From an uncultured Desulfobulbaceae bacterium (lineage in GTDB: Bacteria > Desulfobacterota > Desulfobulbia > Desulfobulbales > Desulfocapsaceae), in contig CAISPV010000043.1 in assembly GCA_903887485.1 (NCBI GenBank), positions 33,628-97,627 on the forward strand: a stretch of DNA of 64,000 nt, read 5' to 3'. The notes under the pieces are model-generated. The model searched no databases. It saw only the letters and a list, made by a program, of their open reading frames with translations, and had not been told where the DNA came from. Of this stretch, positions 1 through 64,000 are shown one piece after another. Made by a program: the position numbers and the translations under genes. Every line of letters begins with the position of its first letter. Positions within the stretch are counted from its first letter, which is position 1.

Positions 1-1
1 C

Positions 2-448
2 ACCGTGGTCCCTAAAGAGTGCGCCGCCTTTGACTCCCAAGGCAACCGGCAATTTATCCACCCCCTGTGGAACCGCCGCCACTGCACCAAGTTCAACGGC
101 GTATCCTATCCGGTGCAACGCGCGGCCGAGGCTATTTACAGCGAGGAAGGACAGGCCGAGACCAAGGAGCTTATCGCCTCGTACATGCGCAATGCCGATC
201 TGATCCGCCAGGAGATGGCAACCCTTGGTTATGATTTTGTAGGAGGCGAGAACGCGCCCTACATCTGGATCGATGCCAAGGGCGACTCATGGGAATTCTT
301 TGACATGCTGCTGAACAAGGCCGGCGTGGTCTGCACACCGGGCGCCGGATTCGGCAAATGCGGTGAAGGCTATATCCGCCTCTCCGCCTTCAACTCCCAG
401 GCCAATGTCGAAAAGGCCATGGCCCGTATCCGGGAAATGGGAAAGTAA
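2..448 (+). CDS. dapL: LL-diaminopimelate aminotransferase, C-terminal fragment (5' end lies upstream of the window)
   Basis: The frame is open from the window edge. The C-terminal fold-type I aminotransferase signature 'VVCTPGAGFGKCGEGYIRLSAFNSQANVEKAMARI' resembles DapL-type enzymes. Confidence 0.65.
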   Translation, partial: TVVPKECAAFDSQGNRQFIHPLWNRRHCTKFNGVSYPVQRAAEAIYSEEGQAETKELIASYMRNADLIRQEMATLGYDFVGGENAPYIWIDAKGDSWEFFDMLLNKAGVVCTPGAGFGKCGEGYIRLSAFNSQANVEKAMARIREMGK

Positions 449-483
449 CGACTCAAGCGAACAGACTTAACCTGCAACGCTTT

Positions 484-593
484 GTTGGGCGACGCTTCTT
501 ACCCGTTTTCAGTAGACCGAAAAGAGCCAGAAACAGTCAGTGGCTATTGTGGATTCAGTAAGGCGTAATTGTAATCTGGGATGGTCGCCCAAC
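484..593. repeat. Palindromic intergenic element: 10-bp inverted repeat GTTGGGCGAC / GTCGCCCAAC around a 90-nt spacer (GGGCGAC-core family)
   Basis: Perfect arms at 484-493 and 584-593. The right arm read in reverse gives GGGCGACCATCC, a 12-mer identical to one in the element at 17222-17324. Confidence 0.7.
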
Positions 594-605
594 GGACTAG
601 TCTAA

Positions 606-3600
606 TCAGCTCAATCTTTTTGTCAGGTCTATTCCAATAACCGTAATGTCGTCAACATTCGGGAATTTCGGAGAAATATACCGCCAATGGTCCTGAAGAG
701 CAACAGTCAGACCTGCAAAATCCACACGATTATCGCTACCGGGCACATCCCAACCAGCCTTCTCGCCCCGGTACACGAGCACAAAAATACCCAGATTTGA
801 GCGGTTGTCACGCAGATAGTCACCGCAAAGCTGGTTTTCAAGGCGTTCAAACAGTTTCGGTCCGGCCCAATTGTCGGCGAGTTTGAGTTCGGCAGGGACT
901 GGTCCATCGAAACCTACCCCATGGAATCTCAGGTCTGGCTTTTTGGCATCGGCAAACTCCTCTTCCTGTGGAATGGAATACCGTCCGAATGCTTTCTCTC
1001 GTAACTCCCGCCCAATGTACTTGCGCATATCTGTTTCATGCGTAACGGCTTGCAAAATGCCCGCGACGCTACTGTCACCATGTTCCAAATCGTCCTTGAG
1101 ATCTAAGAGCCGCAGGACGGCAAGTTCAGATAATTCTCTGTGATTGCGGGGAGTACGCTCCAGCTTCTCGTGGAAGTCCCTCACTTGCGAGGGCAACCAA
1201 GGTCCAATATCGCCGTCCTGTTCGGCCTTGGTCTTTGCATGAAGTAATATCCAGGGCCGAGATGCCTCTTCAGGATGCACCTTGGCGATGTCCATTAGCG
1301 CCAAAAACGACTCTTTGCCAGGAATCTGGCTCAGCAAGCTAAACAGGCTATCCCGTGCATCCTGCGCGTCGTCGCGCAATCCTGGCGAATAGGTGCCCTT
1401 TCCAGCACGTTCGATATCCTCTTCGCGCCGGATGTATTCATGCATCAGCAGGTATAGCGACTTCAGGTATTCCGGCGTTTTGAACGCCTGTCGCACAGCA
1501 GTTCCATTAACTCTGCGGCCACCCAAAAGATGAGCTACAAAAGTCATCGCGAACGAAGTTCGCTTCTTCGGAGCAGTTATCTTTCCAATTTGGGCTTTAA
1601 AAGCTGCAATTGCGGCTTCAGGAGCAACGCCGGTCCATACGGCAAACCAGCGAGCCACATGATCTGGATTCTTTATGACACGACATTTTCGAGATGCCAG
1701 CTTTTCGATGAGATCATCTGATATGTTTGATCCCTGAATAATCTTCAGCAGCTTGTCCAGGTTGGACAGGTTCTTCGGCTCCCTTTTCAGGAGATCGTAG
1801 ATGCTGGGCGCGATCTGGTCCCAAGCCCACTGGCCCGACCAGCTTAAGTCGCTTATGACGTAGTGTGTTTCTGTCTCTATCTTCTCTATTGATAACTCGT
1901 ACCTGATTTCTCGCATGAGAAAGTCGCACACAATCTTTGGGTGCGTCTCGGAAAGCTTAGGAAACCAAGAGGGGAAGCCATTTAACTCAAAAGATGCGTA
2001 TTTACACGCGAGTTCTACTTCCGCGGGGCTCAGATTATTCAGCCAGCCTTTGGTCTCATGAGCCTCGATCTCGAGGCCGATGAGACCAATGATAACAGCC
2101 AGTGATGTTTGGTTGAGTGGAGCGCCTTCTGATCGCAACTGTGGCTTATGGTTCCGCCAAATGAAAACTGTGCCATCCCTATAGAAGCGTGCGACTTCCT
2201 CTCCGTACTCTGGTATCAGCGTTTTCCAATTATACTCGGTCCACCGCCCCGTTGTACTATTCTTATCTCGAATCTGTTCAAAAAGATAGCGCAAGGAGTT
2301 TGTGATTAACCCAGGCTTTTCGCGGAGTGCAACTCGGTCTTCGTCAAGTTTGTCGTTGAGATATTTCTTCCAGTCCGTGTGGTATTTCTCTTGTTTCTTT
2401 CGATTGGCTTCGTCGCGCTGTTTCCATTTAGCTTCCTGTTGCTTCCTGCGGAGCGAATCCCGACTTTGAGCGGGCGGCCTCAAATAGGTGCCAAGGCGTT
2501 CAGACAGCTCATCATTGCCTGCGACCAACTTCTTTAGTTGTTCACGCCATACGCGCGGTCGACTAGCAGCGTTGTAGAGATTAAAGGCCAGCGACAAGGC
2601 AACCAATTTGTCGTCCAGAAGCGTTTGGCGGGAAATCTCCTCAGTGACATATTCAAAATCGCCTTCTTCGAACCGGCAGAACGATCTGAAAATCGAGGTT
2701 TTCCAAAAGTAGGTCAGCCGCTCTCCATTCTTCTTGTCAACGGCCTCTCTCGATTTTTGTACTTCGAACCAGAACAACGCCCGGTTCATCTCCTGCCATG
2801 CCGAAACGAGCTTTGGGAATTCGGCCTTGACGTCGGTCAGTTCATAGCTCGAGTAGTCACGCACAGCTGAAAATTTGTACAGGATTGCAAGCGCATCCGG
2901 TTCGAGCGATGCAGGATGACGGGCCAAGATCAATCGCTCGACCGCTTTGCATGCCGACGCCATCAACCATTGAAATTTCTCGGATACTTCGCAATACCGG
3001 CGTTCAATCATCGGGGGAAGGCTAAGCAGCCTGTTCAAACCGGTAACAAGCTGCGGAAGTAGCTCAATGCCGGTACTACCCACAAATTCTGTTACGCCGC
3101 CCGTCAGATGATCAACGGAAAAGCGCTCATTCGGCACGCTCTTTTCCAAGCACGCCAAGAGCCAAACCAAAGTCTGTTCTGTCGGCTGGACACCTTCGAG
3201 AAGTTCCGCAAGCCACTCCCGCTTAAGTTCAGATGCCTCTTCCAGAAAACTCTGACGGACATGCTCTTGATCCTCGTTGGAACCAATCGCCTTGATGGCC
3301 CTGAATGCCGTTATACGGGTGTACTGTTCTGCAGTTGGCATTAGCGCAACGTTCTTAGCTTCGGGTAGTGCGCCCACAAGCTCCCCGAGCCATACCATGC
3401 GGAATAGGAATGCCGTCAGATCTTCGTTGTCTGCATACTGTTGGAGCAACCTGCGAACGTCATCGGTCAGGTCAGAGTTTGCGAAACGCTGGACCGCCGC
3501 ATAATCTCGCATTGAGCCTCCAGTGGCACCGTCGGCCATTTGCTCACAAACTTCGTGCAGTACGTAGCGACGAACTTCTATAGGCAGCTGACTAGGATCG

Positions 3601-4952
3601 CCACCTTCAAAGATAATCTCAGGCGCAACTTTGCGGACACGCTCCCTGATCTTCTCATCCAGAATTGCCAGCCAAGGCAAAATTGGACGTAGCGTAGGTA
3701 CAACAATGTCCAAACCGTACTGATTGCGAAAGAATAGCCCTTCGATGGTTCGGCGCGATGTTTCACGCTTGAGTAGTTCAAAGAACCACTCAGCGGCAAG
3801 GTATTCACGTACCGAGCGATGGTGGAAGCGTACCGCGCCATAAATTTCGTCGTCGAATATGGGACGCGACAGCAACGTGGACTGATCCTTGTCGTCCCAA
3901 TCGGGAAGCACGGATTGAACTGCGATCCCTTTGGAGTTCTTGGCTCCATCGGGAACCCTGATCGTCGGGTCCTGAGCCAACGTAGTGGCTGCCGCCAGGA
4001 GCCTTGATCCCTGGCGAGCGCGCTCTGCCGAAAGTGGGCGTGCATCGGCACGACCTTGGTCACGCTCAGCCAGCCTTCGATCGATGCTGTTTCGCATGAT
4101 CTCAAGGCGGGTTCCAATCCGACCTCTGTCGAGCCAGAATTCAGTAAGTTCTTCCAGATCCTGAGGGCGCGACGTGAACGACCAGGCATCTGCACGTTCC
4201 ACGGCATCGAGAAAAGCTTTACTGTCCTCCATTCCCCGAGCCTTGGCTAACACCGCAATCTGATCAGATGTGAGATCATCGAGCGCAACGATCTTGAAAA
4301 CCGGTTGGGCCTTGCTCATCGTTTCAGATTCGATCTGCAAGCTTCCTTCAGGGCTATCATCCTCAGCCTGCGGATCACGTTCCGATGTGGCAACCACCGC
4401 ATAAGGCAGATGAGCGGTACAATAGGCAAGATCAGTCTTAGGCCGCCATGCTGTCGTTCGACCGGTTATGACGATATGCGTCCGGTCTTTGGCTATACTG
4501 ATCCGCCTGCTCAGCTTACGGATCGCGAGTTCAAAGTCGCCAGGATTTCGAAGACGCGCTTCGTCCACCGAGTCGAGGAGAAGCCAGCCCTCCTCACCAG
4601 ACGACAACCATTCCTCAAAGGCCTCACAAGTTCCGACCTCAAAAGCAACCTCGAAATCTCTGGGGATATGTTCCAAACGAAGAAAAAACGCAGGTTTTCC
4701 CTGTTCCCTAAGCGTGTGTGCGATGTTGCGGATTTCGGCAGTTTTGCCCGAGCCGGCCTCGGACAGAATGATCAGGCGGTACTTATTGATAAGGTCGGGC
4801 CAGCCGAGGCGCTCGCCAGCACCGAACGCACGGCTGACATCCACGTCGTCGTTTTGACTGCTATGTTCCGACAGCTCATGGAATGTCCTGTGGAGCTCGA
4901 CAAATTCAGAGTTTGAGTCGAAGGTAGTTGTCGGATCCATTTTGATCATCAC
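606..4952 (-). CDS. Large NACHT/STAND-like P-loop NTPase with a long helical-repeat region and a C-terminal PD-(D/E)xK-like nuclease motif; candidate defence or sensor protein
   Basis: Uninterrupted 1,448-aa ORF. It has Walker A 'SEAGSGKT', Walker B 'WLLLDSVDEARL' and 'HIVITGRT', in NACHT order near the N-terminus. The C-terminus reads 'KKPDLRFHGVGFDGPVPAELKLAD'. Alternative starts are GTG 4952, ATG 4949 and ATG 4940. Confidence 0.75.
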   Translation of the reverse strand: MMIKMDPTTTFDSNSEFVELHRTFHELSEHSSQNDDVDVSRAFGAGERLGWPDLINKYRLIILSEAGSGKTAEIRNIAHTLREQGKPAFFLRLEHIPRDFEVAFEVGTCEAFEEWLSSGEEGWLLLDSVDEARLRNPGDFELAIRKLSRRISIAKDRTHIVITGRTTAWRPKTDLAYCTAHLPYAVVATSERDPQAEDDSPEGSLQIESETMSKAQPVFKIVALDDLTSDQIAVLAKARGMEDSKAFLDAVERADAWSFTSRPQDLEELTEFWLDRGRIGTRLEIMRNSIDRRLAERDQGRADARPLSAERARQGSRLLAAATTLAQDPTIRVPDGAKNSKGIAVQSVLPDWDDKDQSTLLSRPIFDDEIYGAVRFHHRSVREYLAAEWFFELLKRETSRRTIEGLFFRNQYGLDIVVPTLRPILPWLAILDEKIRERVRKVAPEIIFEGGDPSQLPIEVRRYVLHEVCEQMADGATGGSMRDYAAVQRFANSDLTDDVRRLLQQYADNEDLTAFLFRMVWLGELVGALPEAKNVALMPTAEQYTRITAFRAIKAIGSNEDQEHVRQSFLEEASELKREWLAELLEGVQPTEQTLVWLLACLEKSVPNERFSVDHLTGGVTEFVGSTGIELLPQLVTGLNRLLSLPPMIERRYCEVSEKFQWLMASACKAVERLILARHPASLEPDALAILYKFSAVRDYSSYELTDVKAEFPKLVSAWQEMNRALFWFEVQKSREAVDKKNGERLTYFWKTSIFRSFCRFEEGDFEYVTEEISRQTLLDDKLVALSLAFNLYNAASRPRVWREQLKKLVAGNDELSERLGTYLRPPAQSRDSLRRKQQEAKWKQRDEANRKKQEKYHTDWKKYLNDKLDEDRVALREKPGLITNSLRYLFEQIRDKNSTTGRWTEYNWKTLIPEYGEEVARFYRDGTVFIWRNHKPQLRSEGAPLNQTSLAVIIGLIGLEIEAHETKGWLNNLSPAEVELACKYASFELNGFPSWFPKLSETHPKIVCDFLMREIRYELSIEKIETETHYVISDLSWSGQWAWDQIAPSIYDLLKREPKNLSNLDKLLKIIQGSNISDDLIEKLASRKCRVIKNPDHVARWFAVWTGVAPEAAIAAFKAQIGKITAPKKRTSFAMTFVAHLLGGRRVNGTAVRQAFKTPEYLKSLYLLMHEYIRREEDIERAGKGTYSPGLRDDAQDARDSLFSLLSQIPGKESFLALMDIAKVHPEEASRPWILLHAKTKAEQDGDIGPWLPSQVRDFHEKLERTPRNHRELSELAVLRLLDLKDDLEHGDSSVAGILQAVTHETDMRKYIGRELREKAFGRYSIPQEEEFADAKKPDLRFHGVGFDGPVPAELKLADNWAGPKLFERLENQLCGDYLRDNRSNLGIFVLVYRGEKAGWDVPGSDNRVDFAGLTVALQDHWRYISPKFPNVDDITVIGIDLTKRLS

Positions 4953-5051
4953 CCCAAGTTAACAGATCAGCGAGGTGCCGCAGATCTAGGATAGGATTTT
5001 CTAAATGCCTTTAGGCTCTGAGGCCCCGGCAGCAGGAGGACACCCAATAAA

Positions 5052-6002
5052 CTAAATCCTTGAGCATGTACACTCTGACTGCAGCACTGCCGGCTGGAAA
5101 GAGACCTGTTCTTCTTTGCCCGGCAGCTCGGTGACAACTGTCGCCCCATGCTCCTGCAGCCAATGGACAACCCCAAGCACCAGACGTTCAGGGGCAGAGG
5201 CCCCGGCCGTCACCCCAACGCTGGCATGTCCCTGCAACCATTCCGGATGGATATCGGTCTCATCATCAATCAGATATCCCGTCATTCCGGCCCTGACGCC
5301 AACCTCCCGCAACCTATTGGAATTGGAGCTGCTTTTCGAACCAACCACCAGGAGGATATCCGTCTTCTGCGCCAGTTCCTTCACCACATTCTGGCGATTC
5401 TGGGTGGCATAACAGACATTTGAGCGGGGGCCTCTGATGGCCGGAAAACGCTGTTCCAACTTCTTTCTGATCCCGGCGATATCGTTCTGGCTGAGGGTGG
5501 TCTGGGTGACATAGGCAACCCGCTGAGGATCAACAACCCGCACACCCTCTGCCTCCTCCTCCGAGGCGATGACATGCACCCGATTAGCGACCCGGCCAGC
5601 CACACCCTCCACCTCTGGATGCCGGTGATGGCCGATGATCAGGACCTCACACCCATCGGCATGATATTTTTCCACCATCCGGTGGACGCTGCTCACCAGG
5701 GGGCAGGTGGCATCAATAGTCCGCAGCCCAAGGATCTGCGCCTGTTGCTGAACGGCCACTGACACCCCGTGGGCGCTGAAGATACAGACCGCCCCCCGCG
5801 GGATATCGGCAAGTTCCACCATAAAAACAACGCCTAATTCCTCCAGCTCCTGGACGACATGTTTATTGTGCACGATCTCGTGGAGCACATAAATCGGCGG
5901 CCCATACTGTTCAAGGGCCAGACGCACAGTGGCAATGGCCCGCACCACACCGGCGCAGAACCCTCGGGGATTGGCCAGGATAATCTCTTTCAGCATACTC
6001 AT
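5052..6002 (-). CDS. ispH: 4-hydroxy-3-methylbut-2-enyl diphosphate reductase
   Basis: 'MLKEIILANPRGFCAGVVRAI' is the classic IspH/LytB N-terminus and the length is as expected. The start is ATG 6002 or ATG 5996. The TTG at 6050 given in the ORF track lies inside a repeat element and is rejected. Confidence 0.9.
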   Translation of the reverse strand: MSMLKEIILANPRGFCAGVVRAIATVRLALEQYGPPIYVLHEIVHNKHVVQELEELGVVFMVELADIPRGAVCIFSAHGVSVAVQQQAQILGLRTIDATCPLVSSVHRMVEKYHADGCEVLIIGHHRHPEVEGVAGRVANRVHVIASEEEAEGVRVVDPQRVAYVTQTTLSQNDIAGIRKKLEQRFPAIRGPRSNVCYATQNRQNVVKELAQKTDILLVVGSKSSSNSNRLREVGVRAGMTGYLIDDETDIHPEWLQGHASVGVTAGASAPERLVLGVVHWLQEHGATVVTELPGKEEQVSFQPAVLQSECTCSRI

Positions 6003-6034
6003 CAGCCAAGTAAAAAGGAGGAAATGAACGGTTA

Positions 6035-6217
6035 AACCTAAAAACGGCAATTACTTCATAATGTAAATACCGCTCCCCCTCATCCCCAGTCCTTCTCCCT
6101 CAGGGAGAAGGGAGAAAGCCGACCCTCTCCTTTTGGGAGAGGGTCGGGGTGAGGGAAAGGTTTAGCAATACAAGAAGTTGTTGCAAAATCACTGTATCCA
6201 ACTGCCGTTTTTAGGTT
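6035..6217. repeat. MITE-like GC-rich nested palindrome ('GEG' family), copy 1
   Basis: Perfect 15-bp terminal inverted repeat: AACCTAAAAACGGCA (6035-6049) / TGCCGTTTTTAGGTT (6203-6217). Internal hairpins are CCTTCTCCCTCAGGGAGAAGG and GACCCTCTCC..GGAGAGGGTC, and CCCCTCATCCCC pairs with GGGGTGAGGG. Confidence 0.8.
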
Positions 6218-6388
6218 AAAATCAAAAAGTCACAAAATGTAACGTAACAGATGAAAGAGCGGGCCTGCATCACTTTTTACCGGCAATATCTCTTTTTTCT
6301 TATTTCCAAGCCCTTCTTTTTCTGGTTAGTTGTAAATGATAAAGACTCAATACTCACCCTTCAACTTTTACCTATTCAACTTACTCCC

Positions 6389-7576
6389 ATGACGCACTCA
6401 CAATCGTTCACCGTTACCCAGCCAACCCGCATTCAGTTTGGTGTTGGCAGCATCAGCAATCTGGGCAGGACTGTTCAGGATTTTAATGGCACTAATGTGT
6501 TCCTGGTCATTGATCCAGGTCTGGTCAAGGCCGGGATTGTCAACCAGATCACCGCGCCGCTGGAGGCCGCCGCCATTCCCTATACCCTGTATGACCACGT
6601 CGATCCCGAACCGGGCCTGAAGCTTGCCGACAAGGGATACAAACTGGCCAAGACCAATGGCTGCGACTGCGTGATCGGCGCGGGCGGCGGTTCGGCCATG
6701 GATGTGGCCAAGGCCGTGGCGATCCTGCTGACCAATGGCGGCAAGGCCGCTGACTACCTCGGCCTTGACAAGATTCCCAAGGCCGGAGCACCCAAGATCA
6801 TGGTCCCCACCTCGGCTGGAACCGGCGCCGAGGTGACCTTCACCGCCGTGTTCATCAATGAAAAGACCGGTTCCAAAGGCGGTATGAATGGCGCTCCGCT
6901 CTATCCCGAGGCAGCCATCCTCGACCCGGCGTTGACCCTCAGCCTGCCGCCCCGCGTCACCGCCTTCACCGGCATTGACGCCCTGACCCATGCCCTTGAG
7001 GCCTATACCTCCACCCAAGCCCACACCATCTCCGAGATGTATTCACTGGAGGCTATCGACCTGATCAGCCGGAATCTTCCGAAGGCCTTTGCCAACGGCG
7101 CCAATCTGGAGGCCCGCTCCGCCATGCTCATGGGCAGTCTTTTGGGCGGCAAAGCCCTGGCCACTGCCGGCGTCGGTCTGGTTCACGCCATGGCCTATCC
7201 CATGGGCGGCATGTTCGGCATCGCCCACGGTCTTGCCAACGCGGTGCTGCTGCCCTACGTGATTGAATACAATCTCATCGGCAATCTGGAAAAATTCGCC
7301 ACCCTGGCCGCAGTCCTCGGCAAAAAAACCGACGACATGACCACCAGAGAAGCGGCAGAGCGCTGCGTGGAGGCCCTGTTTGAACTCAACGCTGATGTCG
7401 GCATCCCCGCCACCCTGCAGGATCTCGATATCCCAGACGATCAGATTCCCGAAATGGCCCGGATTGCCCTGACCGTGACCCGTCCGGTTGAAAACAACCC
7501 CCGGCAACCAACCCTGGACGATGTCATCAACATCTACCAGATGGCCTATGACGGTAACAGCTCGATTTTTTATTAA
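6389..7576 (+). CDS. Iron-containing (group III) alcohol dehydrogenase
   Basis: Fe-ADH hallmarks are present: 'CVIGAGGGSAMDVAKA' and His-rich 'GLVHAMAYPMGGMFGIAHGLANA'. The start is placed at the ATG giving 'MTHSQSF'; the upstream extension is AT-rich and not protein-like. Confidence 0.85.
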   Translation: MTHSQSFTVTQPTRIQFGVGSISNLGRTVQDFNGTNVFLVIDPGLVKAGIVNQITAPLEAAAIPYTLYDHVDPEPGLKLADKGYKLAKTNGCDCVIGAGGGSAMDVAKAVAILLTNGGKAADYLGLDKIPKAGAPKIMVPTSAGTGAEVTFTAVFINEKTGSKGGMNGAPLYPEAAILDPALTLSLPPRVTAFTGIDALTHALEAYTSTQAHTISEMYSLEAIDLISRNLPKAFANGANLEARSAMLMGSLLGGKALATAGVGLVHAMAYPMGGMFGIAHGLANAVLLPYVIEYNLIGNLEKFATLAAVLGKKTDDMTTREAAERCVEALFELNADVGIPATLQDLDIPDDQIPEMARIALTVTRPVENNPRQPTLDDVINIYQMAYDGNSSIFY

Positions 7577-7687
7577 TGATTTTTCAGTAAACCACAAATA
7601 CAACAGGGCGGATTATCAACCTATTGATAATCCGCCCATTCTTTTTTTCACACTTCCCTTAACGGCCAGATTTTATCAAATCTGGTT

Positions 7688-8665
7688 TCAAAACCTCTGA
7701 CGTTGATGCCAATGCCAGGCCGTGGCAATAATGTCATCGATTTTTGTATACTTGGGCCGCCAGAGAAGCTGCTGCATGGCAAGCGTGCTATCGGCCACCA
7801 GCGTTGCCGGATCGCCGGATCTTGGCGGCGCAGAGGTAAAGGTAATCTTTCTGCCGGTTACCTGTTCAGCGGAATGAATGATCTCCAACACCGAGAAACC
7901 ATTGCCATTGCCCAGGTTAAATCCATGAGCGCCAGCATTTTTCTCTAAAAAGGAGAGCGCCAGCAGATGGGCCTCACAGAGATCATTGATATGAATATAA
8001 TCACGGACACAGGTTCCATCCACCGTCTTGTATTCCCGGCCAAAGACCTTGAGTTCCCTCTGCTCTAACAACAAGGAACAGAGGACATTAGGGACAAGGT
8101 GCGTTTCCGGTTGATGGGATTCACCGATCTCGCCGCCAGGGTCGGCACCAGCGGCATTAAAATACCTGAGACTAACAGATCTGAGCCCATACGCCGAATG
8201 GTAATCACGCAGGATATGCTCCACCATGAGCTTGGTCTCACCGTAAGGGTTAATGGGCGCCTGGGAATGGGATTCGTTGATCCGTTCCTGAAGCGGGTTC
8301 CCAAAAATAGAGGCCGATGAGGAAAAGATAAATCGGGACACCCCATGATCGCGCATCGCGTCCAGCAGGTTTATAGTGCCAACCACATTGTTGGCATAAT
8401 AGAGGGCCGGATTGACAACCGACTCACCCACCAGCGATTTGGCAGAAAAATGCATGACCGCACCAAAATGGTGCCGGGAAAAAAGAGTTGCCAGATCCTC
8501 AGGGCGCAGCAGATCGCCCTGCACCAACTCAACTCCAAAAGATACAGCCTCTTTATGGCCGGTGCTCAGGTTATCAAAGACGGTTACCTGATGCCCCTGC
8601 CCCGCCAGCATTTTTACCATGTGAGAACCGATATATCCGGCCCCGCCACAAATCAGAATATTCAT
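7688..8665 (-). CDS. galE: UDP-glucose 4-epimerase
   Basis: Rossmann N-terminus 'MNILICGGAGYIGSH' and a short-chain dehydrogenase/epimerase YxxxK region ('YGETKLMVE'). Length is 325 aa. Confidence 0.85.
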   Translation of the reverse strand: MNILICGGAGYIGSHMVKMLAGQGHQVTVFDNLSTGHKEAVSFGVELVQGDLLRPEDLATLFSRHHFGAVMHFSAKSLVGESVVNPALYYANNVVGTINLLDAMRDHGVSRFIFSSSASIFGNPLQERINESHSQAPINPYGETKLMVEHILRDYHSAYGLRSVSLRYFNAAGADPGGEIGESHQPETHLVPNVLCSLLLEQRELKVFGREYKTVDGTCVRDYIHINDLCEAHLLALSFLEKNAGAHGFNLGNGNGFSVLEIIHSAEQVTGRKITFTSAPPRSGDPATLVADSTLAMQQLLWRPKYTKIDDIIATAWHWHQRQRF

Positions 8666-8691
8666 TTACCCACGACAATTGAAAAAATTTA

Positions 8692-8747
8692 GGTGCCGTA
8701 AGCAAGGCAAGCAAGGGCTATTTCTTGCTTGCCTTGCTTACGGCACC
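8692..8747 (-). terminator. Perfect 24-bp-stem hairpin followed (on the minus strand) by a T-run; intrinsic terminator or attenuator between ugd and galE
   Basis: GGTGCCGTAAGCAAGGCAAGCAAG (8692-8715), an 8-nt loop, then CTTGCTTGCCTTGCTTACGGCACC (8724-8747). The minus-strand downstream sequence is CTAAATTTTTTC. Confidence 0.6.
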
Positions 8748-8840
8748 TTATGCCGCGTCAAAGAAACAGCAGTCTTTTCCGGCTGTTTCTTTGCGTGGCG
8801 CCTTACTGCTCACCCAACAGGACCATACCCAAAAAAACCA

Positions 8841-10148
8841 TTACCCCCGGCCCACTCCCACATATTCAAACCCTGCGGCCTGCATTCTCTGAGGGGAATA
8901 AACATTGCGCAGATCGATAAACAAGGGTGTCCGCATCAGAGACTTGAGCCGTTCAAGATCAAGCGCCCGGTACTGATTCCATTCGGTCATCAGCACCAGG
9001 GCATCGGCGCCAGTGGCTGCCTCGTAAACATTATTGACATAGGAGAATTCTGGGAATAATTTCTTCGCCTCTTCCATCCCCTGAGGATCATGGGCCTGAA
9101 TCCTTGCCCCTTTTTCATGCAACGGAGGCAGGATACTGAGGGCCGGGGCATCACGGAGATCGTCTGTCTCCGGCTTGAAGGTCAAGCCGAGAACCCCTAT
9201 GGTTTTGCCCGCCACATCGCCGCCCAGCGCTTGACGGATCTTTTTGACCATCCCTGCCTTCTGCGCCGCATTGATCTCGACCGCTGCCGCCACTGATCGT
9301 GCGGAAACACCATGTTCCTGAGCAATCCGTAAGAGTGCCAGGGTATCTTTTGGGAAACAGCTGCCGCCAAAGCCAGGGCCTGGGTGGAGGAATTTACCGC
9401 CGATACGGCCATCCAGGCCAATGGCCTTGGCCAGATCCACCACATCCGCCCCCACCTCTTCACAGAGACTGGCCATTTCATTGATAAAAGAGATCTTGAT
9501 GGAAAGAAAGGCGTTGGCCGCGTACTTGATGAGTTCAGCAGATTCAAGGCCGGTAAAGACAAAAGGAGTAGAGATAAGATACAGGGGATCATAGATCTCT
9601 TTCATCACGGCCTGGGCCTTTTCCGATTCAGAACCAATGACGATCCGGTCCGGCCGCATGAAATCATTGAGCGCAGCCCCTTCCCGTAAAAATTCAGGAT
9701 TGGAGACCACATCAAAGTCGGCGTCTGGATTTTCCTCCCTGATCAGGCGGGCGACCTGCCGGGCGGTGCCAACCGGCACGGTACTCTTATCAATAATAAC
9801 CGTATACCCAGTAAGATACGGAGCAAGTTCTTTGACCGCGGCATAAATATAGGTCAGATCCGCATAGCCGTCACCACGCCTTGAAGTTGGCGTACCCACC
9901 GCAATAAAGACAGCCGAGGCATTCGGGACACACTCTGTCAGTTCAGTGGTGAAGGCAAGACGGCCTTCACTCACATTCTTGCGCACCAATTCTGCCAGTC
10001 CCGGCTCGTAAATGGGAATCTTCCCTTCCAGCAAGGAGTTGATCTTCCCCGCATCCTTATCCATGCAGATAATATGATGGCCAAATTCTGCCAGACATGC
10101 GCCTGTCACCAGACCAACATACCCTGTTCCAATTATAGCGATTTTCAT
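8841..10148 (-). CDS. ugd: UDP-glucose 6-dehydrogenase
   Basis: 'MKIAIIGTGYVGLVTGACLA' NAD-binding N-terminus and the catalytic 'GGSCFPKD' motif. Length is 435 aa. Confidence 0.9.
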   Translation of the reverse strand: MKIAIIGTGYVGLVTGACLAEFGHHIICMDKDAGKINSLLEGKIPIYEPGLAELVRKNVSEGRLAFTTELTECVPNASAVFIAVGTPTSRRGDGYADLTYIYAAVKELAPYLTGYTVIIDKSTVPVGTARQVARLIREENPDADFDVVSNPEFLREGAALNDFMRPDRIVIGSESEKAQAVMKEIYDPLYLISTPFVFTGLESAELIKYAANAFLSIKISFINEMASLCEEVGADVVDLAKAIGLDGRIGGKFLHPGPGFGGSCFPKDTLALLRIAQEHGVSARSVAAAVEINAAQKAGMVKKIRQALGGDVAGKTIGVLGLTFKPETDDLRDAPALSILPPLHEKGARIQAHDPQGMEEAKKLFPEFSYVNNVYEAATGADALVLMTEWNQYRALDLERLKSLMRTPLFIDLRNVYSPQRMQAAGFEYVGVGRG

Positions 10149-10532
10149 AGAAGATTTATTTTATTCTTTTGGTGATTGATAAATACATCGCAAACAACAT
10201 CGTAATTTGACGGTCATTATGAATAAAATCAGCTACTCAGGCGGACAGTTGGCAGATGTTGAGTCTGTTCGTAATGTAAAATTACCGACGAGGCCCGCTC
10301 TCAACCTTAACTTCGACCATTTTATCAACCAACCTTAGCCTCGAAGCGCCTAACCATCCTTAATAATTAGCTTTTCACCCTAACAAACTCCAGTCCCACG
10401 ATCGAAACAAATGGAGTAATCACGCACAAACAAACAGTTAGTTGTCCAGCACGAAACGCCATCCTTGCAATAAATCGAATAATATGATAATAATTTCCAT
10501 TACAGTTTCAAACAAACCAAGGGAGAAACAAA

Positions 10533-10892
10533 ATGACATTACTTGAAGGATTTTTATGGCTAGCCCTGAACGTGTATCATGAAGCACGTTCTGAGCCACA
10601 GATCGGACAGATTGCCATTGCCCATGTGACCCTGAATCGGGCCCAGCAACAAGATATCTCCATTGAAGAGGTGATAAAGCAACCACACCAGTTTCAATGG
10701 GTCCGGGGAAAAACGTATTTTCCTAACAATTTGCCTGTTTTTCTTCAATGTATGCAGTCTGCATTCATTGCCCTGAACACCAGCGATTTTACTGCCGGCG
10801 CGACCCACTTTCATCTCAAAAACATATCTCCCAAGTGGTCGTCCCATCTAACCTATATTAATCAGTACGGCAGTCACAAGTTTTACAGATAA
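10533..10892 (+). CDS. Small cell-wall hydrolase (SleB/Hydrolase_2-like domain only)
   Basis: 'LALNVYHEARSEPQIGQIAIAHVTLNR' and 'GATHFH' match the SleB-type cell-wall hydrolase domain. Confidence 0.65.
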   Translation: MTLLEGFLWLALNVYHEARSEPQIGQIAIAHVTLNRAQQQDISIEEVIKQPHQFQWVRGKTYFPNNLPVFLQCMQSAFIALNTSDFTAGATHFHLKNISPKWSSHLTYINQYGSHKFYR

Positions 10893-10938
10893 TTGCTGGA
10901 ATTGTAAACTTTGCTGGTCTCGTAACAAGCCATCAACT

Positions 10939-12141
10939 TCAAGCCCTTGCCGCCTGATGCAGGGCCGCTCTCATCTCCGCCAGCCTCTCATCAGCCATCT
11001 TGACCGGAATTGGATAAACCAGAGTCCGACCGATCAATTCTGCAGAGACCGGTAGGGATTCCGGATCATAGATTACCCTTCTTTTTCCGCCCGGCTCAAG
11101 AAACGGCCAGCCGCTTTTGGTAACGGTTGACCCGGCCAACAGATGCTCCCACCGGGGATAAAAGTGCCAGGTGTTCTCACCAAAATTGATGGCGCCGGCC
11201 TTGTTTTCCCCCAGCACTTTGTTCACCCGCTGGCAATGTTCGCGGCTTTCCAGCGAAAAGCAGAAGAAGGTCGCGGAATCGCCCGCCTCATCAACAAGGT
11301 GTCGGAACTGGACACCTGGAATAGCAGAGGCAGCCTCTTTCAAAGCAGCCTTGGTCTTTTTCTGGGCCACAATCATGGAATCAAGCTTAGCAAGCTGGGC
11401 CAGACCGATAGCGCCCTGCAACTCCATCATCCGATAATTAAAACCGATAAAACGCCTGCCTTCTCCACCGCGGGTGCCTGGATTGACCACATGGTCATGG
11501 CCATGATCATGATACTCCGACATGGTTCGCCACATTTTTTCATCGGCGGTAATGATCATCCCCCCCTCGCCGGTGGTCATGGTCTTCACCGCGTCAAAGG
11601 AAAAGGTGCCGCAATCGCCAAAGGTGCCCAGATGCTGGCCGTTAATCCTGGCCCCAGCGGCCTGGGCCGTATCCTCAAGCACTGGAATCCCATGCCTTTT
11701 GGCAATGGCGACGATCTCCTGGATCCGGGCCTGGGCGCCCAGCATATGCACCGGAATAATACAACGGGTCTTGGCGGTGATCTTTTTTTCAAGATCGACC
11801 GGGTCCATATTCAGGGTTGCATCGATCTCCGTAAATACCGGAATAGCGCCGATATCAAGAATTGCCTCCCAGGTGGCGACAAAGGTAAACCCCTGGGTAA
11901 TAACCTCATCTCCCGGCCCCACACCGAGCGCGGCCAGGGCCACCTTCAGGGCCACAGTTCCGGAGGTCACGGCCTGACCATAGGAGGTTCCACAATAGGC
12001 GGCAAATTGTTTCTCAAATTCCAGCACCTTGTACACACCCTTGCGCTGCGCCCCAAACTCGTAGCGAAAGAGGACGCCGGTATCCAGGACATCCATAATC
12101 TCTTTCTTCTCTTCTGCACCAAAAATCTCATAACCAGGCAT
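10939..12141 (-). CDS. DegT/DnrJ/EryC1/StrS-family PLP-dependent sugar aminotransferase
   Basis: 'GQAVTSGTVALKVAL', 'IPVHMLG' and the PLP-lysine context 'FSFDAVKTMTTGEGG'. Length is 400 aa. Confidence 0.8.
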   Translation of the reverse strand: MPGYEIFGAEEKKEIMDVLDTGVLFRYEFGAQRKGVYKVLEFEKQFAAYCGTSYGQAVTSGTVALKVALAALGVGPGDEVITQGFTFVATWEAILDIGAIPVFTEIDATLNMDPVDLEKKITAKTRCIIPVHMLGAQARIQEIVAIAKRHGIPVLEDTAQAAGARINGQHLGTFGDCGTFSFDAVKTMTTGEGGMIITADEKMWRTMSEYHDHGHDHVVNPGTRGGEGRRFIGFNYRMMELQGAIGLAQLAKLDSMIVAQKKTKAALKEAASAIPGVQFRHLVDEAGDSATFFCFSLESREHCQRVNKVLGENKAGAINFGENTWHFYPRWEHLLAGSTVTKSGWPFLEPGGKRRVIYDPESLPVSAELIGRTLVYPIPVKMADERLAEMRAALHQAARA

Positions 12142-12177
12142 TAGCAGGCTCTCCTTAAAAAATAATTTAGATACCCT

Positions 12178-12540
12178 TTAGATGGCAAGCGTTTCCTTGA
12201 TGGCATTGCGCTCATCAAGAAGGACAATGGCAGGCTGATAATTGACGGCATCTTCCTCTGAAAAAAAACCATAGGTACAGATAATAACCATATCACCCAC
12301 CATGCCCTTGCGGGCCGCGGCGCCATTCAACCCGATCACTCCGGCTCCCGGCACGCCAACAATGGCATAGGTGTCAAACCGCTCACCATTATTAATATTG
12401 TAGATATGAACCCGTTCAAAGGGGACAATCCCCACGGCATCCATTAAATTTTTATCAATGGTCAGACTTCCCTCGTAACTCAAATCAGCTTCGGTGACGG
12501 TCGCCCGATGAAGCTTTGCCTTTAACATCTGTCGCAACAT
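12178..12540 (-). CDS. panD: Aspartate 1-decarboxylase
   Basis: 'MLKAKLHRATVTEADLSYEGSLTID' includes the self-processing G-S site. Length is 120 aa. Confidence 0.92.
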   Translation of the reverse strand: MLRQMLKAKLHRATVTEADLSYEGSLTIDKNLMDAVGIVPFERVHIYNINNGERFDTYAIVGVPGAGVIGLNGAAARKGMVGDMVIICTYGFFSEEDAVNYQPAIVLLDERNAIKETLAI

Positions 12541-12563
12541 GATTTTCTGTCTTCTTCCTATTT

Positions 12564-13421
12564 TTACAGATAAAATAACCTGGCGTTATCGATCAGACGC
12601 ACTCTCTCATGCACCTTTATCGCCATGATCAACCTGCTGTTTTCATTTACCGTTTCACAGCGCTCAAGGCTGTCGGCATCAACAATTTCCACATAGTCAA
12701 CAACACAGCCGGGAACCTGGCTGATATTTCTCTCAATCTCTGAACACAAGAGCGCGGCAGACAGGGGTTGAGCTGCACCCTTCACCTTTGCCCGGGCAAA
12801 AAGAATGGCCCGATAGAGACAAAGCGCCTGCCCCTTCTCACCTTCCGTCAAGTAACTGTTGCGCGAACTCATGGCCAGCCCGCTTGCCTCACGCACTGTC
12901 GGATGGCTGACAATCTGCACCGGCAGATCCAGATCACGGACCATGCGCCTGGTCACGGCCAGTTGCTGAAAATCTTTCTCCCCAAAAATCGCCTGATGAG
13001 GCTGGGTCTGCTGCAGCAGCTTCATGACCACCGTACAGACCCCATCAAAATGGCCGGGCCGACTGGCCCCGCACAACCCCCGGCCAAGCTCCGCCACATG
13101 AATGGTGGTTTGGAACCCGGCAGGATACATATCCGTTGCCGACGGGGCGTAGAGGACATCAACCCCAACGCCAGCGGCAAGTTCACTGTCTCGTTGCAGA
13201 TCTCGCGGATAGGCGGCAAGATCTTCACCAGGGCCAAACTGAATGGGATTGACGAAGAGGCTGACCACTACCCGGTCGGCGCTCTGTCTGGCCCGCCGCA
13301 TCAAGGCCAGATGGCCGGCATGAAACCAGCCCATAGTCGGCACCAGGGCAATCTTTAATCCCTGCCCCCGCCAACCGGCAGCAAGGGCAGCAATCTCCGC
13401 CGGATCCTGAACCAGTTTCAC
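12564..13421 (-). CDS. panC: Pantoate--beta-alanine ligase
   Basis: 'ALVPTMGWFHAGHLALM' is the HxGH-type motif. Length is 285 aa. The GTG start overlaps the upstream stop (GTGA). Confidence 0.9.
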   Translation of the reverse strand: MKLVQDPAEIAALAAGWRGQGLKIALVPTMGWFHAGHLALMRRARQSADRVVVSLFVNPIQFGPGEDLAAYPRDLQRDSELAAGVGVDVLYAPSATDMYPAGFQTTIHVAELGRGLCGASRPGHFDGVCTVVMKLLQQTQPHQAIFGEKDFQQLAVTRRMVRDLDLPVQIVSHPTVREASGLAMSSRNSYLTEGEKGQALCLYRAILFARAKVKGAAQPLSAALLCSEIERNISQVPGCVVDYVEIVDADSLERCETVNENSRLIMAIKVHERVRLIDNARLFYL

Positions 13422-14113
13422 TGCATGGCCTTGAGCCTGATTATTTTCTCATCAACAGCTATCTTGGCAGGATCTTTCTGATTCTGACCGGTAAAGGTCG
13501 CCACATATTCTTCATACACCGCCAGGGCCTCTTTTCCTTTTCCTTGAAACTCATAGATTCTGGCCAGTCCGGTAAACCCTTCTCCGGCATAACCATCAAT
13601 CTTCTGCAAGGCTTTATACTCAAGGATCGCGGCATCAAAAAGGCCGGCGGCCTCATTGGCCTGGGCCAGACCAAAGGTCAGCAGGGCGTACAGGGGATCA
13701 GCAGCGTTTATGCTTTTTCGCACCATTCCGTATTGCGCGGCAGCCTCTTTGAACTTGCCCTCTTTCATCAACTCATGGGCAATCTCAGCACTCGCCCAGT
13801 GCGCCGAAGGAGTCCCGGAAAATTCAGCGGCCACGCCGACAAGGGCCTTATGCCTTTCCGGCTCAACCGCTTGCATGGCAAATGCCAGCGCTGCCGACGC
13901 CTTCTGGATCCGGTTTGACCGATACGAACTGTACGAGACCAGACCAATAACCACCACACTCACAACAACGGCCCCGATCTGCAGATTCTTTTGATTCCTC
14001 TTAACAAACCGGATAACCACAGGGGGCAGATTCAAATGCTCAAGTAAACCACTACCTGCGCTATGGGGAATCTCCTGAATATGCCGTTTATCAAAGGCGC
14101 TCTGTTCTGTCAT
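13418..14113 (-). CDS. Membrane-anchored TPR-like protein (YfgM-like architecture)
   Basis: One N-terminal TM helix ('IGAVVVSVVVIGLVSY') followed by Ala-rich helical repeats. It is translationally coupled to panC. Confidence 0.5.
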   Translation of the reverse strand: MTEQSAFDKRHIQEIPHSAGSGLLEHLNLPPVVIRFVKRNQKNLQIGAVVVSVVVIGLVSYSSYRSNRIQKASAALAFAMQAVEPERHKALVGVAAEFSGTPSAHWASAEIAHELMKEGKFKEAAAQYGMVRKSINAADPLYALLTFGLAQANEAAGLFDAAILEYKALQKIDGYAGEGFTGLARIYEFQGKGKEALAVYEEYVATFTGQNQKDPAKIAVDEKIIRLKAMQ

Positions 14114-14228
14114 ACCATCCTCCTTTTGCTTTTTGCTTTACCTTTCTATGCAAACATTTTAGGCTCTTGTTTCTCTATAGAAACTTTTCTATTTACCCGA
14201 TAGCGTGCGTCATGTCCATTCCCAAACC

Positions 14229-14257
14229 ATGATAAGCTGGTAAAAAGTGCGTATAAT
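14229..14257 (+). promoter_or_regulatory. Putative sigma70-type promoter for hsdM (perfect -10 TATAAT, weak -35)
   Basis: TATAAT at 14252-14257, preceded by TGcg. ATGATA lies 17 bp upstream. The -10 lies about 24 bp before the hsdM ATG. Confidence 0.3.
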
Positions 14258-14280
14258 AACCAACACGAAACTCATAAAAC

Positions 14281-15837
14281 ATGATCGAGGACATTAAGAA
14301 AACACTGTGGGCCACTGCCGACAAGCTGCGTGCCAACATGGACGCTGCCGAATACAAGCATATCGTGCTTGGCCTCATCTTCGTCAAATACATCTCCGAC
14401 ACCTTTCAAACCCGCCGTGATGAGCTGACGCGGCGTTTTGCCGATAAGGATGACGACTACTTCCTGCCTGACGCCGATGCGGCCCTGCTGGCGACAGAGC
14501 TGGAAGATCGCGACTACTACCGGGAAGTCAATGTCTTCTGGGTGCCGGAAGCAGCGCGCTGGGAAAACCTGCGAGCCCAGGCCAAGCAGCCTGACATCGG
14601 CAAGCGCATCGACGATGCCCTGACCCTGATCGAGACCGAAAACCCCAAGCTCAAAGGCATCCTCGACAAACGCTATGCTCGCGTTCAGCTTCCCGACGGC
14701 AAGCTGGGCGAGCTGGTGGATATGGTCTCCACCATCGGTTTTGGCACCACCGGACAGAGCGCCCGCGACCTGTTGGGCCAGGTCTATGAATACTTTCTCG
14801 GTCAGTTCGCCAGCGCCGAAGGCAAACGCGGCGGCCAGTTTTATACTCCCAGAAGTATCGTTAAGACTCTGGTAGCAATCCTTGCGCCGCATCATGGAAA
14901 GGTTGATGACCCGTGCTGCGGCTCGGGCGGCATGTTTGTGCAATCGGAAAAATTCATCGAAGCGCACGGTGGCAAGATCGGCGATGTCTCCATCTACGGT
15001 CAGGAATCCAACCCTACCACCTGGCGTCTGGCAGCGATGAACCTCGCCATTCGCGGTATCGACTTCAACCTGGGCAGAGAACCTGCCGACACCTTTACCC
15101 GCAATCAGCACCCCGACCAGCGTTTTGACTTCACCATGGCCAACCCGCCCTTCAACATCTCCGACTGGTGGCACGCCAGCCTCGAAGGCGACCCGCGCTG
15201 GGTGTATGGCACGCCACCGCAAGGCAACGCCAACTACGCCTGGCTGCAACATATTTTGTACCATCTAAAGCCTACGGGCAGGGGCGGTATCGTTCTGGCC
15301 AACGGCTCCATGTCCTCCAGCCAGAACTCCGAGGGAGACATCCGCCGGGCCATGGTCGAGGCCGACAAGGTGGAAGTGATGGTGGCCATGCCCGGCCAAC
15401 TGTTCTTTAACACCCAGATCCCCGCCTGCCTCTGGTTTCTCGTCAAACAGAAGAGCAGCCGCCAGGGAGAGGTGCTGTTCATCGATGCCCGCAAACTCGG
15501 CACTATGATCAGCCGGGTGCAGATCGAGTTTACCGATGACGATATTCAGCGCATCGCCGACACCGTGCATGCCTGGCGTGGCGATGATGAAACCGATGCC
15601 GACTATGCCGACGTGGCCGGATTCTGCCGGAGTGTGACGCTGGCCGAGATTGCCGAACATGGCCATGTCCTGACACCGGGGCGCTATGTCGGTGCGGAGG
15701 CGGTGGAGGATGATGCCGAAGCCTTTGCCGAGAAGATGCAGCGGCTCACCGAGACGCTGGGTGAACAGATGGCCAAGGGTGCGGAACTGGACGGGCTGAT
15801 CCGGCAGAAGCTGGGAGGGCTGGGGTATGAGTTCTGA
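14281..15837 (+). CDS. hsdM: Type I restriction-modification system, DNA methyltransferase subunit
   Basis: HsdM N-terminal domain '[32 protein letters not shown]', SAM motif '[10 protein letters not shown]' and catalytic 'ANPPFN'. Confidence 0.93.
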
Positions 15838-17203
15838 TTGGCCACTTAAAGAGCTTGTGCTGATAGCTGATGAAGTTACAGTTGGCTATGTAGGGCCGAT
15901 GGCTACAGAGTATGTTGAATCCGGCATCCCATTCTTGCGTTCTCTGAACATTGATCAATTCAACATAAACAGTAACGACCTAAAATATGTAACGCCCGAA
16001 TTTCACCATCGCATAAAGAAATCGTCGCTTCATCCCGGTGATGTTGCGATTGTTCGTACTGGCAAGCCTGGTACGTGTGCGGTTATCCCTGATTGGTTAC
16101 AGGAAGCAAACTGTTCCGATTTGGTTATTGTCCGGTGTGGCAGAGAAATACGTCCACACTTTCTCTGTTATTGGGTTAACTCAAAAGCGACACATCACAT
16201 TGAATCACATACAGTAGGCGCAGTTCAGCAGCACTTCAACGTTGGCGCGGCGAAAACGATGAAAGTGGCAGTGCCATCCTTGCACAAGCAAGACCAAGTG
16301 CTTGAATTGCTCAGAGGTCTTGACGACCGCATCACCCTCCTCCGCGAAACCAACACCACACTCGAAGCCATCGCCCAAGCCCTGTTCAAATCGTGGTTCG
16401 TGGACTTCGACCCCGTCCGCGCCAAACAGGAAGGTCGCGAACCGGAAGGCATGGACGCCGACACCGCCGCGCTCTTCCCTGACAGCTTCGAGGAATCGGA
16501 ACTGGGGTTGGTGCCGAAGGGGTGGCACATAGGGTCTATTGGCCAAATTGCTGAGGTTATAGACTGCTTGCATAGTAAAAAACCTGAGCTTATTTCTGAA
16601 GGATGGCCATTTCTTCAACTCAGTAATATTCGTGATGACGGGCTATTAGACGCTTCCAATGTTTCCTACATTACTGAGGCAGATTACAGGAAATGGATCT
16701 CTCGGATTGAAGTTTCAGAAGGTGATTGTGTTATCACAAATGTTGGTCGAGTAGGTGCAGTTGCACAAATACCTTCAGGATTTAAAGCAGCCATGGGACG
16801 TAATATGACTGCGATGAGACTTAAACACGATTGGCCATACCCAACATATCTGATTGAACTGCTTCAGTCTTCATGGATGCGTACAGAAATAAAAAGAAGA
16901 ACAGATGTTGGCACTATTCTGGACGCACTTAATGTGCGCAATATTCCTGAACTGCGGTGCGTTCTGGCACCAAGTGATGTGATGAGAAATTTTGAGTTAT
17001 CCAGTCGTCCATTACGCGCGTCGATGGAAGCAAATTTGGAGCGAGCCAACAATCTCGCCACCCTTCGCGACACCCTGCTCCCCCGCCTGATCTCCGGCCA
17101 GTTGCGCCTGCCGGATGCTGAGGCGATGGACGATGAAGTTCTCATCCAGTCTGTAAAGGATCGCCTGGAAGAACGTAGCATCAAGGTGTCCCTTGAGTTA
17201 TGA
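15827..17203 (+). CDS. hsdS: Type I restriction-modification system, specificity subunit
   Basis: It overlaps the hsdM stop by 11 nt. Two AT-rich target-recognition modules are separated by GC-rich conserved helices ('[32 protein letters not shown]', '[21 protein letters not shown]'). Confidence 0.9.
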
Positions 17204-17221
17204 AAACGTAAAAGAGATTGT

Positions 17222-17324
17222 GTAGGGGCGACGCCGTTGGCTCGCCCAATTTTGTCTTTGATCTGTCTGTAAATTGCAACTGGTCATCTATTGCAACGGG
17301 GCGACCATCCGGGATCGCCCCTAC
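17222..17324. repeat. MITE-like palindromic element (GGGCGAC-core family) in the hsdS-hsdR spacer
   Basis: Terminal inverted repeat GTAGGGGCGA (17222-17231) / TCGCCCCTAC (17315-17324). Each end forms its own hairpin (GGGCGA..TCGCCC and GGGGCGA..TCGCCCC). There is an internal direct repeat ATTGCAAC x2. Confidence 0.75.
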
Positions 17325-17501
17325 GGAAAACGTTCCATCAATATGGCAACTGCCGAGGATTTCTCGGTAGTTCAATAAGAAAAGACTGATAGAGAAAAGA
17401 ACATTTGCCTTGTATTTTTAAACTGAAATCAATCAAATTGCCTTGTAATTTTAAATTCAGAACCATTTTCAGTAGTCCCATACTCCAATACCGGAGAAAC
17501 C

Positions 17502-20500
17502 ATGACCGAAGACCAACTCGAACAGGAAGCCTTGGGCTGGCTGCATGACGTCGGCTACCTCCATTGCTACGGCCTGGACATTGCGCCGGATGGCCCCGTC
17601 CCTGAACGCAGCAACTACAGCCAAGTGCTGTTGGTTGGCCGACTGCGCGAGGCAATCACCCGGCTGAATCCCTTAGTGCCGTTGGTGGCTCGGGAGGATG
17701 CCCTGCAACAGGTGTTGAATCTGGACACTCCGGTGCTCTTGGCTGCCAATCGCGCCTTCCATCAGCTCTTGGTCAATGGCGTGCCGGTCGAGTATCAGAA
17801 GGATGGCGAGACCCGTGGTGACTTCGTGCGGCTCATCGACTTTGCCGAGGTCGGGGCTAATGAGTGGTTGGCGGTGAACCAGTTTTCGATCAAGGGAGCC
17901 AAACACACCCGCCGCCCGGACATCATCCTGTTCATCAACGGTCTGCCGCTGGTTTTGCTGGAACTGAAGAACCCGGCGGACGAGAAGGCGGACATCTGGA
18001 AGGCCTACGACCAGATCCAGACCTACAAAGAGCAGATACCGGATGTGTTCCAGTACAACGAGGTACTGGTGATCTCGGACGGCACCGAGGCGCGCATGGG
18101 GTCGCTCTCTGCCGATGTCGAACGCTTTATGGCCTGGCGCACCATTGACGGCGAGACCCTTGACCCCCTCGGCCACTTTAATGAACTGGAGACCTTGGTG
18201 CGTGGGGTATTGGCCCCGGCTTTCCTGCTCGATTTCCTGCGCTTTTTTGTGCTGTTTGAGGATGATGGCACCTTGATCAAGAAGATCGCGGGCTATCACC
18301 AGTTCCATGCGGTACGTTCCGCCATCGGTCATGTAATCACGGCATCCCGACCAGGCGGCAATCAAAAAGGTGGTGTGGTCTGGCACACCCAGGGTTCTGG
18401 CAAGAGTATCACTATGACCTGTTTTGCGGCTCGGGTGATGCGCGAAGCGGCGATGGAGAATCCGACCATCGTGGTTATTACCGACCGCAACGACCTGGAC
18501 GGGCAACTGTTCGGGGTGTTCTCACTTTCCCAAGACCTGTTGCGCGAGCAGCCGGTACAAGGGGAAACGCGGCAGGACTTGCGGGCCAAGCTCGCCAACC
18601 GGCCATCGGGCGGCATTATCTTTGCCACCATCCAGAAGTTCATGCCGGGTGAGGACGAAGACAGCTTCCCGGTTCTGTCCGACCGCCACAACATCGTGGT
18701 AATCGCCGATGAGGCACACCGCACCCAGTACGGATTTGAAGCCAAACTGAAAACTATCCGCCGTTCTCGTTCGCCGATACAAGCCTTCGGGGACAAGCTT
18801 TATCAGAATGACGAGATGTTGATGGCTGCTGAAGATCCGGCCCGTTATGTAACACGCTATCAAGTCGGTTACGCCCAGCATCTGCGCGATGCGTTGCCTA
18901 ATGCAACCTTTGTCGCCTTTACCGGCACCCCGGTCTCCTCCGAAGACCGCGACACCCGTGCCGTGTTTGGCGATTACATCAGTATCTACGACATGCAGCA
19001 GTCCCGCGATGACGGGGCAACCGTGGCGATCTATTTCGAATCGCGCCTGGCCAAGCTGGGCCTGAAGGCTGATATGCTGGCGGACATCGACGCCGAAGTG
19101 GACGAACTGGCGGAAGATGAAGAAGACGATCAGCAGGCCAGGCTCAAGAGCAAATGGGCGGCGCTGGAAAAGGTAGTCGGTGCCGAACCGCGTATCAAAC
19201 AGGTGGCGGTTGATCTGGTGGCCCACTTTGAAGAACGTAATCAGGCCCAAACCGGCAAGGCAATGGTAGTCGCGATGAGCCGCGACATCTGCGCCCATCT
19301 CTACAACGCCATCATCGCCCTGCGCCCGGAGTGGCACGACGAAGACCCGGAAAAAGGCGTGATCAAGGTGGTGATGACCGGCTCCGCCAGCGACAAGCCG
19401 TTGCTGCGACCGCATATTTATTCCAAGCAGGTCAAGAAGCGGTTGGAAAAACGCTTCAAAGACCCAAACGATCCCATGCGCATGGTGATCGTGCGCGATA
19501 TGTGGCTCACCGGTTTCGATGCCCCTTGTGTGCATACGATGTATGTGGACAAACCGATGAAGGGGCACAACCTGATGCAGGCCATCGCCCGCGTCAACCG
19601 CGTGTTTCGCGACAAACAGGGCGGGCTGGTGGTCGATTACATCGGCATTGCCAATGACCTGAAAGAGGCGCTCAAGGAATACACCGCCAGTAAAGGTCGT
19701 GGCCGCCCGACCGTCGATGCCCACGAAGTATTTGCGGTGCTGGAAGAGAAACTCGATGTGCTGCGCGCCATGCTGCACGACTTTGACTACAGCGGCTTTC
19801 TCACCGGTGGCCACGGTCTGCTGGCCAAAACGGCAAACCATGTGTTGGGATTAAAGGATGGCAAGAAGCGGTTCGGCGATACCGCGCTGGCGATGGCACG
19901 AGCCTTTACGCTCTGCTGTACTCTGGATGAAGCCAGGGCCGTGCGTGAAGAAGTGGCCTTCTTCCAGGCGGTGAAGGTGCTGCTGACCAAAAGAGAGAGC
20001 AGCAAAATAAAGCTCAAGGATGAAGAGCGCGAAATGGCAATCCGCCAGATCATCGGCTCGGCCCTGGTCTCGGATGAAGTGGTGGATATTTTTCAGGCGG
20101 TGGGGCTGGAGAAACCGAATATCGGCATCCTGGATGAAGCTTTTTTAAATGAAGTATGCAACCTGCCGGAACGCAATCTGGCGGTGGAGCTCTTGGAGCG
20201 CCTGCTGGAAGGCGAGATCAAGACGCGCTTTGCCACCAACGTGGTGCAGCAGAACAAATTTTCGGAATTGCTCGCGGGCGTCATCTTGCGCTACCAGAAC
20301 CGGGCCATCGAAACCGCGCAGGTGATGGAAGAACTCATTGCCATGGCCAAGAAATTCAAGGAAGCCATTGGCCGGGGTGAAGAACTCGGCCTTAATGCTG
20401 ATGAGCTGGCCTTCTATGATGCACTGGCCAACAACGAAGAGGCTGTGCGCGAGATGGGCGACGAGATCCTGAAGAAAATCGCCCACGAATTGGCGCAAAA

Positions 20501-20672
20501 CCTGCGCCAGAACATCAGTGTGGACTGGTCGGTACGCGACAGCGTGCGGGCCAAGCTGCGGCTGATGGTGAAGCGGATTTTGCGCAAGTACAAATACCCG
20601 CCAGATCGGCAGGAAGAGGCCATCAAGTTGGTGCTGGAACAGGCGGAAACATTGAGTGCGGAGTGGGAGTAA
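17502..20672 (+). CDS. hsdR: Type I restriction enzyme, endonuclease/helicase subunit
   Basis: 1,056 aa. N-terminal nuclease region, helicase motifs 'HTQGSGKS' (I), 'VIADEAHRTQ' (II) and 'FTGTP' (III), and 'QAIARVNR' (VI). Confidence 0.93.
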   Translation: MTEDQLEQEALGWLHDVGYLHCYGLDIAPDGPVPERSNYSQVLLVGRLREAITRLNPLVPLVAREDALQQVLNLDTPVLLAANRAFHQLLVNGVPVEYQKDGETRGDFVRLIDFAEVGANEWLAVNQFSIKGAKHTRRPDIILFINGLPLVLLELKNPADEKADIWKAYDQIQTYKEQIPDVFQYNEVLVISDGTEARMGSLSADVERFMAWRTIDGETLDPLGHFNELETLVRGVLAPAFLLDFLRFFVLFEDDGTLIKKIAGYHQFHAVRSAIGHVITASRPGGNQKGGVVWHTQGSGKSITMTCFAARVMREAAMENPTIVVITDRNDLDGQLFGVFSLSQDLLREQPVQGETRQDLRAKLANRPSGGIIFATIQKFMPGEDEDSFPVLSDRHNIVVIADEAHRTQYGFEAKLKTIRRSRSPIQAFGDKLYQNDEMLMAAEDPARYVTRYQVGYAQHLRDALPNATFVAFTGTPVSSEDRDTRAVFGDYISIYDMQQSRDDGATVAIYFESRLAKLGLKADMLADIDAEVDELAEDEEDDQQARLKSKWAALEKVVGAEPRIKQVAVDLVAHFEERNQAQTGKAMVVAMSRDICAHLYNAIIALRPEWHDEDPEKGVIKVVMTGSASDKPLLRPHIYSKQVKKRLEKRFKDPNDPMRMVIVRDMWLTGFDAPCVHTMYVDKPMKGHNLMQAIARVNRVFRDKQGGLVVDYIGIANDLKEALKEYTASKGRGRPTVDAHEVFAVLEEKLDVLRAMLHDFDYSGFLTGGHGLLAKTANHVLGLKDGKKRFGDTALAMARAFTLCCTLDEARAVREEVAFFQAVKVLLTKRESSKIKLKDEEREMAIRQIIGSALVSDEVVDIFQAVGLEKPNIGILDEAFLNEVCNLPERNLAVELLERLLEGEIKTRFATNVVQQNKFSELLAGVILRYQNRAIETAQVMEELIAMAKKFKEAIGRGEELGLNADELAFYDALANNEEAVREMGDEILKKIAHELAQNLRQNISVDWSVRDSVRAKLRLMVKRILRKYKYPPDRQEEAIKLVLEQAETLSAEWE

Positions 20673-20679
20673 CCCTAAA

Positions 20680-22065
20680 ATGGAACTTTTTATCCCAACA
20701 TCTTCAGCGCCGGCGATACTGACCGTATCGCAGATCAGTCGGTCGATCAGGAATCTGCTGGAAGGGGAGTTCCGCTTTGTTCGGGTCAGCGGCGAGATCT
20801 CCAACCTCTCCCGCCCCTACTCGGGCCACAGCTATTTCACCCTCAAGGATGAAGGCGCCCAGTTGCGCGCCGTTCTTTTCAAGGGACAGCAACGCTTCCT
20901 GACCGAAGAGGTCCGTGACGGCAGGCAGGTGGTCTGTCATGGCCGGATCTCGGTCTACGAACAGCGCGGCGACTACCAGCTCATCGTTGACACCATTGAT
21001 TTTCACGGGGCCGGCCTGCTGCAGCTGCAATTTGAGGAGCTGAAAAGACGGCTGGCGGCAGAAGGTCTTTTTGACGAGGAACGGAAAAAGTTGATTCCGG
21101 CTTTTCCCAAAAATATCACCCTGATCACCTCACCCACGGGTGCGGCAGTCCATGATTTCTTGAAGATATGGCGAAACCGCGGTTGGGGGGCGAACATCCA
21201 GATCTTTCCGGTACGGGTGCAGGGGGCGGGCGCGGCGGAAGAGATTGCCAAGGCCATCGCCCGGATCAACAGAATCAAGACGACCGATACCGGGCTGCGC
21301 CCAGACATCATCGTCCTCTGCCGGGGCGGCGGCTCGCTCGAAGATCTGTGGGCCTTCAATGAAGAGTGTGTGGCCCGCGCCATTGCCGGCTCAACCCTGC
21401 CCATTGTCTCGGCCATCGGCCATGAAGTCGATTTCACCATTGCCGATTTCTGCGCTGACCTGCGGGCCCCGACCCCGACCAGCGCGGCCGAACAGATCCT
21501 CCCCGATCATGCAAGGGTGCAAAGCCAAATTCTTCTCTGCAAAAGGCAGCTCGCCACCCTGCTGCTGCAGAAGATCAACGATTACAGCAGGCAAGTCTCC
21601 CAGAACAAACGCCTGCTCGGGGATCTGGGGATGACCCTGTCCCACCTCACCTTGCAGATAGACCATCACACCTCCCGGCTGACGCACTCCCTGGAAAAGC
21701 TGTTGCAGGAACAAACCCTCCGTTTGGAAAGGACTCTGTCCAGATTGCAGCGCCAGTCACCAGCCGCCAGAGTGGCCATCCAGACGGAACGGCTACGCCA
21801 TGCCAGCGAAAAACTGTGCCAGCAGATACAGGTTCTCCTGCAACAAAAAAGCGCGGCCTTTTCCGCACAGGCCGCGCTTTTAGATACCGTCAGTCCCCTG
21901 GCCACCCTGGCCCGGGGCTATGCCATCGTCAGAAGAAAAAAATCAGAGAAAAAACAAGAGGAAATCATCAGCAGAAGCGGGCAGGTTCACCCAGGTGATG
22001 AGATAGAAATCGTTCTCCATGACGGCAGACTGGAATGCGAGGTAAACAGGGTTGTTGCTCTTTGA
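20680..22065 (+). CDS. xseA: Exodeoxyribonuclease VII large subunit
   Basis: OB-fold N-terminus 'LTVSQISRSIRNLLEGEFRFVRVSGEISNLSRPYSGHSYFTLKD' and 'RGGGSLEDLWAFNEE'. The ATG at 20680 lies 7 nt after the hsdR stop. Confidence 0.9.
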   Translation: MELFIPTSSAPAILTVSQISRSIRNLLEGEFRFVRVSGEISNLSRPYSGHSYFTLKDEGAQLRAVLFKGQQRFLTEEVRDGRQVVCHGRISVYEQRGDYQLIVDTIDFHGAGLLQLQFEELKRRLAAEGLFDEERKKLIPAFPKNITLITSPTGAAVHDFLKIWRNRGWGANIQIFPVRVQGAGAAEEIAKAIARINRIKTTDTGLRPDIIVLCRGGGSLEDLWAFNEECVARAIAGSTLPIVSAIGHEVDFTIADFCADLRAPTPTSAAEQILPDHARVQSQILLCKRQLATLLLQKINDYSRQVSQNKRLLGDLGMTLSHLTLQIDHHTSRLTHSLEKLLQEQTLRLERTLSRLQRQSPAARVAIQTERLRHASEKLCQQIQVLLQQKSAAFSAQAALLDTVSPLATLARGYAIVRRKKSEKKQEEIISRSGQVHPGDEIEIVLHDGRLECEVNRVVAL

Positions 22066-22124
22066 TTTATCGGGAAGGCAAAAACAGCAGAAAGATGAGC
22101 CGGCAAAGATAAGACAGCCGTTCC

Positions 22125-22619
22125 TCAACGTAACAGGGTATCTACCTCACTATCGATTTTATACAAGGCTTGGGCCAGTTGTATATGATTTTCAGCCCCG
22201 GCCTTCCGCAACTCTCTACCCCAGGCCCTCAACATATCGGTGTTGACCTTGCGCACCCGATTATCCCGGCTCCACTCGTGACCGATCTTCAAGCCAAGCG
22301 TCTGCATGGTTGCCATTCTCGTTTCCCGCTCAGGCTCGGGAAATTTTTCAACAACCGCTTGGGTTATCTTTTTCCAACCATCAAAACAAGGAATCCCTTC
22401 CTGAAATCGATAGTACCACTTGCGTTCCCCTGGGGTAAGAGTGGCCAGTACCTCCTCTGCAGGTTGACCAACACCAGCAGGACTCAGCAAGGCCTTATTA
22501 TTAGGCAATGTTATTCCCTGTGTCCGCTGATCACCTTGGAACTGATCCGCCATCCCATGCTTACAAGGCAAGCATAAGAAAATCATCATCAAGAAACATA
22601 TTTTCTTTAAAAATTTCAT
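22125..22619 (-). CDS. Hypothetical secreted protein
   Basis: Sec-type signal peptide 'MKFLKKICFLMMIFLCLPC'. I recognised no family. Confidence 0.45.
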   Translation of the reverse strand: MKFLKKICFLMMIFLCLPCKHGMADQFQGDQRTQGITLPNNKALLSPAGVGQPAEEVLATLTPGERKWYYRFQEGIPCFDGWKKITQAVVEKFPEPERETRMATMQTLGLKIGHEWSRDNRVRKVNTDMLRAWGRELRKAGAENHIQLAQALYKIDSEVDTLLR

Positions 22620-22803
22620 ATGTCTTCCCGTGAAAAAGGTTCAAAAAGATAAAGTATCAAGATCTGCGCCCTTGCAAGGAGTTAACTGATCCGAATACAC
22701 CTGAACACAATTAAAAAATACATATCATCCGGCAATAAGTCAAGTTATTGTGTGCGAATCAGGTCGCCTGCAGCAGCTTATGATAAAGGAGCCGGGCCCA
22801 CTC

Positions 22804-23331
22804 TCAAATCTTTGCACAAAAAAAATCCAGCAGCAACTGCTCCATGTCAGCCTGCTTCCTGAGCAGAGAACCTGTCCGCTGTTCAAGAAGAAGCAGAGTT
22901 GCCGGATTCCCATCTCCCTTGATATGGCTACAGATATAGTTGAGGCAGAACATGGGCTTAAAGCTCAAGACACATCCCGCTCCCCCCAGAAAACAGCACT
23001 CGATCCCGTCATCCTGCTGAAAACCAACCTGAACTCCCGCCAGCATATTCATCAGCAGTTGCAGCACATCGTTTTCCGCCGCCATATACCCGCTGCAACA
23101 GCCACCGCCCTGACGGCTCGCGCATTGCGTGCAGGTAGCGCCCATTGCCATGGCGCCCATCTGGACTTGCAGGGCACGCTCCGCGGCCTCCACCACCGCC
23201 AGTTGTGCCATGATATACGGCCGCAGGGCAAGGGCCTGGCCATAGCGGGCATACAGATCCTGCGCTACCGCCAGTTTCACCGCCACATCACCGCTATAAA
23301 AAAGCGTGTAGATTTCAGAACGTGTTCCCAT
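22804..23331 (-). CDS. Cysteine-cluster protein, YkgJ/UPF0153-like
   Basis: 'CTQCASRQGGGCC' and 'CCFLGGAGCVLSFKPMFCLNYIC' resemble the CxxC..CC / C-FL..C..Y..RP..C pattern of YkgJ-family proteins. The start is set at the ATG giving 'MGTRSEIY' to avoid overlap with PBP1A. Confidence 0.45.
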   Translation of the reverse strand: MGTRSEIYTLFYSGDVAVKLAVAQDLYARYGQALALRPYIMAQLAVVEAAERALQVQMGAMAMGATCTQCASRQGGGCCSGYMAAENDVLQLLMNMLAGVQVGFQQDDGIECCFLGGAGCVLSFKPMFCLNYICSHIKGDGNPATLLLLEQRTGSLLRKQADMEQLLLDFFCAKI

Positions 23332-23356
23332 CTCTCCCTTGTTCACTGTAGCCCCA

Positions 23357-25279
23357 TCATTTTGCCTGCCGCATGAAATCCAGCCAGATCGGTGCGGTGG
23401 CCCGCCCCCCGCTCTCCTCCTTGCCAAGGCTGGTGTTTTGATCATACCCCATCCAGACGCCGGTGATCAGCTCCCTGGTAAATCCCACAAACCAGGCATC
23501 GTGATTATCATCAGTGGTCCCGGTCTTGCCGCCGGACAAACCAGGCAGCCCGCCCGCCCGTTTCCCCGTCCCTTCGCTGATCACCGCCGCCAGCATCCTC
23601 TGCATATCTTCGGCCACCTTTGGTTCCAGCACCTGATGGGATTCAGCCTTATTTTTCATCATGATTGTGCCTTCCCCATCTTCAATTCTGGTAATCAGTA
23701 CCGGCGGCACAAAGCGGCCGTCACAGACAAAGGGGGTATAGGCCCCGGTGATCTCCATAAGCGAGACCCCGGTGGCCCCAAGAGCCAGGGACAGATCAGC
23801 GGTGATCGGTTCGGCAATGCCGCAGGACTTGGCCAGGGCCCGCACCTTGTCAACCCCCACCTTCTGCAGGAGCTTAACCGTCACCACATTCAGGGAATGG
23901 GCCAGGGCCTCGGCCAAAGAGGTCGCCCCATGAAATTCACCCGAATAATTTTTCGGCTGCCACTGCTTGCCGCCATGGCCCCGGATGGATAGCGGCGCAT
24001 CGAGAATCATCGAATCCGGCCGCCAGCCGTTTTCCAGGGCCGCGGCATAGATCAAGGGCTTGAACGCCGAACCGGCAGATCTTCGTCCCTGGGTGGCCCG
24101 ATCAAAAGGAGACGCTGCAAAATCAAGCCCGCCGACCAGGGCCCTGACCTGACCGGTGCAGGCCTCAAAACTGACCAGCGCCCCCTGCGGCACCTCTTTT
24201 TTGCCCTCATTTTCGGCCTTCAATACCTGCCCGGAAGAGCGCACCAGGGAGGCCATCACCCCCCGCCGCACTGCGCTGGTGGCCGCAAGCTGCATGGCGG
24301 GATCAAAGGTCGTGAAAATTCTGGCCCCTGCATAATTCAAGGAGACACCAAGATCGGCCTCCGCCTGTTTGCGGACCAGTTGCACAAAATAGCCGTTGTT
24401 GACGCGCGCCCCATTCTCCCGCTGTTTAAACTGGATCGGGAACACAAAGGCCAGACGCGCCTCATCGGCCGTAATATACCCGTCCTCGGCCATCCGGTTC
24501 AAGACATAGCGCTGTCGCTGCTGCGCCGATTCCAGATGGTCAAGGGGTGAATACCGGCTTGGCGCCTGCGGCAGACCGGCCAGGATAGCCATCTCGCCTA
24601 AGGTAAGCTCGGAGACGTGTTTGTCAAAATAGACGTGAGAAGCCGCCTCCACCCCGTAAGCGCCATCGCCCAGATAGATCTGATTGAGATAGACATAGAG
24701 GATCTCGTCCTTGGTCAGCAGTTTGTCTATCCGCCAGGCGATAATGGCCTCTTTCACCTTGCGAAGATAGGTCTTTTCCGGAGAAAGCAGCAGGGAGCGG
24801 GCAACCTGCTGGGTAATCGTTGACCCGCCCTGACTGCGCCGCCCCTCTTTCACATTATTGATAAGGGCCCTGAACACCGACCAGAAATCCAGACCGGGAT
24901 GGTCATAAAAACGGCCATCTTCCGCGGCCACAAAGGCCTTAGCCAGCAGGGGCGGCATCTGGGCCAAGGGCAGCACGGTCCGATTTTCAATAAAAATCCG
25001 CTCCATCACCTTGCCGTTCCGGTCGAGGATCTCGGTGGCCTGCAAGGGACGATAGTGGGAGACAGCGTTGATATCCGGGAGATCAAGGGATTTAAAGGCA
25101 ACAAAGAGCAACCCGAGAAAAAGGGTAATCATCAGACAGATCGTAAAGAGAAAGGCAATGATATGCCGTTCATTCAGCGGCTTACGACGTGGAACCTGCC
25201 GGGAAGCCGGTGCTTCAGGTATTGATATCTGGTCCACTGAAGGCGATTGAGACGCTGTTTTTTGTTTTGACGAGGCCAC
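23357..25279 (-). CDS. Bifunctional class A penicillin-binding protein (glycosyltransferase/transpeptidase), PBP1A-like
   Basis: GT51 motifs 'AAEDGRFYDHPG' and 'GGSTITQQVAR'. Transpeptidase motifs 'SAFKP' (SxxK) and 'KTGTT'. There is an N-terminal TM anchor and a GTG start. Confidence 0.9.
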   Translation of the reverse strand: MASSKQKTASQSPSVDQISIPEAPASRQVPRRKPLNERHIIAFLFTICLMITLFLGLLFVAFKSLDLPDINAVSHYRPLQATEILDRNGKVMERIFIENRTVLPLAQMPPLLAKAFVAAEDGRFYDHPGLDFWSVFRALINNVKEGRRSQGGSTITQQVARSLLLSPEKTYLRKVKEAIIAWRIDKLLTKDEILYVYLNQIYLGDGAYGVEAASHVYFDKHVSELTLGEMAILAGLPQAPSRYSPLDHLESAQQRQRYVLNRMAEDGYITADEARLAFVFPIQFKQRENGARVNNGYFVQLVRKQAEADLGVSLNYAGARIFTTFDPAMQLAATSAVRRGVMASLVRSSGQVLKAENEGKKEVPQGALVSFEACTGQVRALVGGLDFAASPFDRATQGRRSAGSAFKPLIYAAALENGWRPDSMILDAPLSIRGHGGKQWQPKNYSGEFHGATSLAEALAHSLNVVTVKLLQKVGVDKVRALAKSCGIAEPITADLSLALGATGVSLMEITGAYTPFVCDGRFVPPVLITRIEDGEGTIMMKNKAESHQVLEPKVAEDMQRMLAAVISEGTGKRAGGLPGLSGGKTGTTDDNHDAWFVGFTRELITGVWMGYDQNTSLGKEESGGRATAPIWLDFMRQAK

Positions 25280-25329
25280 GGAAAATTGTTTACATCAAAG
25301 AAGAGGGTATTGGATTGTGAGAAACATAA

Positions 25330-25402
25330 CTCGGTAAACGGGATAAGTGCCTTTCGCAGATTATTTTCTTGCAAAAAAACAAAAAAACAATCTGTAAGGC
25401 AC
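25330..25402 (-). repeat. Conserved roughly 72-nt hairpin element, copy B (upstream of PBP1A); possible 5'-leader or regulatory element
   Basis: The reverse complement aligns by eye with 50963-51033, with identical blocks GTGCCTTA, GCAAGAAAATAATCT and TATCCCGTTTA. It folds as a long A/U-rich stem (GTGCCTT..CAGATT..AATCTG..AAGGCAC). Confidence 0.65.
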
Positions 25403-25555
25403 TAAACAGATCATTACCACAGACGGCGCCGAGTTCACAGGGGAGAAGTTGTTTTTCTTCACAAGAATCAGGGCAAAGCCCCTTTCTTATGGTATAAGCT
25501 GCTTGTATCCATAATCGCAACTGTAACTGTTCTCCTTTTTTCTGGAAATATAGCT

Positions 25556-27895
25556 ATGAAACGACCGCCTCTGCTCACTGAAGATGGGTATCTCCTGCTT
25601 GACCCGCAGACGGAACCGACCATTGACACCAAACTGGGTGTCCCCAAGCTGGCAGGCATCCTGCGCTTTGAAGAGACAAGCGACACCATCCGCGGCGTTG
25701 TCAGTGACATCGTGGCCGCAGGTCTCATGCGCCAGCGCTGCTCCCTGATCGGCAGGAGCGGCCATTCCCAGATTGGCCTCGACCTGGATTTCGGGAACGG
25801 TCTGCCGGTGATTGACTCCCGTCGCAAACGCATCGATATCCCAATCCACCTCTTTTCACTGAACCCCAACATCCCCGATTTCCTCTTTGCCGAAATCAAA
25901 TCCATGGCCGACCGCAACCGGCGCCTGACCGTGGGCAGGCTTTTCATCCCCATGGCCGACCCCCTTGGCCGCGCCGAGATCGAAGAGGCGGCGGCCGGCA
26001 ATTATCTGCTGCTGCCTGCCAATGCCGCTATTGACGATGAAGGCGTCATCACCCTCCCCCTGGAAAACAGCCGCTACCTTCTTTCCAACACGCTGCTGAC
26101 CGCCGGCCAGAATACCCAGATCGTGCTCAGCGAGAGCAAGGAGGGTCTGGGTCTGATTCAATACCCTTCCCGCTGCGGGCTCCCCAGTACTCTATCGCCA
26201 GGCGACTTTCTGTGCGGTGCCATCCGCATCTCCCTTGGGCCTTACAGCGCCTTGATCGACAGGACACTCAATGAACCGGGTGTTTTTCATCTGGCCGCCA
26301 GGTTGCTTGATGCGGTGCGGACCAGCGGCATCAGGGTCCCACGACAGGTTGAGATCTACAATGGCAGCGACCAGCCGGTTACCCCCGGAAACTTGCAGGT
26401 ACGGCTCCGTCTCTTCCCCACCGACCTGAACACCACCCGGATAACCAAACAACTGCTGACCGGCAATCAGGGCCGGAGAATCATGCAACATGGCGTGGAT
26501 TTCGCCGATGCCACCCATATCTTTGACCTGAATGTCAGTGACGCCCTGTTCGACAATATCAGTCACATAGCATCTATCCGCGGCAATTACGGCCGCATCC
26601 TGACCCGCAGCAAGTGCATAGAGATCCAGTGGGAACTTCTGGAAAACGAGTGGCACGAAGCCGCCCAGAACCGGATTATTTACGAGGCAGTCCGGGGCAC
26701 CATCACCTCCGGCGTCCATCAGGGAGAGCAGATCGACCCTGACCTGCGGCGCTTTACCGAAACCCTGGATCTGGTCGGCGGGGCCCAGAACCTGCGCAAG
26801 GTCTTCATTACCCATGCCTTCCCGGCCACCGACACCCTCCGTGTGCTCAAACGCAATAACGTCGGGGTCTTTATCGGCCGCAGCATCCGCCAGAGCGAGG
26901 CCCAGGAAAATCGCACCCATTGCCATCCCCTACCTCCGCCTCCGGACAATATTTACTTCGGCGGCGCCACCTATGAGACCTTCTGCGAGATGTCCTGCCA
27001 CGAAGACGTCCGTTTCTACATGATTTTCGGGCAAGACAAAGAGCGGCACCTGCGCGAGTTCCACCGTGGATTCTGGATGACCAGAGAAGGCAAAGAGAGG
27101 ATCGCCGACACCCACACCATGATCGCCATGTTCGGCTCCCATATTGACGGGACGGAAGGGGTGCTCACGGAGCAGATTCACGATTTTTTCAAGCAGCTCC
27201 GCTCTGTCCCTGAGATCGGCGACCATTTCGCGGTCTGCCATGGCAGCGGCCCAGGGGTCATGAAGATCGCCGATGACACGGCCGCAAGCCTTGGCATCCT
27301 CCGCATCGGCGTTGGCATCGACAGCGAGAAGATAGGTCAGCGCGCCAATCTCGACCCGCCGATCCTGCTCAACTTCAACAACTCCGCCCGCCACATGCGC
27401 CAGAACATCCTCGACCGCACCTCCCTGTTCAAGATCTACAACATCGGCGGTATGGGCACCTTTGAAGAGATGCTGATCGCCGTCACCAACCTCAAACTCT
27501 TTGAGAGCCTGCCCGCCCCGCACATCTTTGTCGATCCCTTCGGTCTTGGCGAGAACGGGGCCCATCTATGGCAATCAACCCTGGAACAGTTGCAGACCGC
27601 CTCAAGCATGAAGACCATCGGCACCCACAACGTCCGCCTGGCCCCGGCTTGGGTACCCAACTTCTGTCACGTGGCCAACGACTACAAAGAGGTGTTCGAG
27701 ATCATCGCCGGATTTGCCCATGACCCGGTGGCCTACTGGCAGAAGGCAGGGATCCCGGAGCAGGATCTTCTCCAGGCCTGGGACAATGCTATCCGCAGCA
27801 AGGTCATCATTCCGCCCTACCTGCAACAGGCAATCCTGACCGTACGCGGTCGTGGAGAGCAATCGCGGGAACCATCTAAAAACCAGGGGACATGA
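25556..27895 (+). CDS. LOG-family (TIGR00730/PpnN-like nucleotide nucleosidase) domain protein with a roughly 450-aa uncharacterised N-terminal region
   Basis: The C-terminal half has 'VCHGSGPGVMKIA' and 'GGMGTFEEMLIAV' (the PGGxGTxxE LOG motif). I could not assign the N-terminal half. Confidence 0.6.
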   Translation: MKRPPLLTEDGYLLLDPQTEPTIDTKLGVPKLAGILRFEETSDTIRGVVSDIVAAGLMRQRCSLIGRSGHSQIGLDLDFGNGLPVIDSRRKRIDIPIHLFSLNPNIPDFLFAEIKSMADRNRRLTVGRLFIPMADPLGRAEIEEAAAGNYLLLPANAAIDDEGVITLPLENSRYLLSNTLLTAGQNTQIVLSESKEGLGLIQYPSRCGLPSTLSPGDFLCGAIRISLGPYSALIDRTLNEPGVFHLAARLLDAVRTSGIRVPRQVEIYNGSDQPVTPGNLQVRLRLFPTDLNTTRITKQLLTGNQGRRIMQHGVDFADATHIFDLNVSDALFDNISHIASIRGNYGRILTRSKCIEIQWELLENEWHEAAQNRIIYEAVRGTITSGVHQGEQIDPDLRRFTETLDLVGGAQNLRKVFITHAFPATDTLRVLKRNNVGVFIGRSIRQSEAQENRTHCHPLPPPPDNIYFGGATYETFCEMSCHEDVRFYMIFGQDKERHLREFHRGFWMTREGKERIADTHTMIAMFGSHIDGTEGVLTEQIHDFFKQLRSVPEIGDHFAVCHGSGPGVMKIADDTAASLGILRIGVGIDSEKIGQRANLDPPILLNFNNSARHMRQNILDRTSLFKIYNIGGMGTFEEMLIAVTNLKLFESLPAPHIFVDPFGLGENGAHLWQSTLEQLQTASSMKTIGTHNVRLAPAWVPNFCHVANDYKEVFEIIAGFAHDPVAYWQKAGIPEQDLLQAWDNAIRSKVIIPPYLQQAILTVRGRGEQSREPSKNQGT

Positions 27896-27987
27896 AAAGG
27901 GAAAAGCTGTTATACTCTTCGATCTTTTTGCAGGGAAACAAACCTACGAGACTCTGCAATTCCTAAACCCTCTAACCACGGCTTATC

Positions 27988-29838
27988 ATGTCCAAGATCC
28001 GCATCCTTCCTGAACAACTGGCCAACCGTATCGCCGCAGGCGAGGTGGTCGAACGTCCGGCCTCGGTGGTCAAAGAACTGCTGGAAAACAGCCTGGATGC
28101 GGGTGCCAGCCGGATTGAAATCGAAATCGAGGGCAGCGGCACCCGGCTGATCCGGGTCATCGACAACGGCGAGGGCATGGATGAGGACGACATGCTCCTC
28201 TGCCTGGAACGGCACGGCACCTCGAAGATCGCCACTGACCAGGATCTGGCCGCCATCAGCTCGCTGGGTTTCCGGGGTGAGGCCATCCCCTCCATCGGTT
28301 CGGTGTCGCGGATGACCATCACCTCCCGCCTCCAGGATGCCCCTCTTGGCGCCAGGGTCGTGCTCGACTATGGAAAGGTGATCAAGGTGCACGAGATCGG
28401 TTGCAGCCGCGGCACCATCTTTGAGATCCGCAGCCTTTTCGGCAATACCCCGGCCCGCCGGAAATTCCTGCGCACCAGCAGGACCGAGCTGGCCCATATC
28501 GAGGAGGTGGTGAAAAGCTACGCCTTGGCCGCACCCACCACCGCCTTTATCCTGCGCGTCGATGAACGGGAAGTCCTTCATTTTGAAGACAGCCAGTCCC
28601 TGCCTGATCGACTGGCCGCCATCCTCCATTATCAAGGGCAATTCATGGAAGTGGGAAGGGCCGGAAATGAGGACAGTCGTGCCGCCACTGTTCACGGCTG
28701 GCTCCTGCCCCCGGATGCGATTGTGGCGGGCTCGGCCGGAATCCGGCTGCTGGTCAATGGCCGGGCCATCCGTGACCGGATGATCGTCCATGCTGTTGCC
28801 GAAGGGTTGCGCAATTTCCTGATGAAAGGGAGGAATCCGGCAGGCCTTATCCACCTGCGCCTGCCGCCGGAGGACGTGGATGTCAATGTCCATCCAACCA
28901 AGCAGGAGATCCGTCTCCGCGACAGCCAGGCCATCCACCAGATGATCAGTCAGGCCGTGGAGCAGACGATGCAGGGGCATCAAAAAAAGCTCCAGTCCAC
29001 CATTTTCCGGGCCGCACCCTCGCAGGACTACAGACCACAGCCGGAACCAGCGTCCCAGCCGGTATCCCGGCAAAGTAAGTCGCCAACAATACCCCTTCCT
29101 TTTCCGTCCGCCCCCAAACCGTTTTTAAGCAAACCGACCGCTCCCCCAGCCGCGGCCCCCTCGTTACAGACCGCGGAACCGGTTGCCGCTGTTTTTTCGT
29201 CCATCACCCATTCTGTCCCCCCGACGCAGCAAGCCCTGCCGGTGGCAAAGGCCCCCGGCCATGGCCTCAAGGTCATCGGCCAATACGCCGATCTCTACAT
29301 CTTCTGTCAATCCGACAACGGTGACCTTCTGGTGGTGGATCAACATGCAGCCCATGAACGTCTGCTCTTTGAGGAACTGAAAAGGCAGTTCCTGCAGGGA
29401 CACATCGCCAGCCAGACCCTGCTTTTTCCGGCAACCGTCGAGCTCTCCCTTGCCGAAACAGAATGCGTGGAACACCATGCTACCGAGATCAGACAGATGG
29501 GTTTTACGGTCCGGGAATTTGGCGGCAATTCCTTTATCATCTCCGCCGTTCCGGCCATGGCACGTCAGAGCAATCCCGGGGAGCTCTTTATCGATATTCT
29601 GGCAAGATTTGGCCATGGAGAAGAGAAAAAGGGAAAAGGCTCCCTCCTCGATGACATCCTGGCCTCCATGGCCTGCAAGGCGGCGGTGAAGGCCGGTAAC
29701 CGGCTGCACGCCCTCGAGATCGATGCCCTGCTCACCCGCATGGCCCGCGCCGATCTCTTTTCTCATTGCCCGCACGGTCGGCCGGTCCTGAAACATTTCA
29801 CGGCCACGGAGGTGAAAAAATGGTTTCACCGCACATGA
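27988..29838 (+). CDS. mutL: DNA mismatch repair protein MutL
   Basis: 'LANRIAAGEVVERPASVVKELLENSLDAG' GHKL ATPase N-terminus. The C-terminal dimerisation/endonuclease region contains 'DQHAAHERLLFE'. Confidence 0.93.
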   Translation: MSKIRILPEQLANRIAAGEVVERPASVVKELLENSLDAGASRIEIEIEGSGTRLIRVIDNGEGMDEDDMLLCLERHGTSKIATDQDLAAISSLGFRGEAIPSIGSVSRMTITSRLQDAPLGARVVLDYGKVIKVHEIGCSRGTIFEIRSLFGNTPARRKFLRTSRTELAHIEEVVKSYALAAPTTAFILRVDEREVLHFEDSQSLPDRLAAILHYQGQFMEVGRAGNEDSRAATVHGWLLPPDAIVAGSAGIRLLVNGRAIRDRMIVHAVAEGLRNFLMKGRNPAGLIHLRLPPEDVDVNVHPTKQEIRLRDSQAIHQMISQAVEQTMQGHQKKLQSTIFRAAPSQDYRPQPEPASQPVSRQSKSPTIPLPFPSAPKPFLSKPTAPPAAAPSLQTAEPVAAVFSSITHSVPPTQQALPVAKAPGHGLKVIGQYADLYIFCQSDNGDLLVVDQHAAHERLLFEELKRQFLQGHIASQTLLFPATVELSLAETECVEHHATEIRQMGFTVREFGGNSFIISAVPAMARQSNPGELFIDILARFGHGEEKKGKGSLLDDILASMACKAAVKAGNRLHALEIDALLTRMARADLFSHCPHGRPVLKHFTATEVKKWFHRT

Positions 29839-30428
29839 CAGCCGAGCAAACACCACCCACTCCGGCCATCCTGCGCGGCCGCATATCCTTTATCCTCCTT
29901 CTGACTGTCACCCTCTTCTTCTCCGGCTGCGCCAAACGCTCCATCGGCCCAAGCGACGGAATAAACAGCCGGGTCATCGAGGCTACCGGTTACTGCGGCT
30001 GTTCCCAATGCTGCGGCTGGGAGCGCGGCAACTGGTACTTTCTCAAGCTCGACTTCTGGAACCGCTACGTCAACTACGGAAAATATGCCGGACGCCCCTA
30101 CACCGGCCTGACCGCTTGCGGCACCACCCCTACCGAGCCCCAGCCCGGATTCTTCTCGCTCGACTCCCTGCAACGGCCGTGGATGATCCCCACCCGCCTG
30201 ATCCTTTTCCCTTGGTATTTCCTGCCCGAAAAAGGCACCATCGCCGCCGACCCCAAGCATTATCCTTTTGGCACCCGGATGTACATCCCCGGCTATGGCT
30301 GGGGGGTGGTCGAAGACAAAGGCGGGGCGATCAAAGGACCTGACCGCATCGACCTCTTCTTTGATTCCCACGCCGACGCCATCCACTGGGGCCGAAGGAA
30401 ATTAACCGTTGAGATCGAACGCCGCTGA
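29835..30428 (+). CDS. Lipoprotein with a 3D (MltA/RlpA-like double-psi barrel) domain
   Basis: Lipobox 'LFFSGC'. The C-terminal 'GWGVVEDKGGAIKGPDRIDLFFDSHADAIHWG' is a 3D-domain signature. The ATG overlaps the mutL stop (ATGA). Confidence 0.65.
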   Translation: MTAEQTPPTPAILRGRISFILLLTVTLFFSGCAKRSIGPSDGINSRVIEATGYCGCSQCCGWERGNWYFLKLDFWNRYVNYGKYAGRPYTGLTACGTTPTEPQPGFFSLDSLQRPWMIPTRLILFPWYFLPEKGTIAADPKHYPFGTRMYIPGYGWGVVEDKGGAIKGPDRIDLFFDSHADAIHWGRRKLTVEIERR

Positions 30429-30459
30429 AAAAAGTTAACCACAGGACAACACCGCCAGA

Positions 30460-31974
30460 ATGGATAAAGAATTGCAGCAGATCTTTACCAGCGCCCCGTT
30501 CATCATCGCCGTTGTTGACAAGGAGATGCGGGTGTTACGGCTGAATCCAGCCATGGAGGCCCTGGTCGGATTCAAATCAGAGGAGGCCCGGGGCCGACAT
30601 TGCTATGACTGCTGGGGACAATATGCCAGGGATGACACCCGGCGCGGGATAGAGAGGATATGTGATGTCTGTCAGGTTGCAGCCACCTTGCTTGATGGCG
30701 AAACGCATTTGTATGAAAGAAAGGTTGGCGATAAAATCTTTGAGATTGTCACCAGTCCTGTTCGGGACCCGCATGGCACAATCATCGGGGCAATGGAGGT
30801 AGGGGCTGATATTACCGAGCGTTCTCGGGCAACACAGTCTCTGCAGGAGAGTGAAAACCGGTATCGATCCTTGTTTGAAAGCTCGCCCAATATTATTGGT
30901 GTCGCCAACTTTTCCGGAATGAAAAAATATCTTGCCGACTTGTCACGGCAAGGGGTGAGGGATTACGAAGCGTTTTTCCGGGCCAACCCGCAGGAAGTCG
31001 CCGCCTGTCTGTCACAGTTACAGATTTTAGAGATAAACCAAGTCACGCTCAGCCTTTTCGGGGCCGCCTCCCAGCAGGAATTTATTCACAGACTGTTCAC
31101 CATTATTGGCCCGGAAACCATCCCCTCGACCATCGGGGGGATCTGCGCCATGGGCAGAGGTGAAACCTCCCATGAAAATGAAATAATTTTCTATCACCTG
31201 CAGGGGACTAAAATTTACGGCATCTTCCGCTGGAATGTGGCACCTGGTTACGAAGGGGGATATGAGCGGGTGATCCTCTCCTTTACTGATATTACGGAGA
31301 GGAAAAATGCCGAAGATAAACTGGCACAGCACCGTGAACAATTGCAGAAGTTATCTTCACGCCTGATCGAGACGGAAGAAATTGAGCGCCGCCATATTGC
31401 CAGGCAGTTGCATGACCAAATCGGTCAACAGCTTACCGCCCTGGGTCTTAACCTGCATATTCTGGGGCAGAGTGTCCCGCCGGAACAACACCAGCGTATC
31501 GATGACTCGCTTGAGCTAATTGCCGCAATGACCGGGCAGGTACGCGATATCATGGCAGACCTCAGACCGCCGGTCCTTGACGACTATGGCCTGCGCGCGG
31601 CCTTACGCTGGTACGCTTCTGTCTTTACCAAACGAACAGGGGTGGAGGTCATCGTTTTTGCCAGGATTCCGCGCCTGCCTGCCAACCTTGAGACAGCCCT
31701 TTTCCGCATCACTCAGGAGGCGTTGAACAATGTGATCAAACATTCCCAGGCAACCGATGTGGAGATCCATTGCGCCATGGATGACAATCTGTTGTCTCTG
31801 GCCATACACGACAATGGTTGCGGCATTCAGGGCATGGAGGAGGATGCGTTGCCGGAATCACAAACATGGGGCCTGCTGTCCATGCGGGAGAGGATTGAAT
31901 CGTTTGGCGGAAGACAGGTCGTGGCTTCACGACCTGGGGGTGGAACAATCATTACTGTTGAGGTCCAGATATGA
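30460..31974 (+). CDS. PAS-domain sensor histidine kinase (HisKA_3 / NarX-DegS type)
   Basis: Two PAS-like regions, H-box 'ERRHIARQLHDQIGQQL', and ATPase motifs 'EALNNVIKHS' and 'HDNGCGI'. Confidence 0.85.
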   Translation: MDKELQQIFTSAPFIIAVVDKEMRVLRLNPAMEALVGFKSEEARGRHCYDCWGQYARDDTRRGIERICDVCQVAATLLDGETHLYERKVGDKIFEIVTSPVRDPHGTIIGAMEVGADITERSRATQSLQESENRYRSLFESSPNIIGVANFSGMKKYLADLSRQGVRDYEAFFRANPQEVAACLSQLQILEINQVTLSLFGAASQQEFIHRLFTIIGPETIPSTIGGICAMGRGETSHENEIIFYHLQGTKIYGIFRWNVAPGYEGGYERVILSFTDITERKNAEDKLAQHREQLQKLSSRLIETEEIERRHIARQLHDQIGQQLTALGLNLHILGQSVPPEQHQRIDDSLELIAAMTGQVRDIMADLRPPVLDDYGLRAALRWYASVFTKRTGVEVIVFARIPRLPANLETALFRITQEALNNVIKHSQATDVEIHCAMDDNLLSLAIHDNGCGIQGMEEDALPESQTWGLLSMRERIESFGGRQVVASRPGGGTIITVEVQI

Positions 31975-32612
31975 ACGTGCGGCTGGCTCTGGTGGACGAT
32001 CATGCCATTATCCGGGAAGGACTGCGCTATCTCCTCGAACAGAGTTCCTTTATTAAGGTCATTGGCGAGGCAGCAACAGGTCGTGAATGTCTGGCCAGGA
32101 TCGAAGAGTGGCGACCGGATATGGTGATTATGGATATCGCCATGCCCGACATCAATGGCATCGAGGCCACGCGGCTCATAAAAGAACAGTGGCCACAGGT
32201 CAAGGTCATCATCCTTTCGGTGCATTCCACCTCGGAACACATCTACCGGGCCTTTGAGGCGGGCGCTTGTGGCTATGTGCTCAAAGAATCGATAGGCGAG
32301 GAACTTATCAATGCCATCAAGGCTGCCCAGGGCAACAAGCGTTATCTGAGCATGAGCATAGACGATGCCAATCTTGAAATGAAAGTTCTGTCTGCTGCCA
32401 GATCACCTCTTACCAGTTTGAGCAACCGGGAACGGCAGGTGCTGCAACTGGTGGTTGAAGGAAACACCAGCGCTTATATCGCCGGACAACTCGCCCTCTC
32501 TCCCAAGACCGTGGAGACCTATAGAAGCCGGATCATGCAGAAGCTGGGCCTGCACGACACCCCCTCTCTGGTGAAGTTTGCCCTGCAGCACGGCCTGACC
32601 ACTATTGGCTAA
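31971..32612 (+). CDS. NarL/LuxR-family response regulator
   Basis: REC motifs 'LVDDHAIIREG' and 'DMVIMDIAMPDINGIE'. LuxR HTH 'LSNRERQVLQLVVEGNTSAYIAGQLALSPKTVETYRSRIMQKLG'. ATGA overlap with the kinase gene. Confidence 0.9.
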   Translation: MNVRLALVDDHAIIREGLRYLLEQSSFIKVIGEAATGRECLARIEEWRPDMVIMDIAMPDINGIEATRLIKEQWPQVKVIILSVHSTSEHIYRAFEAGACGYVLKESIGEELINAIKAAQGNKRYLSMSIDDANLEMKVLSAARSPLTSLSNRERQVLQLVVEGNTSAYIAGQLALSPKTVETYRSRIMQKLGLHDTPSLVKFALQHGLTTIG

Positions 32613-33026
32613 AGAAGATGAATCAGGCTATTTAACTCCCATTTATTCAGCAATTGTGACGCATGTCATGGTTTCCCTACAGACAAGTCCAATTTTCCAT
32701 GACATAATCAAAAAAGAAATATTATTTCATTCCTCAATCAAACGGCTGGAATTTAGAATTTCAGCACGATATAACTGAAACCAGCCATTAGCAGGAAGAT
32801 CAATTCCTGTCAAGGTTGCAAGGCACGAGCATACGAAGGTCCTGGCCTTTATCATTCTGATATCACAACATATTATGAGCATTTTGCAGGCAAACGAGCC
32901 TGCGAGACTTGAAATCCCTTCGACAAACTCAGGGTGAACAATGGCTGCATTGAATTTATCAGCCTTTTCCAGTTCGTGGTGAGCCTGTCGAACCACAAAT
33001 AATAGTGTAGAGGAAAGGGGAATGCG

Positions 33027-34310
33027 ATGAGACTCAACTCCCGAAAAGTCAGGGGGCTTGGTATTTTTTTTGTGGTATCGTCGCTCTGTTATTGCACCCT
33101 GCTGTACTATTTCTTCGTCCAGACCCGCGCCTTTGCCTTTAGCGAGGGGGAAAAGCAGATCGAAAGTGTACTGCTCACCCACAAGGCCATCCATTCCTTT
33201 GAGGAGAAGGTGCAGAAACCGGAAATCTACCGGTTGAAGCAAGAGGGACATCTCTACTCCGACTATTTCAGCCCCAAGCTTCTTTCATGTACCTACATGG
33301 CCCGCAACATCGAGGAATACTTCAGTCAGGAACGTGAAAAGATCGGATTACCGCCGTTGTATTTCAAGCTGGCAACAGAAAATCCCCGCATTGAGGTAAA
33401 TGCCGCCGATCCCCTGGAGCGGGATCTGCTCCAGCGCATGAGATCCGGTGCGCTTACCAAATATAGTGAGATGGTGCAGGTTGACGGCCATTATTCACTC
33501 TACTATGCCATCCCCATTGAGAAAACAACCTCCTCCTGCCTGAAGTGCCACGGAGACCCCAAGACAGCTCCGCGTGAGCTACTGGCACAATACGGCGATA
33601 CGAAAGCGTTCCATGAGACCGAAGGGGACATCCGGGCGCTGATATCTATCCGCGTGCCGCTTGATGACCAGATCAAAGCTGCACGGCTGATCTTTGTCCG
33701 GCTCAGTGTCGGCACCGGAATATTGCTGTCATTGCTGTTTACTGTAGTTTCACTATCCGTCGTGCAACTGAAGCGGCATCAACGGATTATTATGTGCCAG
33801 AACGAGGAGTTGAATCGGCTGGCGACTGTGGATGTGCTGACCGGCATCTCTAACCGGCAAGGCTTTGTGGCGATCATGGAGCAGATGCTGGCGTGCGGCA
33901 AGCGGCATGATATGAGTTTAAGCCTGATCATGATGGATCTCGATTTCTTTAAAAAAATCAATGACACATACGGCCATGGTGTCGGGGATGCGGTGCTGGC
34001 GGCAATCGGGAAACTCTTGAACGAGGAGAGACGCTCCTCGGACATCGTGGCACGTTGGGGCGGGGAAGAGTTTATGATCATCTGCCCTCATACCGAACTT
34101 GATGGTGCCGTAAAACTGGCCGAGAAGATTCAGTCTTGTCTGGCCGAGCAGGAGTTTCCTCAGGGAATCCAGATGACCGCGAGTTTTGGTGTAGCTCAGT
34201 ATCGCCCACAAGACACCTTGGATCAACTTGTCGATCGGGTAGATGTGGCTTTATACCGCTCCAAGGATAACGGACGGAACCAGATTCACCAGGAATCGCA
34301 GGACGATTGA
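33027..34310 (+). CDS. Diguanylate cyclase with an N-terminal membrane-flanked haem-c-type (CXXCH, DUF3365-like) sensor domain
   Basis: N-terminal TM, 'SSCLKCHGDPKTAPRELL' (CXXCH), a second TM, then a GGDEF domain with 'RWGGEEFMII'. Confidence 0.8.
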   Translation: MRLNSRKVRGLGIFFVVSSLCYCTLLYYFFVQTRAFAFSEGEKQIESVLLTHKAIHSFEEKVQKPEIYRLKQEGHLYSDYFSPKLLSCTYMARNIEEYFSQEREKIGLPPLYFKLATENPRIEVNAADPLERDLLQRMRSGALTKYSEMVQVDGHYSLYYAIPIEKTTSSCLKCHGDPKTAPRELLAQYGDTKAFHETEGDIRALISIRVPLDDQIKAARLIFVRLSVGTGILLSLLFTVVSLSVVQLKRHQRIIMCQNEELNRLATVDVLTGISNRQGFVAIMEQMLACGKRHDMSLSLIMMDLDFFKKINDTYGHGVGDAVLAAIGKLLNEERRSSDIVARWGGEEFMIICPHTELDGAVKLAEKIQSCLAEQEFPQGIQMTASFGVAQYRPQDTLDQLVDRVDVALYRSKDNGRNQIHQESQDD

Positions 34311-34358
34311 ATATTTTCAGTTTAGTTACCATCTTCCAAACAATCACAGCAAGAGCCC

Positions 34359-35420
34359 ATGAAAACTATCCTCCCCAAAGCAACACTCTTAATCGTTGAA
34401 GATGATCCATTGGTGCGACAGAGTATGGCCTTTTTTCTGGAGAACATCGGCTATCATGTCCTCCAGGCCCAAAATGGCCAAGAGGGGCTGGCGCTCTTTA
34501 TCGAGAAAAATCCTGATCTCATGATCCTCGACCTGCAGATGCCGGGGATGAGCGGGATTGAACTCCTGGCGGCGATTAAAAGCGACCTCCCGAGTATCCC
34601 GACCATCGTCGTCTCCGGCACAGGCTCCCGGGACGATGTCATAGCAACCCTGAAGCTTGGGGCCTGGGATTATCTGACCAAGCCCATTGAGGATATGGCG
34701 GTTCTGGAGCATGCCGTGACCCAGGCCCTGGGAAAGGCCCGCCTGATCACGGAGAACAAACGGTACCAGCTCCATCTGGAAGAAAAGGTCAGCCAACGAA
34801 CTGCGGAACTGGAGCGGCGTGAGCAGGATCTGAAGATGACCTTGATCAGTATTGTGGACGTAGTGGCCTCCATGGTCGAACAACGTGACCCCTATACGGC
34901 CGGCCACGAACGCCGGGTAACCTCTCTGGCCCTGGCCATTGCCAGACAACTGGAACTGGATGAGGAGCGCTATGAGGGGCTGGGACTGGCCGCCACCATC
35001 CACGATCTGGGCAAGGTGGCGATCCCCAGCGAGATCCTCTCCAAACCCGGCAAGCTCACCAGCATTGAGTACCAACTGATTCAGACCCACGCCCAGGCAG
35101 GCTATGACATCCTGTCCAGGGGAACGGCTGAATTCCCCTGGCCCATCAAGACCATTGTCCATCAGCATCATGAACGCATCAACGGCAGCGGCTATCCCCT
35201 CGGCCTCAGCGGCCCGGATTTGCTCATTGAATCACGCATCCTGGCAGTTGCCGATGTGGTTGAGGCCATGGCCTCGCACCGGCCCTACCGGGCGGCTTTG
35301 GGCATTGAGGTGGCGCTTGCTGAAATCACCAGGGGCCAGGGCGTCATCTATGATTCCGATGTGGTCACCGCTTGCCTCGCTCTTTTTGCCAACAAACAGT
35401 TTTCCCTCGAATCCTCATAA
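34359..35420 (+). CDS. Response regulator with an HD-GYP c-di-GMP phosphodiesterase domain
   Basis: REC motifs 'LIVEDDPLV' and 'DLMILDLQMPGMSG'. HD-GYP motifs 'HDLGK' and 'HHERINGSGYP'. Confidence 0.88.
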   Translation: MKTILPKATLLIVEDDPLVRQSMAFFLENIGYHVLQAQNGQEGLALFIEKNPDLMILDLQMPGMSGIELLAAIKSDLPSIPTIVVSGTGSRDDVIATLKLGAWDYLTKPIEDMAVLEHAVTQALGKARLITENKRYQLHLEEKVSQRTAELERREQDLKMTLISIVDVVASMVEQRDPYTAGHERRVTSLALAIARQLELDEERYEGLGLAATIHDLGKVAIPSEILSKPGKLTSIEYQLIQTHAQAGYDILSRGTAEFPWPIKTIVHQHHERINGSGYPLGLSGPDLLIESRILAVADVVEAMASHRPYRAALGIEVALAEITRGQGVIYDSDVVTACLALFANKQFSLESS

Positions 35421-35433
35421 CAAAAAGGCTGCT

Positions 35434-38343
35434 ATGCTCAAGGTAAGCGCCGTCTTCAGTCTCAAGGACACCCACCGGAAAAAGTTCCTGTCCATCTTCC
35501 TTGTCCGTGCCTTTTCTCTGATCACCTTGCTTGCCATCCTCATCTCCATCCATATATGGGAAACCACGCGCCACAATCTCGATCTGGTGATGCAAGAAGA
35601 ACAGAATCACATGGAACTGGCAGAAAACCTGTTCCATCAGGAACTGGAAAGGATGTCAATAAACCTTCTGACCTTTACCGGCACACCAAGCCTCCAGTAC
35701 TTTTTTGCCAACCCGTCAGACCAGGCCGCCCGGCAATCGCTCAACGCGGGCCTCAGTAATTATTTCCAGAACAGAAAGGACCATGACCAGACCCAAGTGA
35801 TGGACAACAACGGCCGGGAGCTTATCCGGGTGGAAAAAAGAGACCAGCAGACCGCGATCATTCCCATAGAGGAACTGGAAAGCAAATCAAAAAACGTTCC
35901 CTTTGATGAAGACCTGCACTTACAGGTCCAAGGCCAGACAGCTATCGCCCCCATGGATCTGGCGCGTGACCAAAAGGGCAATATAGCGCGGCCATTACAC
36001 CCCATACTCCAGTTGGCCGCCCCGATCTTTGACCAGCACAATCACAAGGTTGGCGTCCTCCAGTTTACCTACCAGGGACAACAATTTCTTGATCTCCTTT
36101 CAAAGGTAACAGCTCACCATCATGATTCCGGTGCACTGTTTAACTGCACCCCCCAGATAGTAAACCAGGGAGGGTATTGGCTGCTGGCTCCGGACAAGGA
36201 AGATGAATGGGGATTTGTCCATGATCCGCAACGCCGGTTTGACCGCCGTTTCCCGGAAATCTGGACGGCCATGCTCGCCCGAGGCCAGGGCCAGATCAAG
36301 ACCAAAGACGGACTGTTCACCTTTACGACCCTGCCCCTGGTCTCAAACGAGGGAAGTTCAAGGGATACCAATGACCTTCACCCCGCGAATCTCACGGCAA
36401 AAGCTCAGCAGGACGGAACTCCCTTCTGGCTCCTGATCAGTCAGGTTTCCCCACAGGAATTGGCTCTCCTGAATGCCGACACCATGCGGTTTCACCTCAT
36501 CCTGTTTCTGGTTGTCCTCGCAGGTTCCCTGCCCCTGCTCTGGTGGATCACCCAGCTTCTGAGAAAAGAACAGGAGGATAAAGAACAATTGCAGGCCGAG
36601 AAAAAACGGACGGCCCACCTCAACATTCTGTTGCAGACCATCATCAAAATCCATCGGCTTATTGACCAGGAGAAAGAGCGACAGGAGCTGGTACAGTCAT
36701 GCTGTGACATCCTGATCGCCAGTCGTGGATATGCCAGCGCCTGGATCTTCCTCCTCGATCAAAACGGGAAGATAGCAATCAACGCTGAATCCGGTTTGCG
36801 TCACAACCTCGGACTACTCAAACAGCAGATAAATCTGGGCAATCCTCCGCCCTGTATCCGGGAATGCAGGGCGCAGCAAAACATGGTGGTCATTGATACG
36901 CCCATCATATTCTGCAATGAATGTCCCATGGCAGACAGTTATCCCAGGAGTGGGGTCATGTGCGCCTCACTCGAGCATGACTCCCACGTCTATGGCTATC
37001 TGAATGTCTCACTCCCCATCGACTTCATCGAGGATCAGGAGGAAAAAGATCGGTTCAGTGAAATCGCCAGCGATATTGGGTATGCCCTGTTCAACCTGGA
37101 GCAGCAGCAAAAAAAACTCCAGGCGGAAACGTCCCTGCATCAAAGCGAAGTGCGGCTGCGAAGTATCACCGATTCTGCCCAGGATGCCATTCTGATGATG
37201 GACTCCCAGGGACTTATCTCATTCTGGAATCCGGCAGCCGAGGCAATCCTGGGGTATCGCGCGGAGGAGGCATTAGGAAGGGATCTGCATACCCTGCTGG
37301 CGCCCTTGCGGTATCATGCTGCCTTTCATGCCGCCTTGCCGGAATTTGTTCGTACCGGTCACGGCAATATGATCGGCAAGACACTCGAACTGGCGGCCCT
37401 GCACAAAGATGGCCGGGAAATACCTGTCGCCCTGTCGTTGTCGTCAATCTTCCAGAATGAAAACTGGGAGGCGGTAGGGATACTGCGTGACATAACTGAC
37501 CGTAAGCTCATAGAAGAGCAGATGCTGCAATCAGAAAAGATGAGCACCATTGCCGGCCTGGCCGCAGGCGTCGCCCACGAGATCAACACCCCGCTCTCCG
37601 CCATCCTCCAGTCCATCCAGGTCATCCGCCAGAGCCTTGACCCGGAACTTGCCAGAAATCAGGAGATTGCCGGCCACTGCGGCCTTGATCTTGCCAAGGC
37701 GCAGGACTATTTCCAAAAGCGGGAGATCAATTTTTTCATGGACGGCATCCGGGAGTCGGCAATCAAATCAGGAAAGATCATCGCCAACCTGCTCCAGTTC
37801 AGCCGCCCGCAAAAAATGGAATCCGCCCCGGCAGATCTGGCCGTGTTACTCGACAAATCAGTGGAGCTGGCCAAAAATGATTACGTCCTGAAAAAAAATC
37901 ATGATATCCTGAACATAGAGATCAGCAGGGAATACACCCCGAACCTGCTTCCGGTCTCATGCGTGGCCATGGAGATCGAACAGGTGTTCATCAATCTGCT
38001 GAAAAACGCAGCCCAGGCCATGAGCGACCAGCCGGAGCCAAAGCCCAAACCCCGGATTATCCTGCGCACCCGGCAACAGGGTGAGATGATCCAAGTGGAG
38101 ATAGCAGATAATGGCCCCGGCATGGACGAGAAGACCAAGCGCCATATCTTCGATCCCTTCTTCACCACCAAAGATATCGGGGTGGGCGCCGGGCTTGGCC
38201 TGTCCGTTTCCTACACCATCATTGTCACCAAACATGGAGGACAGTTGACCGTCCACTCGGAACTTGGCCAGGGAACCACTTTTACCATTAACCTGCCGCT
38301 TAACAATGAAAGACAGCAACAGGAAAAATCTTCAGCTCAGTAA
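35434..38343 (+). CDS. Multidomain sensor histidine kinase (TM - extracytoplasmic sensor - TM - GAF-like - PAS - HisKA - HATPase)
   Basis: Start set at the ATG giving 'MLKVSAVF', after the HD-GYP stop. H-box 'AAGVAHEINTPLS'. ATPase motifs 'DNGPGM' and 'GAGLGLS'. Confidence 0.85.
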   Translation: MLKVSAVFSLKDTHRKKFLSIFLVRAFSLITLLAILISIHIWETTRHNLDLVMQEEQNHMELAENLFHQELERMSINLLTFTGTPSLQYFFANPSDQAARQSLNAGLSNYFQNRKDHDQTQVMDNNGRELIRVEKRDQQTAIIPIEELESKSKNVPFDEDLHLQVQGQTAIAPMDLARDQKGNIARPLHPILQLAAPIFDQHNHKVGVLQFTYQGQQFLDLLSKVTAHHHDSGALFNCTPQIVNQGGYWLLAPDKEDEWGFVHDPQRRFDRRFPEIWTAMLARGQGQIKTKDGLFTFTTLPLVSNEGSSRDTNDLHPANLTAKAQQDGTPFWLLISQVSPQELALLNADTMRFHLILFLVVLAGSLPLLWWITQLLRKEQEDKEQLQAEKKRTAHLNILLQTIIKIHRLIDQEKERQELVQSCCDILIASRGYASAWIFLLDQNGKIAINAESGLRHNLGLLKQQINLGNPPPCIRECRAQQNMVVIDTPIIFCNECPMADSYPRSGVMCASLEHDSHVYGYLNVSLPIDFIEDQEEKDRFSEIASDIGYALFNLEQQQKKLQAETSLHQSEVRLRSITDSAQDAILMMDSQGLISFWNPAAEAILGYRAEEALGRDLHTLLAPLRYHAAFHAALPEFVRTGHGNMIGKTLELAALHKDGREIPVALSLSSIFQNENWEAVGILRDITDRKLIEEQMLQSEKMSTIAGLAAGVAHEINTPLSAILQSIQVIRQSLDPELARNQEIAGHCGLDLAKAQDYFQKREINFFMDGIRESAIKSGKIIANLLQFSRPQKMESAPADLAVLLDKSVELAKNDYVLKKNHDILNIEISREYTPNLLPVSCVAMEIEQVFINLLKNAAQAMSDQPEPKPKPRIILRTRQQGEMIQVEIADNGPGMDEKTKRHIFDPFFTTKDIGVGAGLGLSVSYTIIVTKHGGQLTVHSELGQGTTFTINLPLNNERQQQEKSSAQ

Positions 38344-38345
38344 TG

Positions 38346-38490
38346 TCCGGTTAAAAACCGGCATTCAAAGCATTTACTCCCTCTCCCCTCGGGGAGAGGG
38401 TTGGGGTGAGGGGGAAATTGCCAACACAGTCTCATCCGGCAACTTCCCCCCCACCCTGACCCTCCCCCTCCAGTGGGGAGGGGACTTTTA
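38346..38490. repeat. GC-rich nested palindrome ('GEG' family), copy 2
   Basis: Starts with CCGGTTAAAAACCGG. Hairpins are CCCTCTCCCCTCGGGGAGAGGG and CCCTCCCC..GGGGAGGG. GGGGTGAGGGGGA pairs with TCCCCCCCACCC. Confidence 0.8.
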
Positions 38491-38524
38491 CAAAAAACCA
38501 ACACCACCCAGTTGAACTCTTATA

Positions 38525-40225
38525 ATGGAACCCGTCATTACCGTCCTGCACGCTGAAGCTGACCCCCTGCTGCGCCACTCAACAGCCCAGTACCTGAATA
38601 CTCTGGGCTTCCAGGCGCTGGAGGCCGAAAACGGCCTGGAGGCCTGGGAGATCTTCCAGCGAGAAAGGCCTGATCTGGTGCTCACCGATCTGCGCATGCC
38701 GGTGATGGATGGTTTTGAGTTATTAACCAGGGTCATAGCCGAGTCACCCGACACACCCTTACTCATCCTTTCCGGGGTGGGAACCATGATCGATGTCATC
38801 GAGGCCCTGCACCTTGGCGCCTGGGACTATCTCACTAAACCGATAACAGAGACGAGTATCCTGTCGTATGCCGTGAACAAGGCCCTGGAACGATCAAAGA
38901 TGCTGCGTGATTCTCGTAATTATCAGCAGTTACTGGAACAAACAGTCCGGAACAGGACGCAAAAGCTGGAGGACGAGCTTGAGGAACGAAAAAAGATTGA
39001 GCGGCTGATTATCAGGGCCAAACAGGAATGGGAACGGACCATGGATGCCATGCCGGATCTGATCGCCCTGCTCGATATCAATCAGCGGATGATCCGGGTC
39101 AACAGACCCATGGCTGCGGCCATGGGTCTCACGCCGGCAGAAGCAGTGGGGCAGAAATGTTATTATTGCGTCCATAGCAAGAGATGCCCACCTGAACATT
39201 GCCCCCATATTCAGATGCTGGCCGATGGCCAGTCACACACGATCGAGATGGACGAAGAACGCTTAGGCGGCACCTTCAAGGTTATCGTTGTGCCGCGCTA
39301 TGATTTCGACAATACGACCCTGATCGGCTCAATCCATATTATCAGGGATATCACGGCCCGCAAAGAGGCTGAAAAAGAGCAGAACAAACTCCTGTCCCAA
39401 TTGCTCCATGCCCGGAAACTGGAATCCATGGGCCAACTGGCTGCCGGTATCGCCCATGAGATCAACATACCCGTTCAGGATGTCGGCACCAATATTGATT
39501 TTCTGGATGAGGCCTTTCGCGATATCAGCAAATTGATGGACCAATTGCAGACGCTGCTGCATGACGAAGAGGATGGCATCCTGGCTCCGCAACAGTTCAC
39601 AAATGCGCGTCAGGCCCTGGATGAGAGCGACTGGGAATACCTGTCGGCCGAGCTCCCCAGTGCCATAAGTCAATCACGGGATGGGCTAGAACGGGTTACG
39701 TCTATTGTCCGGGCCATGAAGAGATTTTCCCATCCCGGCAGCAAGGACAAGGTAACGGTCAATCTGAACGATATCATCCAAACAACTATCATTACCGCCA
39801 GTAATAAATGGCAACATGTGGCAGAAATCGAAACCGATCTTGATCCAGCCCTGCCCTCGATCCCATGTCTTGCCGATGAACTGGGCCAGGTTATCCTCAA
39901 TATGCTGGTGAACGCCGCCCATGCCATTGGCGAGAAACTGGGCGACAACCCGGGAAGACGCAAGGGGATGATTACCCTGGCAACCAGGCAGGAAGAAAGA
40001 TGGGTGGAACTGCGCATCAGCGACACCGGTTCCGGTATCCCCGAAACAATCCGACTACGGATCTTTGATCCCTTCTTCACCACCAAACAGGTGGGCAAGG
40101 TCACCGGTCAGGGCCTGGCCATTGTCCATGACGTAATCACCGGCAAACACCAGGGAACCATTGCCCTTGCATCTGAAGTCGGGCTTGGCACCACCTTTAT
40201 CATTCGCCTGCCCCAGGATGGTTGA
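38525..40225 (+). CDS. Response-regulator receiver / PAS / histidine kinase fusion protein
   Basis: REC motif 'DLVLTDLRMPVMDGFE'. PAS with 'GQKCYYCVHSKRCPPEHCPH'. H-box 'AAGIAHEINIPV'. ATPase motifs 'SDTGSGI' and 'GQGLA'. Confidence 0.85.
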   Translation: MEPVITVLHAEADPLLRHSTAQYLNTLGFQALEAENGLEAWEIFQRERPDLVLTDLRMPVMDGFELLTRVIAESPDTPLLILSGVGTMIDVIEALHLGAWDYLTKPITETSILSYAVNKALERSKMLRDSRNYQQLLEQTVRNRTQKLEDELEERKKIERLIIRAKQEWERTMDAMPDLIALLDINQRMIRVNRPMAAAMGLTPAEAVGQKCYYCVHSKRCPPEHCPHIQMLADGQSHTIEMDEERLGGTFKVIVVPRYDFDNTTLIGSIHIIRDITARKEAEKEQNKLLSQLLHARKLESMGQLAAGIAHEINIPVQDVGTNIDFLDEAFRDISKLMDQLQTLLHDEEDGILAPQQFTNARQALDESDWEYLSAELPSAISQSRDGLERVTSIVRAMKRFSHPGSKDKVTVNLNDIIQTTIITASNKWQHVAEIETDLDPALPSIPCLADELGQVILNMLVNAAHAIGEKLGDNPGRRKGMITLATRQEERWVELRISDTGSGIPETIRLRIFDPFFTTKQVGKVTGQGLAIVHDVITGKHQGTIALASEVGLGTTFIIRLPQDG

Positions 40226-40231
40226 GATATA

Positions 40232-42223
40232 ATGAAAAAAACAAAAAACCTCCTTCGCTACCTTCTCTTTTTTGCAGTCATTCAGGCCATAACCCTTTCC
40301 TCGCTGTACCTGTTCAAAGGACAGGAACTTGGTTCGTTTATGACGGCACGTCAGACTGAGATCAGAGGCCAATATACCCTGATAACCCGTGCCTACCAGC
40401 AGCGTATGAAGATGGCCTATGAAAGACTCAGCACTCCCAAGGTGCTCACCCTCATGGAGCAGGCATCGGTTGCCGATAAAGAAGAACGAAGCAGGTTACG
40501 CCAGGAGCTCTACAGCACGATGCTCCCTTTGTACCAGCATCTGCTGAAAAATAATTTCCGGCAGATTCACTTTCACTTTACTGACGGGACCAGCTTCCTG
40601 CGCATGCACCAGCCACAACTCTTTGGCGACCAACTGGCCGGAATCCGCCCCTCCGTCATGCTGGTCAATAGCACCCAAAAGGCGGTTTCCGGCTATGAAA
40701 TGGGCCGACTCTGGCAGGCCTACCGTTCTGTCTTCCCTCTGTCCACCGCCGCCGGCCATCATCTTGGCTCGGTTGAGATCGGCCTCCCCTTTTCCACCCT
40801 TCTCAATGATCTCATGGACAACTTTCCCGGCGAATATCGTTTTATTGTGGGCAAACAAATGGCCGCGGCGCATCTGGACGCCGCCGACCTGCGAGATCAC
40901 TTTACGGTCACCTCTTTTTCCGAGGCCTTTCTCTCGGAAGCAACAGACCAAAAGGCTATCGAGGGCCATACCCACCCTGGGGATCAGGGCCACATCAGTC
41001 AGGGGCAGTTAGACCAGATAAACCAGGCCCTGCAAAAGAGCCTTGCCAGACACCTCCCGGCCTACCAGACTGTTTCCCTGCCTCTCTTCCTGGCCGACCA
41101 GGCCTTCCTGCTTCATCTTCTGCCAATCCACGATATCGCCGGGGAGACGGCCGGCTACCTCATGGCCTATGAACAGAGCCCCACCCTGATGGCCATGCAA
41201 AGGCGTTATACCATCGGCTATCTCCTGGTCACAGCTTTTTCATTCCTGCTCATCGCCATACACTCCCTGTACACGACCAAACTTTTGCATCGGCTGCACC
41301 TGCAACAAAAACTCCAGCAGGAACTCAACGAATCCCATGCCGATCTTGATCAGATTTTCAATACTGCGGCAGACGGAATGCGGCTCATTAATCTTGAGTT
41401 CGAGATCAAACGCGCCAACAACACCTTTGTCGATCTTGTCCATCTCCCTCTGGATCACATTATTGGCAAAAAGTGCTATGATATTTTCCCCGGTTCCGAT
41501 TGCCATACCGACAACTGTCCCTTACGTCTGATCAGTAAAGGGCATGATCATATCGAGCATGACGCAGAAAAGGCCCGGCCCGATGGAACCACATTAGCCT
41601 GTATGGTGACGGCCACCCCTTTTTACAATGGCAGCGGTGAATTATCAGGGATTATAGAGGACTTCCGCGATATCTCCGAGCGGAAACGGATGGAGCAGCA
41701 ACTCCAGGCCCTGTCCATAACCGATGAGCTCACCGGACTGTGCAACCGCCGCGGCTTCATGAACCTTGCCGAGCAGCAGCTCAGCTATGTGGAACGCGCC
41801 GGTGGCGAGGTCTTTATTATCTTCGCCGACCTCGACAACATGAAATGGATCAACGATACGCTGGGCCATGAGGCAGGAGACAAGGCCCTGGTCTTAACCG
41901 CCAGACTCCTGCGCGCAACGGTCAGGGACACCGATATTGTCGGACGCATGGGCGGGGATGAATTTGCGATCCTGCTCACCTCCGTGTCAAGCAGTGATTC
42001 GGAACCCATCCTGCTGGCCAGACTGGAACAGGAACTTGCCAAGATCAACAATGACCTCCCCCAGCAACAACAGATCTCCATCAGTTTTGGTATTGCCCAT
42101 GATCCGGGAGGCGCCTCTCTGGATGAGCTTCTGGTGCTGGCAGACGCCAGGATGTATGCGGTAAAGAGCAAGAGGAAGGCTGCAGCCACCGCCCAATCAA
42201 CGGAGCCGGAAGTAGCCGGTTAA
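40232..42223 (+). CDS. Diguanylate cyclase with a membrane-flanked extracytoplasmic sensor, PAS and GGDEF domains
   Basis: An N-terminal TM, a roughly 270-aa sensor region and a second TM. PAS with 'GKKCYDIFPGSDCHTDNCP'. GGDEF motif 'RMGGDEFAIL'. Confidence 0.85.
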   Translation: MKKTKNLLRYLLFFAVIQAITLSSLYLFKGQELGSFMTARQTEIRGQYTLITRAYQQRMKMAYERLSTPKVLTLMEQASVADKEERSRLRQELYSTMLPLYQHLLKNNFRQIHFHFTDGTSFLRMHQPQLFGDQLAGIRPSVMLVNSTQKAVSGYEMGRLWQAYRSVFPLSTAAGHHLGSVEIGLPFSTLLNDLMDNFPGEYRFIVGKQMAAAHLDAADLRDHFTVTSFSEAFLSEATDQKAIEGHTHPGDQGHISQGQLDQINQALQKSLARHLPAYQTVSLPLFLADQAFLLHLLPIHDIAGETAGYLMAYEQSPTLMAMQRRYTIGYLLVTAFSFLLIAIHSLYTTKLLHRLHLQQKLQQELNESHADLDQIFNTAADGMRLINLEFEIKRANNTFVDLVHLPLDHIIGKKCYDIFPGSDCHTDNCPLRLISKGHDHIEHDAEKARPDGTTLACMVTATPFYNGSGELSGIIEDFRDISERKRMEQQLQALSITDELTGLCNRRGFMNLAEQQLSYVERAGGEVFIIFADLDNMKWINDTLGHEAGDKALVLTARLLRATVRDTDIVGRMGGDEFAILLTSVSSSDSEPILLARLEQELAKINNDLPQQQQISISFGIAHDPGGASLDELLVLADARMYAVKSKRKAAATAQSTEPEVAG

Positions 42224-42376
42224 AAATCGGCATAAATGAAATCCTGATCAGCACATATTTCCTTCTCCCTGAGGGAGAAGGTGGCCGACGGCCGGATGAG
42301 GGGGACAGCGGGGGATTAAATCAGGCCTTTCCCCCTCCCCCTCTCCCTGAGGGAGAGGGGGAGGGTGAGGGGGAGC
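42216..42376. repeat. GC-rich nested palindrome ('GEG' family), copy 3
   Basis: Starts with CCGGTTAAAAATCGG, overlapping the stop codon of the preceding gene. Hairpins are CCTTCTCCCTGAGGGAGAAGG and CTCTCCCTGAGGGAGAG, with GATGAGGGGGA / GGGTGAGGGGGAG blocks. Confidence 0.8.
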
Positions 42377-42451
42377 GCCTCCAAGAGTAAAAGAATATCC
42401 GACCATACACGCAAGTCTTGATTATTAGTCATCATCAAGAGGAAACCCATC

Positions 42452-45121
42452 ATGTCACCACAAGATCAATACACCATCTTGACCCATCTCACCGATAGTG
42501 TCCTTATTATCGATCAAGACTACACCATTGTCTTTGCCAATCAGCCTTTCTGCGATCTGTGCGCCTCCACCCATGAGAAGATCATGGGCCAAAAATGTTA
42601 TGAGATCCTGCATCATTCCCCTTTTCCCTGTGCCAATAACGGCTTCCCCGAGCAACAGTGCGTCCACCGCCAGGTCTTTGCCACCGGCCTCCCCGTTGTC
42701 GTGCATCACTCTCACACCCTGACCGATGGTTCAAAGAAATTTTTGCAGATCTCCGCCTCTCCCCTGCAGGATGCAGAGGGGAAGGTTATCAGGATTATGA
42801 ATGTCATCAAGGATCTTACCAGAGAGAAAGAGCTGCAGGACTTCCTCTCTGCCACCCTTATCGAACATGAGACCATACTGAACAATGCCCCTTATTACCT
42901 CTCCTATGTGGACCGGGAGATGCGAATAATAAAAATAGCTTCTCTCATGGAACAGCTCATCGGTAGGAAATCCGAGGAAGTGAAGGGCAGGCACTGTTAT
43001 GAAGTCTGGGGCCAGTATGCTGATAACCCCGGCAAAAGAGGAAGAGAGAAGATCTGTGATGCCTGCAAGGTGCAATATACGGTGGCCGACGGCCATAAGT
43101 ATAACTATGAAAGACAGATCGGGGACAAATATATTTCGGTAACATCAAGCCCGGTGAAGAACAAGGAAGGAGACATTGTCGGAGCGCTGGAGTGCGGGGT
43201 CGATATTACCGAACGGAAAAAAGCTGAGCTGGCCCTGCAGAAAAGCGAAACCCGGTATGCAGCCCTCTTTAACGATAATCCCAATATCATGTTGCTGATT
43301 GATCCCAAGACGGCCGAATTCCTGGACGCCAACCCCACAGCCTGTTCCTTCTATGGCTACGCCCGGCAGGAATGGCCGGGGATGAAGGTCGCGGATATCA
43401 ACGTGCTCACCCCGGAGGAGATCCGGGAAAAGATGAGTCAGGTCCAGGCCAAGGGCAAAGGGACCTTTCGCCTTCAGCACCGGCTGAAAAGTGGCGAGGT
43501 GCGCGAGGTAGAACTCTATTCCGGGGCCCTCGTCATCGATGACCGTCAGGTTCTCTGCACGACAGTCCACGACATAACGGAGCGCCTGCGGGCGGAAAAA
43601 GAGGTTAGCAGGAGCAGAGAAGAATGGGAGAAAACATTTGACGCCCTCAGCGATATTGTCACTATCCAGGACAAGGAGATGCACATTATCCGGGCCAACA
43701 AGGCCGCCCACCAGTTTTTTCAGGCCAGGGAAGGAGAGCTGACCGGTCGACACTGTTACGAGCTCTTCCGGGGGGTGGCCACCCCCTGCCCGGACTGTCC
43801 GCTGTCTGCAACCATCCTGGATACAGGCAACCATTCCGGGACCATCACCCATGAAAAGTTAGGAAAGATCTTTCAGGTCTCCTGTGCCCCCATCCCTGAT
43901 GAAAGTGGCGAATTTCACCATCTGGTTCACATTGCCAGGGACATTACCGATCAGAAAAAAATGGAAGAAAATCTTTTTCAGGCCCAGAAGATGGAAGCCA
44001 TCGGCACCCTGGCTGGCGGTATCGCCCATGATTTCAATAATATCCTGTCAGTAATCCTGGGTTACTCGGAAATGGCACAACGCACACTGCCGCAAGGAAC
44101 AGCGGTACAAGAAAATATTAACCAGATCATAACCGCAGGACACCGGGCCAGCTCCCTTGTCCAGCAGATTCTCGACTTCAGCCGCAAGACAGAACAGTGC
44201 CTGCAACCAGTGCATCCGCATCTGATCGTGCAAGAGGCCTTGCAGATGCTGCGCGCAGCCCTGCCGACCACCATCGAAATCCGGGCAGATATTGATCCTG
44301 CCTGCGGAACCATCCTGGCTGATCCGACCAAGATCCATCAAGTTGTCATGAACCTGTGTACCAATGCCTTCCATGCCATGAAGAATGAAAAGGGGACCTT
44401 GCGGGTCGCCCTCCATCGTCAGGAAAGGGTAATGGAAGATTGTAAAAAAGACAGCGTGGCCATCGGCCCCTATATCGTTCTCTCGGTCAGCGACACCGGA
44501 CAGGGCATGGCCCCAGAGACAGCGGCCCACATCTTTGAGCCCTACTTTACCACCAAAGAGAGGGGCAGAGGGACTGGGCTCGGCCTGGCTGTTGTCCATG
44601 GAATCATCAAGGGCTGCAAAGGGTTTACCCAGGTGGAAAGCAAGCTTGGGCACGGATGCACGTTCCGTGTCTTTATCCCGGCCTTGGCAGAAAACAGCAC
44701 CATTGAGAAAAAACCAAAGCAACAGGAAGACTTGCCCACCGGCACCGAGCGGATTCTCGTCGTTGATGACGAGCCCCTGCTGGTCCATATCAGTTCAAGA
44801 CTCCTTGAAGATTATGGCTATACGGTCACCGGGGTCACTGACAGCAGAGAGGCCCTGGAAAAAGTACGGGCAGATCCACTACAGTTTGACCTGATTATTA
44901 CTGATCAGACCATGCCGGGTCTCTCCGGTTCTGAACTGACCCAGGCCGTACTGGAGATTGCCCCGCGCATGCCGATCATCCTCTGCACCGGGCACAGTGA
45001 GATGACCTCAGCAACAGATGCCCTGGCCATGGGTATCAAGAAATATCTCGGTAAACCGATCCATGGCGACGAACTTGCCAGGACAGTCAGAATGGTCTTG
45101 GATGAACAAAAGAAATTGTAA
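42452..45121 (+). CDS. Hybrid sensor histidine kinase (multiple PAS - HisKA - HATPase - REC)
   Basis: About four PAS modules. H-box 'AGGIAHDFNNIL'. ATPase motifs 'SDTGQGM' and 'GTGLGLA'. C-terminal REC motifs 'ILVVDDEPLL' and 'DLIITDQTMPGLSG'. Confidence 0.88.
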   Translation: MSPQDQYTILTHLTDSVLIIDQDYTIVFANQPFCDLCASTHEKIMGQKCYEILHHSPFPCANNGFPEQQCVHRQVFATGLPVVVHHSHTLTDGSKKFLQISASPLQDAEGKVIRIMNVIKDLTREKELQDFLSATLIEHETILNNAPYYLSYVDREMRIIKIASLMEQLIGRKSEEVKGRHCYEVWGQYADNPGKRGREKICDACKVQYTVADGHKYNYERQIGDKYISVTSSPVKNKEGDIVGALECGVDITERKKAELALQKSETRYAALFNDNPNIMLLIDPKTAEFLDANPTACSFYGYARQEWPGMKVADINVLTPEEIREKMSQVQAKGKGTFRLQHRLKSGEVREVELYSGALVIDDRQVLCTTVHDITERLRAEKEVSRSREEWEKTFDALSDIVTIQDKEMHIIRANKAAHQFFQAREGELTGRHCYELFRGVATPCPDCPLSATILDTGNHSGTITHEKLGKIFQVSCAPIPDESGEFHHLVHIARDITDQKKMEENLFQAQKMEAIGTLAGGIAHDFNNILSVILGYSEMAQRTLPQGTAVQENINQIITAGHRASSLVQQILDFSRKTEQCLQPVHPHLIVQEALQMLRAALPTTIEIRADIDPACGTILADPTKIHQVVMNLCTNAFHAMKNEKGTLRVALHRQERVMEDCKKDSVAIGPYIVLSVSDTGQGMAPETAAHIFEPYFTTKERGRGTGLGLAVVHGIIKGCKGFTQVESKLGHGCTFRVFIPALAENSTIEKKPKQQEDLPTGTERILVVDDEPLLVHISSRLLEDYGYTVTGVTDSREALEKVRADPLQFDLIITDQTMPGLSGSELTQAVLEIAPRMPIILCTGHSEMTSATDALAMGIKKYLGKPIHGDELARTVRMVLDEQKKL

Positions 45122-45178
45122 TTATGCAGAGTAAGCGCCGCTGAGAAGAAAAGCTCGACATCTACAGGAGAGACACCA

Positions 45179-46459
45179 ATGCAACCAGTCATCACTTCGC
45201 TATCCGCTTTAGAAATTCTTGATTCCCGGGGCAATCCCACCATTCGCGTCCTGTGCGCCCTCAACAATGGCGTCCAGGTCTCGGCCTCTGTTCCTTCCGG
45301 GGCCTCAACCGGGGAACATGAAGCAGTGGAACTGCGTGATGGCGACAAAAAACGGTACAACGGCAAGGGCGTCCTCCAGGCGGTGGCCAACGTCAATACC
45401 CACATCGCCCAGGCGCTTATTGGCCTGAACCCTGCCCGCCAGGCCGATATTGACCGCCTGATGATTGACCTTGACGCCACTCCCAACAAGGGGAAGCTGG
45501 GGGCCAACGCCATCCTCGGGGTGTCCATGGCCGTGACCAAGGCGGCGGCGGCGGTTTCAGGGCTGCCCCTGTATGCCTATCTGGGCGGCCCCGGCGCGCT
45601 CCGCCTGCCCGTGCCGATGATGAACATCATCAATGGCGGCAAACATGCGGACAACAGTGTCGATTTTCAGGAATTCATGATCATGCCCATCGGCGCCCCG
45701 ACCTTTGCCGAGGCCCTGCGGTATGGTGCCGAAACCTTTCACGTCCTCAAAAAAATTCTGCAACAAAAGGGCTACGCCACCAGTGTTGGCGATGAAGGAG
45801 GATTCGCGCCGAACCTGAAGAGCAATGATGAGGCCTGCGAGTTGATCATTGATGCCATTGAGGCTGCCGGATACCGACCCGGCATTGATCTGGCCATTGC
45901 TCTCGATCCGGCCGCCAGTTCATTTTTCGCAGACGGCGCCTACCAGCTTGAGAAGTCCGGTCAGGGCACAAAGAGCAGCGGTGAGATGACCCGGCTCTAC
46001 GGCCAGTGGCTTGCCGCGTATCCCATTATTTCCATTGAAGATGGTCTGGCCGAAAATGACTGGCAGGGATTTGCGGCACATACCGCCGCCCTTGGCGATA
46101 AAATCCAGATCGTGGGGGATGACCTCTTCGTCACCAATACCCGCTTTATTGCCCGCGGCATTGAGGAACAATCCGCCAATGCGGTACTGATCAAACTCAA
46201 CCAGATCGGCACCGTCACCGAGACCATGGAGGCCATCCACCTCTGCCGTCAGGCCGGCTGGGGATATGTGATCTCGCACCGTAGCGGCGAGACCGAGGAT
46301 ACCTTTATGGCTGATTTTGCCGTGGCCATGGGCGGCGGCCAGATCAAAAGCGGGTCGGCATGTCGTAGTGAGAGGATTGCCAAATACAACCGACTATTGG
46401 AAATTGAACGGGAGCTGGGGGCGGCAGCGGTATTTGAGAATCCGCTGGGTAAAAAATAG
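45179..46459 (+). CDS. eno: Enolase (phosphopyruvate hydratase)
   Basis: '[15 protein letters not shown]' and '[18 protein letters not shown]'. Length is 426 aa. Confidence 0.95.
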
Positions 46460-46554
46460 ACTGAAGGCTGAAGGCTGAAGACCGAAGGGGATTTCATGCA
46501 ACCCCTGCCATTTACCCCTACCTTCAGTCTTCAGTCTTCGGCCTTCAGCCTTCG
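46459..46554. repeat. Inverted arrays of the heptamer CTGAAGG forming a long hairpin; probable bidirectional terminator between convergent eno and hslU
   Basis: The left arm is CTGAAGG CTGAAGG CTGAAGA CCGAAGG. The right arm is CCTTCAG TCTTCAG TCTTCGG CCTTCAG CCTTCG. The element fills the whole eno-hslU gap. Confidence 0.75.
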
Positions 46555-46555
46555 T

Positions 46556-47965
46556 TTACAAAATAAACCGGCTCAGGTCCTGATCCTGGGCAATGGCCTC
46601 AAGCTGGTCGCGCACATATTCCGCACTGACCACAAATTGTCCCGCGCCTCGTTCCGAGGCATCATAGGAGAGCTCATCCAGCACCCGCTCCATGACCGTA
46701 TGCAGCCGCCGGGCCCCGATCTCCTCAGTGTTCTGATTCACCTCCACCGAAATCCTCGCCATTTCCTGGATGGCATCCGGTTCAAAAACCAGCTCCACCC
46801 CCTCGGTCGCCATCAGGGCGATGTATTGCTTGACCAGGGCATTCTCCGGCTCAGTGAGGATGCGGACGAACTCGTCCCGGCCAAGAGAGTGCAGTTCCAC
46901 CCGGATCGGGAAACGGCCCTGCAACTCAGGGATCAGATCAGAGGGTTTGCTGATATGAAAGGCGCCGCTGGCAATAAAGAGGATATGATCCGTCTTGACC
47001 ATGCCGTGCTTGGTAGTCACGGTTGACCCTTCAACAATGGGCAGCAGGTCCCGCTGCACCCCTTCGCGGGAGACCTCCGGCCCATGACCGCCTGAACCCC
47101 TGGACACGATCTTGTCAATCTCATCAAGAAAGATGATCCCTGACTCCTCGGTACGGCGCAGGGCCTCTTTCATCACCTTGTCCATATCGACCAGACGCTC
47201 CATCTCCTCTTTGATCAGGGCCTTCATCGCCTCCGGAACTTTCAGCTTCCGTTTCTTTTTCTTCTGGGAAAAGATCTTGCTGAAGACATCCTGGAGGTTG
47301 GACTGCATATCCTCCATCCCGGAAATGCCCATTACCTCCACCATGGGCGCCCCGTGCGACTCAGCAAGATCAAGCTCCAGCTCGCGCTCGTCCAGCCTGC
47401 CATCACGCAGCATCTCCCGGAATTTCTCACGGGTGGAATCGCTCTCCCGGCGCCCGGCAGAAACCGCCAGTTCCGATTCGCCATCTCCCTGCAGCAGAAA
47501 AGAATGACTGCCGGTCGGGCCTTCATGCATGGATGCAGATAATGGCGGCAACAGGATATCAAGAATGCGCTCTTCGGCATTGGCCTCGGCCAAACCCTCT
47601 ATCCGCTCTTTTTCCTCCTCCTTGACCATGCTGATCGCAATCTCCAGCAGATCACGGATCATCGACTCCACATCCCGTCCCACATAGCCAACCTCGGTGA
47701 ATTTGGAGGCCTCAACCTTGAAAAACGGCGACTGGGCCAACGTGGCAAGACGCCGGGCAATCTCGGTCTTGCCCACCCCGGTAGGCCCGATCATGATGAT
47801 ATTCTTGGGGGCAATCTCCTCGCGCAGGGGAGACTCCACCTGCTGCCGCCGCCAGCGATTCCTGAGGGCAATGGCCACCGAACGCTTGGCGTCCGCCTGA
47901 CCGACAATATATTTATCGAGTTCGGTTACGATCTCTCTGGGGGTCAATGACTGTATGGGATTCAT
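46556..47965 (-). CDS. hslU: ATP-dependent protease ATPase subunit HslU
   Basis: '[34 protein letters not shown]', Walker A '[15 protein letters not shown]' and '[10 protein letters not shown]'. Confidence 0.95.
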
Positions 47966-48005
47966 AGCTGATAGTTTTATAAAAAGTTATCCAAAGAATG
48001 GCTAA

Positions 48006-48112
48006 GCCACAAGGCCCAAAGACGAGGCGCACGAATCCTGAGGAATGAGGCGTACAATCAGTACGCCGCAGTGACGAAGGATGAGTGCAACGAAGTATTT
48101 GGGCCTTGTGGC
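48006..48112. repeat. Nested palindromic element occupying the hslV-hslU intercistronic spacer
   Basis: Perfect 15-bp arms GCCACAAGGCCCAAA (48006-48020) / TTTGGGCCTTGTGGC (48098-48112), enclosing an inner hairpin GGCGTAC-aatca-GTACGCC (48049-48067). Confidence 0.75.
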
Positions 48113-48119
48113 GACGCCA

Positions 48120-48650
48120 TCATATCTTTTCGACGATAATGGAATGATTGGTGAATACACAGATGGAGGCGGCAATATCCATGGAGGCGCGGCAGATGGC
48201 CTCGGCATCGAGATCACTGTGCCGGATCAGGGCCAGGGCCGCTGCCTGGGCATAAGGGCCGCCGGAACCAATAGCCAGCACCCCGTTATCCGCCTCAATG
48301 ACATCCCCGGTGCCGGTCAGAAGCAGGGAATACTGATCATCGACTGCCACCAGCATGGCCTCCAGTTTGCGCAGCATCTTGTCGGTGCGCCACTCCTTGG
48401 CCAGTTCAACTGCCGCTCGCATCAGATTGCCGTTATACTGCTCCAGCTTCTGCTCCAGTTTGTCAAAAAGGGTAAAGGCATCGGCCGTGGCCCCGGCAAA
48501 ACCGGTAATCACCTTGTCATGATAGAGACGCCGCACCTTGCGGGCCTCATGTTTCATGATCGTATTGCCCAAAGAGACCTGACCGTCACCGGCAAGGGCC
48601 ACCTGGCCTTTATGGCGAACGGCCAGGATTGTTGTTGATCGTATTTTCAT
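48120..48650 (-). CDS. hslV: ATP-dependent protease peptidase subunit HslV
   Basis: '[24 protein letters not shown]' (N-terminal Thr protease). Length is 176 aa. Confidence 0.95.
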
Positions 48651-48680
48651 GTTTGCGTATCCAGAATGATTAAATTTTTA

Positions 48681-48779
48681 GGTTGATAGACTGAAGGCTG
48701 AAGACTGAAGGAAAAGCTGTGCCTTCGGCCTTCCAGTCGGCGAACAGCCAGACGACCTTCAGTCTTCAGCCTATCAACC
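48681..48779. repeat. CTGAAGG-heptamer element with terminal inverted repeats, between xerC and hslV
   Basis: Left arm GGTTGATAGACTGAAGGCTGAAGACTGAAGG (48681-48711) versus right arm CCTTCAGTCTTCAGCCTATCAACC (48756-48779). The right arm overlaps the xerC stop codon. Confidence 0.75.
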
Positions 48780-49685
48780 CTCAGCCTTCTTCGCCAAGGG
48801 ATGGGCCTTATCATACACCTCGGCCAGATGGTCAAGGGTCAAATGGGTGTACCGCTGGGTCGTTGACAGACTGGCATGGCCGAGCAGTTCCTGCACCGAA
48901 CGGAGATCCGCGCCCATCTCCAGCAGATGGGTGGCAAAGGAATGACGAAGGGCATGCGGGGTCACCGTCTGCGGGATGCCCGCCCGCTCGGCGTAGGCTT
49001 GAACCATTCGCTCCACGCTTCTTGTGGTCAGACGGCTGCCGCGGCTATTAAGAAACAGCGCCTCTTTTTCCAGAGCCAGCCCCCGGCCCGCCCGCTCCTG
49101 CATCAATTGCTGCCGATTGGGCAACCAGGCCTGTACCGCCTCCCTGGCCGGTCGTCCCACCGGCACCAGCCGCTCCTTGTTTCCCTTGCCGCGCACCTTA
49201 AGCATTTCAGCTTCAAAATCAAGGTCTTCCAGATTGCGGGAAACAAGCTCTGCCACCCGCATTCCCGTAGAATACAAGAGCTCAAGGATAGCCAGATCGC
49301 GGGCCATGAAGGTGTCTTTCTGGTTCGGGGTCTCAAGGAGCAAAAAAACCTCATCCACTGTCAGAAACACCGGGATTAACTGAGCGATTTTAGGCCCTGA
49401 AATACCAGCCAACGGATCAGCCGCCACCACCTTCTGCCGCTGGAGGAAACGAAAAAAGCTGCGCAGGGCCGAAAGCTTCCGGGCAAGGGTCGCCGCACTA
49501 TTGTGTCCATGCAGACTGACCACAAATTTCCGAACGGCAGAGGCGTCGATGGCCTCAACCGCTGTGCCGTCAGCCAGGGTCGCGGCAAACTCCAGCAGAT
49601 CATGCTGATAGCCGGCAACCGTATGCGGAGAATACCCCTTCTCATAGCTCAGCCAGCGCAGAAAATCCGGGATCAGCTCTTTCAT
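48774..49685 (-). CDS. xerC: Tyrosine site-specific recombinase XerC
   Basis: N-terminal SAM-like domain. Catalytic residues lie in 'RVAELV', 'HALRHSFATHLL' and 'LLGHASLSTTQRYTH'. The xerC-hslV-hslU gene order is classical. Confidence 0.85.
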   Translation of the reverse strand: MKELIPDFLRWLSYEKGYSPHTVAGYQHDLLEFAATLADGTAVEAIDASAVRKFVVSLHGHNSAATLARKLSALRSFFRFLQRQKVVAADPLAGISGPKIAQLIPVFLTVDEVFLLLETPNQKDTFMARDLAILELLYSTGMRVAELVSRNLEDLDFEAEMLKVRGKGNKERLVPVGRPAREAVQAWLPNRQQLMQERAGRGLALEKEALFLNSRGSRLTTRSVERMVQAYAERAGIPQTVTPHALRHSFATHLLEMGADLRSVQELLGHASLSTTQRYTHLTLDHLAEVYDKAHPLAKKAEG

Positions 49686-49693
49686 GCTATAAA

Positions 49694-49726
49694 TTAAGTT
49701 TTAAATTTTAAGGTTTAAGTGTTAAG
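49694..49726. repeat. Degenerate A/T-rich variant of the heptamer repeat (TTTAAGG / TTTAAGT / GTTAAGA)
   Basis: TTAAGTTTTAAATTTTAAGGTTTAAGTGTTAAG lies in the xerC/xseB divergent spacer. GTTAAGG also occurs inside the array at 52976-53003. Confidence 0.4.
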
Positions 49727-49834
49727 ATCGTTCGTTTGAATCATCGCTTGTCGCCCTGATTTGACCCTGCAAGCGGCAAGACCGGTTTTTGAGGTTTCCT
49801 TACCACGTAACCACCGAACATCTTTTGATTTATT

Positions 49835-50083
49835 ATGGCCAAACAAACCTTTGAAGATGCCCTGGCCCGCCTTGAACAGCTCACCGAAGAGCTGGAAGAC
49901 GGCAACTTGAGCCTGGACAAAAGTCTCAAAAAATTTGACGAGGGGATCAAACTCGCCGCCTTCTGCAACAGCAGCCTGACCGAGGCCCGGGCCAAGGTCG
50001 AACTCATCCTGAACAAAGATGGCCAGCTGGAATCAGTTCCTTTTAACGAGATCACCAATGGAGATCAAGACTTATCTGAATGA
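49835..50083 (+). CDS. xseB: Exodeoxyribonuclease VII small subunit
   Basis: '[35 protein letters not shown]' is typical of XseB. Length is 82 aa. Confidence 0.9.
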
Positions 50084-50963
50084 GCAGCGGCTGGTGATTG
50101 AGCGGGCCCTGGAACATTCCATGCTTACGGCGGAGATGGAACATGGCGTCTTTGCCCATCACATTGAGGCCATGCGCTACAGCCTCTTTGTCGGGGGTAA
50201 GCGGGTCCGCCCCATTCTCTGTCTGGCGGCCGGCCAGGCCATTGAAACACGGCCGGATCCAGACCCTGATCTGCTGCCCATCGCCTGCGCCCTGGAATGT
50301 ATCCACACCTATTCCCTTATCCATGACGATCTGCCGGCCATGGACAATGATGACCTGCGGAGAGGCAAGCCTACCAGCCATATCCTGTATGGCGAGGCTG
50401 GAGCCATCCTCGCCGGTGACGGCCTGCTGACCTGGGCCTTTGACCTGCTCAGCAACAGCAACCAGAGCACATTGACTGCGAAAAAACGACTGAAAATCAT
50501 CCACCTCATCGCCAGGGCCGCAGGATCTCTTGGCATGGTGGGTGGCCAGGCGCTGGATATTGCCAATGAGAATAAAGAGTTTCCCTTTGAAACCCTGCGC
50601 GCCATCCATCGCAGCAAGACCGGCGCCCTGATTACCGCCTCAATCCTGGCCGGGGCCATTGCTGCCGGGGCAGACCAGAAACAGCAAGAAGCCCTGACCA
50701 GATACGGCGAACAGGTGGGCCTGGCCTTCCAGATTGTCGATGATCTGCTCAACGTTACCGCCACCACCGAACAACTGGGCAAGGCCGCCGGCAGCGATGC
50801 GAGCAAAGGCAAGGCCACCTACCCAGCCTTCTTTGGCATCGATACCACCAGAGCCAAGGCAGAAACAGCAGTGCAAGAGGCCCTGGACGCCTTGATTCTC
50901 TTTGATGAAAAGGCCGACCCCTTGCGGGCCATTGCCCGATACATCCTTACCCGGTCGCATTAG
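50058..50963 (+). CDS. ispA: (2E,6E)-farnesyl diphosphate synthase / polyprenyl synthetase
   Basis: First and second Asp-rich motifs, '[17 protein letters not shown]' and 'FQIVDDLLN'. The start is set at 'MEIKTYL', overlapping the xseB 3' end. Confidence 0.88.
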
Positions 50964-51033
50964 TGCCTTAGAGATTATTTTGTTTTTTTTTGCAAGAAAA
51001 TAATCTTGTAAAGACACGTATCCCGTTTATCGG
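50963..51033 (+). repeat. Conserved roughly 72-nt hairpin element, copy A (between the ispA stop and the dxs start)
   Basis: GTGCCTTAGAGATTATTTTG-T9-GCAAGAAAATAATCTTGTAAAGACACGTATCCCGTTTATCGG. It contains a 10-bp perfect stem, AGATTATTTT/AAAATAATCT, and matches the reverse complement of 25330-25402. Confidence 0.65.
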
Positions 51034-51071
51034 GGTTAGAAGTTTAAAAAAATATCACTTTCATTCCCGTC

Positions 51072-52979
51072 ATGTTGACAAGCCATTACCTTGCCCCAAA
51101 AACCGTCAGACTCAAGGACATTCAGTCCCCCAGCGACCTGCGCCCTCTTTCCATCCCGGAACTTGAGATCATTGCCCAGGATATCCGGGAAGTCATCATC
51201 AATACCGTGGCCGAGACCGGCGGCCATCTGGCGCCAAGTCTGGGCGTGGTTGAACTGACCCTGGCCCTGCACTCTGTCTTCAATACCCCGGCAGACAAGC
51301 TGATCTGGGATGTGGGCCATCAGTGCTATGCCCATAAACTTGTTACCGGCCGTCAGGAGCAATTCCATACCCTGCGCCAGTACAAAGGGATGAGCGGTTT
51401 TCCCAAGTTCAGTGAAAGCGAATATGATGCCCTGGAAACCGGCCATGCCGGCACCTCCATCTCGGCTGCGCTTGGCATGTCGCTGGCCAAAGACCTGAAA
51501 GGTGACAAAAGCCGGGTACTAGCCGTGATCGGCGATGGCTCCATGACCACCGGCATGGCCTTTGAGGCCCTGAATCAGGCCGGCCATCTCGATAAAAACC
51601 TTATTGTTATCCTCAATGACAACGAGATGTCGATCTCGCCGAATGTCGGGGCCCTCTCCAGCTTTCTCAACCGCAAGATGACCGGCAAGACCATCAGCCA
51701 GATCCGCAATCATATCGCCACCAGATTACGCGAAATGCCGGGCATTGGGGACAACATCCTCAGCTTCCTCAAGAAAAGTGAAGAGAATTTCAAATGTTTT
51801 TTTACCCCCGGCATGCTCTTTGAGGCCCTGAAATTCTACTATGTAGGCCCAATCCCCGGCCATACACTCGAAGACCTGATCCCCACCCTGGAGAATGTCC
51901 GCGACAACCTCGATGGCCCGATACTGGTCCATGTCCTGACCACTAAAGGCAAGGGCTATAAGCCGGCAGAGACTCATCCCGGCAATTATCACGGGGTTGG
52001 ACCTTTTGATGTCAAGACCGGTATCCCTAAGCCCACTGACGAATCCATCAGTTACACTAAGGTCTTTGGCGACACCATGATCAAACTGGCCCGAGCTGAT
52101 CACAGGGTTGCCGCCATTTCCGCCGCCATGCCCGCCGGCACCGGACTGAGCGGATTTGCCAAAGAGTTTCCCGACCGTTTTTTTGATGTGGGGATTGCCG
52201 AGCAGCACGCGGTCACCTTTGCCGCCGGTCTCGCCCTGGAAGGGATCCTGCCGGTGGTGGCGATCTACTCTTCCTTCTTCCAGCGCTCGCTTGACCAGAT
52301 CATCCATGACGTCTGCCTGCCCAATCTGCCGGTCACCCTCGCCATTGACCGCGGCGGGATTGTGGGCGATGACGGCCCCACCCATCACGGGGTATTCGAC
52401 ATCTCATTTCTTCGCTTTATCCCCAATCTCAGTTACATGGCGCCAAAAGATGAGGATGAGCTTCAACATATGCTCTACACCGCCATCTCTCACCATTCTC
52501 CCTGCGCGGTGCGCTACCCGCGCGGGGCAGGCGAGGGAGTAACGCTGACAGATGAGCTAAAAAAACTGGAGTTCGGCAAGGGTGAACTGCTGCGGGAAGG
52601 AACCGATATCCTCCTGCTGCCTGTCGGCAACCGGGTCTATCCGGCATTGCGCGCCGCCGAGGGTCTGCAGAAACTCGGCATCGACGCGGCAGTCATCAAT
52701 CCCCGGTTCATCAAACCCATGGATGGGGATCTCATCTCCTTCTGGGCAGAACAGACCGGCCGGGTACTGACCATTGAAGATAATGTCCGGCAGGGCGGCT
52801 GGGGCAGCGCGGTGCTGGAACTCCTGTCGGCACGCCACCTCTTTCATATCAAGACCATGCTCCTGGCCCACCCCGATCACTTCATCGAACATGGCCCCCA
52901 GAACACCTTATGGAAAAACAGCGGCCTGGACTCCCCTGCCATTATCAGCGCCGCCATGGAACTGATGAAGAGAGGCTGA
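51072..52979 (+). CDS. dxs: 1-deoxy-D-xylulose-5-phosphate synthase
   Basis: 'GGHLAPSLGVVELTLALH' and the TPP motif 'GDGSMTTGMAFEALN'. Length is 635 aa. The xseB-ispA-dxs operon order is conserved. Confidence 0.95.
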   Translation: MLTSHYLAPKTVRLKDIQSPSDLRPLSIPELEIIAQDIREVIINTVAETGGHLAPSLGVVELTLALHSVFNTPADKLIWDVGHQCYAHKLVTGRQEQFHTLRQYKGMSGFPKFSESEYDALETGHAGTSISAALGMSLAKDLKGDKSRVLAVIGDGSMTTGMAFEALNQAGHLDKNLIVILNDNEMSISPNVGALSSFLNRKMTGKTISQIRNHIATRLREMPGIGDNILSFLKKSEENFKCFFTPGMLFEALKFYYVGPIPGHTLEDLIPTLENVRDNLDGPILVHVLTTKGKGYKPAETHPGNYHGVGPFDVKTGIPKPTDESISYTKVFGDTMIKLARADHRVAAISAAMPAGTGLSGFAKEFPDRFFDVGIAEQHAVTFAAGLALEGILPVVAIYSSFFQRSLDQIIHDVCLPNLPVTLAIDRGGIVGDDGPTHHGVFDISFLRFIPNLSYMAPKDEDELQHMLYTAISHHSPCAVRYPRGAGEGVTLTDELKKLEFGKGELLREGTDILLLPVGNRVYPALRAAEGLQKLGIDAAVINPRFIKPMDGDLISFWAEQTGRVLTIEDNVRQGGWGSAVLELLSARHLFHIKTMLLAHPDHFIEHGPQNTLWKNSGLDSPAIISAAMELMKRG

Positions 52980-53003
52980 AGGGTTAAGGCTGAAGGCTGA
53001 AGG
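52976..53003. repeat. Solo tandem heptamer array CTGAAGG GTTAAGG CTGAAGG CTGAAGG
   Basis: Four direct heptamers that start inside the dxs stop codon (GGC TGA). I saw no inverted partner downstream. Confidence 0.7.
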
Positions 53004-53051
53004 ATTCTGATTCCCCCTTGCACCGCATCAAAGCAAAAAAAACCTACAACC

Positions 53052-54056
53052 ATGAAACATTCTCTCACCAGCAACACCATCGCCCGCCTGCGCCTGACAA
53101 GCCAGTCTGTCTTTGCCTTGTTTTGTCTCGTCGTCGGCTGGCAATTCTATCAATTTTATCTCTGGGCAACCAGTGTATCTGATCGCGTCGCTCCTCAGCG
53201 TCCGCCTGCGGTCGAGGCCTTTCTCCCCCTTGGCGCCCTGGTCAGCCTGAAACGGTTTGTTCTTTCCGGAGAGTATGACGCAATTCATCCGGCGGGTCTC
53301 ACTATCTTCCTGGCCGCCCTGTTTCTTGGCCTCTTTTTACGCAAAGGGTTCTGCGGCTGGATCTGCCCCGTTGGCTTCACCTCCAATCTTGCGGAAAAGA
53401 TCGGCAGGAAACTGCACATCCTGGCGACCATTCCCTCCTGGCTCGACCTGCCGCTGCTCTCTCTGAAATATCTGCTGCTCGCCGCGTTCTCCTGGCTCAT
53501 CCTCTGGAAGATGAACCTGCAGGAGCTCAGCTCTTTTCATTTTTCATCCTACAACATGATCTCGGATGCCAAGATGCTCCATTTCTTTCTGGATCCCAGC
53601 CTGCTCGCCGGTTCGATCATGCTCCTGCTCATGGCCCTGTCCTTTGTAGTGAAAAATCTCTGGTGCCGCTATCTCTGCCCCTATGGCGGCCTCCTTGGCC
53701 TTTTAGCCATCTTCAGTCCCTTTCAGATCAAACGTGACCAGCACCTGTGTATTGACTGCAAAAGATGCGAGACAGTCTGCCCGGCATCCATCCAGATCAC
53801 CGCCAGACAAACCGTGCGCAACTGTGAATGTATCGGCTGCCTGGAATGCCTCCCGGTCTGCCCCAAAAAAGAATGCCTCACGCTCTCCCTGCCGGGAAAG
53901 GCAGCAGCCCCACCGCTCCTGCTGCCAACGCTGATCATCGGCTCATTTCTCCTCTTCTGGCTTGTGGCCCGACTGAGCGATCACTGGCAAAGCCAGATCC
54001 CGCCTGAGACCTTCCGCCACTATTACCAGCAGATTCAGTCGATTGGCCACCCGTAA
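53052..54056 (+). CDS. Membrane-bound 4Fe-4S polyferredoxin (NapH/MauN/NosR-like)
   Basis: Several TM helices, 'GFCGWICPVG' and 'WCRYLCPYGG' motifs, and ferredoxin clusters 'CIDCKRCETVCP' and 'CIGCLECLPVCP'. Confidence 0.75.
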   Translation: MKHSLTSNTIARLRLTSQSVFALFCLVVGWQFYQFYLWATSVSDRVAPQRPPAVEAFLPLGALVSLKRFVLSGEYDAIHPAGLTIFLAALFLGLFLRKGFCGWICPVGFTSNLAEKIGRKLHILATIPSWLDLPLLSLKYLLLAAFSWLILWKMNLQELSSFHFSSYNMISDAKMLHFFLDPSLLAGSIMLLLMALSFVVKNLWCRYLCPYGGLLGLLAIFSPFQIKRDQHLCIDCKRCETVCPASIQITARQTVRNCECIGCLECLPVCPKKECLTLSLPGKAAAPPLLLPTLIIGSFLLFWLVARLSDHWQSQIPPETFRHYYQQIQSIGHP

Positions 54057-54081
54057 AGATGCGGACAAAAGTCATCAGACA

Positions 54082-54110
54082 TTGACACCCTCAGGCAAAT
54101 GACGTACATT
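54082..54110 (+). promoter_or_regulatory. Putative sigma70 promoter upstream of tatB (TTGACA-17 bp-TACATT)
   Basis: TTGACA at 54082-54087 and TACATT at 54105-54110. The -10 ends about 88 bp upstream of the tatB ATG. Confidence 0.4.
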
Positions 54111-54197
54111 TATTCTCCATGTCAATCACGTTGCATAATGGATTGAAACAAAAAACTCTTTTTCCCTCCTGATTTCTTTACCCACAAGGCACCTTCT

Positions 54198-54662
54198 ATG
54201 TTTGGCATCGGTCTTCCTGAAATGATTGTGATTCTGGCCATCGCCCTTATCGTGGTCGGGCCGGATAAATTGCCTGGTCTCGCCCGATCTTCGGCAAAAT
54301 GGTTGCTGGAGTTGAAAAAAATGGCCGAGACGCTCAAAAAAGACCTGACAGCAGACGGCACCCTGGACGCCATCAAATCCGACCTCACCAATGGTGCCCT
54401 GGGACTCAAAGACAACCTGCTTGAATCATCCGATCAGTCCTGGAAGACCCTTACCCCTGGCGAAGGGGTGAATCCCGCCCCTGACAAAACAAAAGGCACG
54501 ATCATTGAGGCCGAGATCATTACAGCGGATGACACCAACAAGCCTGCCTCCCCTGCGGCACCAACAGCTGACCAGTCGACAGATGAGGCCGGCACGATGA
54601 CAAAACATACCGCGCCGGAAAAAGAAACCACACCAGCCAAGAACGCTCCGCCAACATGTTGA
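54198..54662 (+). CDS. tatB: Twin-arginine translocase subunit, TatB-like (TatA/B/E family)
   Basis: 'MFGIGLPEMIVILAIALIVVGPDKLP' TM plus hinge, followed by an amphipathic helix and a long acidic/Pro-rich tail. Length is 154 aa. Confidence 0.8.
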   Translation: MFGIGLPEMIVILAIALIVVGPDKLPGLARSSAKWLLELKKMAETLKKDLTADGTLDAIKSDLTNGALGLKDNLLESSDQSWKTLTPGEGVNPAPDKTKGTIIEAEIITADDTNKPASPAAPTADQSTDEAGTMTKHTAPEKETTPAKNAPPTC

Positions 54663-55381
54663 CCAGAAGCCTTGAGCTCCTTGCCCCGCACCTCCAGGAA
54701 CTGCGAACACGGTTAATCAAGGCCTTCCTGGCTATTATCGTCTGCACGGCCATCGCCTATGGCTTTTCCGAGTATATTGTCAGGCTCTTTCTGGCCCCAC
54801 TTTTTCAGGCCAGCCCTCTCATCAGCAAGCTGGTGTACACCAACCTGCCGGAGGCCTTTGTCGCCTACCTCAAACTGGCGCTGCTCGTAGGCCTTGTCGC
54901 CAGCTTTCCAGTCATCCTCTATCAGATATGGACGTTTATCGCCCCGGGACTCAAAACCAATGAAAAGAAGCTCACCACAGTGGTCATCTTCTGGGCCACT
55001 CTCCTGTTCGCCGCCGGAGCAGCCTTTGCCTTTTTCGCTATCCTGCCGAGAATGCTCCACTTCTTTATGAGTTATGCCACTCAGAACCTGATCCCCCTCC
55101 CCAAGTTCGAAGGTTACCTGACCTTTGTGGCCCGGACCATGCTGGCCTTCGGACTTTCTTTCGAGATCCCCTTTCTCATGGTTATGGCCGGCAAGGCTGG
55201 ATTTGTCCAGGCCGGCTCCTTCCGCAAAAAAAGACTCTCTTTTTACGCGGCCATTGTCGTCCTGGCCTTTCTCCTGACTGCCGGCGACTTCATGGCCACG
55301 GCCATGCTGGCCATCCCCCTGTTTGGCTTGTACGAAGCAGGGATCTTTCTCACTGTCCTCTTTGGTGCCGGAACGAAATAA
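54656..55381 (+). CDS. tatC: Twin-arginine translocase subunit TatC
   Basis: Six predicted TM segments. 'LELLAPHLQELRTRLIKAFLAIIV' is a TatC-type N-terminus. It overlaps tatB by 7 nt. Confidence 0.88.
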   Translation: MLTRSLELLAPHLQELRTRLIKAFLAIIVCTAIAYGFSEYIVRLFLAPLFQASPLISKLVYTNLPEAFVAYLKLALLVGLVASFPVILYQIWTFIAPGLKTNEKKLTTVVIFWATLLFAAGAAFAFFAILPRMLHFFMSYATQNLIPLPKFEGYLTFVARTMLAFGLSFEIPFLMVMAGKAGFVQAGSFRKKRLSFYAAIVVLAFLLTAGDFMATAMLAIPLFGLYEAGIFLTVLFGAGTK

Positions 55382-55393
55382 CGTATGCGGGCC

Positions 55394-55423
55394 TTGACAA
55401 GGCTGCTGTGATGTCTCTAAAAT
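55394..55423 (+). promoter_or_regulatory. Putative sigma70 promoter (TTGACA-18 bp-TAAAAT)
   Basis: TTGACA at 55394-55399 and TAAAAT at 55418-55423, upstream of the ORF at 55536. Confidence 0.35.
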
Positions 55424-55535
55424 TGGAAGGAGAATCAGGGCAGTGCCATGCCGCTACGGGTGAAAGCTTACCTCTTGTAAACTCGACCCCATAGTGACTT
55501 GACTGAAGGGACCACCATATAACGGAGGAAGCATC

Positions 55536-55904
55536 ATGAAAAAAATGTTCCTGCTGATTGTAAGTGCCTTATTTTTTTTGAGCGCGGGATCGGCCTTAGC
55601 CAATAAGTCGACTGTCCGCCTGGAAGCCCCAGTGAACGCCGCCCAAGGAGAGAAGATCAAAATTACGCTCTTTGTCACCCACAGTGCCAATAATTTTTTT
55701 CATCATACAAGCATGGTGTCTCTCACAATCAATGGCAAGGAAGTGACCCGCTGGGAGTTCAGCGTGTTCAATCTTCCGGAGGCGGCCGAGTTCAGTCGTA
55801 CCTTTGAGTACGTGATGACAGGGCCAATCACCCTTGAATCAGCAGCTTCCTGCAATATCCATGGCAGCGCCAACACGGCAACGGCGACAGTAGGTCTGCA
55901 ATAG
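55536..55904 (+). CDS. Secreted protein with a superoxide-reductase-like (desulfoferrodoxin Fe-binding domain-like) pattern
   Basis: Signal peptide 'MKKMFLLIVSALFFLSAGSALA'. 'THSANNFFHH' and the C-terminal 'CNIHG' recall the His cluster and CN(L/I)HG ligand motif of neelaredoxin/desulfoferrodoxin centre II. Confidence 0.4.
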   Translation: MKKMFLLIVSALFFLSAGSALANKSTVRLEAPVNAAQGEKIKITLFVTHSANNFFHHTSMVSLTINGKEVTRWEFSVFNLPEAAEFSRTFEYVMTGPITLESAASCNIHGSANTATATVGLQ

Positions 55905-55945
55905 TTCCTACTGGATATTTTCAACATTCTGAGAGGAGTGATGGT

Positions 55946-56131
55946 ATGCGAATTGGCGGAATTTCCCTGGTGCAGCTCCTCGGGATCATCAATTTTCTTC
56001 TTCTTCTTTTTCAGCTCTTTTCCGGCCAACATTGGATACGGGTAAAAATAGGCATCCACCGCAAGGTTGGCCTGGCGCTTGTTGTCACTGCGAGCCTGCA
56101 CGGATTTTTAGCATTTATGACCGCCAATTAA
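55946..56131 (+). CDS. Small two-TM membrane protein (hypothetical)
   Basis: 61 aa with two hydrophobic helices. It starts 41 nt after the preceding ORF. There is no family assignment. Confidence 0.3.
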   Translation: MRIGGISLVQLLGIINFLLLLFQLFSGQHWIRVKIGIHRKVGLALVVTASLHGFLAFMTAN

Positions 56132-56234
56132 AAAGGATCGCTCTTCTATTTTGACGGTCAGCAGAACCAACCCGGTATTGGCGCTGCAGATGCTGATGAA
56201 GCACATGAAAAGGGCCACACCTTCAAATCCTATT

Positions 56235-57269
56235 TTATAAACCAGCGGCTTTAATCTCCTGTTTCAACAAACAGCAGGAGATCCGGTGTTCAGGCCGTCC
56301 TGAGGCGTCATAGCGGATGGTATCGGGCTGGAGCAGCTTGTTCATCACGCAGCCTTCGGCAATATTCAGGGTAAAGAACCGGTCTTCCATCAGTCCCTCA
56401 TTGTGCAACAGGGTGTCCTGTTCAATACGCCAGGCATGGATGGGGTAATCCTCGCACAAGGGGCAGCGATAGACCCGGCCATTGGGAAAGATAAAGAAAT
56501 TATCGGCCACAACACCGGCACACTCAAAAGGCTCGCTTTCCTCAAGAAACACCTTGGGATAGGTGACATGGATACCCTGCTCCGCCGCCTTCCTGGCCAC
56601 CTCCGGCACCACCCGCAGCCACTGTTCAGGGCTCACCTGCCATCCGCTTTTGCCATTCTCCTGATTACAGATGTTGCTATCCTGCGCCGGTTTCCCCCGC
56701 AGTCCGATCACCTGAATAAAAAATCGCCTGACCCCCAGTTCACCCAGCAGCGCCACCATCCGCGGCAGATGGTCAATATTGAGGCTGGAGACGGTATAGA
56801 TCACACTGACCGCAAAACCACGGGCCACGGCCTTGCGCAGATTGGCTGTGCACATTGCAAAGACGCCCTGGCCGCGGATGGGATCATTGACCGCCGCATC
56901 CGGGCCATCGAGACTGAAACTCAGATAATCAAGCAGCTCCGGGGTCGTATGATCCAGCAGATCATGAAAGAGATAACCGTTGGAGTCAACGGTGACTGCA
57001 AAGCCACAGGCCTTGGCCTTGGCAATCCCATGCACCAGATCGGGATGGAGGGTGGGTTCACCGCCCAGGAAGATCATGTTGGATTTCTGATCAGGACGGG
57101 CAAAGAGCTCGATCCACCGTTCCATGGTCTCCCGCGGCAGGGTCTGTCGGCCATGCTGCTCCGGGTTGATATAACAGTGCCGGCAGGAGAGATTACAGGC
57201 CGTGAGGATATGAAAAAAAACGTTCCGTTCGCCGGGGACAAACCCGACCGTTCTCGCTGTTGGGATCAT
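56235..57269 (-). CDS. Radical SAM enzyme with a Cys-rich C-terminal region, function unknown
   Basis: 'CNLSCRHCY' is a CxxxCxxC cluster and 'FLGGEPTL' a SAM-binding motif. The C-terminal cysteines lie in 'YRCPLCEDYP', 'AEGCVMN' and 'ISCCLL'. Confidence 0.75.
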   Translation of the reverse strand: MIPTARTVGFVPGERNVFFHILTACNLSCRHCYINPEQHGRQTLPRETMERWIELFARPDQKSNMIFLGGEPTLHPDLVHGIAKAKACGFAVTVDSNGYLFHDLLDHTTPELLDYLSFSLDGPDAAVNDPIRGQGVFAMCTANLRKAVARGFAVSVIYTVSSLNIDHLPRMVALLGELGVRRFFIQVIGLRGKPAQDSNICNQENGKSGWQVSPEQWLRVVPEVARKAAEQGIHVTYPKVFLEESEPFECAGVVADNFFIFPNGRVYRCPLCEDYPIHAWRIEQDTLLHNEGLMEDRFFTLNIAEGCVMNKLLQPDTIRYDASGRPEHRISCCLLKQEIKAAGL

Positions 57270-57350
57270 GAAAATTGCAAGGTAAAGGGTGGAATCCTCC
57301 GGCAGACGGGCTTTCCTGCCTGAGGATCAAGAGAAGATATCCGGTTTAAA

Positions 57351-57863
57351 TCAGCTCTGTTGCAGGGTATACGTGGCCAGTAGTGAATCTCTCCAGTAAG
57401 GGTTATCGGGATTGCTGAAAAATTGCTGAAAAAGGGCCAGGCTCTCCTGCCTGAGCACCGCAGGCACCACCTCGATTTCCATGGCCGCATACAGGGGATT
57501 CAGTGCGGTCAGGGGCAGGCTGGTGCCGCCACCCATCACATCCTCATAGGCATAGACGATCTTTCTGAACCCATTGAGAATCAAGCTGGAAAAACACATG
57601 AGGCACGGCTCCATAGTGGCATAGACCGTCACCTCCTGCGACGCGACGCCCGACTCCGCATCAAGAAACGAGCGCAGGGCCAGCATCTCGGCATGGTCTA
57701 TCTCGTTGACCCTGCCGCTGGAATGGGCTCTTTTGCCGGAGGCAATAACCACCCCTTTATGCACCAGAACACAGCCCACCGGAAACTCTCCCTGCTTAAG
57801 CGCCGCCTCGGCCTCGGCCAGGGCCAGTAACATCAGTATTTCATGTTCCCGCATTTTCCACAC
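57351..57863 (-). CDS. CMP/dCMP-type zinc deaminase (TadA / nucleoside deaminase-like)
   Basis: 'HAEMLALR' (HAE) and 'EPCLMCFSS' (PCxxC) zinc-binding motifs. Length is about 167-170 aa. Confidence 0.8.
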   Translation of the reverse strand: MWKMREHEILMLLALAEAEAALKQGEFPVGCVLVHKGVVIASGKRAHSSGRVNEIDHAEMLALRSFLDAESGVASQEVTVYATMEPCLMCFSSLILNGFRKIVYAYEDVMGGGTSLPLTALNPLYAAMEIEVVPAVLRQESLALFQQFFSNPDNPYWRDSLLATYTLQQS

Positions 57864-57894
57864 CCAAAAATCTCATGGTTTCCCTGCCTCACGC

Positions 57895-59160
57895 TCACAA
57901 ACTACGACCAAAACGAAGCACAGCTCCGGCTACCGAAAGCATGGTCTGCTCCTGCACCAGATCATGCCCGTTGTCGATAAAGGGCAGATAAACAAGCTCG
58001 GTCGCCTGCGGATGAAAAGAGAGACTAGGCAGAAGCGGCAAGACATCCCGCTTATTCAGGGCAGCTTCCGCCAGGACTATCTTCAACGCCTGCACCGCCT
58101 CTGTTCGGGGCAGGGTCACCGGGTACAGGCCGCGGGCCATAGTGGCCTCCCCTGGTGGCAGACGTTTCTGGGTCAGGGTTATGTTTTTTGCCAGATTCAA
58201 AAAAGTCTGGGGCCGGATCTTAAACGCCGGCACCCAGAAACAGAGGGCCATCCGATCATGCTCCGGCCGCACCACCAAGGGCTGATTGGTCAGACGCAAA
58301 AAATCGCCGAACGATTCCATTACCACACCGGTCACATTGACCTCTATCTTCCAGAACGGCAGATAGGTCGCGTCCTTCTGCCGGGAAGGAACCCGCTGCC
58401 AGGGAAGAGACCGGAACTGCCCTCCTGCCTCTTCCCAGGAAGTATCACAGTTACGACAGGAAAGGATCAAACTGTCCGTTTCCCCATCGAGAAGCTCACC
58501 ACAGGCTGGACACAGAGTGGCCAGAAAACGGGGCATCCACTGGCTCTGAAAAGGCAGACTCTTTTTTTTCAGCTCATCGCTGGGGCCACTTCGCGCCAGC
58601 CTGATATTCGTCACCGCGTCATAAAGGATATGGTCATAAATATAGAGAGGCAGATAGATATAACTGATTGTCTCGCCGATATAGGCCCGATGATAAAACG
58701 GCTCCCTATTCTGCTCCGAATCAATCTCCGTCAGTTGCGCCGCCTTTTCCAGGATGGCGATGGCCTTGACCGACTGACGGAAAAAAGAGCCGGCAATCTC
58801 TTCGCTCATCAGCGAGACCTTCATGGCCTGCGGTCTCAAACCAAGAGATGGCGGCAGAGCCGTGGCCTTCAGCCCCAGATGGGTGATATCGACAACCCGG
58901 TTCTGCACCTCTTTCCCTTTACAGTAAAAAACATTCCCTTTGAAATGAAGATAAGGGGCGTAGAAAAGCTCTTCTCTGGGGATATGCGCCGGGGCCTTGT
59001 CCGGGAGGACAAAACGCGACAGCCCGCTGGTGATCCGGTAATTGCGCACCCCGCAGAAAGGACACTGCAACAACCGGTCTGCCTCATGGGCCTCAATGGC
59101 AGCCCCACAGGAAGGGCAATTCTGCTGAACGGTAAGATCCATATCGAAGTCATTGTTCAA
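57895..59160 (-). CDS. Internally duplicated zinc-ribbon protein (hypothetical; YdjG-like partner of the SPFH protein?)
   Basis: There are two CxxC...CxxC ribbons: 'CPSCGAAIEAHEADRLLQCPFCG' at the N-terminus and 'CPACGELLDGETDSLILSCRNC' mid-protein. The composition is protein-like, unlike the antisense ORF. Confidence 0.6.
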   Translation of the reverse strand: MNNDFDMDLTVQQNCPSCGAAIEAHEADRLLQCPFCGVRNYRITSGLSRFVLPDKAPAHIPREELFYAPYLHFKGNVFYCKGKEVQNRVVDITHLGLKATALPPSLGLRPQAMKVSLMSEEIAGSFFRQSVKAIAILEKAAQLTEIDSEQNREPFYHRAYIGETISYIYLPLYIYDHILYDAVTNIRLARSGPSDELKKKSLPFQSQWMPRFLATLCPACGELLDGETDSLILSCRNCDTSWEEAGGQFRSLPWQRVPSRQKDATYLPFWKIEVNVTGVVMESFGDFLRLTNQPLVVRPEHDRMALCFWVPAFKIRPQTFLNLAKNITLTQKRLPPGEATMARGLYPVTLPRTEAVQALKIVLAEAALNKRDVLPLLPSLSFHPQATELVYLPFIDNGHDLVQEQTMLSVAGAVLRFGRSL

Positions 59161-59175
59161 AAGATTCTAATGTCA

Positions 59176-59340
59176 GAGGCTCTTGCAAAAGCACCATTAA
59201 ATTCCCTCCCCCCTGGAGGGGGAGGGTTAGGGTGGGGGGGAAGTAGCCATGAAATCATCATGTTGCATGCTTCACCCTCCCCCGAACCCCCTCCCGTCAA
59301 GGGAGGGGGGACATATTTGGAAGAGTTTTGCAAGAGGCTC
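59176..59340. repeat. MITE-like GC-rich nested palindrome ('GEG' family), copy 4
   Basis: Terminal inverted repeat GAGGCTCTTGCAAAA (59176-59190) / TTTTGCAAGAGGCTC (59326-59340), with one mismatch. Hairpins are CCCTCCCCCCTGGAGGGGGAGGG and CCCCCTCCCGTCAAGGGAGGGGGG. Confidence 0.8.
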
Positions 59341-59468
59341 GTCATTCAATACCATAACCGACATAATGAGCCGTAATAAAACGGATATTTTGAGCTCCTT
59401 GTATGTTATCTGCCAGACGCCACACCAGGAAACAGCAGGAAAGATTGCTGTTTCTTGGATGCGACATA

Positions 59469-59523
59469 AGAGGCCGTAAATACAAAGAGCAAGAAAAGCT
59501 TTGCTCTTTGTATAACGGCCTCT
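59469..59523. repeat. Long hairpin abutting the stop codon of the SPFH gene (possible terminator or stabiliser)
   Basis: AGAGGCCGTAAATACAAAGAGCAA - loop - TTGCTCTTTGTATAACGGCCTCT, giving 9 + 12 bp of stem around a small internal loop. It shares the GCCGTAA...GCAAG layout with the hairpin at 8692-8747. Confidence 0.55.
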
Positions 59524-60655
59524 AATCAATCCGCTGCCCACAGTGGTTACAGAACATGGCGCCAGGCAGATTTTCGGCCTTACAAGCGGGACACAGGGTA
59601 ACCTTCGGCCTTTCCGTGGCAGGATGGCCGCACTTGGAACAGAACTTGGCATTCAGCGCCAGATTTTCGCCACAGTGGGCGCACTGGCTCAGGACAACCT
59701 GCTGATGGCCGCATAAAGGACAAAAGCGAGCAGCAGCAGGAATTACATTCTGGCAATCAGGGCACGTCGTGGTCTTTTCATCGCTGGTCTGGGCGGAAAC
59801 ACCGGCTCCACCAAGACCATGGGCAAACATGGCCGGCATCATCATTCCCATCCCCAGACCGATGCCGGCCCCGGCCTCCCCCTGATTCTCCGCAGCCTTT
59901 TCCATGGCCATGGCCGCCTTCATCTTCACAAATTTATCAATATCATGGATCACATTCAGACGGCTCTTGTCATCAATGGCCTTCTGCACCTCTTCCGGCG
60001 GGGTAATCGAGGTAATATAGAGCTGGCTGAGTTGCAGGCCAAAATGCGCAAAATCACCAATCAACCGTTTCTGCAACTGCAGGGACAACTCATCAAAGCG
60101 GCCCGGCAGATTGAGGATGGAGTCCAGAACCTCGCCCAGATAATCGTTAAAGCGCGAGACAATCACTGCCTTGAGATAGGTATCGATGGAATCCGTGGTG
60201 AAGCGTCCCATGGTGCCCACCAGGGAGTTGATAAAGAGCACCGGCTGGACAATCTGGATATTAAAGACGCCATGGGCCCGTAGCCGAATCAGCCCCAGTT
60301 CACTGTCCCTAAAGGCAACGGGGTTCATCGTCCCCCATTTCAGGTTGGTGAAATACTTCATGTTGACCATATAGACCTCGGCCCTCAAGGGACTATTGCC
60401 GCGCCACGGCACCGAGATGATCTTGGTCAGCAGGGGGAGATTGCCCGTCTTCAGGGTGTGCCGACCAGGCCCAAAGGCATCACAGGCTTTGCCCTCATAA
60501 AACAGGACCCCGGCCTGACTTTCGCGCACGGTGAGCTGCGCCCCCCACTTGATCTCACCCGATCCCTCTTCCGGCAACCGGTGCACCAGTTCCTGGCCCG
60601 TCTCGTCAAACCACTCTATGTTTTCAAGAAAGATGGCGCTATCAAATGTATTCAT
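59522..60655 (-). CDS. SPFH/Band-7 domain protein with C-terminal multiple zinc ribbons (COG4260 / YdjI-like)
   Basis: An SPFH-like core ('VLFYEGKACDAFGPGRHTL', 'AFRDSELGLIRLRAHGVFNIQI'), a Gly/Met-rich linker, then 'CPDCQN..CPLCGH', 'CAHCGE..CSKCGH' and 'CPACKA..CNHCGQ'. Confidence 0.75.
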   Translation of the reverse strand: MNTFDSAIFLENIEWFDETGQELVHRLPEEGSGEIKWGAQLTVRESQAGVLFYEGKACDAFGPGRHTLKTGNLPLLTKIISVPWRGNSPLRAEVYMVNMKYFTNLKWGTMNPVAFRDSELGLIRLRAHGVFNIQIVQPVLFINSLVGTMGRFTTDSIDTYLKAVIVSRFNDYLGEVLDSILNLPGRFDELSLQLQKRLIGDFAHFGLQLSQLYITSITPPEEVQKAIDDKSRLNVIHDIDKFVKMKAAMAMEKAAENQGEAGAGIGLGMGMMMPAMFAHGLGGAGVSAQTSDEKTTTCPDCQNVIPAAARFCPLCGHQQVVLSQCAHCGENLALNAKFCSKCGHPATERPKVTLCPACKAENLPGAMFCNHCGQRID

Positions 60656-60786
60656 GATATTCTCCCTATCAGCAGATTTTCCCGACCGTTTCCCTCTTCC
60701 GGCTTCCGACTTGCAGAGCCAATATAATGAATTATAGTATACTCCAGGCCCTTACTCCAGACAAAAACTTCAAGAGAGATCAGAAA

Positions 60787-61134
60787 ATGGACATCAAAGA
60801 CCAATGGACAGTGGAAACGGCGATGGAGGTCCTGCAGCACAAGACCGTTGATTCAAAACTGTGGGCCGAGGCCGTTGAATGGCTGATCCTCTTTGGCCCT
60901 CCCGAGGTTCGTGACCTGCTCCTGCAATCCTCCGGCACGGCCACCAGCCACTGTTTCCCGGAACTCAAGGCGACAGGCTATGCGCCAGACGGCCAGCCCT
61001 GTTATCATGTCGCCGAGATCGCCAGCTCGTTGCAGATCAGCGAGAAAGAAGCAAAAGAGATCATTGCCAGAAAACAGGAGGAGCACAAGATGCCCCACTT
61101 TATCGACGAGGCGGAAACCCATAAGGTGCAATGA
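60787..61134 (+). CDS. Hypothetical protein
   Basis: ORF with protein-like composition. The start is set at the internal ATG giving 'MDIKDQW'. I recognised no family. Confidence 0.4.
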   Translation: MDIKDQWTVETAMEVLQHKTVDSKLWAEAVEWLILFGPPEVRDLLLQSSGTATSHCFPELKATGYAPDGQPCYHVAEIASSLQISEKEAKEIIARKQEEHKMPHFIDEAETHKVQ

Positions 61135-61195
61135 TCAGCAAAAAAGAGAGACCCGCTCACCAGGGCGATGGGGACAAAGAACGGAAGGAGGAAAG

Positions 61196-61630
61196 GTGAA
61201 ACAGGAGGTTGGAGGCATTCTTGTTGCCGGTCAGTTTATACTCCTTGCCTTGCTGGCGGCAACCACCAACTGGCACGCCCTCTCGCTGCTGGCCCTGCCG
61301 TTTCTCATCGCCTCCCTCCTGCTGGCCGGCTGGGCCGTCAAGGTCATGCGCCTGGGTCATTTCAATATCCTCCCGACCATCAGGGACGGGGCTATCCTCG
61401 TCACTCACGGCCCCTACCGCTACATCCGGCACCCCATGTATGCCAGTCTTCTGCTTGCCGGAGTCGGCCTGCTCCTCATCTCCTGCACCTGGCTGCGCCT
61501 TGCCGCCTTTCTGGCCCTGTGGCTTGTCCTCTATTGCAAACTGAGGATCGAAGAAAAGCTGCTTGCTGACCACTTCCCCGACTATGCCCGCTACCAGAAA
61601 CGCTCTCGGATGCTGTTCCCTTGGTTCTAA
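61196..61630 (+). CDS. Membrane methyltransferase of the isoprenylcysteine carboxyl / phospholipid methyltransferase (ICMT/PEMT) family
   Basis: 'THGPYRYIRHPMYASLLLAGVG' is the family signature. The GTG start at 61196 is preceded by the strong RBS GGAAGGAGGAAAG. The ORF-track extension to 60893 overlaps the previous gene and is not protein-like. Confidence 0.7.
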   Translation: MKQEVGGILVAGQFILLALLAATTNWHALSLLALPFLIASLLLAGWAVKVMRLGHFNILPTIRDGAILVTHGPYRYIRHPMYASLLLAGVGLLLISCTWLRLAAFLALWLVLYCKLRIEEKLLADHFPDYARYQKRSRMLFPWF

Positions 61631-61818
61631 ATTGCCCCTCTGTTTTTTGAAGTGTTTTTGTCGTCCGCATCGGGTATCCTCAAACAGATTATAGATGTTG
61701 GGCGACAGAAAACCATTCGCAGCATAGAAATAAATCTACTGTACAAACAAACAGTTAAGAGACTTGATATGCCTATCTCAATATTGGCTCATTCTGTCTC
61801 TTACACTATTGGAATCCT

Positions 61819-62121
61819 ATGATGATCAATAAAAATATTCTAAAATCTATTTTGACAGGTGCTTTCATAAGTACTTTTATTACCGTATCACTCCTTGCGT
61901 CGTCCTTCTTTGGCCTATCCTATTTGTTCAAAGTATTTATTTACTTTGGTTATCCATTTTTATACATTCTAGAAAAATTAGTCCCTTCATCTTTCGTTTA
62001 TTGGCTTTTCCCTGAAGGTAGTGCGCCCGCTGGAGTTTTCTTTATATTACTTGCCTCCTGGAGTCAGCTGACTATTATCATGGCAGCAATGAGCCACTTC
62101 TATTTTATAAAAAAGCTCTAA
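61819..62121 (+). CDS. Small multi-TM membrane protein (hypothetical), in the low-GC islet
   Basis: 100 aa with three hydrophobic segments and an AT-rich codon bias unlike the core genes. Confidence 0.45.
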   Translation: MMINKNILKSILTGAFISTFITVSLLASSFFGLSYLFKVFIYFGYPFLYILEKLVPSSFVYWLFPEGSAPAGVFFILLASWSQLTIIMAAMSHFYFIKKL

Positions 62122-62126
62122 AGAGT

Positions 62127-62540
62127 ATGACAACCTTTAAAAATACATTGCTTATCGGAATTGCTATAACATCTGCTATAATATTTGGATGTGTGCCAGT
62201 CCAACCAGCAAAACAGAAGCTCGTTGGGAAGTGGCGTGTGGTATGGAACTGCGGAACTGAGGAATTGGACCTGAAGGCGGATATGAGCTACGTTCATGAA
62301 ATAGAATACACAAATGGCGGTCACGCGAAACATAACGGAATCTGGAAGGTAACCCAGAAAGAATCTACTTTAGAAGGTGGACATGTTGTGCTCGAAGAAG
62401 CAGTGGAATTCTGCTCGGCATTTGGAGAGAAACTGAAACAGCCGGAACGTGGCGAACGAAAATTGGAGACTGTATGGGAGTGGGGGCGCATGATTCTCAG
62501 CTTTAACCCTGATTGGCAAGGCTTTGAACGCGTAAAGTGA
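62127..62540 (+). CDS. Putative lipoprotein (hypothetical), in the low-GC islet
   Basis: Lipobox-like 'AIIFGC'. It starts 5 nt after the previous ORF. Length is 137 aa. Confidence 0.45.
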   Translation: MTTFKNTLLIGIAITSAIIFGCVPVQPAKQKLVGKWRVVWNCGTEELDLKADMSYVHEIEYTNGGHAKHNGIWKVTQKESTLEGGHVVLEEAVEFCSAFGEKLKQPERGERKLETVWEWGRMILSFNPDWQGFERVK

Positions 62541-62595
62541 TCGTCTGACCAGCAACCAACCTGGCGGTCCACAGCGACGCGCCCAAAAGCGGCGC

Positions 62596-62799
62596 GTGAC
62601 CGCCGAGTTATGCAATGAAAGGAGAGTGAAGGTGCAAGACATTCCAGACTTGTTGGAAGCACTCAGGCGTTCGCCCAAAATACTATCTCAGTTTGTCCAG
62701 ACCATTCCGGAGAGTAAACTGGATTTACGAAGAGGTGAAGGCTTCTGGACGGTCGTCTTAACGTGCTTATCCCCGCCAGCGGTTTTGTGGTGCTGGTGA
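62596..62799 (+). pseudogene. Truncated DinB-superfamily (DinB_2-like) gene remnant
   Basis: 'IPDLLEALRRSPKILSQFVQTIPESKLDLRRGEGFWTV' looks like the first helix pair of DinB-like proteins. The frame then degenerates and stops before the expected His-containing helices. Confidence 0.35.
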
Positions 62800-63491
62800 A
62801 GCAATGATGCCGAATCGGGTACGGACAGGTGTTTAGCCCGCCCTTACCACACCCTTCGAGAAATTTAAAAATGGGAGGGGATGCCCTTACCGGATACCAT
62901 CCGTCGTCTTTTTAAGTCTTGAATCGTGAACGACGTGATCATTGCTTATATTTCAAGACCTGACCTTGCTATTAAGCCTACTCATTATTCAAAAGTTCTT
63001 TTCCGTACAAAAACCATTGCCAGAAGAACAGACGAGTAAAAGATATTCTGTAAAATAACAAAATATCTTTTACTTCTCTATCTGCTTGCGATAGCATTCA
63101 GTATTATCAAGAAACAAAGTCGTCACCGACAAGCAACACTTCTCGTCCCAAGAAAGCCCAATCTGTCATTCATTGCCATCCAACCCATTTTCCTGATCAA
63201 GAAAGGATTGCGTTATGGTCGATGCCCCGAAGAACACAATCAAGAACTCTTTTCATCAGCCGCTTTCTGCCGTTGATTCTTACCACAGAGAAAACACGAT
63301 AAAAAGGCGTTACCTGATGGTCAACGTCACCAATTTTAGCGCTTATCCTCACCTAGCGCTGCCTCAAACCCCCATAAACAGAGGAATGAATATCGTCCAG
63401 AGGGAGGTGAATTGAAAAAGGCCGATGCTGCCTTCCACCTGACAACCTGAGCCATTACCATCCATCCAATCCTTTTTTCAGGAGGTTCGAG

Positions 63492-63869
63492 ATGCGAACG
63501 AGTTTCCGCTTTACCTTACTGCTTGCTTTCCTCTGTCTGGTCTGGACCTGCGCCAGCGCCCAGGGTTCCGAAGGCAGCGCTTCCAAGACCGGCAAACATC
63601 CGGAAATCACCGAGCAGGAAAAATTAGTCGCCTGCTCTGAATGCCATCAGACAGCTACCCCCGAGGTCTATAAACAGTGGTTTGACTCATTACACGGCAT
63701 CGGCATGGTGAAATGTTATCAATGCCACGGCACCTTTGAAAATTTCAATGTGGAACCGGCCGTCTCAGTTTGTGCGACATGCCACAAAAAAATGGTTGAG
63801 AAATGTCCCAAGGATCAAAAATGCTGGGCCTGTCACAAACCACATTCATTCAAGCGGGCGAACAAATAA
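63492..63869 (+). CDS. Periplasmic tetrahaem cytochrome c
   Basis: A signal peptide plus four CXXCH motifs (CSECH, CYQCH, CATCH, CWACH) in 125 aa. Confidence 0.85.
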   Translation: MRTSFRFTLLLAFLCLVWTCASAQGSEGSASKTGKHPEITEQEKLVACSECHQTATPEVYKQWFDSLHGIGMVKCYQCHGTFENFNVEPAVSVCATCHKKMVEKCPKDQKCWACHKPHSFKRANK

Positions 63870-63879
63870 GGAGGGGGCG

Positions 63880-64000
63880 ATGGTACAGACACGACGTGAT
63901 TTTCTGAAACGAACGGCGGCGCTCAGCGCTGCATCTTATCTGGGAATGCTCCTGCCTTTTAATAGTGCGGGCGAGGCGCTGGCCGCAGACGATACCGTGT
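63880..64000 (+). CDS. Tat-exported redox enzyme subunit, N-terminal fragment (continues beyond the window)
   Basis: RBS AAGGAGGGGG, then 'MVQTRRDFLKRTAALSAASYL', a twin-arginine signal typical of molybdopterin or Fe-S oxidoreductase subunits. Confidence 0.6.
   Translation, partial: MVQTRRDFLKRTAALSAASYLGMLLPFNSAGEALAADDTV

Follow-up and report, generated by a model that had tools for sequence, protein, structure and literature searches.

The open reading frame at positions 606-4952 (minus strand) of the 64-kb stretch of DNA analysed here (the window) is a real, intact, horizontally acquired gene for a single-gene anti-phage protein, HyoA, built from an NTPase switch, a probable nuclease and, between them, a helical region. 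We consider it reasonably likely that this gene encodes a stand-alone STAND/NACHT anti-phage receptor of the HyoA family, carried between ispH and dapL of a Desulfocapsaceae-like bacterium by a self-contained cassette of ~4.6 kb with its own leader and trailer, and that oligomerization of the NACHT module would switch on the C-terminal nuclease.

Identity of the HyoA gene

The frame is uninterrupted over 4.3 kb, as a preliminary description of this region had indicated, and in the ORF list it encodes 1448 aa from a GTG at 4952, with the stop codon at 606-608. Gene callers start HyoA at an ATG at 4940, downstream of a Shine-Dalgarno-like GGGGTGA, giving a protein of 1444 aa (P0001, 100% identical), and this ATG is probably the true start. 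In NCBIfam release 20, the equivalog model NF058534.1, "NACHT domain-containing antiphage protein HyoA", matches the window protein with 1796.4 bits (cut-off 1200 bits), aa 20-1446 aligning to profile positions 1-1430 of 1430. The 4.3-kb open frame, this full-length match and the existence of more than 1500 homologues indicate a real gene, beyond what chance would produce. The same cut-off is passed by an E. coli/Klebsiella homologue (1422 bits; WP_205854001.1 in E. coli) that is 34% identical to the window protein, which belongs to an environmental subclade; this low identity to the enterobacterial HyoA leaves its membership unaffected, and it shares with the family the full-length match, the size (~1430-1450 aa), the single-gene organization and the conserved motifs. 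The window gene thus adds another copy to a known system, its family having already been catalogued by NCBI. The initial suggestion of an undescribed system must therefore be abandoned, given that a curated equivalog for HyoA and a sister model for EruA both exist. HyoA looks new in comparison with older resources because the PADLOC library of 2023 lacks it: no model of that library matched the protein at all, including the Avs models. Literature searches did not locate the original work from which HyoA takes its name.

EruA (NF058535.1, "NACHT domain-containing antiphage protein EruA") is a homologous sister family that aligns with the window protein over aa 221-1399 (E = 1e-46), and, given this span, both families share the helical region together with a portion of the C-terminal domain. 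Membership of the window protein in EruA itself was rejected, its score of 159.6 bits being far below the cut-off of 1000 bits.

Insertion of the cassette between ispH and dapL

The two genes surrounding HyoA are outside the system. Upstream and on the same strand, it is adjoined by ispH (5052-6050, minus strand; TIGR00216, 301 bits for a cut-off of 187.85), 99 nt away, and it is convergent with the 3' part of dapL, encoding LL-diaminopimelate aminotransferase (5-448, plus strand; TIGR03542 partial, profile positions 260-400 of 402). Homologues of ispH that are 84-94% identical occur in the same gene order. This order is also found in three close relatives (84-90% DNA identity), where ispH and dapL are separated by only 33-89 nt without HyoA, an Aminotran_1_2 gene directly adjoining ispH; the about 4.6 kb at window positions ~456-5076 therefore represent an insertion, in agreement with the preliminary description. 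The closest relative, L026 (89-90% DNA identity), aligns to window positions 12500-5077 and then 455-1 with 43 bp in between, and thus misses a cassette of 4621 bp (456-5076, unstranded), and L027 and L029 display the same empty-site pattern. These three empty sites contradict a universal conservation of the gene at this locus, which had been named at the outset as an observation that would speak against a defence role. The left edge of the cassette is probably located near 5047 and its right edge lies between about 461 and 508, and TTTAGTTTA is common to window positions 5048-5056 and the empty site of L026. Direct or inverted repeats of at least 8 nt were not found at the cassette edges, nor were a mobility gene, terminal repeats or a target-site duplication found for the cassette.

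The lower GC content of the gene was also confirmed, with GC and GC3 values of 0.520 and 0.554 compared with 0.579 and 0.730 for dapL and 0.570 and 0.652 for ispH; this GC lies at the 11th percentile among 4.3-kb windows of the 64-kb stretch and is no extreme outlier. HyoA never adjoins ispH or dapL in the other genomes examined. From the empty ispH-dapL sites, the lower GC and GC3 and the different context in every other genome, HyoA was acquired horizontally.

These observations bear directly on the idea of a non-immune, MalT-like STAND signalling or regulatory protein with a housekeeping role tied to ispH and dapL. MalT-type STAND regulators have the same order as HyoA, from NTPase to helical sensor to C-terminal output domain, and the co-orientation of HyoA with ispH, just downstream of it, would fit such a role. 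Nevertheless, the absence of HyoA from the same locus in close relatives already largely refutes this reading, and its absence beside ispH or dapL elsewhere, the match to an antiphage equivalog and the lack of any DNA-binding helix-turn-helix recurring across 26 members in Pfam searches all argue against it. Moreover, MalT is a transcription activator with a LuxR-type DNA-binding output, whereas the output domain of HyoA resembles a nuclease and the gene has the distribution of a mobile defence system. A regulatory role is thus very improbable.

In addition to HyoA, which is the only gene of the inserted segment, the cassette contains two conserved non-coding stretches that travel with it. The leader, of about 95 nt (4953-5047, minus strand; blastn and alignment A8), is 81-90% identical to the sequence directly upstream of HyoA in L001, L011 and L021 and 77% identical in L002 (blastn), and the genomic contexts of these copies are all unrelated. 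The promoter and the ribosome-binding site of HyoA are presumably located in this leader; a scan of it for a sigma-70 promoter consensus found none. The trailer, of about 98 nt (508-605, minus strand), is 81% identical to the sequence directly downstream of HyoA in L011 and L016 (blastn), and L021 also aligns with it (alignment A7); scanning it for a canonical intrinsic terminator found none.

The NACHT-type NTPase module and the helical region

All motifs quoted in the preliminary description are present in the protein. The NACHT-type STAND NTPase module (3753-4790, minus strand; about aa 55-400), composed of a P-loop domain, a helical domain and a winged helix, spans about 350 aa instead of the ~180 aa first proposed. 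Its Pfam matches to NACHT, nSTAND_NTPase5 and nSTAND3 at aa 59-172 are sub-threshold; among diverse members, nSTAND_NTPase5 is matched in 11 of 26 and NACHT in four of 26. In a set of 26 homologues reaching down to 32% identity with the window protein, G67, G69, K70 and T71 are invariant in the Walker A motif SEAGSGKT (aa 64-71; 4740-4763, minus strand), and so are L126, D127, S128 and E131 in the Walker B motif with its NACHT-type acidic pair, WLLLDSVDEARL (aa 123-134; 4551-4586, minus strand), where D130 is kept in at least 90% of members. R165 is likewise invariant in the sensor-1 region HIVITGRT (aa 159-166; 4455-4478, minus strand), whose family consensus is HIxITSRxxAWRP. Finally, V374, R375, F376, H378 and R379 are kept in at least 90% in the histidine motif of the winged helix, VRFHHRSVREYLAAEW (aa 374-389; 3786-3833, minus strand), which we take to be similar to the NACHT winged-helix signature FxHxSxQE[FY]L. 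The motifs conserved in the family are D-S-x-D-E in Walker B, T-[GS]-R at sensor-1 and F-H-H-R-S-x-R-E-Y-L in the winged helix. The conservation of all four motifs supports the assignment of this NTPase to the STAND/NACHT type, as originally proposed.

An alpha-helical repeat region of about 860 aa follows (aa ~401-1260; 1173-3752, minus strand), with HEAT-like repeats around aa 540-620. A profile of 84 homologues compared with the PDB retrieved artificial HEAT-type alphaRep proteins (9sah_A, E = 8.6e-7, profile positions 521-598), and Pfam HEAT_2 was matched in three of the 26 members (best E = 3.3e-4). The region also includes the highly charged stretch RRKQQEAKWKQRDEANRKKQEKYH (aa 835-858; 2379-2450, minus strand), which is kept in the family consensus. 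By analogy with Avs and bNACHT25/32, these repeats would be the sensor of HyoA.

A putative nuclease at the C-terminus

The C-terminal domain (aa 1255-1448; 609-1190, minus strand) displays a PD-(D/E)xK-like topology and is a putative nuclease effector. The AlphaFold2 model of the last 194 aa (md41b566602e5; pLDDT 94.3, pTM 0.89) predicts helices at 2-11, 17-37, 43-46, 52-65, 110-125 and 158-175 and strands at 87-91, 98-104, 133-140 and 181-188 (model numbering), in the order helix, strand hairpin, helix, strand, helix, strand expected of restriction-endonuclease-like folds. In 84 diverse homologues, down to 38% identity within this domain, E1290, E1306, R1310, E1330, D1340, E1355, K1357, Q1374, Y1379 and W1401 are invariant. 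They include the putative catalytic core from D1340 to E1355-x-K1357, PDLRFHGVGFDGPVPAELK (882-935, minus strand), with D1340 placed by the model directly before strand 87-91 and E1355 and K1357 within strand 98-104. The spacer between KKPDLRF (aa 1337-1343) and AELKL (aa 1354-1358) measures 10 residues, correcting the 13 given previously.

The nuclease claimed in the preliminary description was upheld as to motif and predicted topology, and not as to matches with known nucleases: no nuclease model of Pfam, PADLOC or PHROGs matches the HyoA C-terminus, and Foldseek searches with the model gave no match at E <= 0.001 (TM-scores <= 0.42). The non-significant Foldseek lists do hold restriction-endonuclease-like folds (PaqCI, Nt.BspD6I, R.BspD6I, DdmD, Mrr and "PD-(D/E)XK" entries), as well as an R2 protein with a restriction-like endonuclease domain. 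Since no Foldseek match was significant, the domain is considered a probable nuclease, short of a proven one.

HyoA could also be a defence protein in which the C-terminal domain does not do the killing but serves nucleic-acid binding or sensing, or oligomerization, immunity then resulting from some other activity, for example the consumption of NTP by the NACHT module or the recruitment of a host factor. The lack of significant structural or profile matches to characterized nucleases would agree with this, and so would the C-terminal position of the sensor in canonical STAND receptors (PMC12169576; PMC13581612). However, the D...ExK triad with its downstream Q...Y is invariant, as is typical of active enzymes, and occupies the canonical sites of a strand hairpin that was modelled with confidence, and the ~860-aa repeat region is the more conventional candidate sensor, leaving this reading as an unlikely one.

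Comparison with known receptors and proposed mechanism

The putative nuclease relates HyoA to bNACHT25 and bNACHT32, single-protein NACHT receptors of clade 6 of the bacterial NLR-related proteins, whose PD-(D/E)XK DNase effector degrades DNA upon activation and whose D48A mutation in this effector abolishes defence (PMC12169576). In these proteins the nuclease lies at the N-terminus and the sensor at the C-terminus, whereas HyoA has only ~55 aa ahead of Walker A. The preliminary description was thus right that the order is reversed with respect to the bNACHT/Avs layout (PMC12169576), the NTPase and the PD-(D/E)xK-like domain occupying the very N- and C-terminal ends of the protein, respectively. 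Avs (AVAST) receptors, which recognize conserved phage proteins (PMC13581612), are similarly large single-gene STAND NTPases (Avs1-21), with sensors built of helical repeats and with effectors that are nucleases or of other kinds; sensor and effector are both putative in HyoA. In contrast to them, HyoA has no PADLOC Avs match, its effector position is reversed and its NTPase motifs are of the NACHT type.

By analogy with these systems, resting HyoA would be an autoinhibited monomer whose HEAT-like helical region recognizes a phage-derived cue during infection. This recognition would free the N-terminal NACHT module for NTP binding and oligomerization, which could bring the C-terminal PD-(D/E)xK-type domains together and turn on DNA cleavage. 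The cleavage would stop the phage from replicating, and the infected cell would probably be lost in the process. Because of the reversed domain order, the activation geometry of Avs and bNACHT proteins cannot simply be transferred to HyoA.

Distribution and defence context

HyoA occurs on plasmids, is 66-83% identical at the protein level across several phyla, is often broken by insertion sequences and is present as fragmented copies in L012, L017 and L019. Together with its own conserved flanks, these features could suggest a selfish, addiction-type cassette, persisting mainly by horizontal spread and by toxicity when disturbed, with phage defence as an incidental effect. Such a cassette appears improbable, given the lack of mobility gene, terminal repeats and target-site duplication, the antiphage function in the curated NCBIfam name and the location of the Enterobacteriaceae copies in a defence island; furthermore, errors in long-read assembly may account for some of the fragmented copies.

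The single-gene anti-phage function proposed initially is supported by the NCBIfam name and by this island of E. coli and Klebsiella, where HyoA is accompanied by GIY-YIG, TerB-N/ATPase/helicase, SIR2, antirestriction, CbtA/YeeU and HsdR genes. Its presence on mobile elements, in 63 plasmid records and three IMG/VR contigs, also belongs to this defence setting. No gene recurring beside its homologues was found in 19 other genomes, in agreement with the claim that it has no partner. Its neighbours in other genomes include pAgo, AriA, type I methyltransferases and PDC candidates.

Family identity and coding sequence

The gene at window positions 606-4952 (minus strand) runs without interruption for 1448 codons from a GTG and is the 4.3-kb ORF that had been read from the sequence. 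In an identical public contig, the gene-caller start (protein P0001, 1444 aa, 100% identical) is the ATG at 4940, four codons later, and because GGGGTGA precedes this ATG, it is more likely the start than the GTG. The flanking genes are the ones previously named: the 3' part of dapL (LL-diaminopimelate aminotransferase; 5-448, plus strand), convergent with our gene, and ispH (5052-6050, minus strand), from which it lies 99 nt downstream on the same strand. Its lower GC content was also confirmed (0.520, GC3 0.554, versus 0.579 and 0.730 in dapL and 0.570 and 0.652 in ispH), although this value is the 11th percentile among 4.3-kb windows of the 64-kb window.

The protein matches the NCBIfam equivalog model NF058534.1, "NACHT domain-containing antiphage protein HyoA" (release 20, June 2026), scoring 1796.4 bits (curated cut-off 1200), and residues 20-1446 align to positions 1-1430 of the 1430 in the model. 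Because this match is end-to-end and above the cut-off, the gene is, as judged from its sequence, a catalogued HyoA member of a family already curated as anti-phage. The sister family EruA (NF058535.1) was matched weakly (159.6 bits, cut-off 1000), which places the protein outside it. The preliminary description had proposed an undescribed system, and the full-length match contradicts this. Of the profile searches that it had suggested, Pfam gave solely sub-threshold P-loop/STAND matches (aa 59-172) and PADLOC v2 (2023) returned no family at E ≤ 1, with no catalogued Avs or bNACHT model matched. It was NCBIfam that pointed to a known defence family. A PHROGs profile search yielded nothing meaningful. 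The label "undescribed" therefore stems from how old the usual defence libraries are and does not indicate real novelty: scans using PADLOC v2 (2023) or Pfam alone will go on re-reporting this family as new, and the proper annotation of the gene is HyoA-family antiphage NACHT protein rather than candidate new system.

A full-text search of one article library found no article using the names HyoA or EruA in the antiphage sense. The DefensePredictor paper in Science uses DS-n names for its systems (PMC13092281), and HyoA is not among the names in the main text of a 2026 Nature survey of STAND proteins, which names Avs7-21 (PMC13581612). Protection against phage by HyoA is putative, based on the curated name and on the defence-island context of some relatives.

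Insertion between ispH and dapL

According to its ispH protein, the host is a Desulfocapsaceae-like member of the Desulfobacterota. In three close relatives (ispH 94%, 90% and 89% identical), ugd, ispH, dapL and pepN are ordered as in the window. One of them (L026) additionally shares panC, panD, degT, galE, Fe-ADH and a GGDEF gene; the second (L029) shares all of these except galE, and the third (L027) only the four common genes in this stretch. The ispH-dapL gap measures 33-89 nt and holds no HyoA in any of the three. The DNA of L026 aligns at 89-90% identity to window positions 12500-5077 and resumes at 455-1, with 43 bp in place of the 4621 bp at 456-5076, and the alignments of L027 and L029 display the same pattern. 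The comparison of this junction across related genomes, which had been suggested beforehand, therefore shows that the gene was inserted, and universal presence at the locus, named in advance as the finding that would speak against such a reading, is contradicted by the three empty sites. These relatives, at 84-90% DNA identity, constitute a clean natural experiment, in which a putative one-gene immune cassette has landed away from any defence island, in the gap between two housekeeping genes. They also essentially exclude that HyoA is a housekeeping regulator, an explanation that we consider highly improbable even though MalT-type STAND regulators have the same domain order as HyoA.

The sequence TTTAGTTTA occurs both at window positions 5048-5056 and in the empty site of L026, which puts the left junction close to 5047. 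The gene is flanked by a 95-nt leader ahead of its start (4953-5047, minus strand) and a 98-nt trailer behind its stop (508-605, minus strand); both are conserved with the flanks of HyoA genes elsewhere, being 77-90% identical to them in five unrelated contexts (L001, L002, L011, L016 and L021; aligned positions L001:183-278, L011:9959-10000 and 14348-14445, L016:14372-14446, and L021:9958-9987). Because these flanks are conserved across unrelated contexts, HyoA is, on sequence evidence, a gene that travels as a cassette and brings along a leader and trailer of its own. Promoter and terminator consensus scans of the leader and trailer stayed at chance level, and no Rfam family was found in the window at gathering thresholds. 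The leader has diverged as much as the coding region, a divergence too low to show covariation.

There is no direct or inverted repeat of at least 8 nt at the edges of the insert, no mobility gene within it, and none that recurs beside the homologues. A transposon, an integron cassette and an integrative element were considered and rejected, as the terminal repeats, target-site duplication and integrase or transposase that define them were not found. The 4.6-kb insert contains no other sizeable gene, so that HyoA appears to act alone. A selfish addiction cassette is another way to read such an insert, and we regard it as very unlikely.

The last ~8 codons of ispH (5052-5076, minus strand) encode QSECTCSRI*, compared with SRVNSL* in the closest relative. 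These codons belong to the part left unaligned against the empty site, so the 3' end of ispH may have been reshaped by the insertion or in its aftermath.

NACHT module and central region

The N-terminal module spans approximately residues 55-400, and its conservation was assessed in 26 homologues with identities to the window protein as low as 32%. The Walker A motif SEAGSGKT (aa 64-71) follows the GxxxxGK[ST] pattern, with G67, G69, K70 and T71 invariant. In the Walker B region (WLLLDSVDEARL, aa 123-134), the segment LLLD127-S-V-D130-E131 has invariant D127, S128 and E131, and D130 is conserved in at least 90% of the homologues. Koonin and Aravind, in a 2000 study that PMC13581612 cites, are said to have described an hhhhD Walker B followed by a NACHT-type [GAS]-x-D-E acidic pair, the pattern found here. 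The sensor-1 arginine R165, within HIVITGRT (aa 159-166), is invariant (family consensus ITSRxxAWRP), and in the predicted winged-helix motif RFHH378RSVREYL, F376 and H378 are conserved in at least 90%. The Pfam NACHT model (PF05729) scored 14.7 bits (E = 0.027), below its gathering score of 26.7; among the 26 diverse members, nSTAND_NTPase5 matched 11 and NACHT four, all below threshold. Because the motifs are conserved while the Pfam models remain sub-threshold, we call this module a divergent NACHT-type STAND NTPase, in line with NCBI. Only ~55 residues precede the P-loop strand, too few for an N-terminal effector.

In the central region (approximately aa 400-1260), the family profile matched HEAT-type artificial repeat proteins in the PDB at approximately residues 540-620 (E = 8.6e-7), and Pfam HEAT_2 was found in three of the 26 members. 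The PDB search with the single HyoA sequence gave no match, and the profile search matched the HEAT-like artificial repeat proteins only. The rest of the region, which includes the charged run RRKQQEAKWKQRDEANRKKQEKYH (aa 835-858), had no match in any library searched, and we take it to be helical.

C-terminal domain

The preliminary description had proposed a PD-(D/E)xK nuclease at the C-terminus. The motifs it cited all lie where it had placed them, including KKPDLRF (aa 1337-1343) and AELKL (aa 1354-1358), except that the spacer between these two has 10 residues, not 13. An AlphaFold2 model of residues 1255-1448, built from 84 diverse homologues, reached a pLDDT of 94.3 and a pTM of 0.89; an earlier model of residues 1180-1448 from a shallow alignment (25 sequences, 72-86% identity) had a pLDDT of 49 and was discarded. 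In model numbering, helices of the retained model lead into a strand hairpin (87-91 and 98-104), after which come a helix (110-125), a strand (133-140) and a final helix and strand. D1340 (model D86) is located just before the first hairpin strand, E1355-x-K1357 (E101, K103) within the second, and Q1374 and Y1379 (Q120, Y125) on the following helix. These five residues, which include the D ... (D/E)xK signature, are invariant in 84 of 84 sequences, as are E1290, E1306, R1310, E1330 and W1401. The predicted topology agrees with the alpha-beta-beta-beta-alpha-beta core of PD-(D/E)xK nucleases, in which the D opens strand 2 and ExK belongs to strand 3, and the placement of these residues in the model together with their conservation is the classical PD-(D/E)xK arrangement.

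Foldseek gave a best E of 0.055 in the PDB and of 2.8e-3 in BFVD, with no match at E ≤ 0.001 in either. Restriction-endonuclease-like entries recur in these weak lists (TM-scores 0.23-0.42), such as PaqCI, Nt.BspD6I, R.BspD6I, the R2 retrotransposon protein, DdmD, Mrr, "restriction endonuclease" and Rpb5. No Pfam nuclease family matches the C-terminus. The proposal is thus backed by motif invariance and modelled topology, and not by a significant Foldseek or Pfam match; a non-catalytic C-terminal domain seems unlikely to us, and the nuclease assignment is probable.

Proposed mechanism and architecture

The reading with the best support makes HyoA a STAND immune receptor consisting of one protein, in which the helical region would sense a phage cue, NTP binding would cause the NACHT module to oligomerise, and the C-terminal PD-(D/E)xK domains, once clustered, would cut DNA. 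The parts and their conservation come from the present data, and the sequence of events would follow by analogy with Avs proteins (PMC13581612) and with bNACHT25/32, in which defence depends on a PD-(D/E)XK effector that degrades DNA once activated (PMC12169576). In the canonical Avs/bNACHT order, an N-terminal effector is followed by a central NTPase and a C-terminal sensor (PMC12169576). In contrast, HyoA departs from this architecture and reverses it, with the NACHT module N-terminal (Walker A from aa 64) and the nuclease-like domain, approximately residues 1265-1448, C-terminal. In the proposed mechanism, activation would have to act across ~1200 residues, from the oligomerising end to the C-terminal domain. 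The earlier reading was therefore right about the kind of protein (a NACHT/STAND NTPase), its insertion and its unusual domain order. The HyoA family suggests that a NACHT immune receptor can carry a putative nuclease at its C-terminus. If its mechanism is still unsolved, K70, D127, E131, R165, H378, D1340, E1355, K1357, Q1374 and Y1379 are the residues to mutate; this list of invariant residues, the clean empty-site comparison and an apparently self-contained cassette widespread across phyla are the useful yield of this analysis.

Distribution of HyoA relatives

A protein search of a 5.8-billion-protein set retrieved more than 1500 relatives, of which the best 120 are full-length (~1440-1470 aa), 66-100% identical, and labelled as Desulfobacterota, cyanobacteria, Thiotrichaceae, Nitrosomonas and one Roizmanbacteria bin. 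The last 269 aa matched 1655 of 1.84 billion cluster representatives; the top 150 are mostly proteins of 1400-1490 aa matched at their C-terminus, and the shorter ones resemble fragments of the same architecture. From these lengths and match positions, the C-terminal domain is seen only in the HyoA architecture among the top 150 matches. With one genome per species, 19 loci were recovered, from Desulfobulbaceae (80-83%) to Rhizobiaceae (41-59%), Nitrospirales, Synergistota, Acidobacteriota and Chloroflexia. Relatives were also found in 63 plasmid records, three IMG/VR viral contigs and two phage GenBank records (a 23%-identical relative). Copies are present in three of 5426 complete E. coli genomes, at 99.8-99.9% DNA identity to a Klebsiella plasmid copy; this enterobacterial HyoA is 34% identical to the window protein, yet reaches 1422 bits against the HyoA model. 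The E. coli homologue has the protein accession WP_205854001.1.

Across bins of different phyla (L001-L019 and L020-L023), some of whose short contigs may be mis-binned, full-length HyoA proteins share 66-83% identity; examples are Desulfobulbaceae, the cyanobacterium Stenomitos, Thiotrichaceae, the complete genome of Nitrosomonas sp. sh817, Chloroflexia and the Roizmanbacteria bin. Because identities are this high across phyla, the sequences suggest that the gene has recently passed from phylum to phylum with no recognisable mobility genes. An environmental subclade with 52-83% protein identity covers Desulfobacterota, Cyanobacteria, Gammaproteobacteria, Nitrospirota, Chloroflexota, Synergistota and Acidobacteriota. 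We tentatively propose, as possible but doubtful in its entirety, that HyoA is an "inverted" NLR-like receptor (NACHT first, nuclease last, with an activation geometry unlike that of Avs/bNACHT) and that this subclade spreads between phyla as a bare 4.5-kb cassette. If true, a leader-and-trailer cassette without recognisable mobility machinery would represent an undescribed route for moving defence genes.

Many copies are disrupted. In Burkholderia glumae plasmids, several HyoA genes are split by insertion sequences, with ISNCY or IS5 transposases (plasmid matches H2-H21), and the Rhizobium pMK-2 copy, ahead of which lies an overlapping Fic gene, ends at ~aa 1261 beside an IS21 element (disrupted copies include L012, L017, L019 and L030). 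Swapping of the C-terminal domain was considered and rejected, as the truncated Rhizobium plasmid copies appear to represent decay beside insertion sequences, not alternative effectors. Several metagenome-assembled copies lie in two to four frames, some of which may be long-read assembly errors.

Gene neighbourhood

HyoA was the sole cluster common to at least three of the 19 loci when greedy non-overlapping ORFs of at least 70 aa were compared, and neither ispH nor dapL lies beside it in any of them. A 58-aa ORF follows HyoA in two loci; their sequences are unrelated, and a conserved small downstream ORF was thus rejected. Precomputed neighbourhoods contain housekeeping genes, toxin-antitoxin pairs, an HNH protein and a Bro-N protein. 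The 136 neighbours scanned within 5 kb are heterogeneous and without a recurring partner, including scattered defence matches (type I methyltransferases, pAgo, AriA, PD-T4-2_B, PDC-S23, PDC-S03 and mad2) and Fic, PIN and DDE transposase domains. The content of the insert, the 19 loci and these neighbours agree with the earlier remark that the gene has no partner.

The E. coli and Klebsiella copies (L025:5352-18096, NZ_CP148583.1; and L024, plasmid NZ_CP129856.1) are found inside a typical defence island, between a trio of TerB-N-domain protein, ATP-binding protein and DEAD-box helicase and a SIR2-family gene, with GIY-YIG nuclease, antirestriction, RadC, CbtA/YeeU and HsdR genes nearby.

In the window itself, a complete type I restriction-modification operon (14281-20672, plus strand) is located ~9 kb from HyoA, so that this region holds a second defence system. 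It comprises hsdM (N6_Mtase and HsdM_N), hsdS and hsdR (HSDR_N, SWI2_SNF2 and T1RH-like_C); hsdS has a weak Methylase_S match and the lowest GC3 of the window (0.475). A 779-aa ORF at 25556-27895 (plus strand) has a host-like GC3 of 0.746 and no Pfam match at E ≤ 1e-5. The stretch at 10000-10900, which separates ugd from the DegT-type aminotransferase gene, has a low GC content (0.41-0.46); relatives carry a 119-aa Hydrolase_2 gene there.
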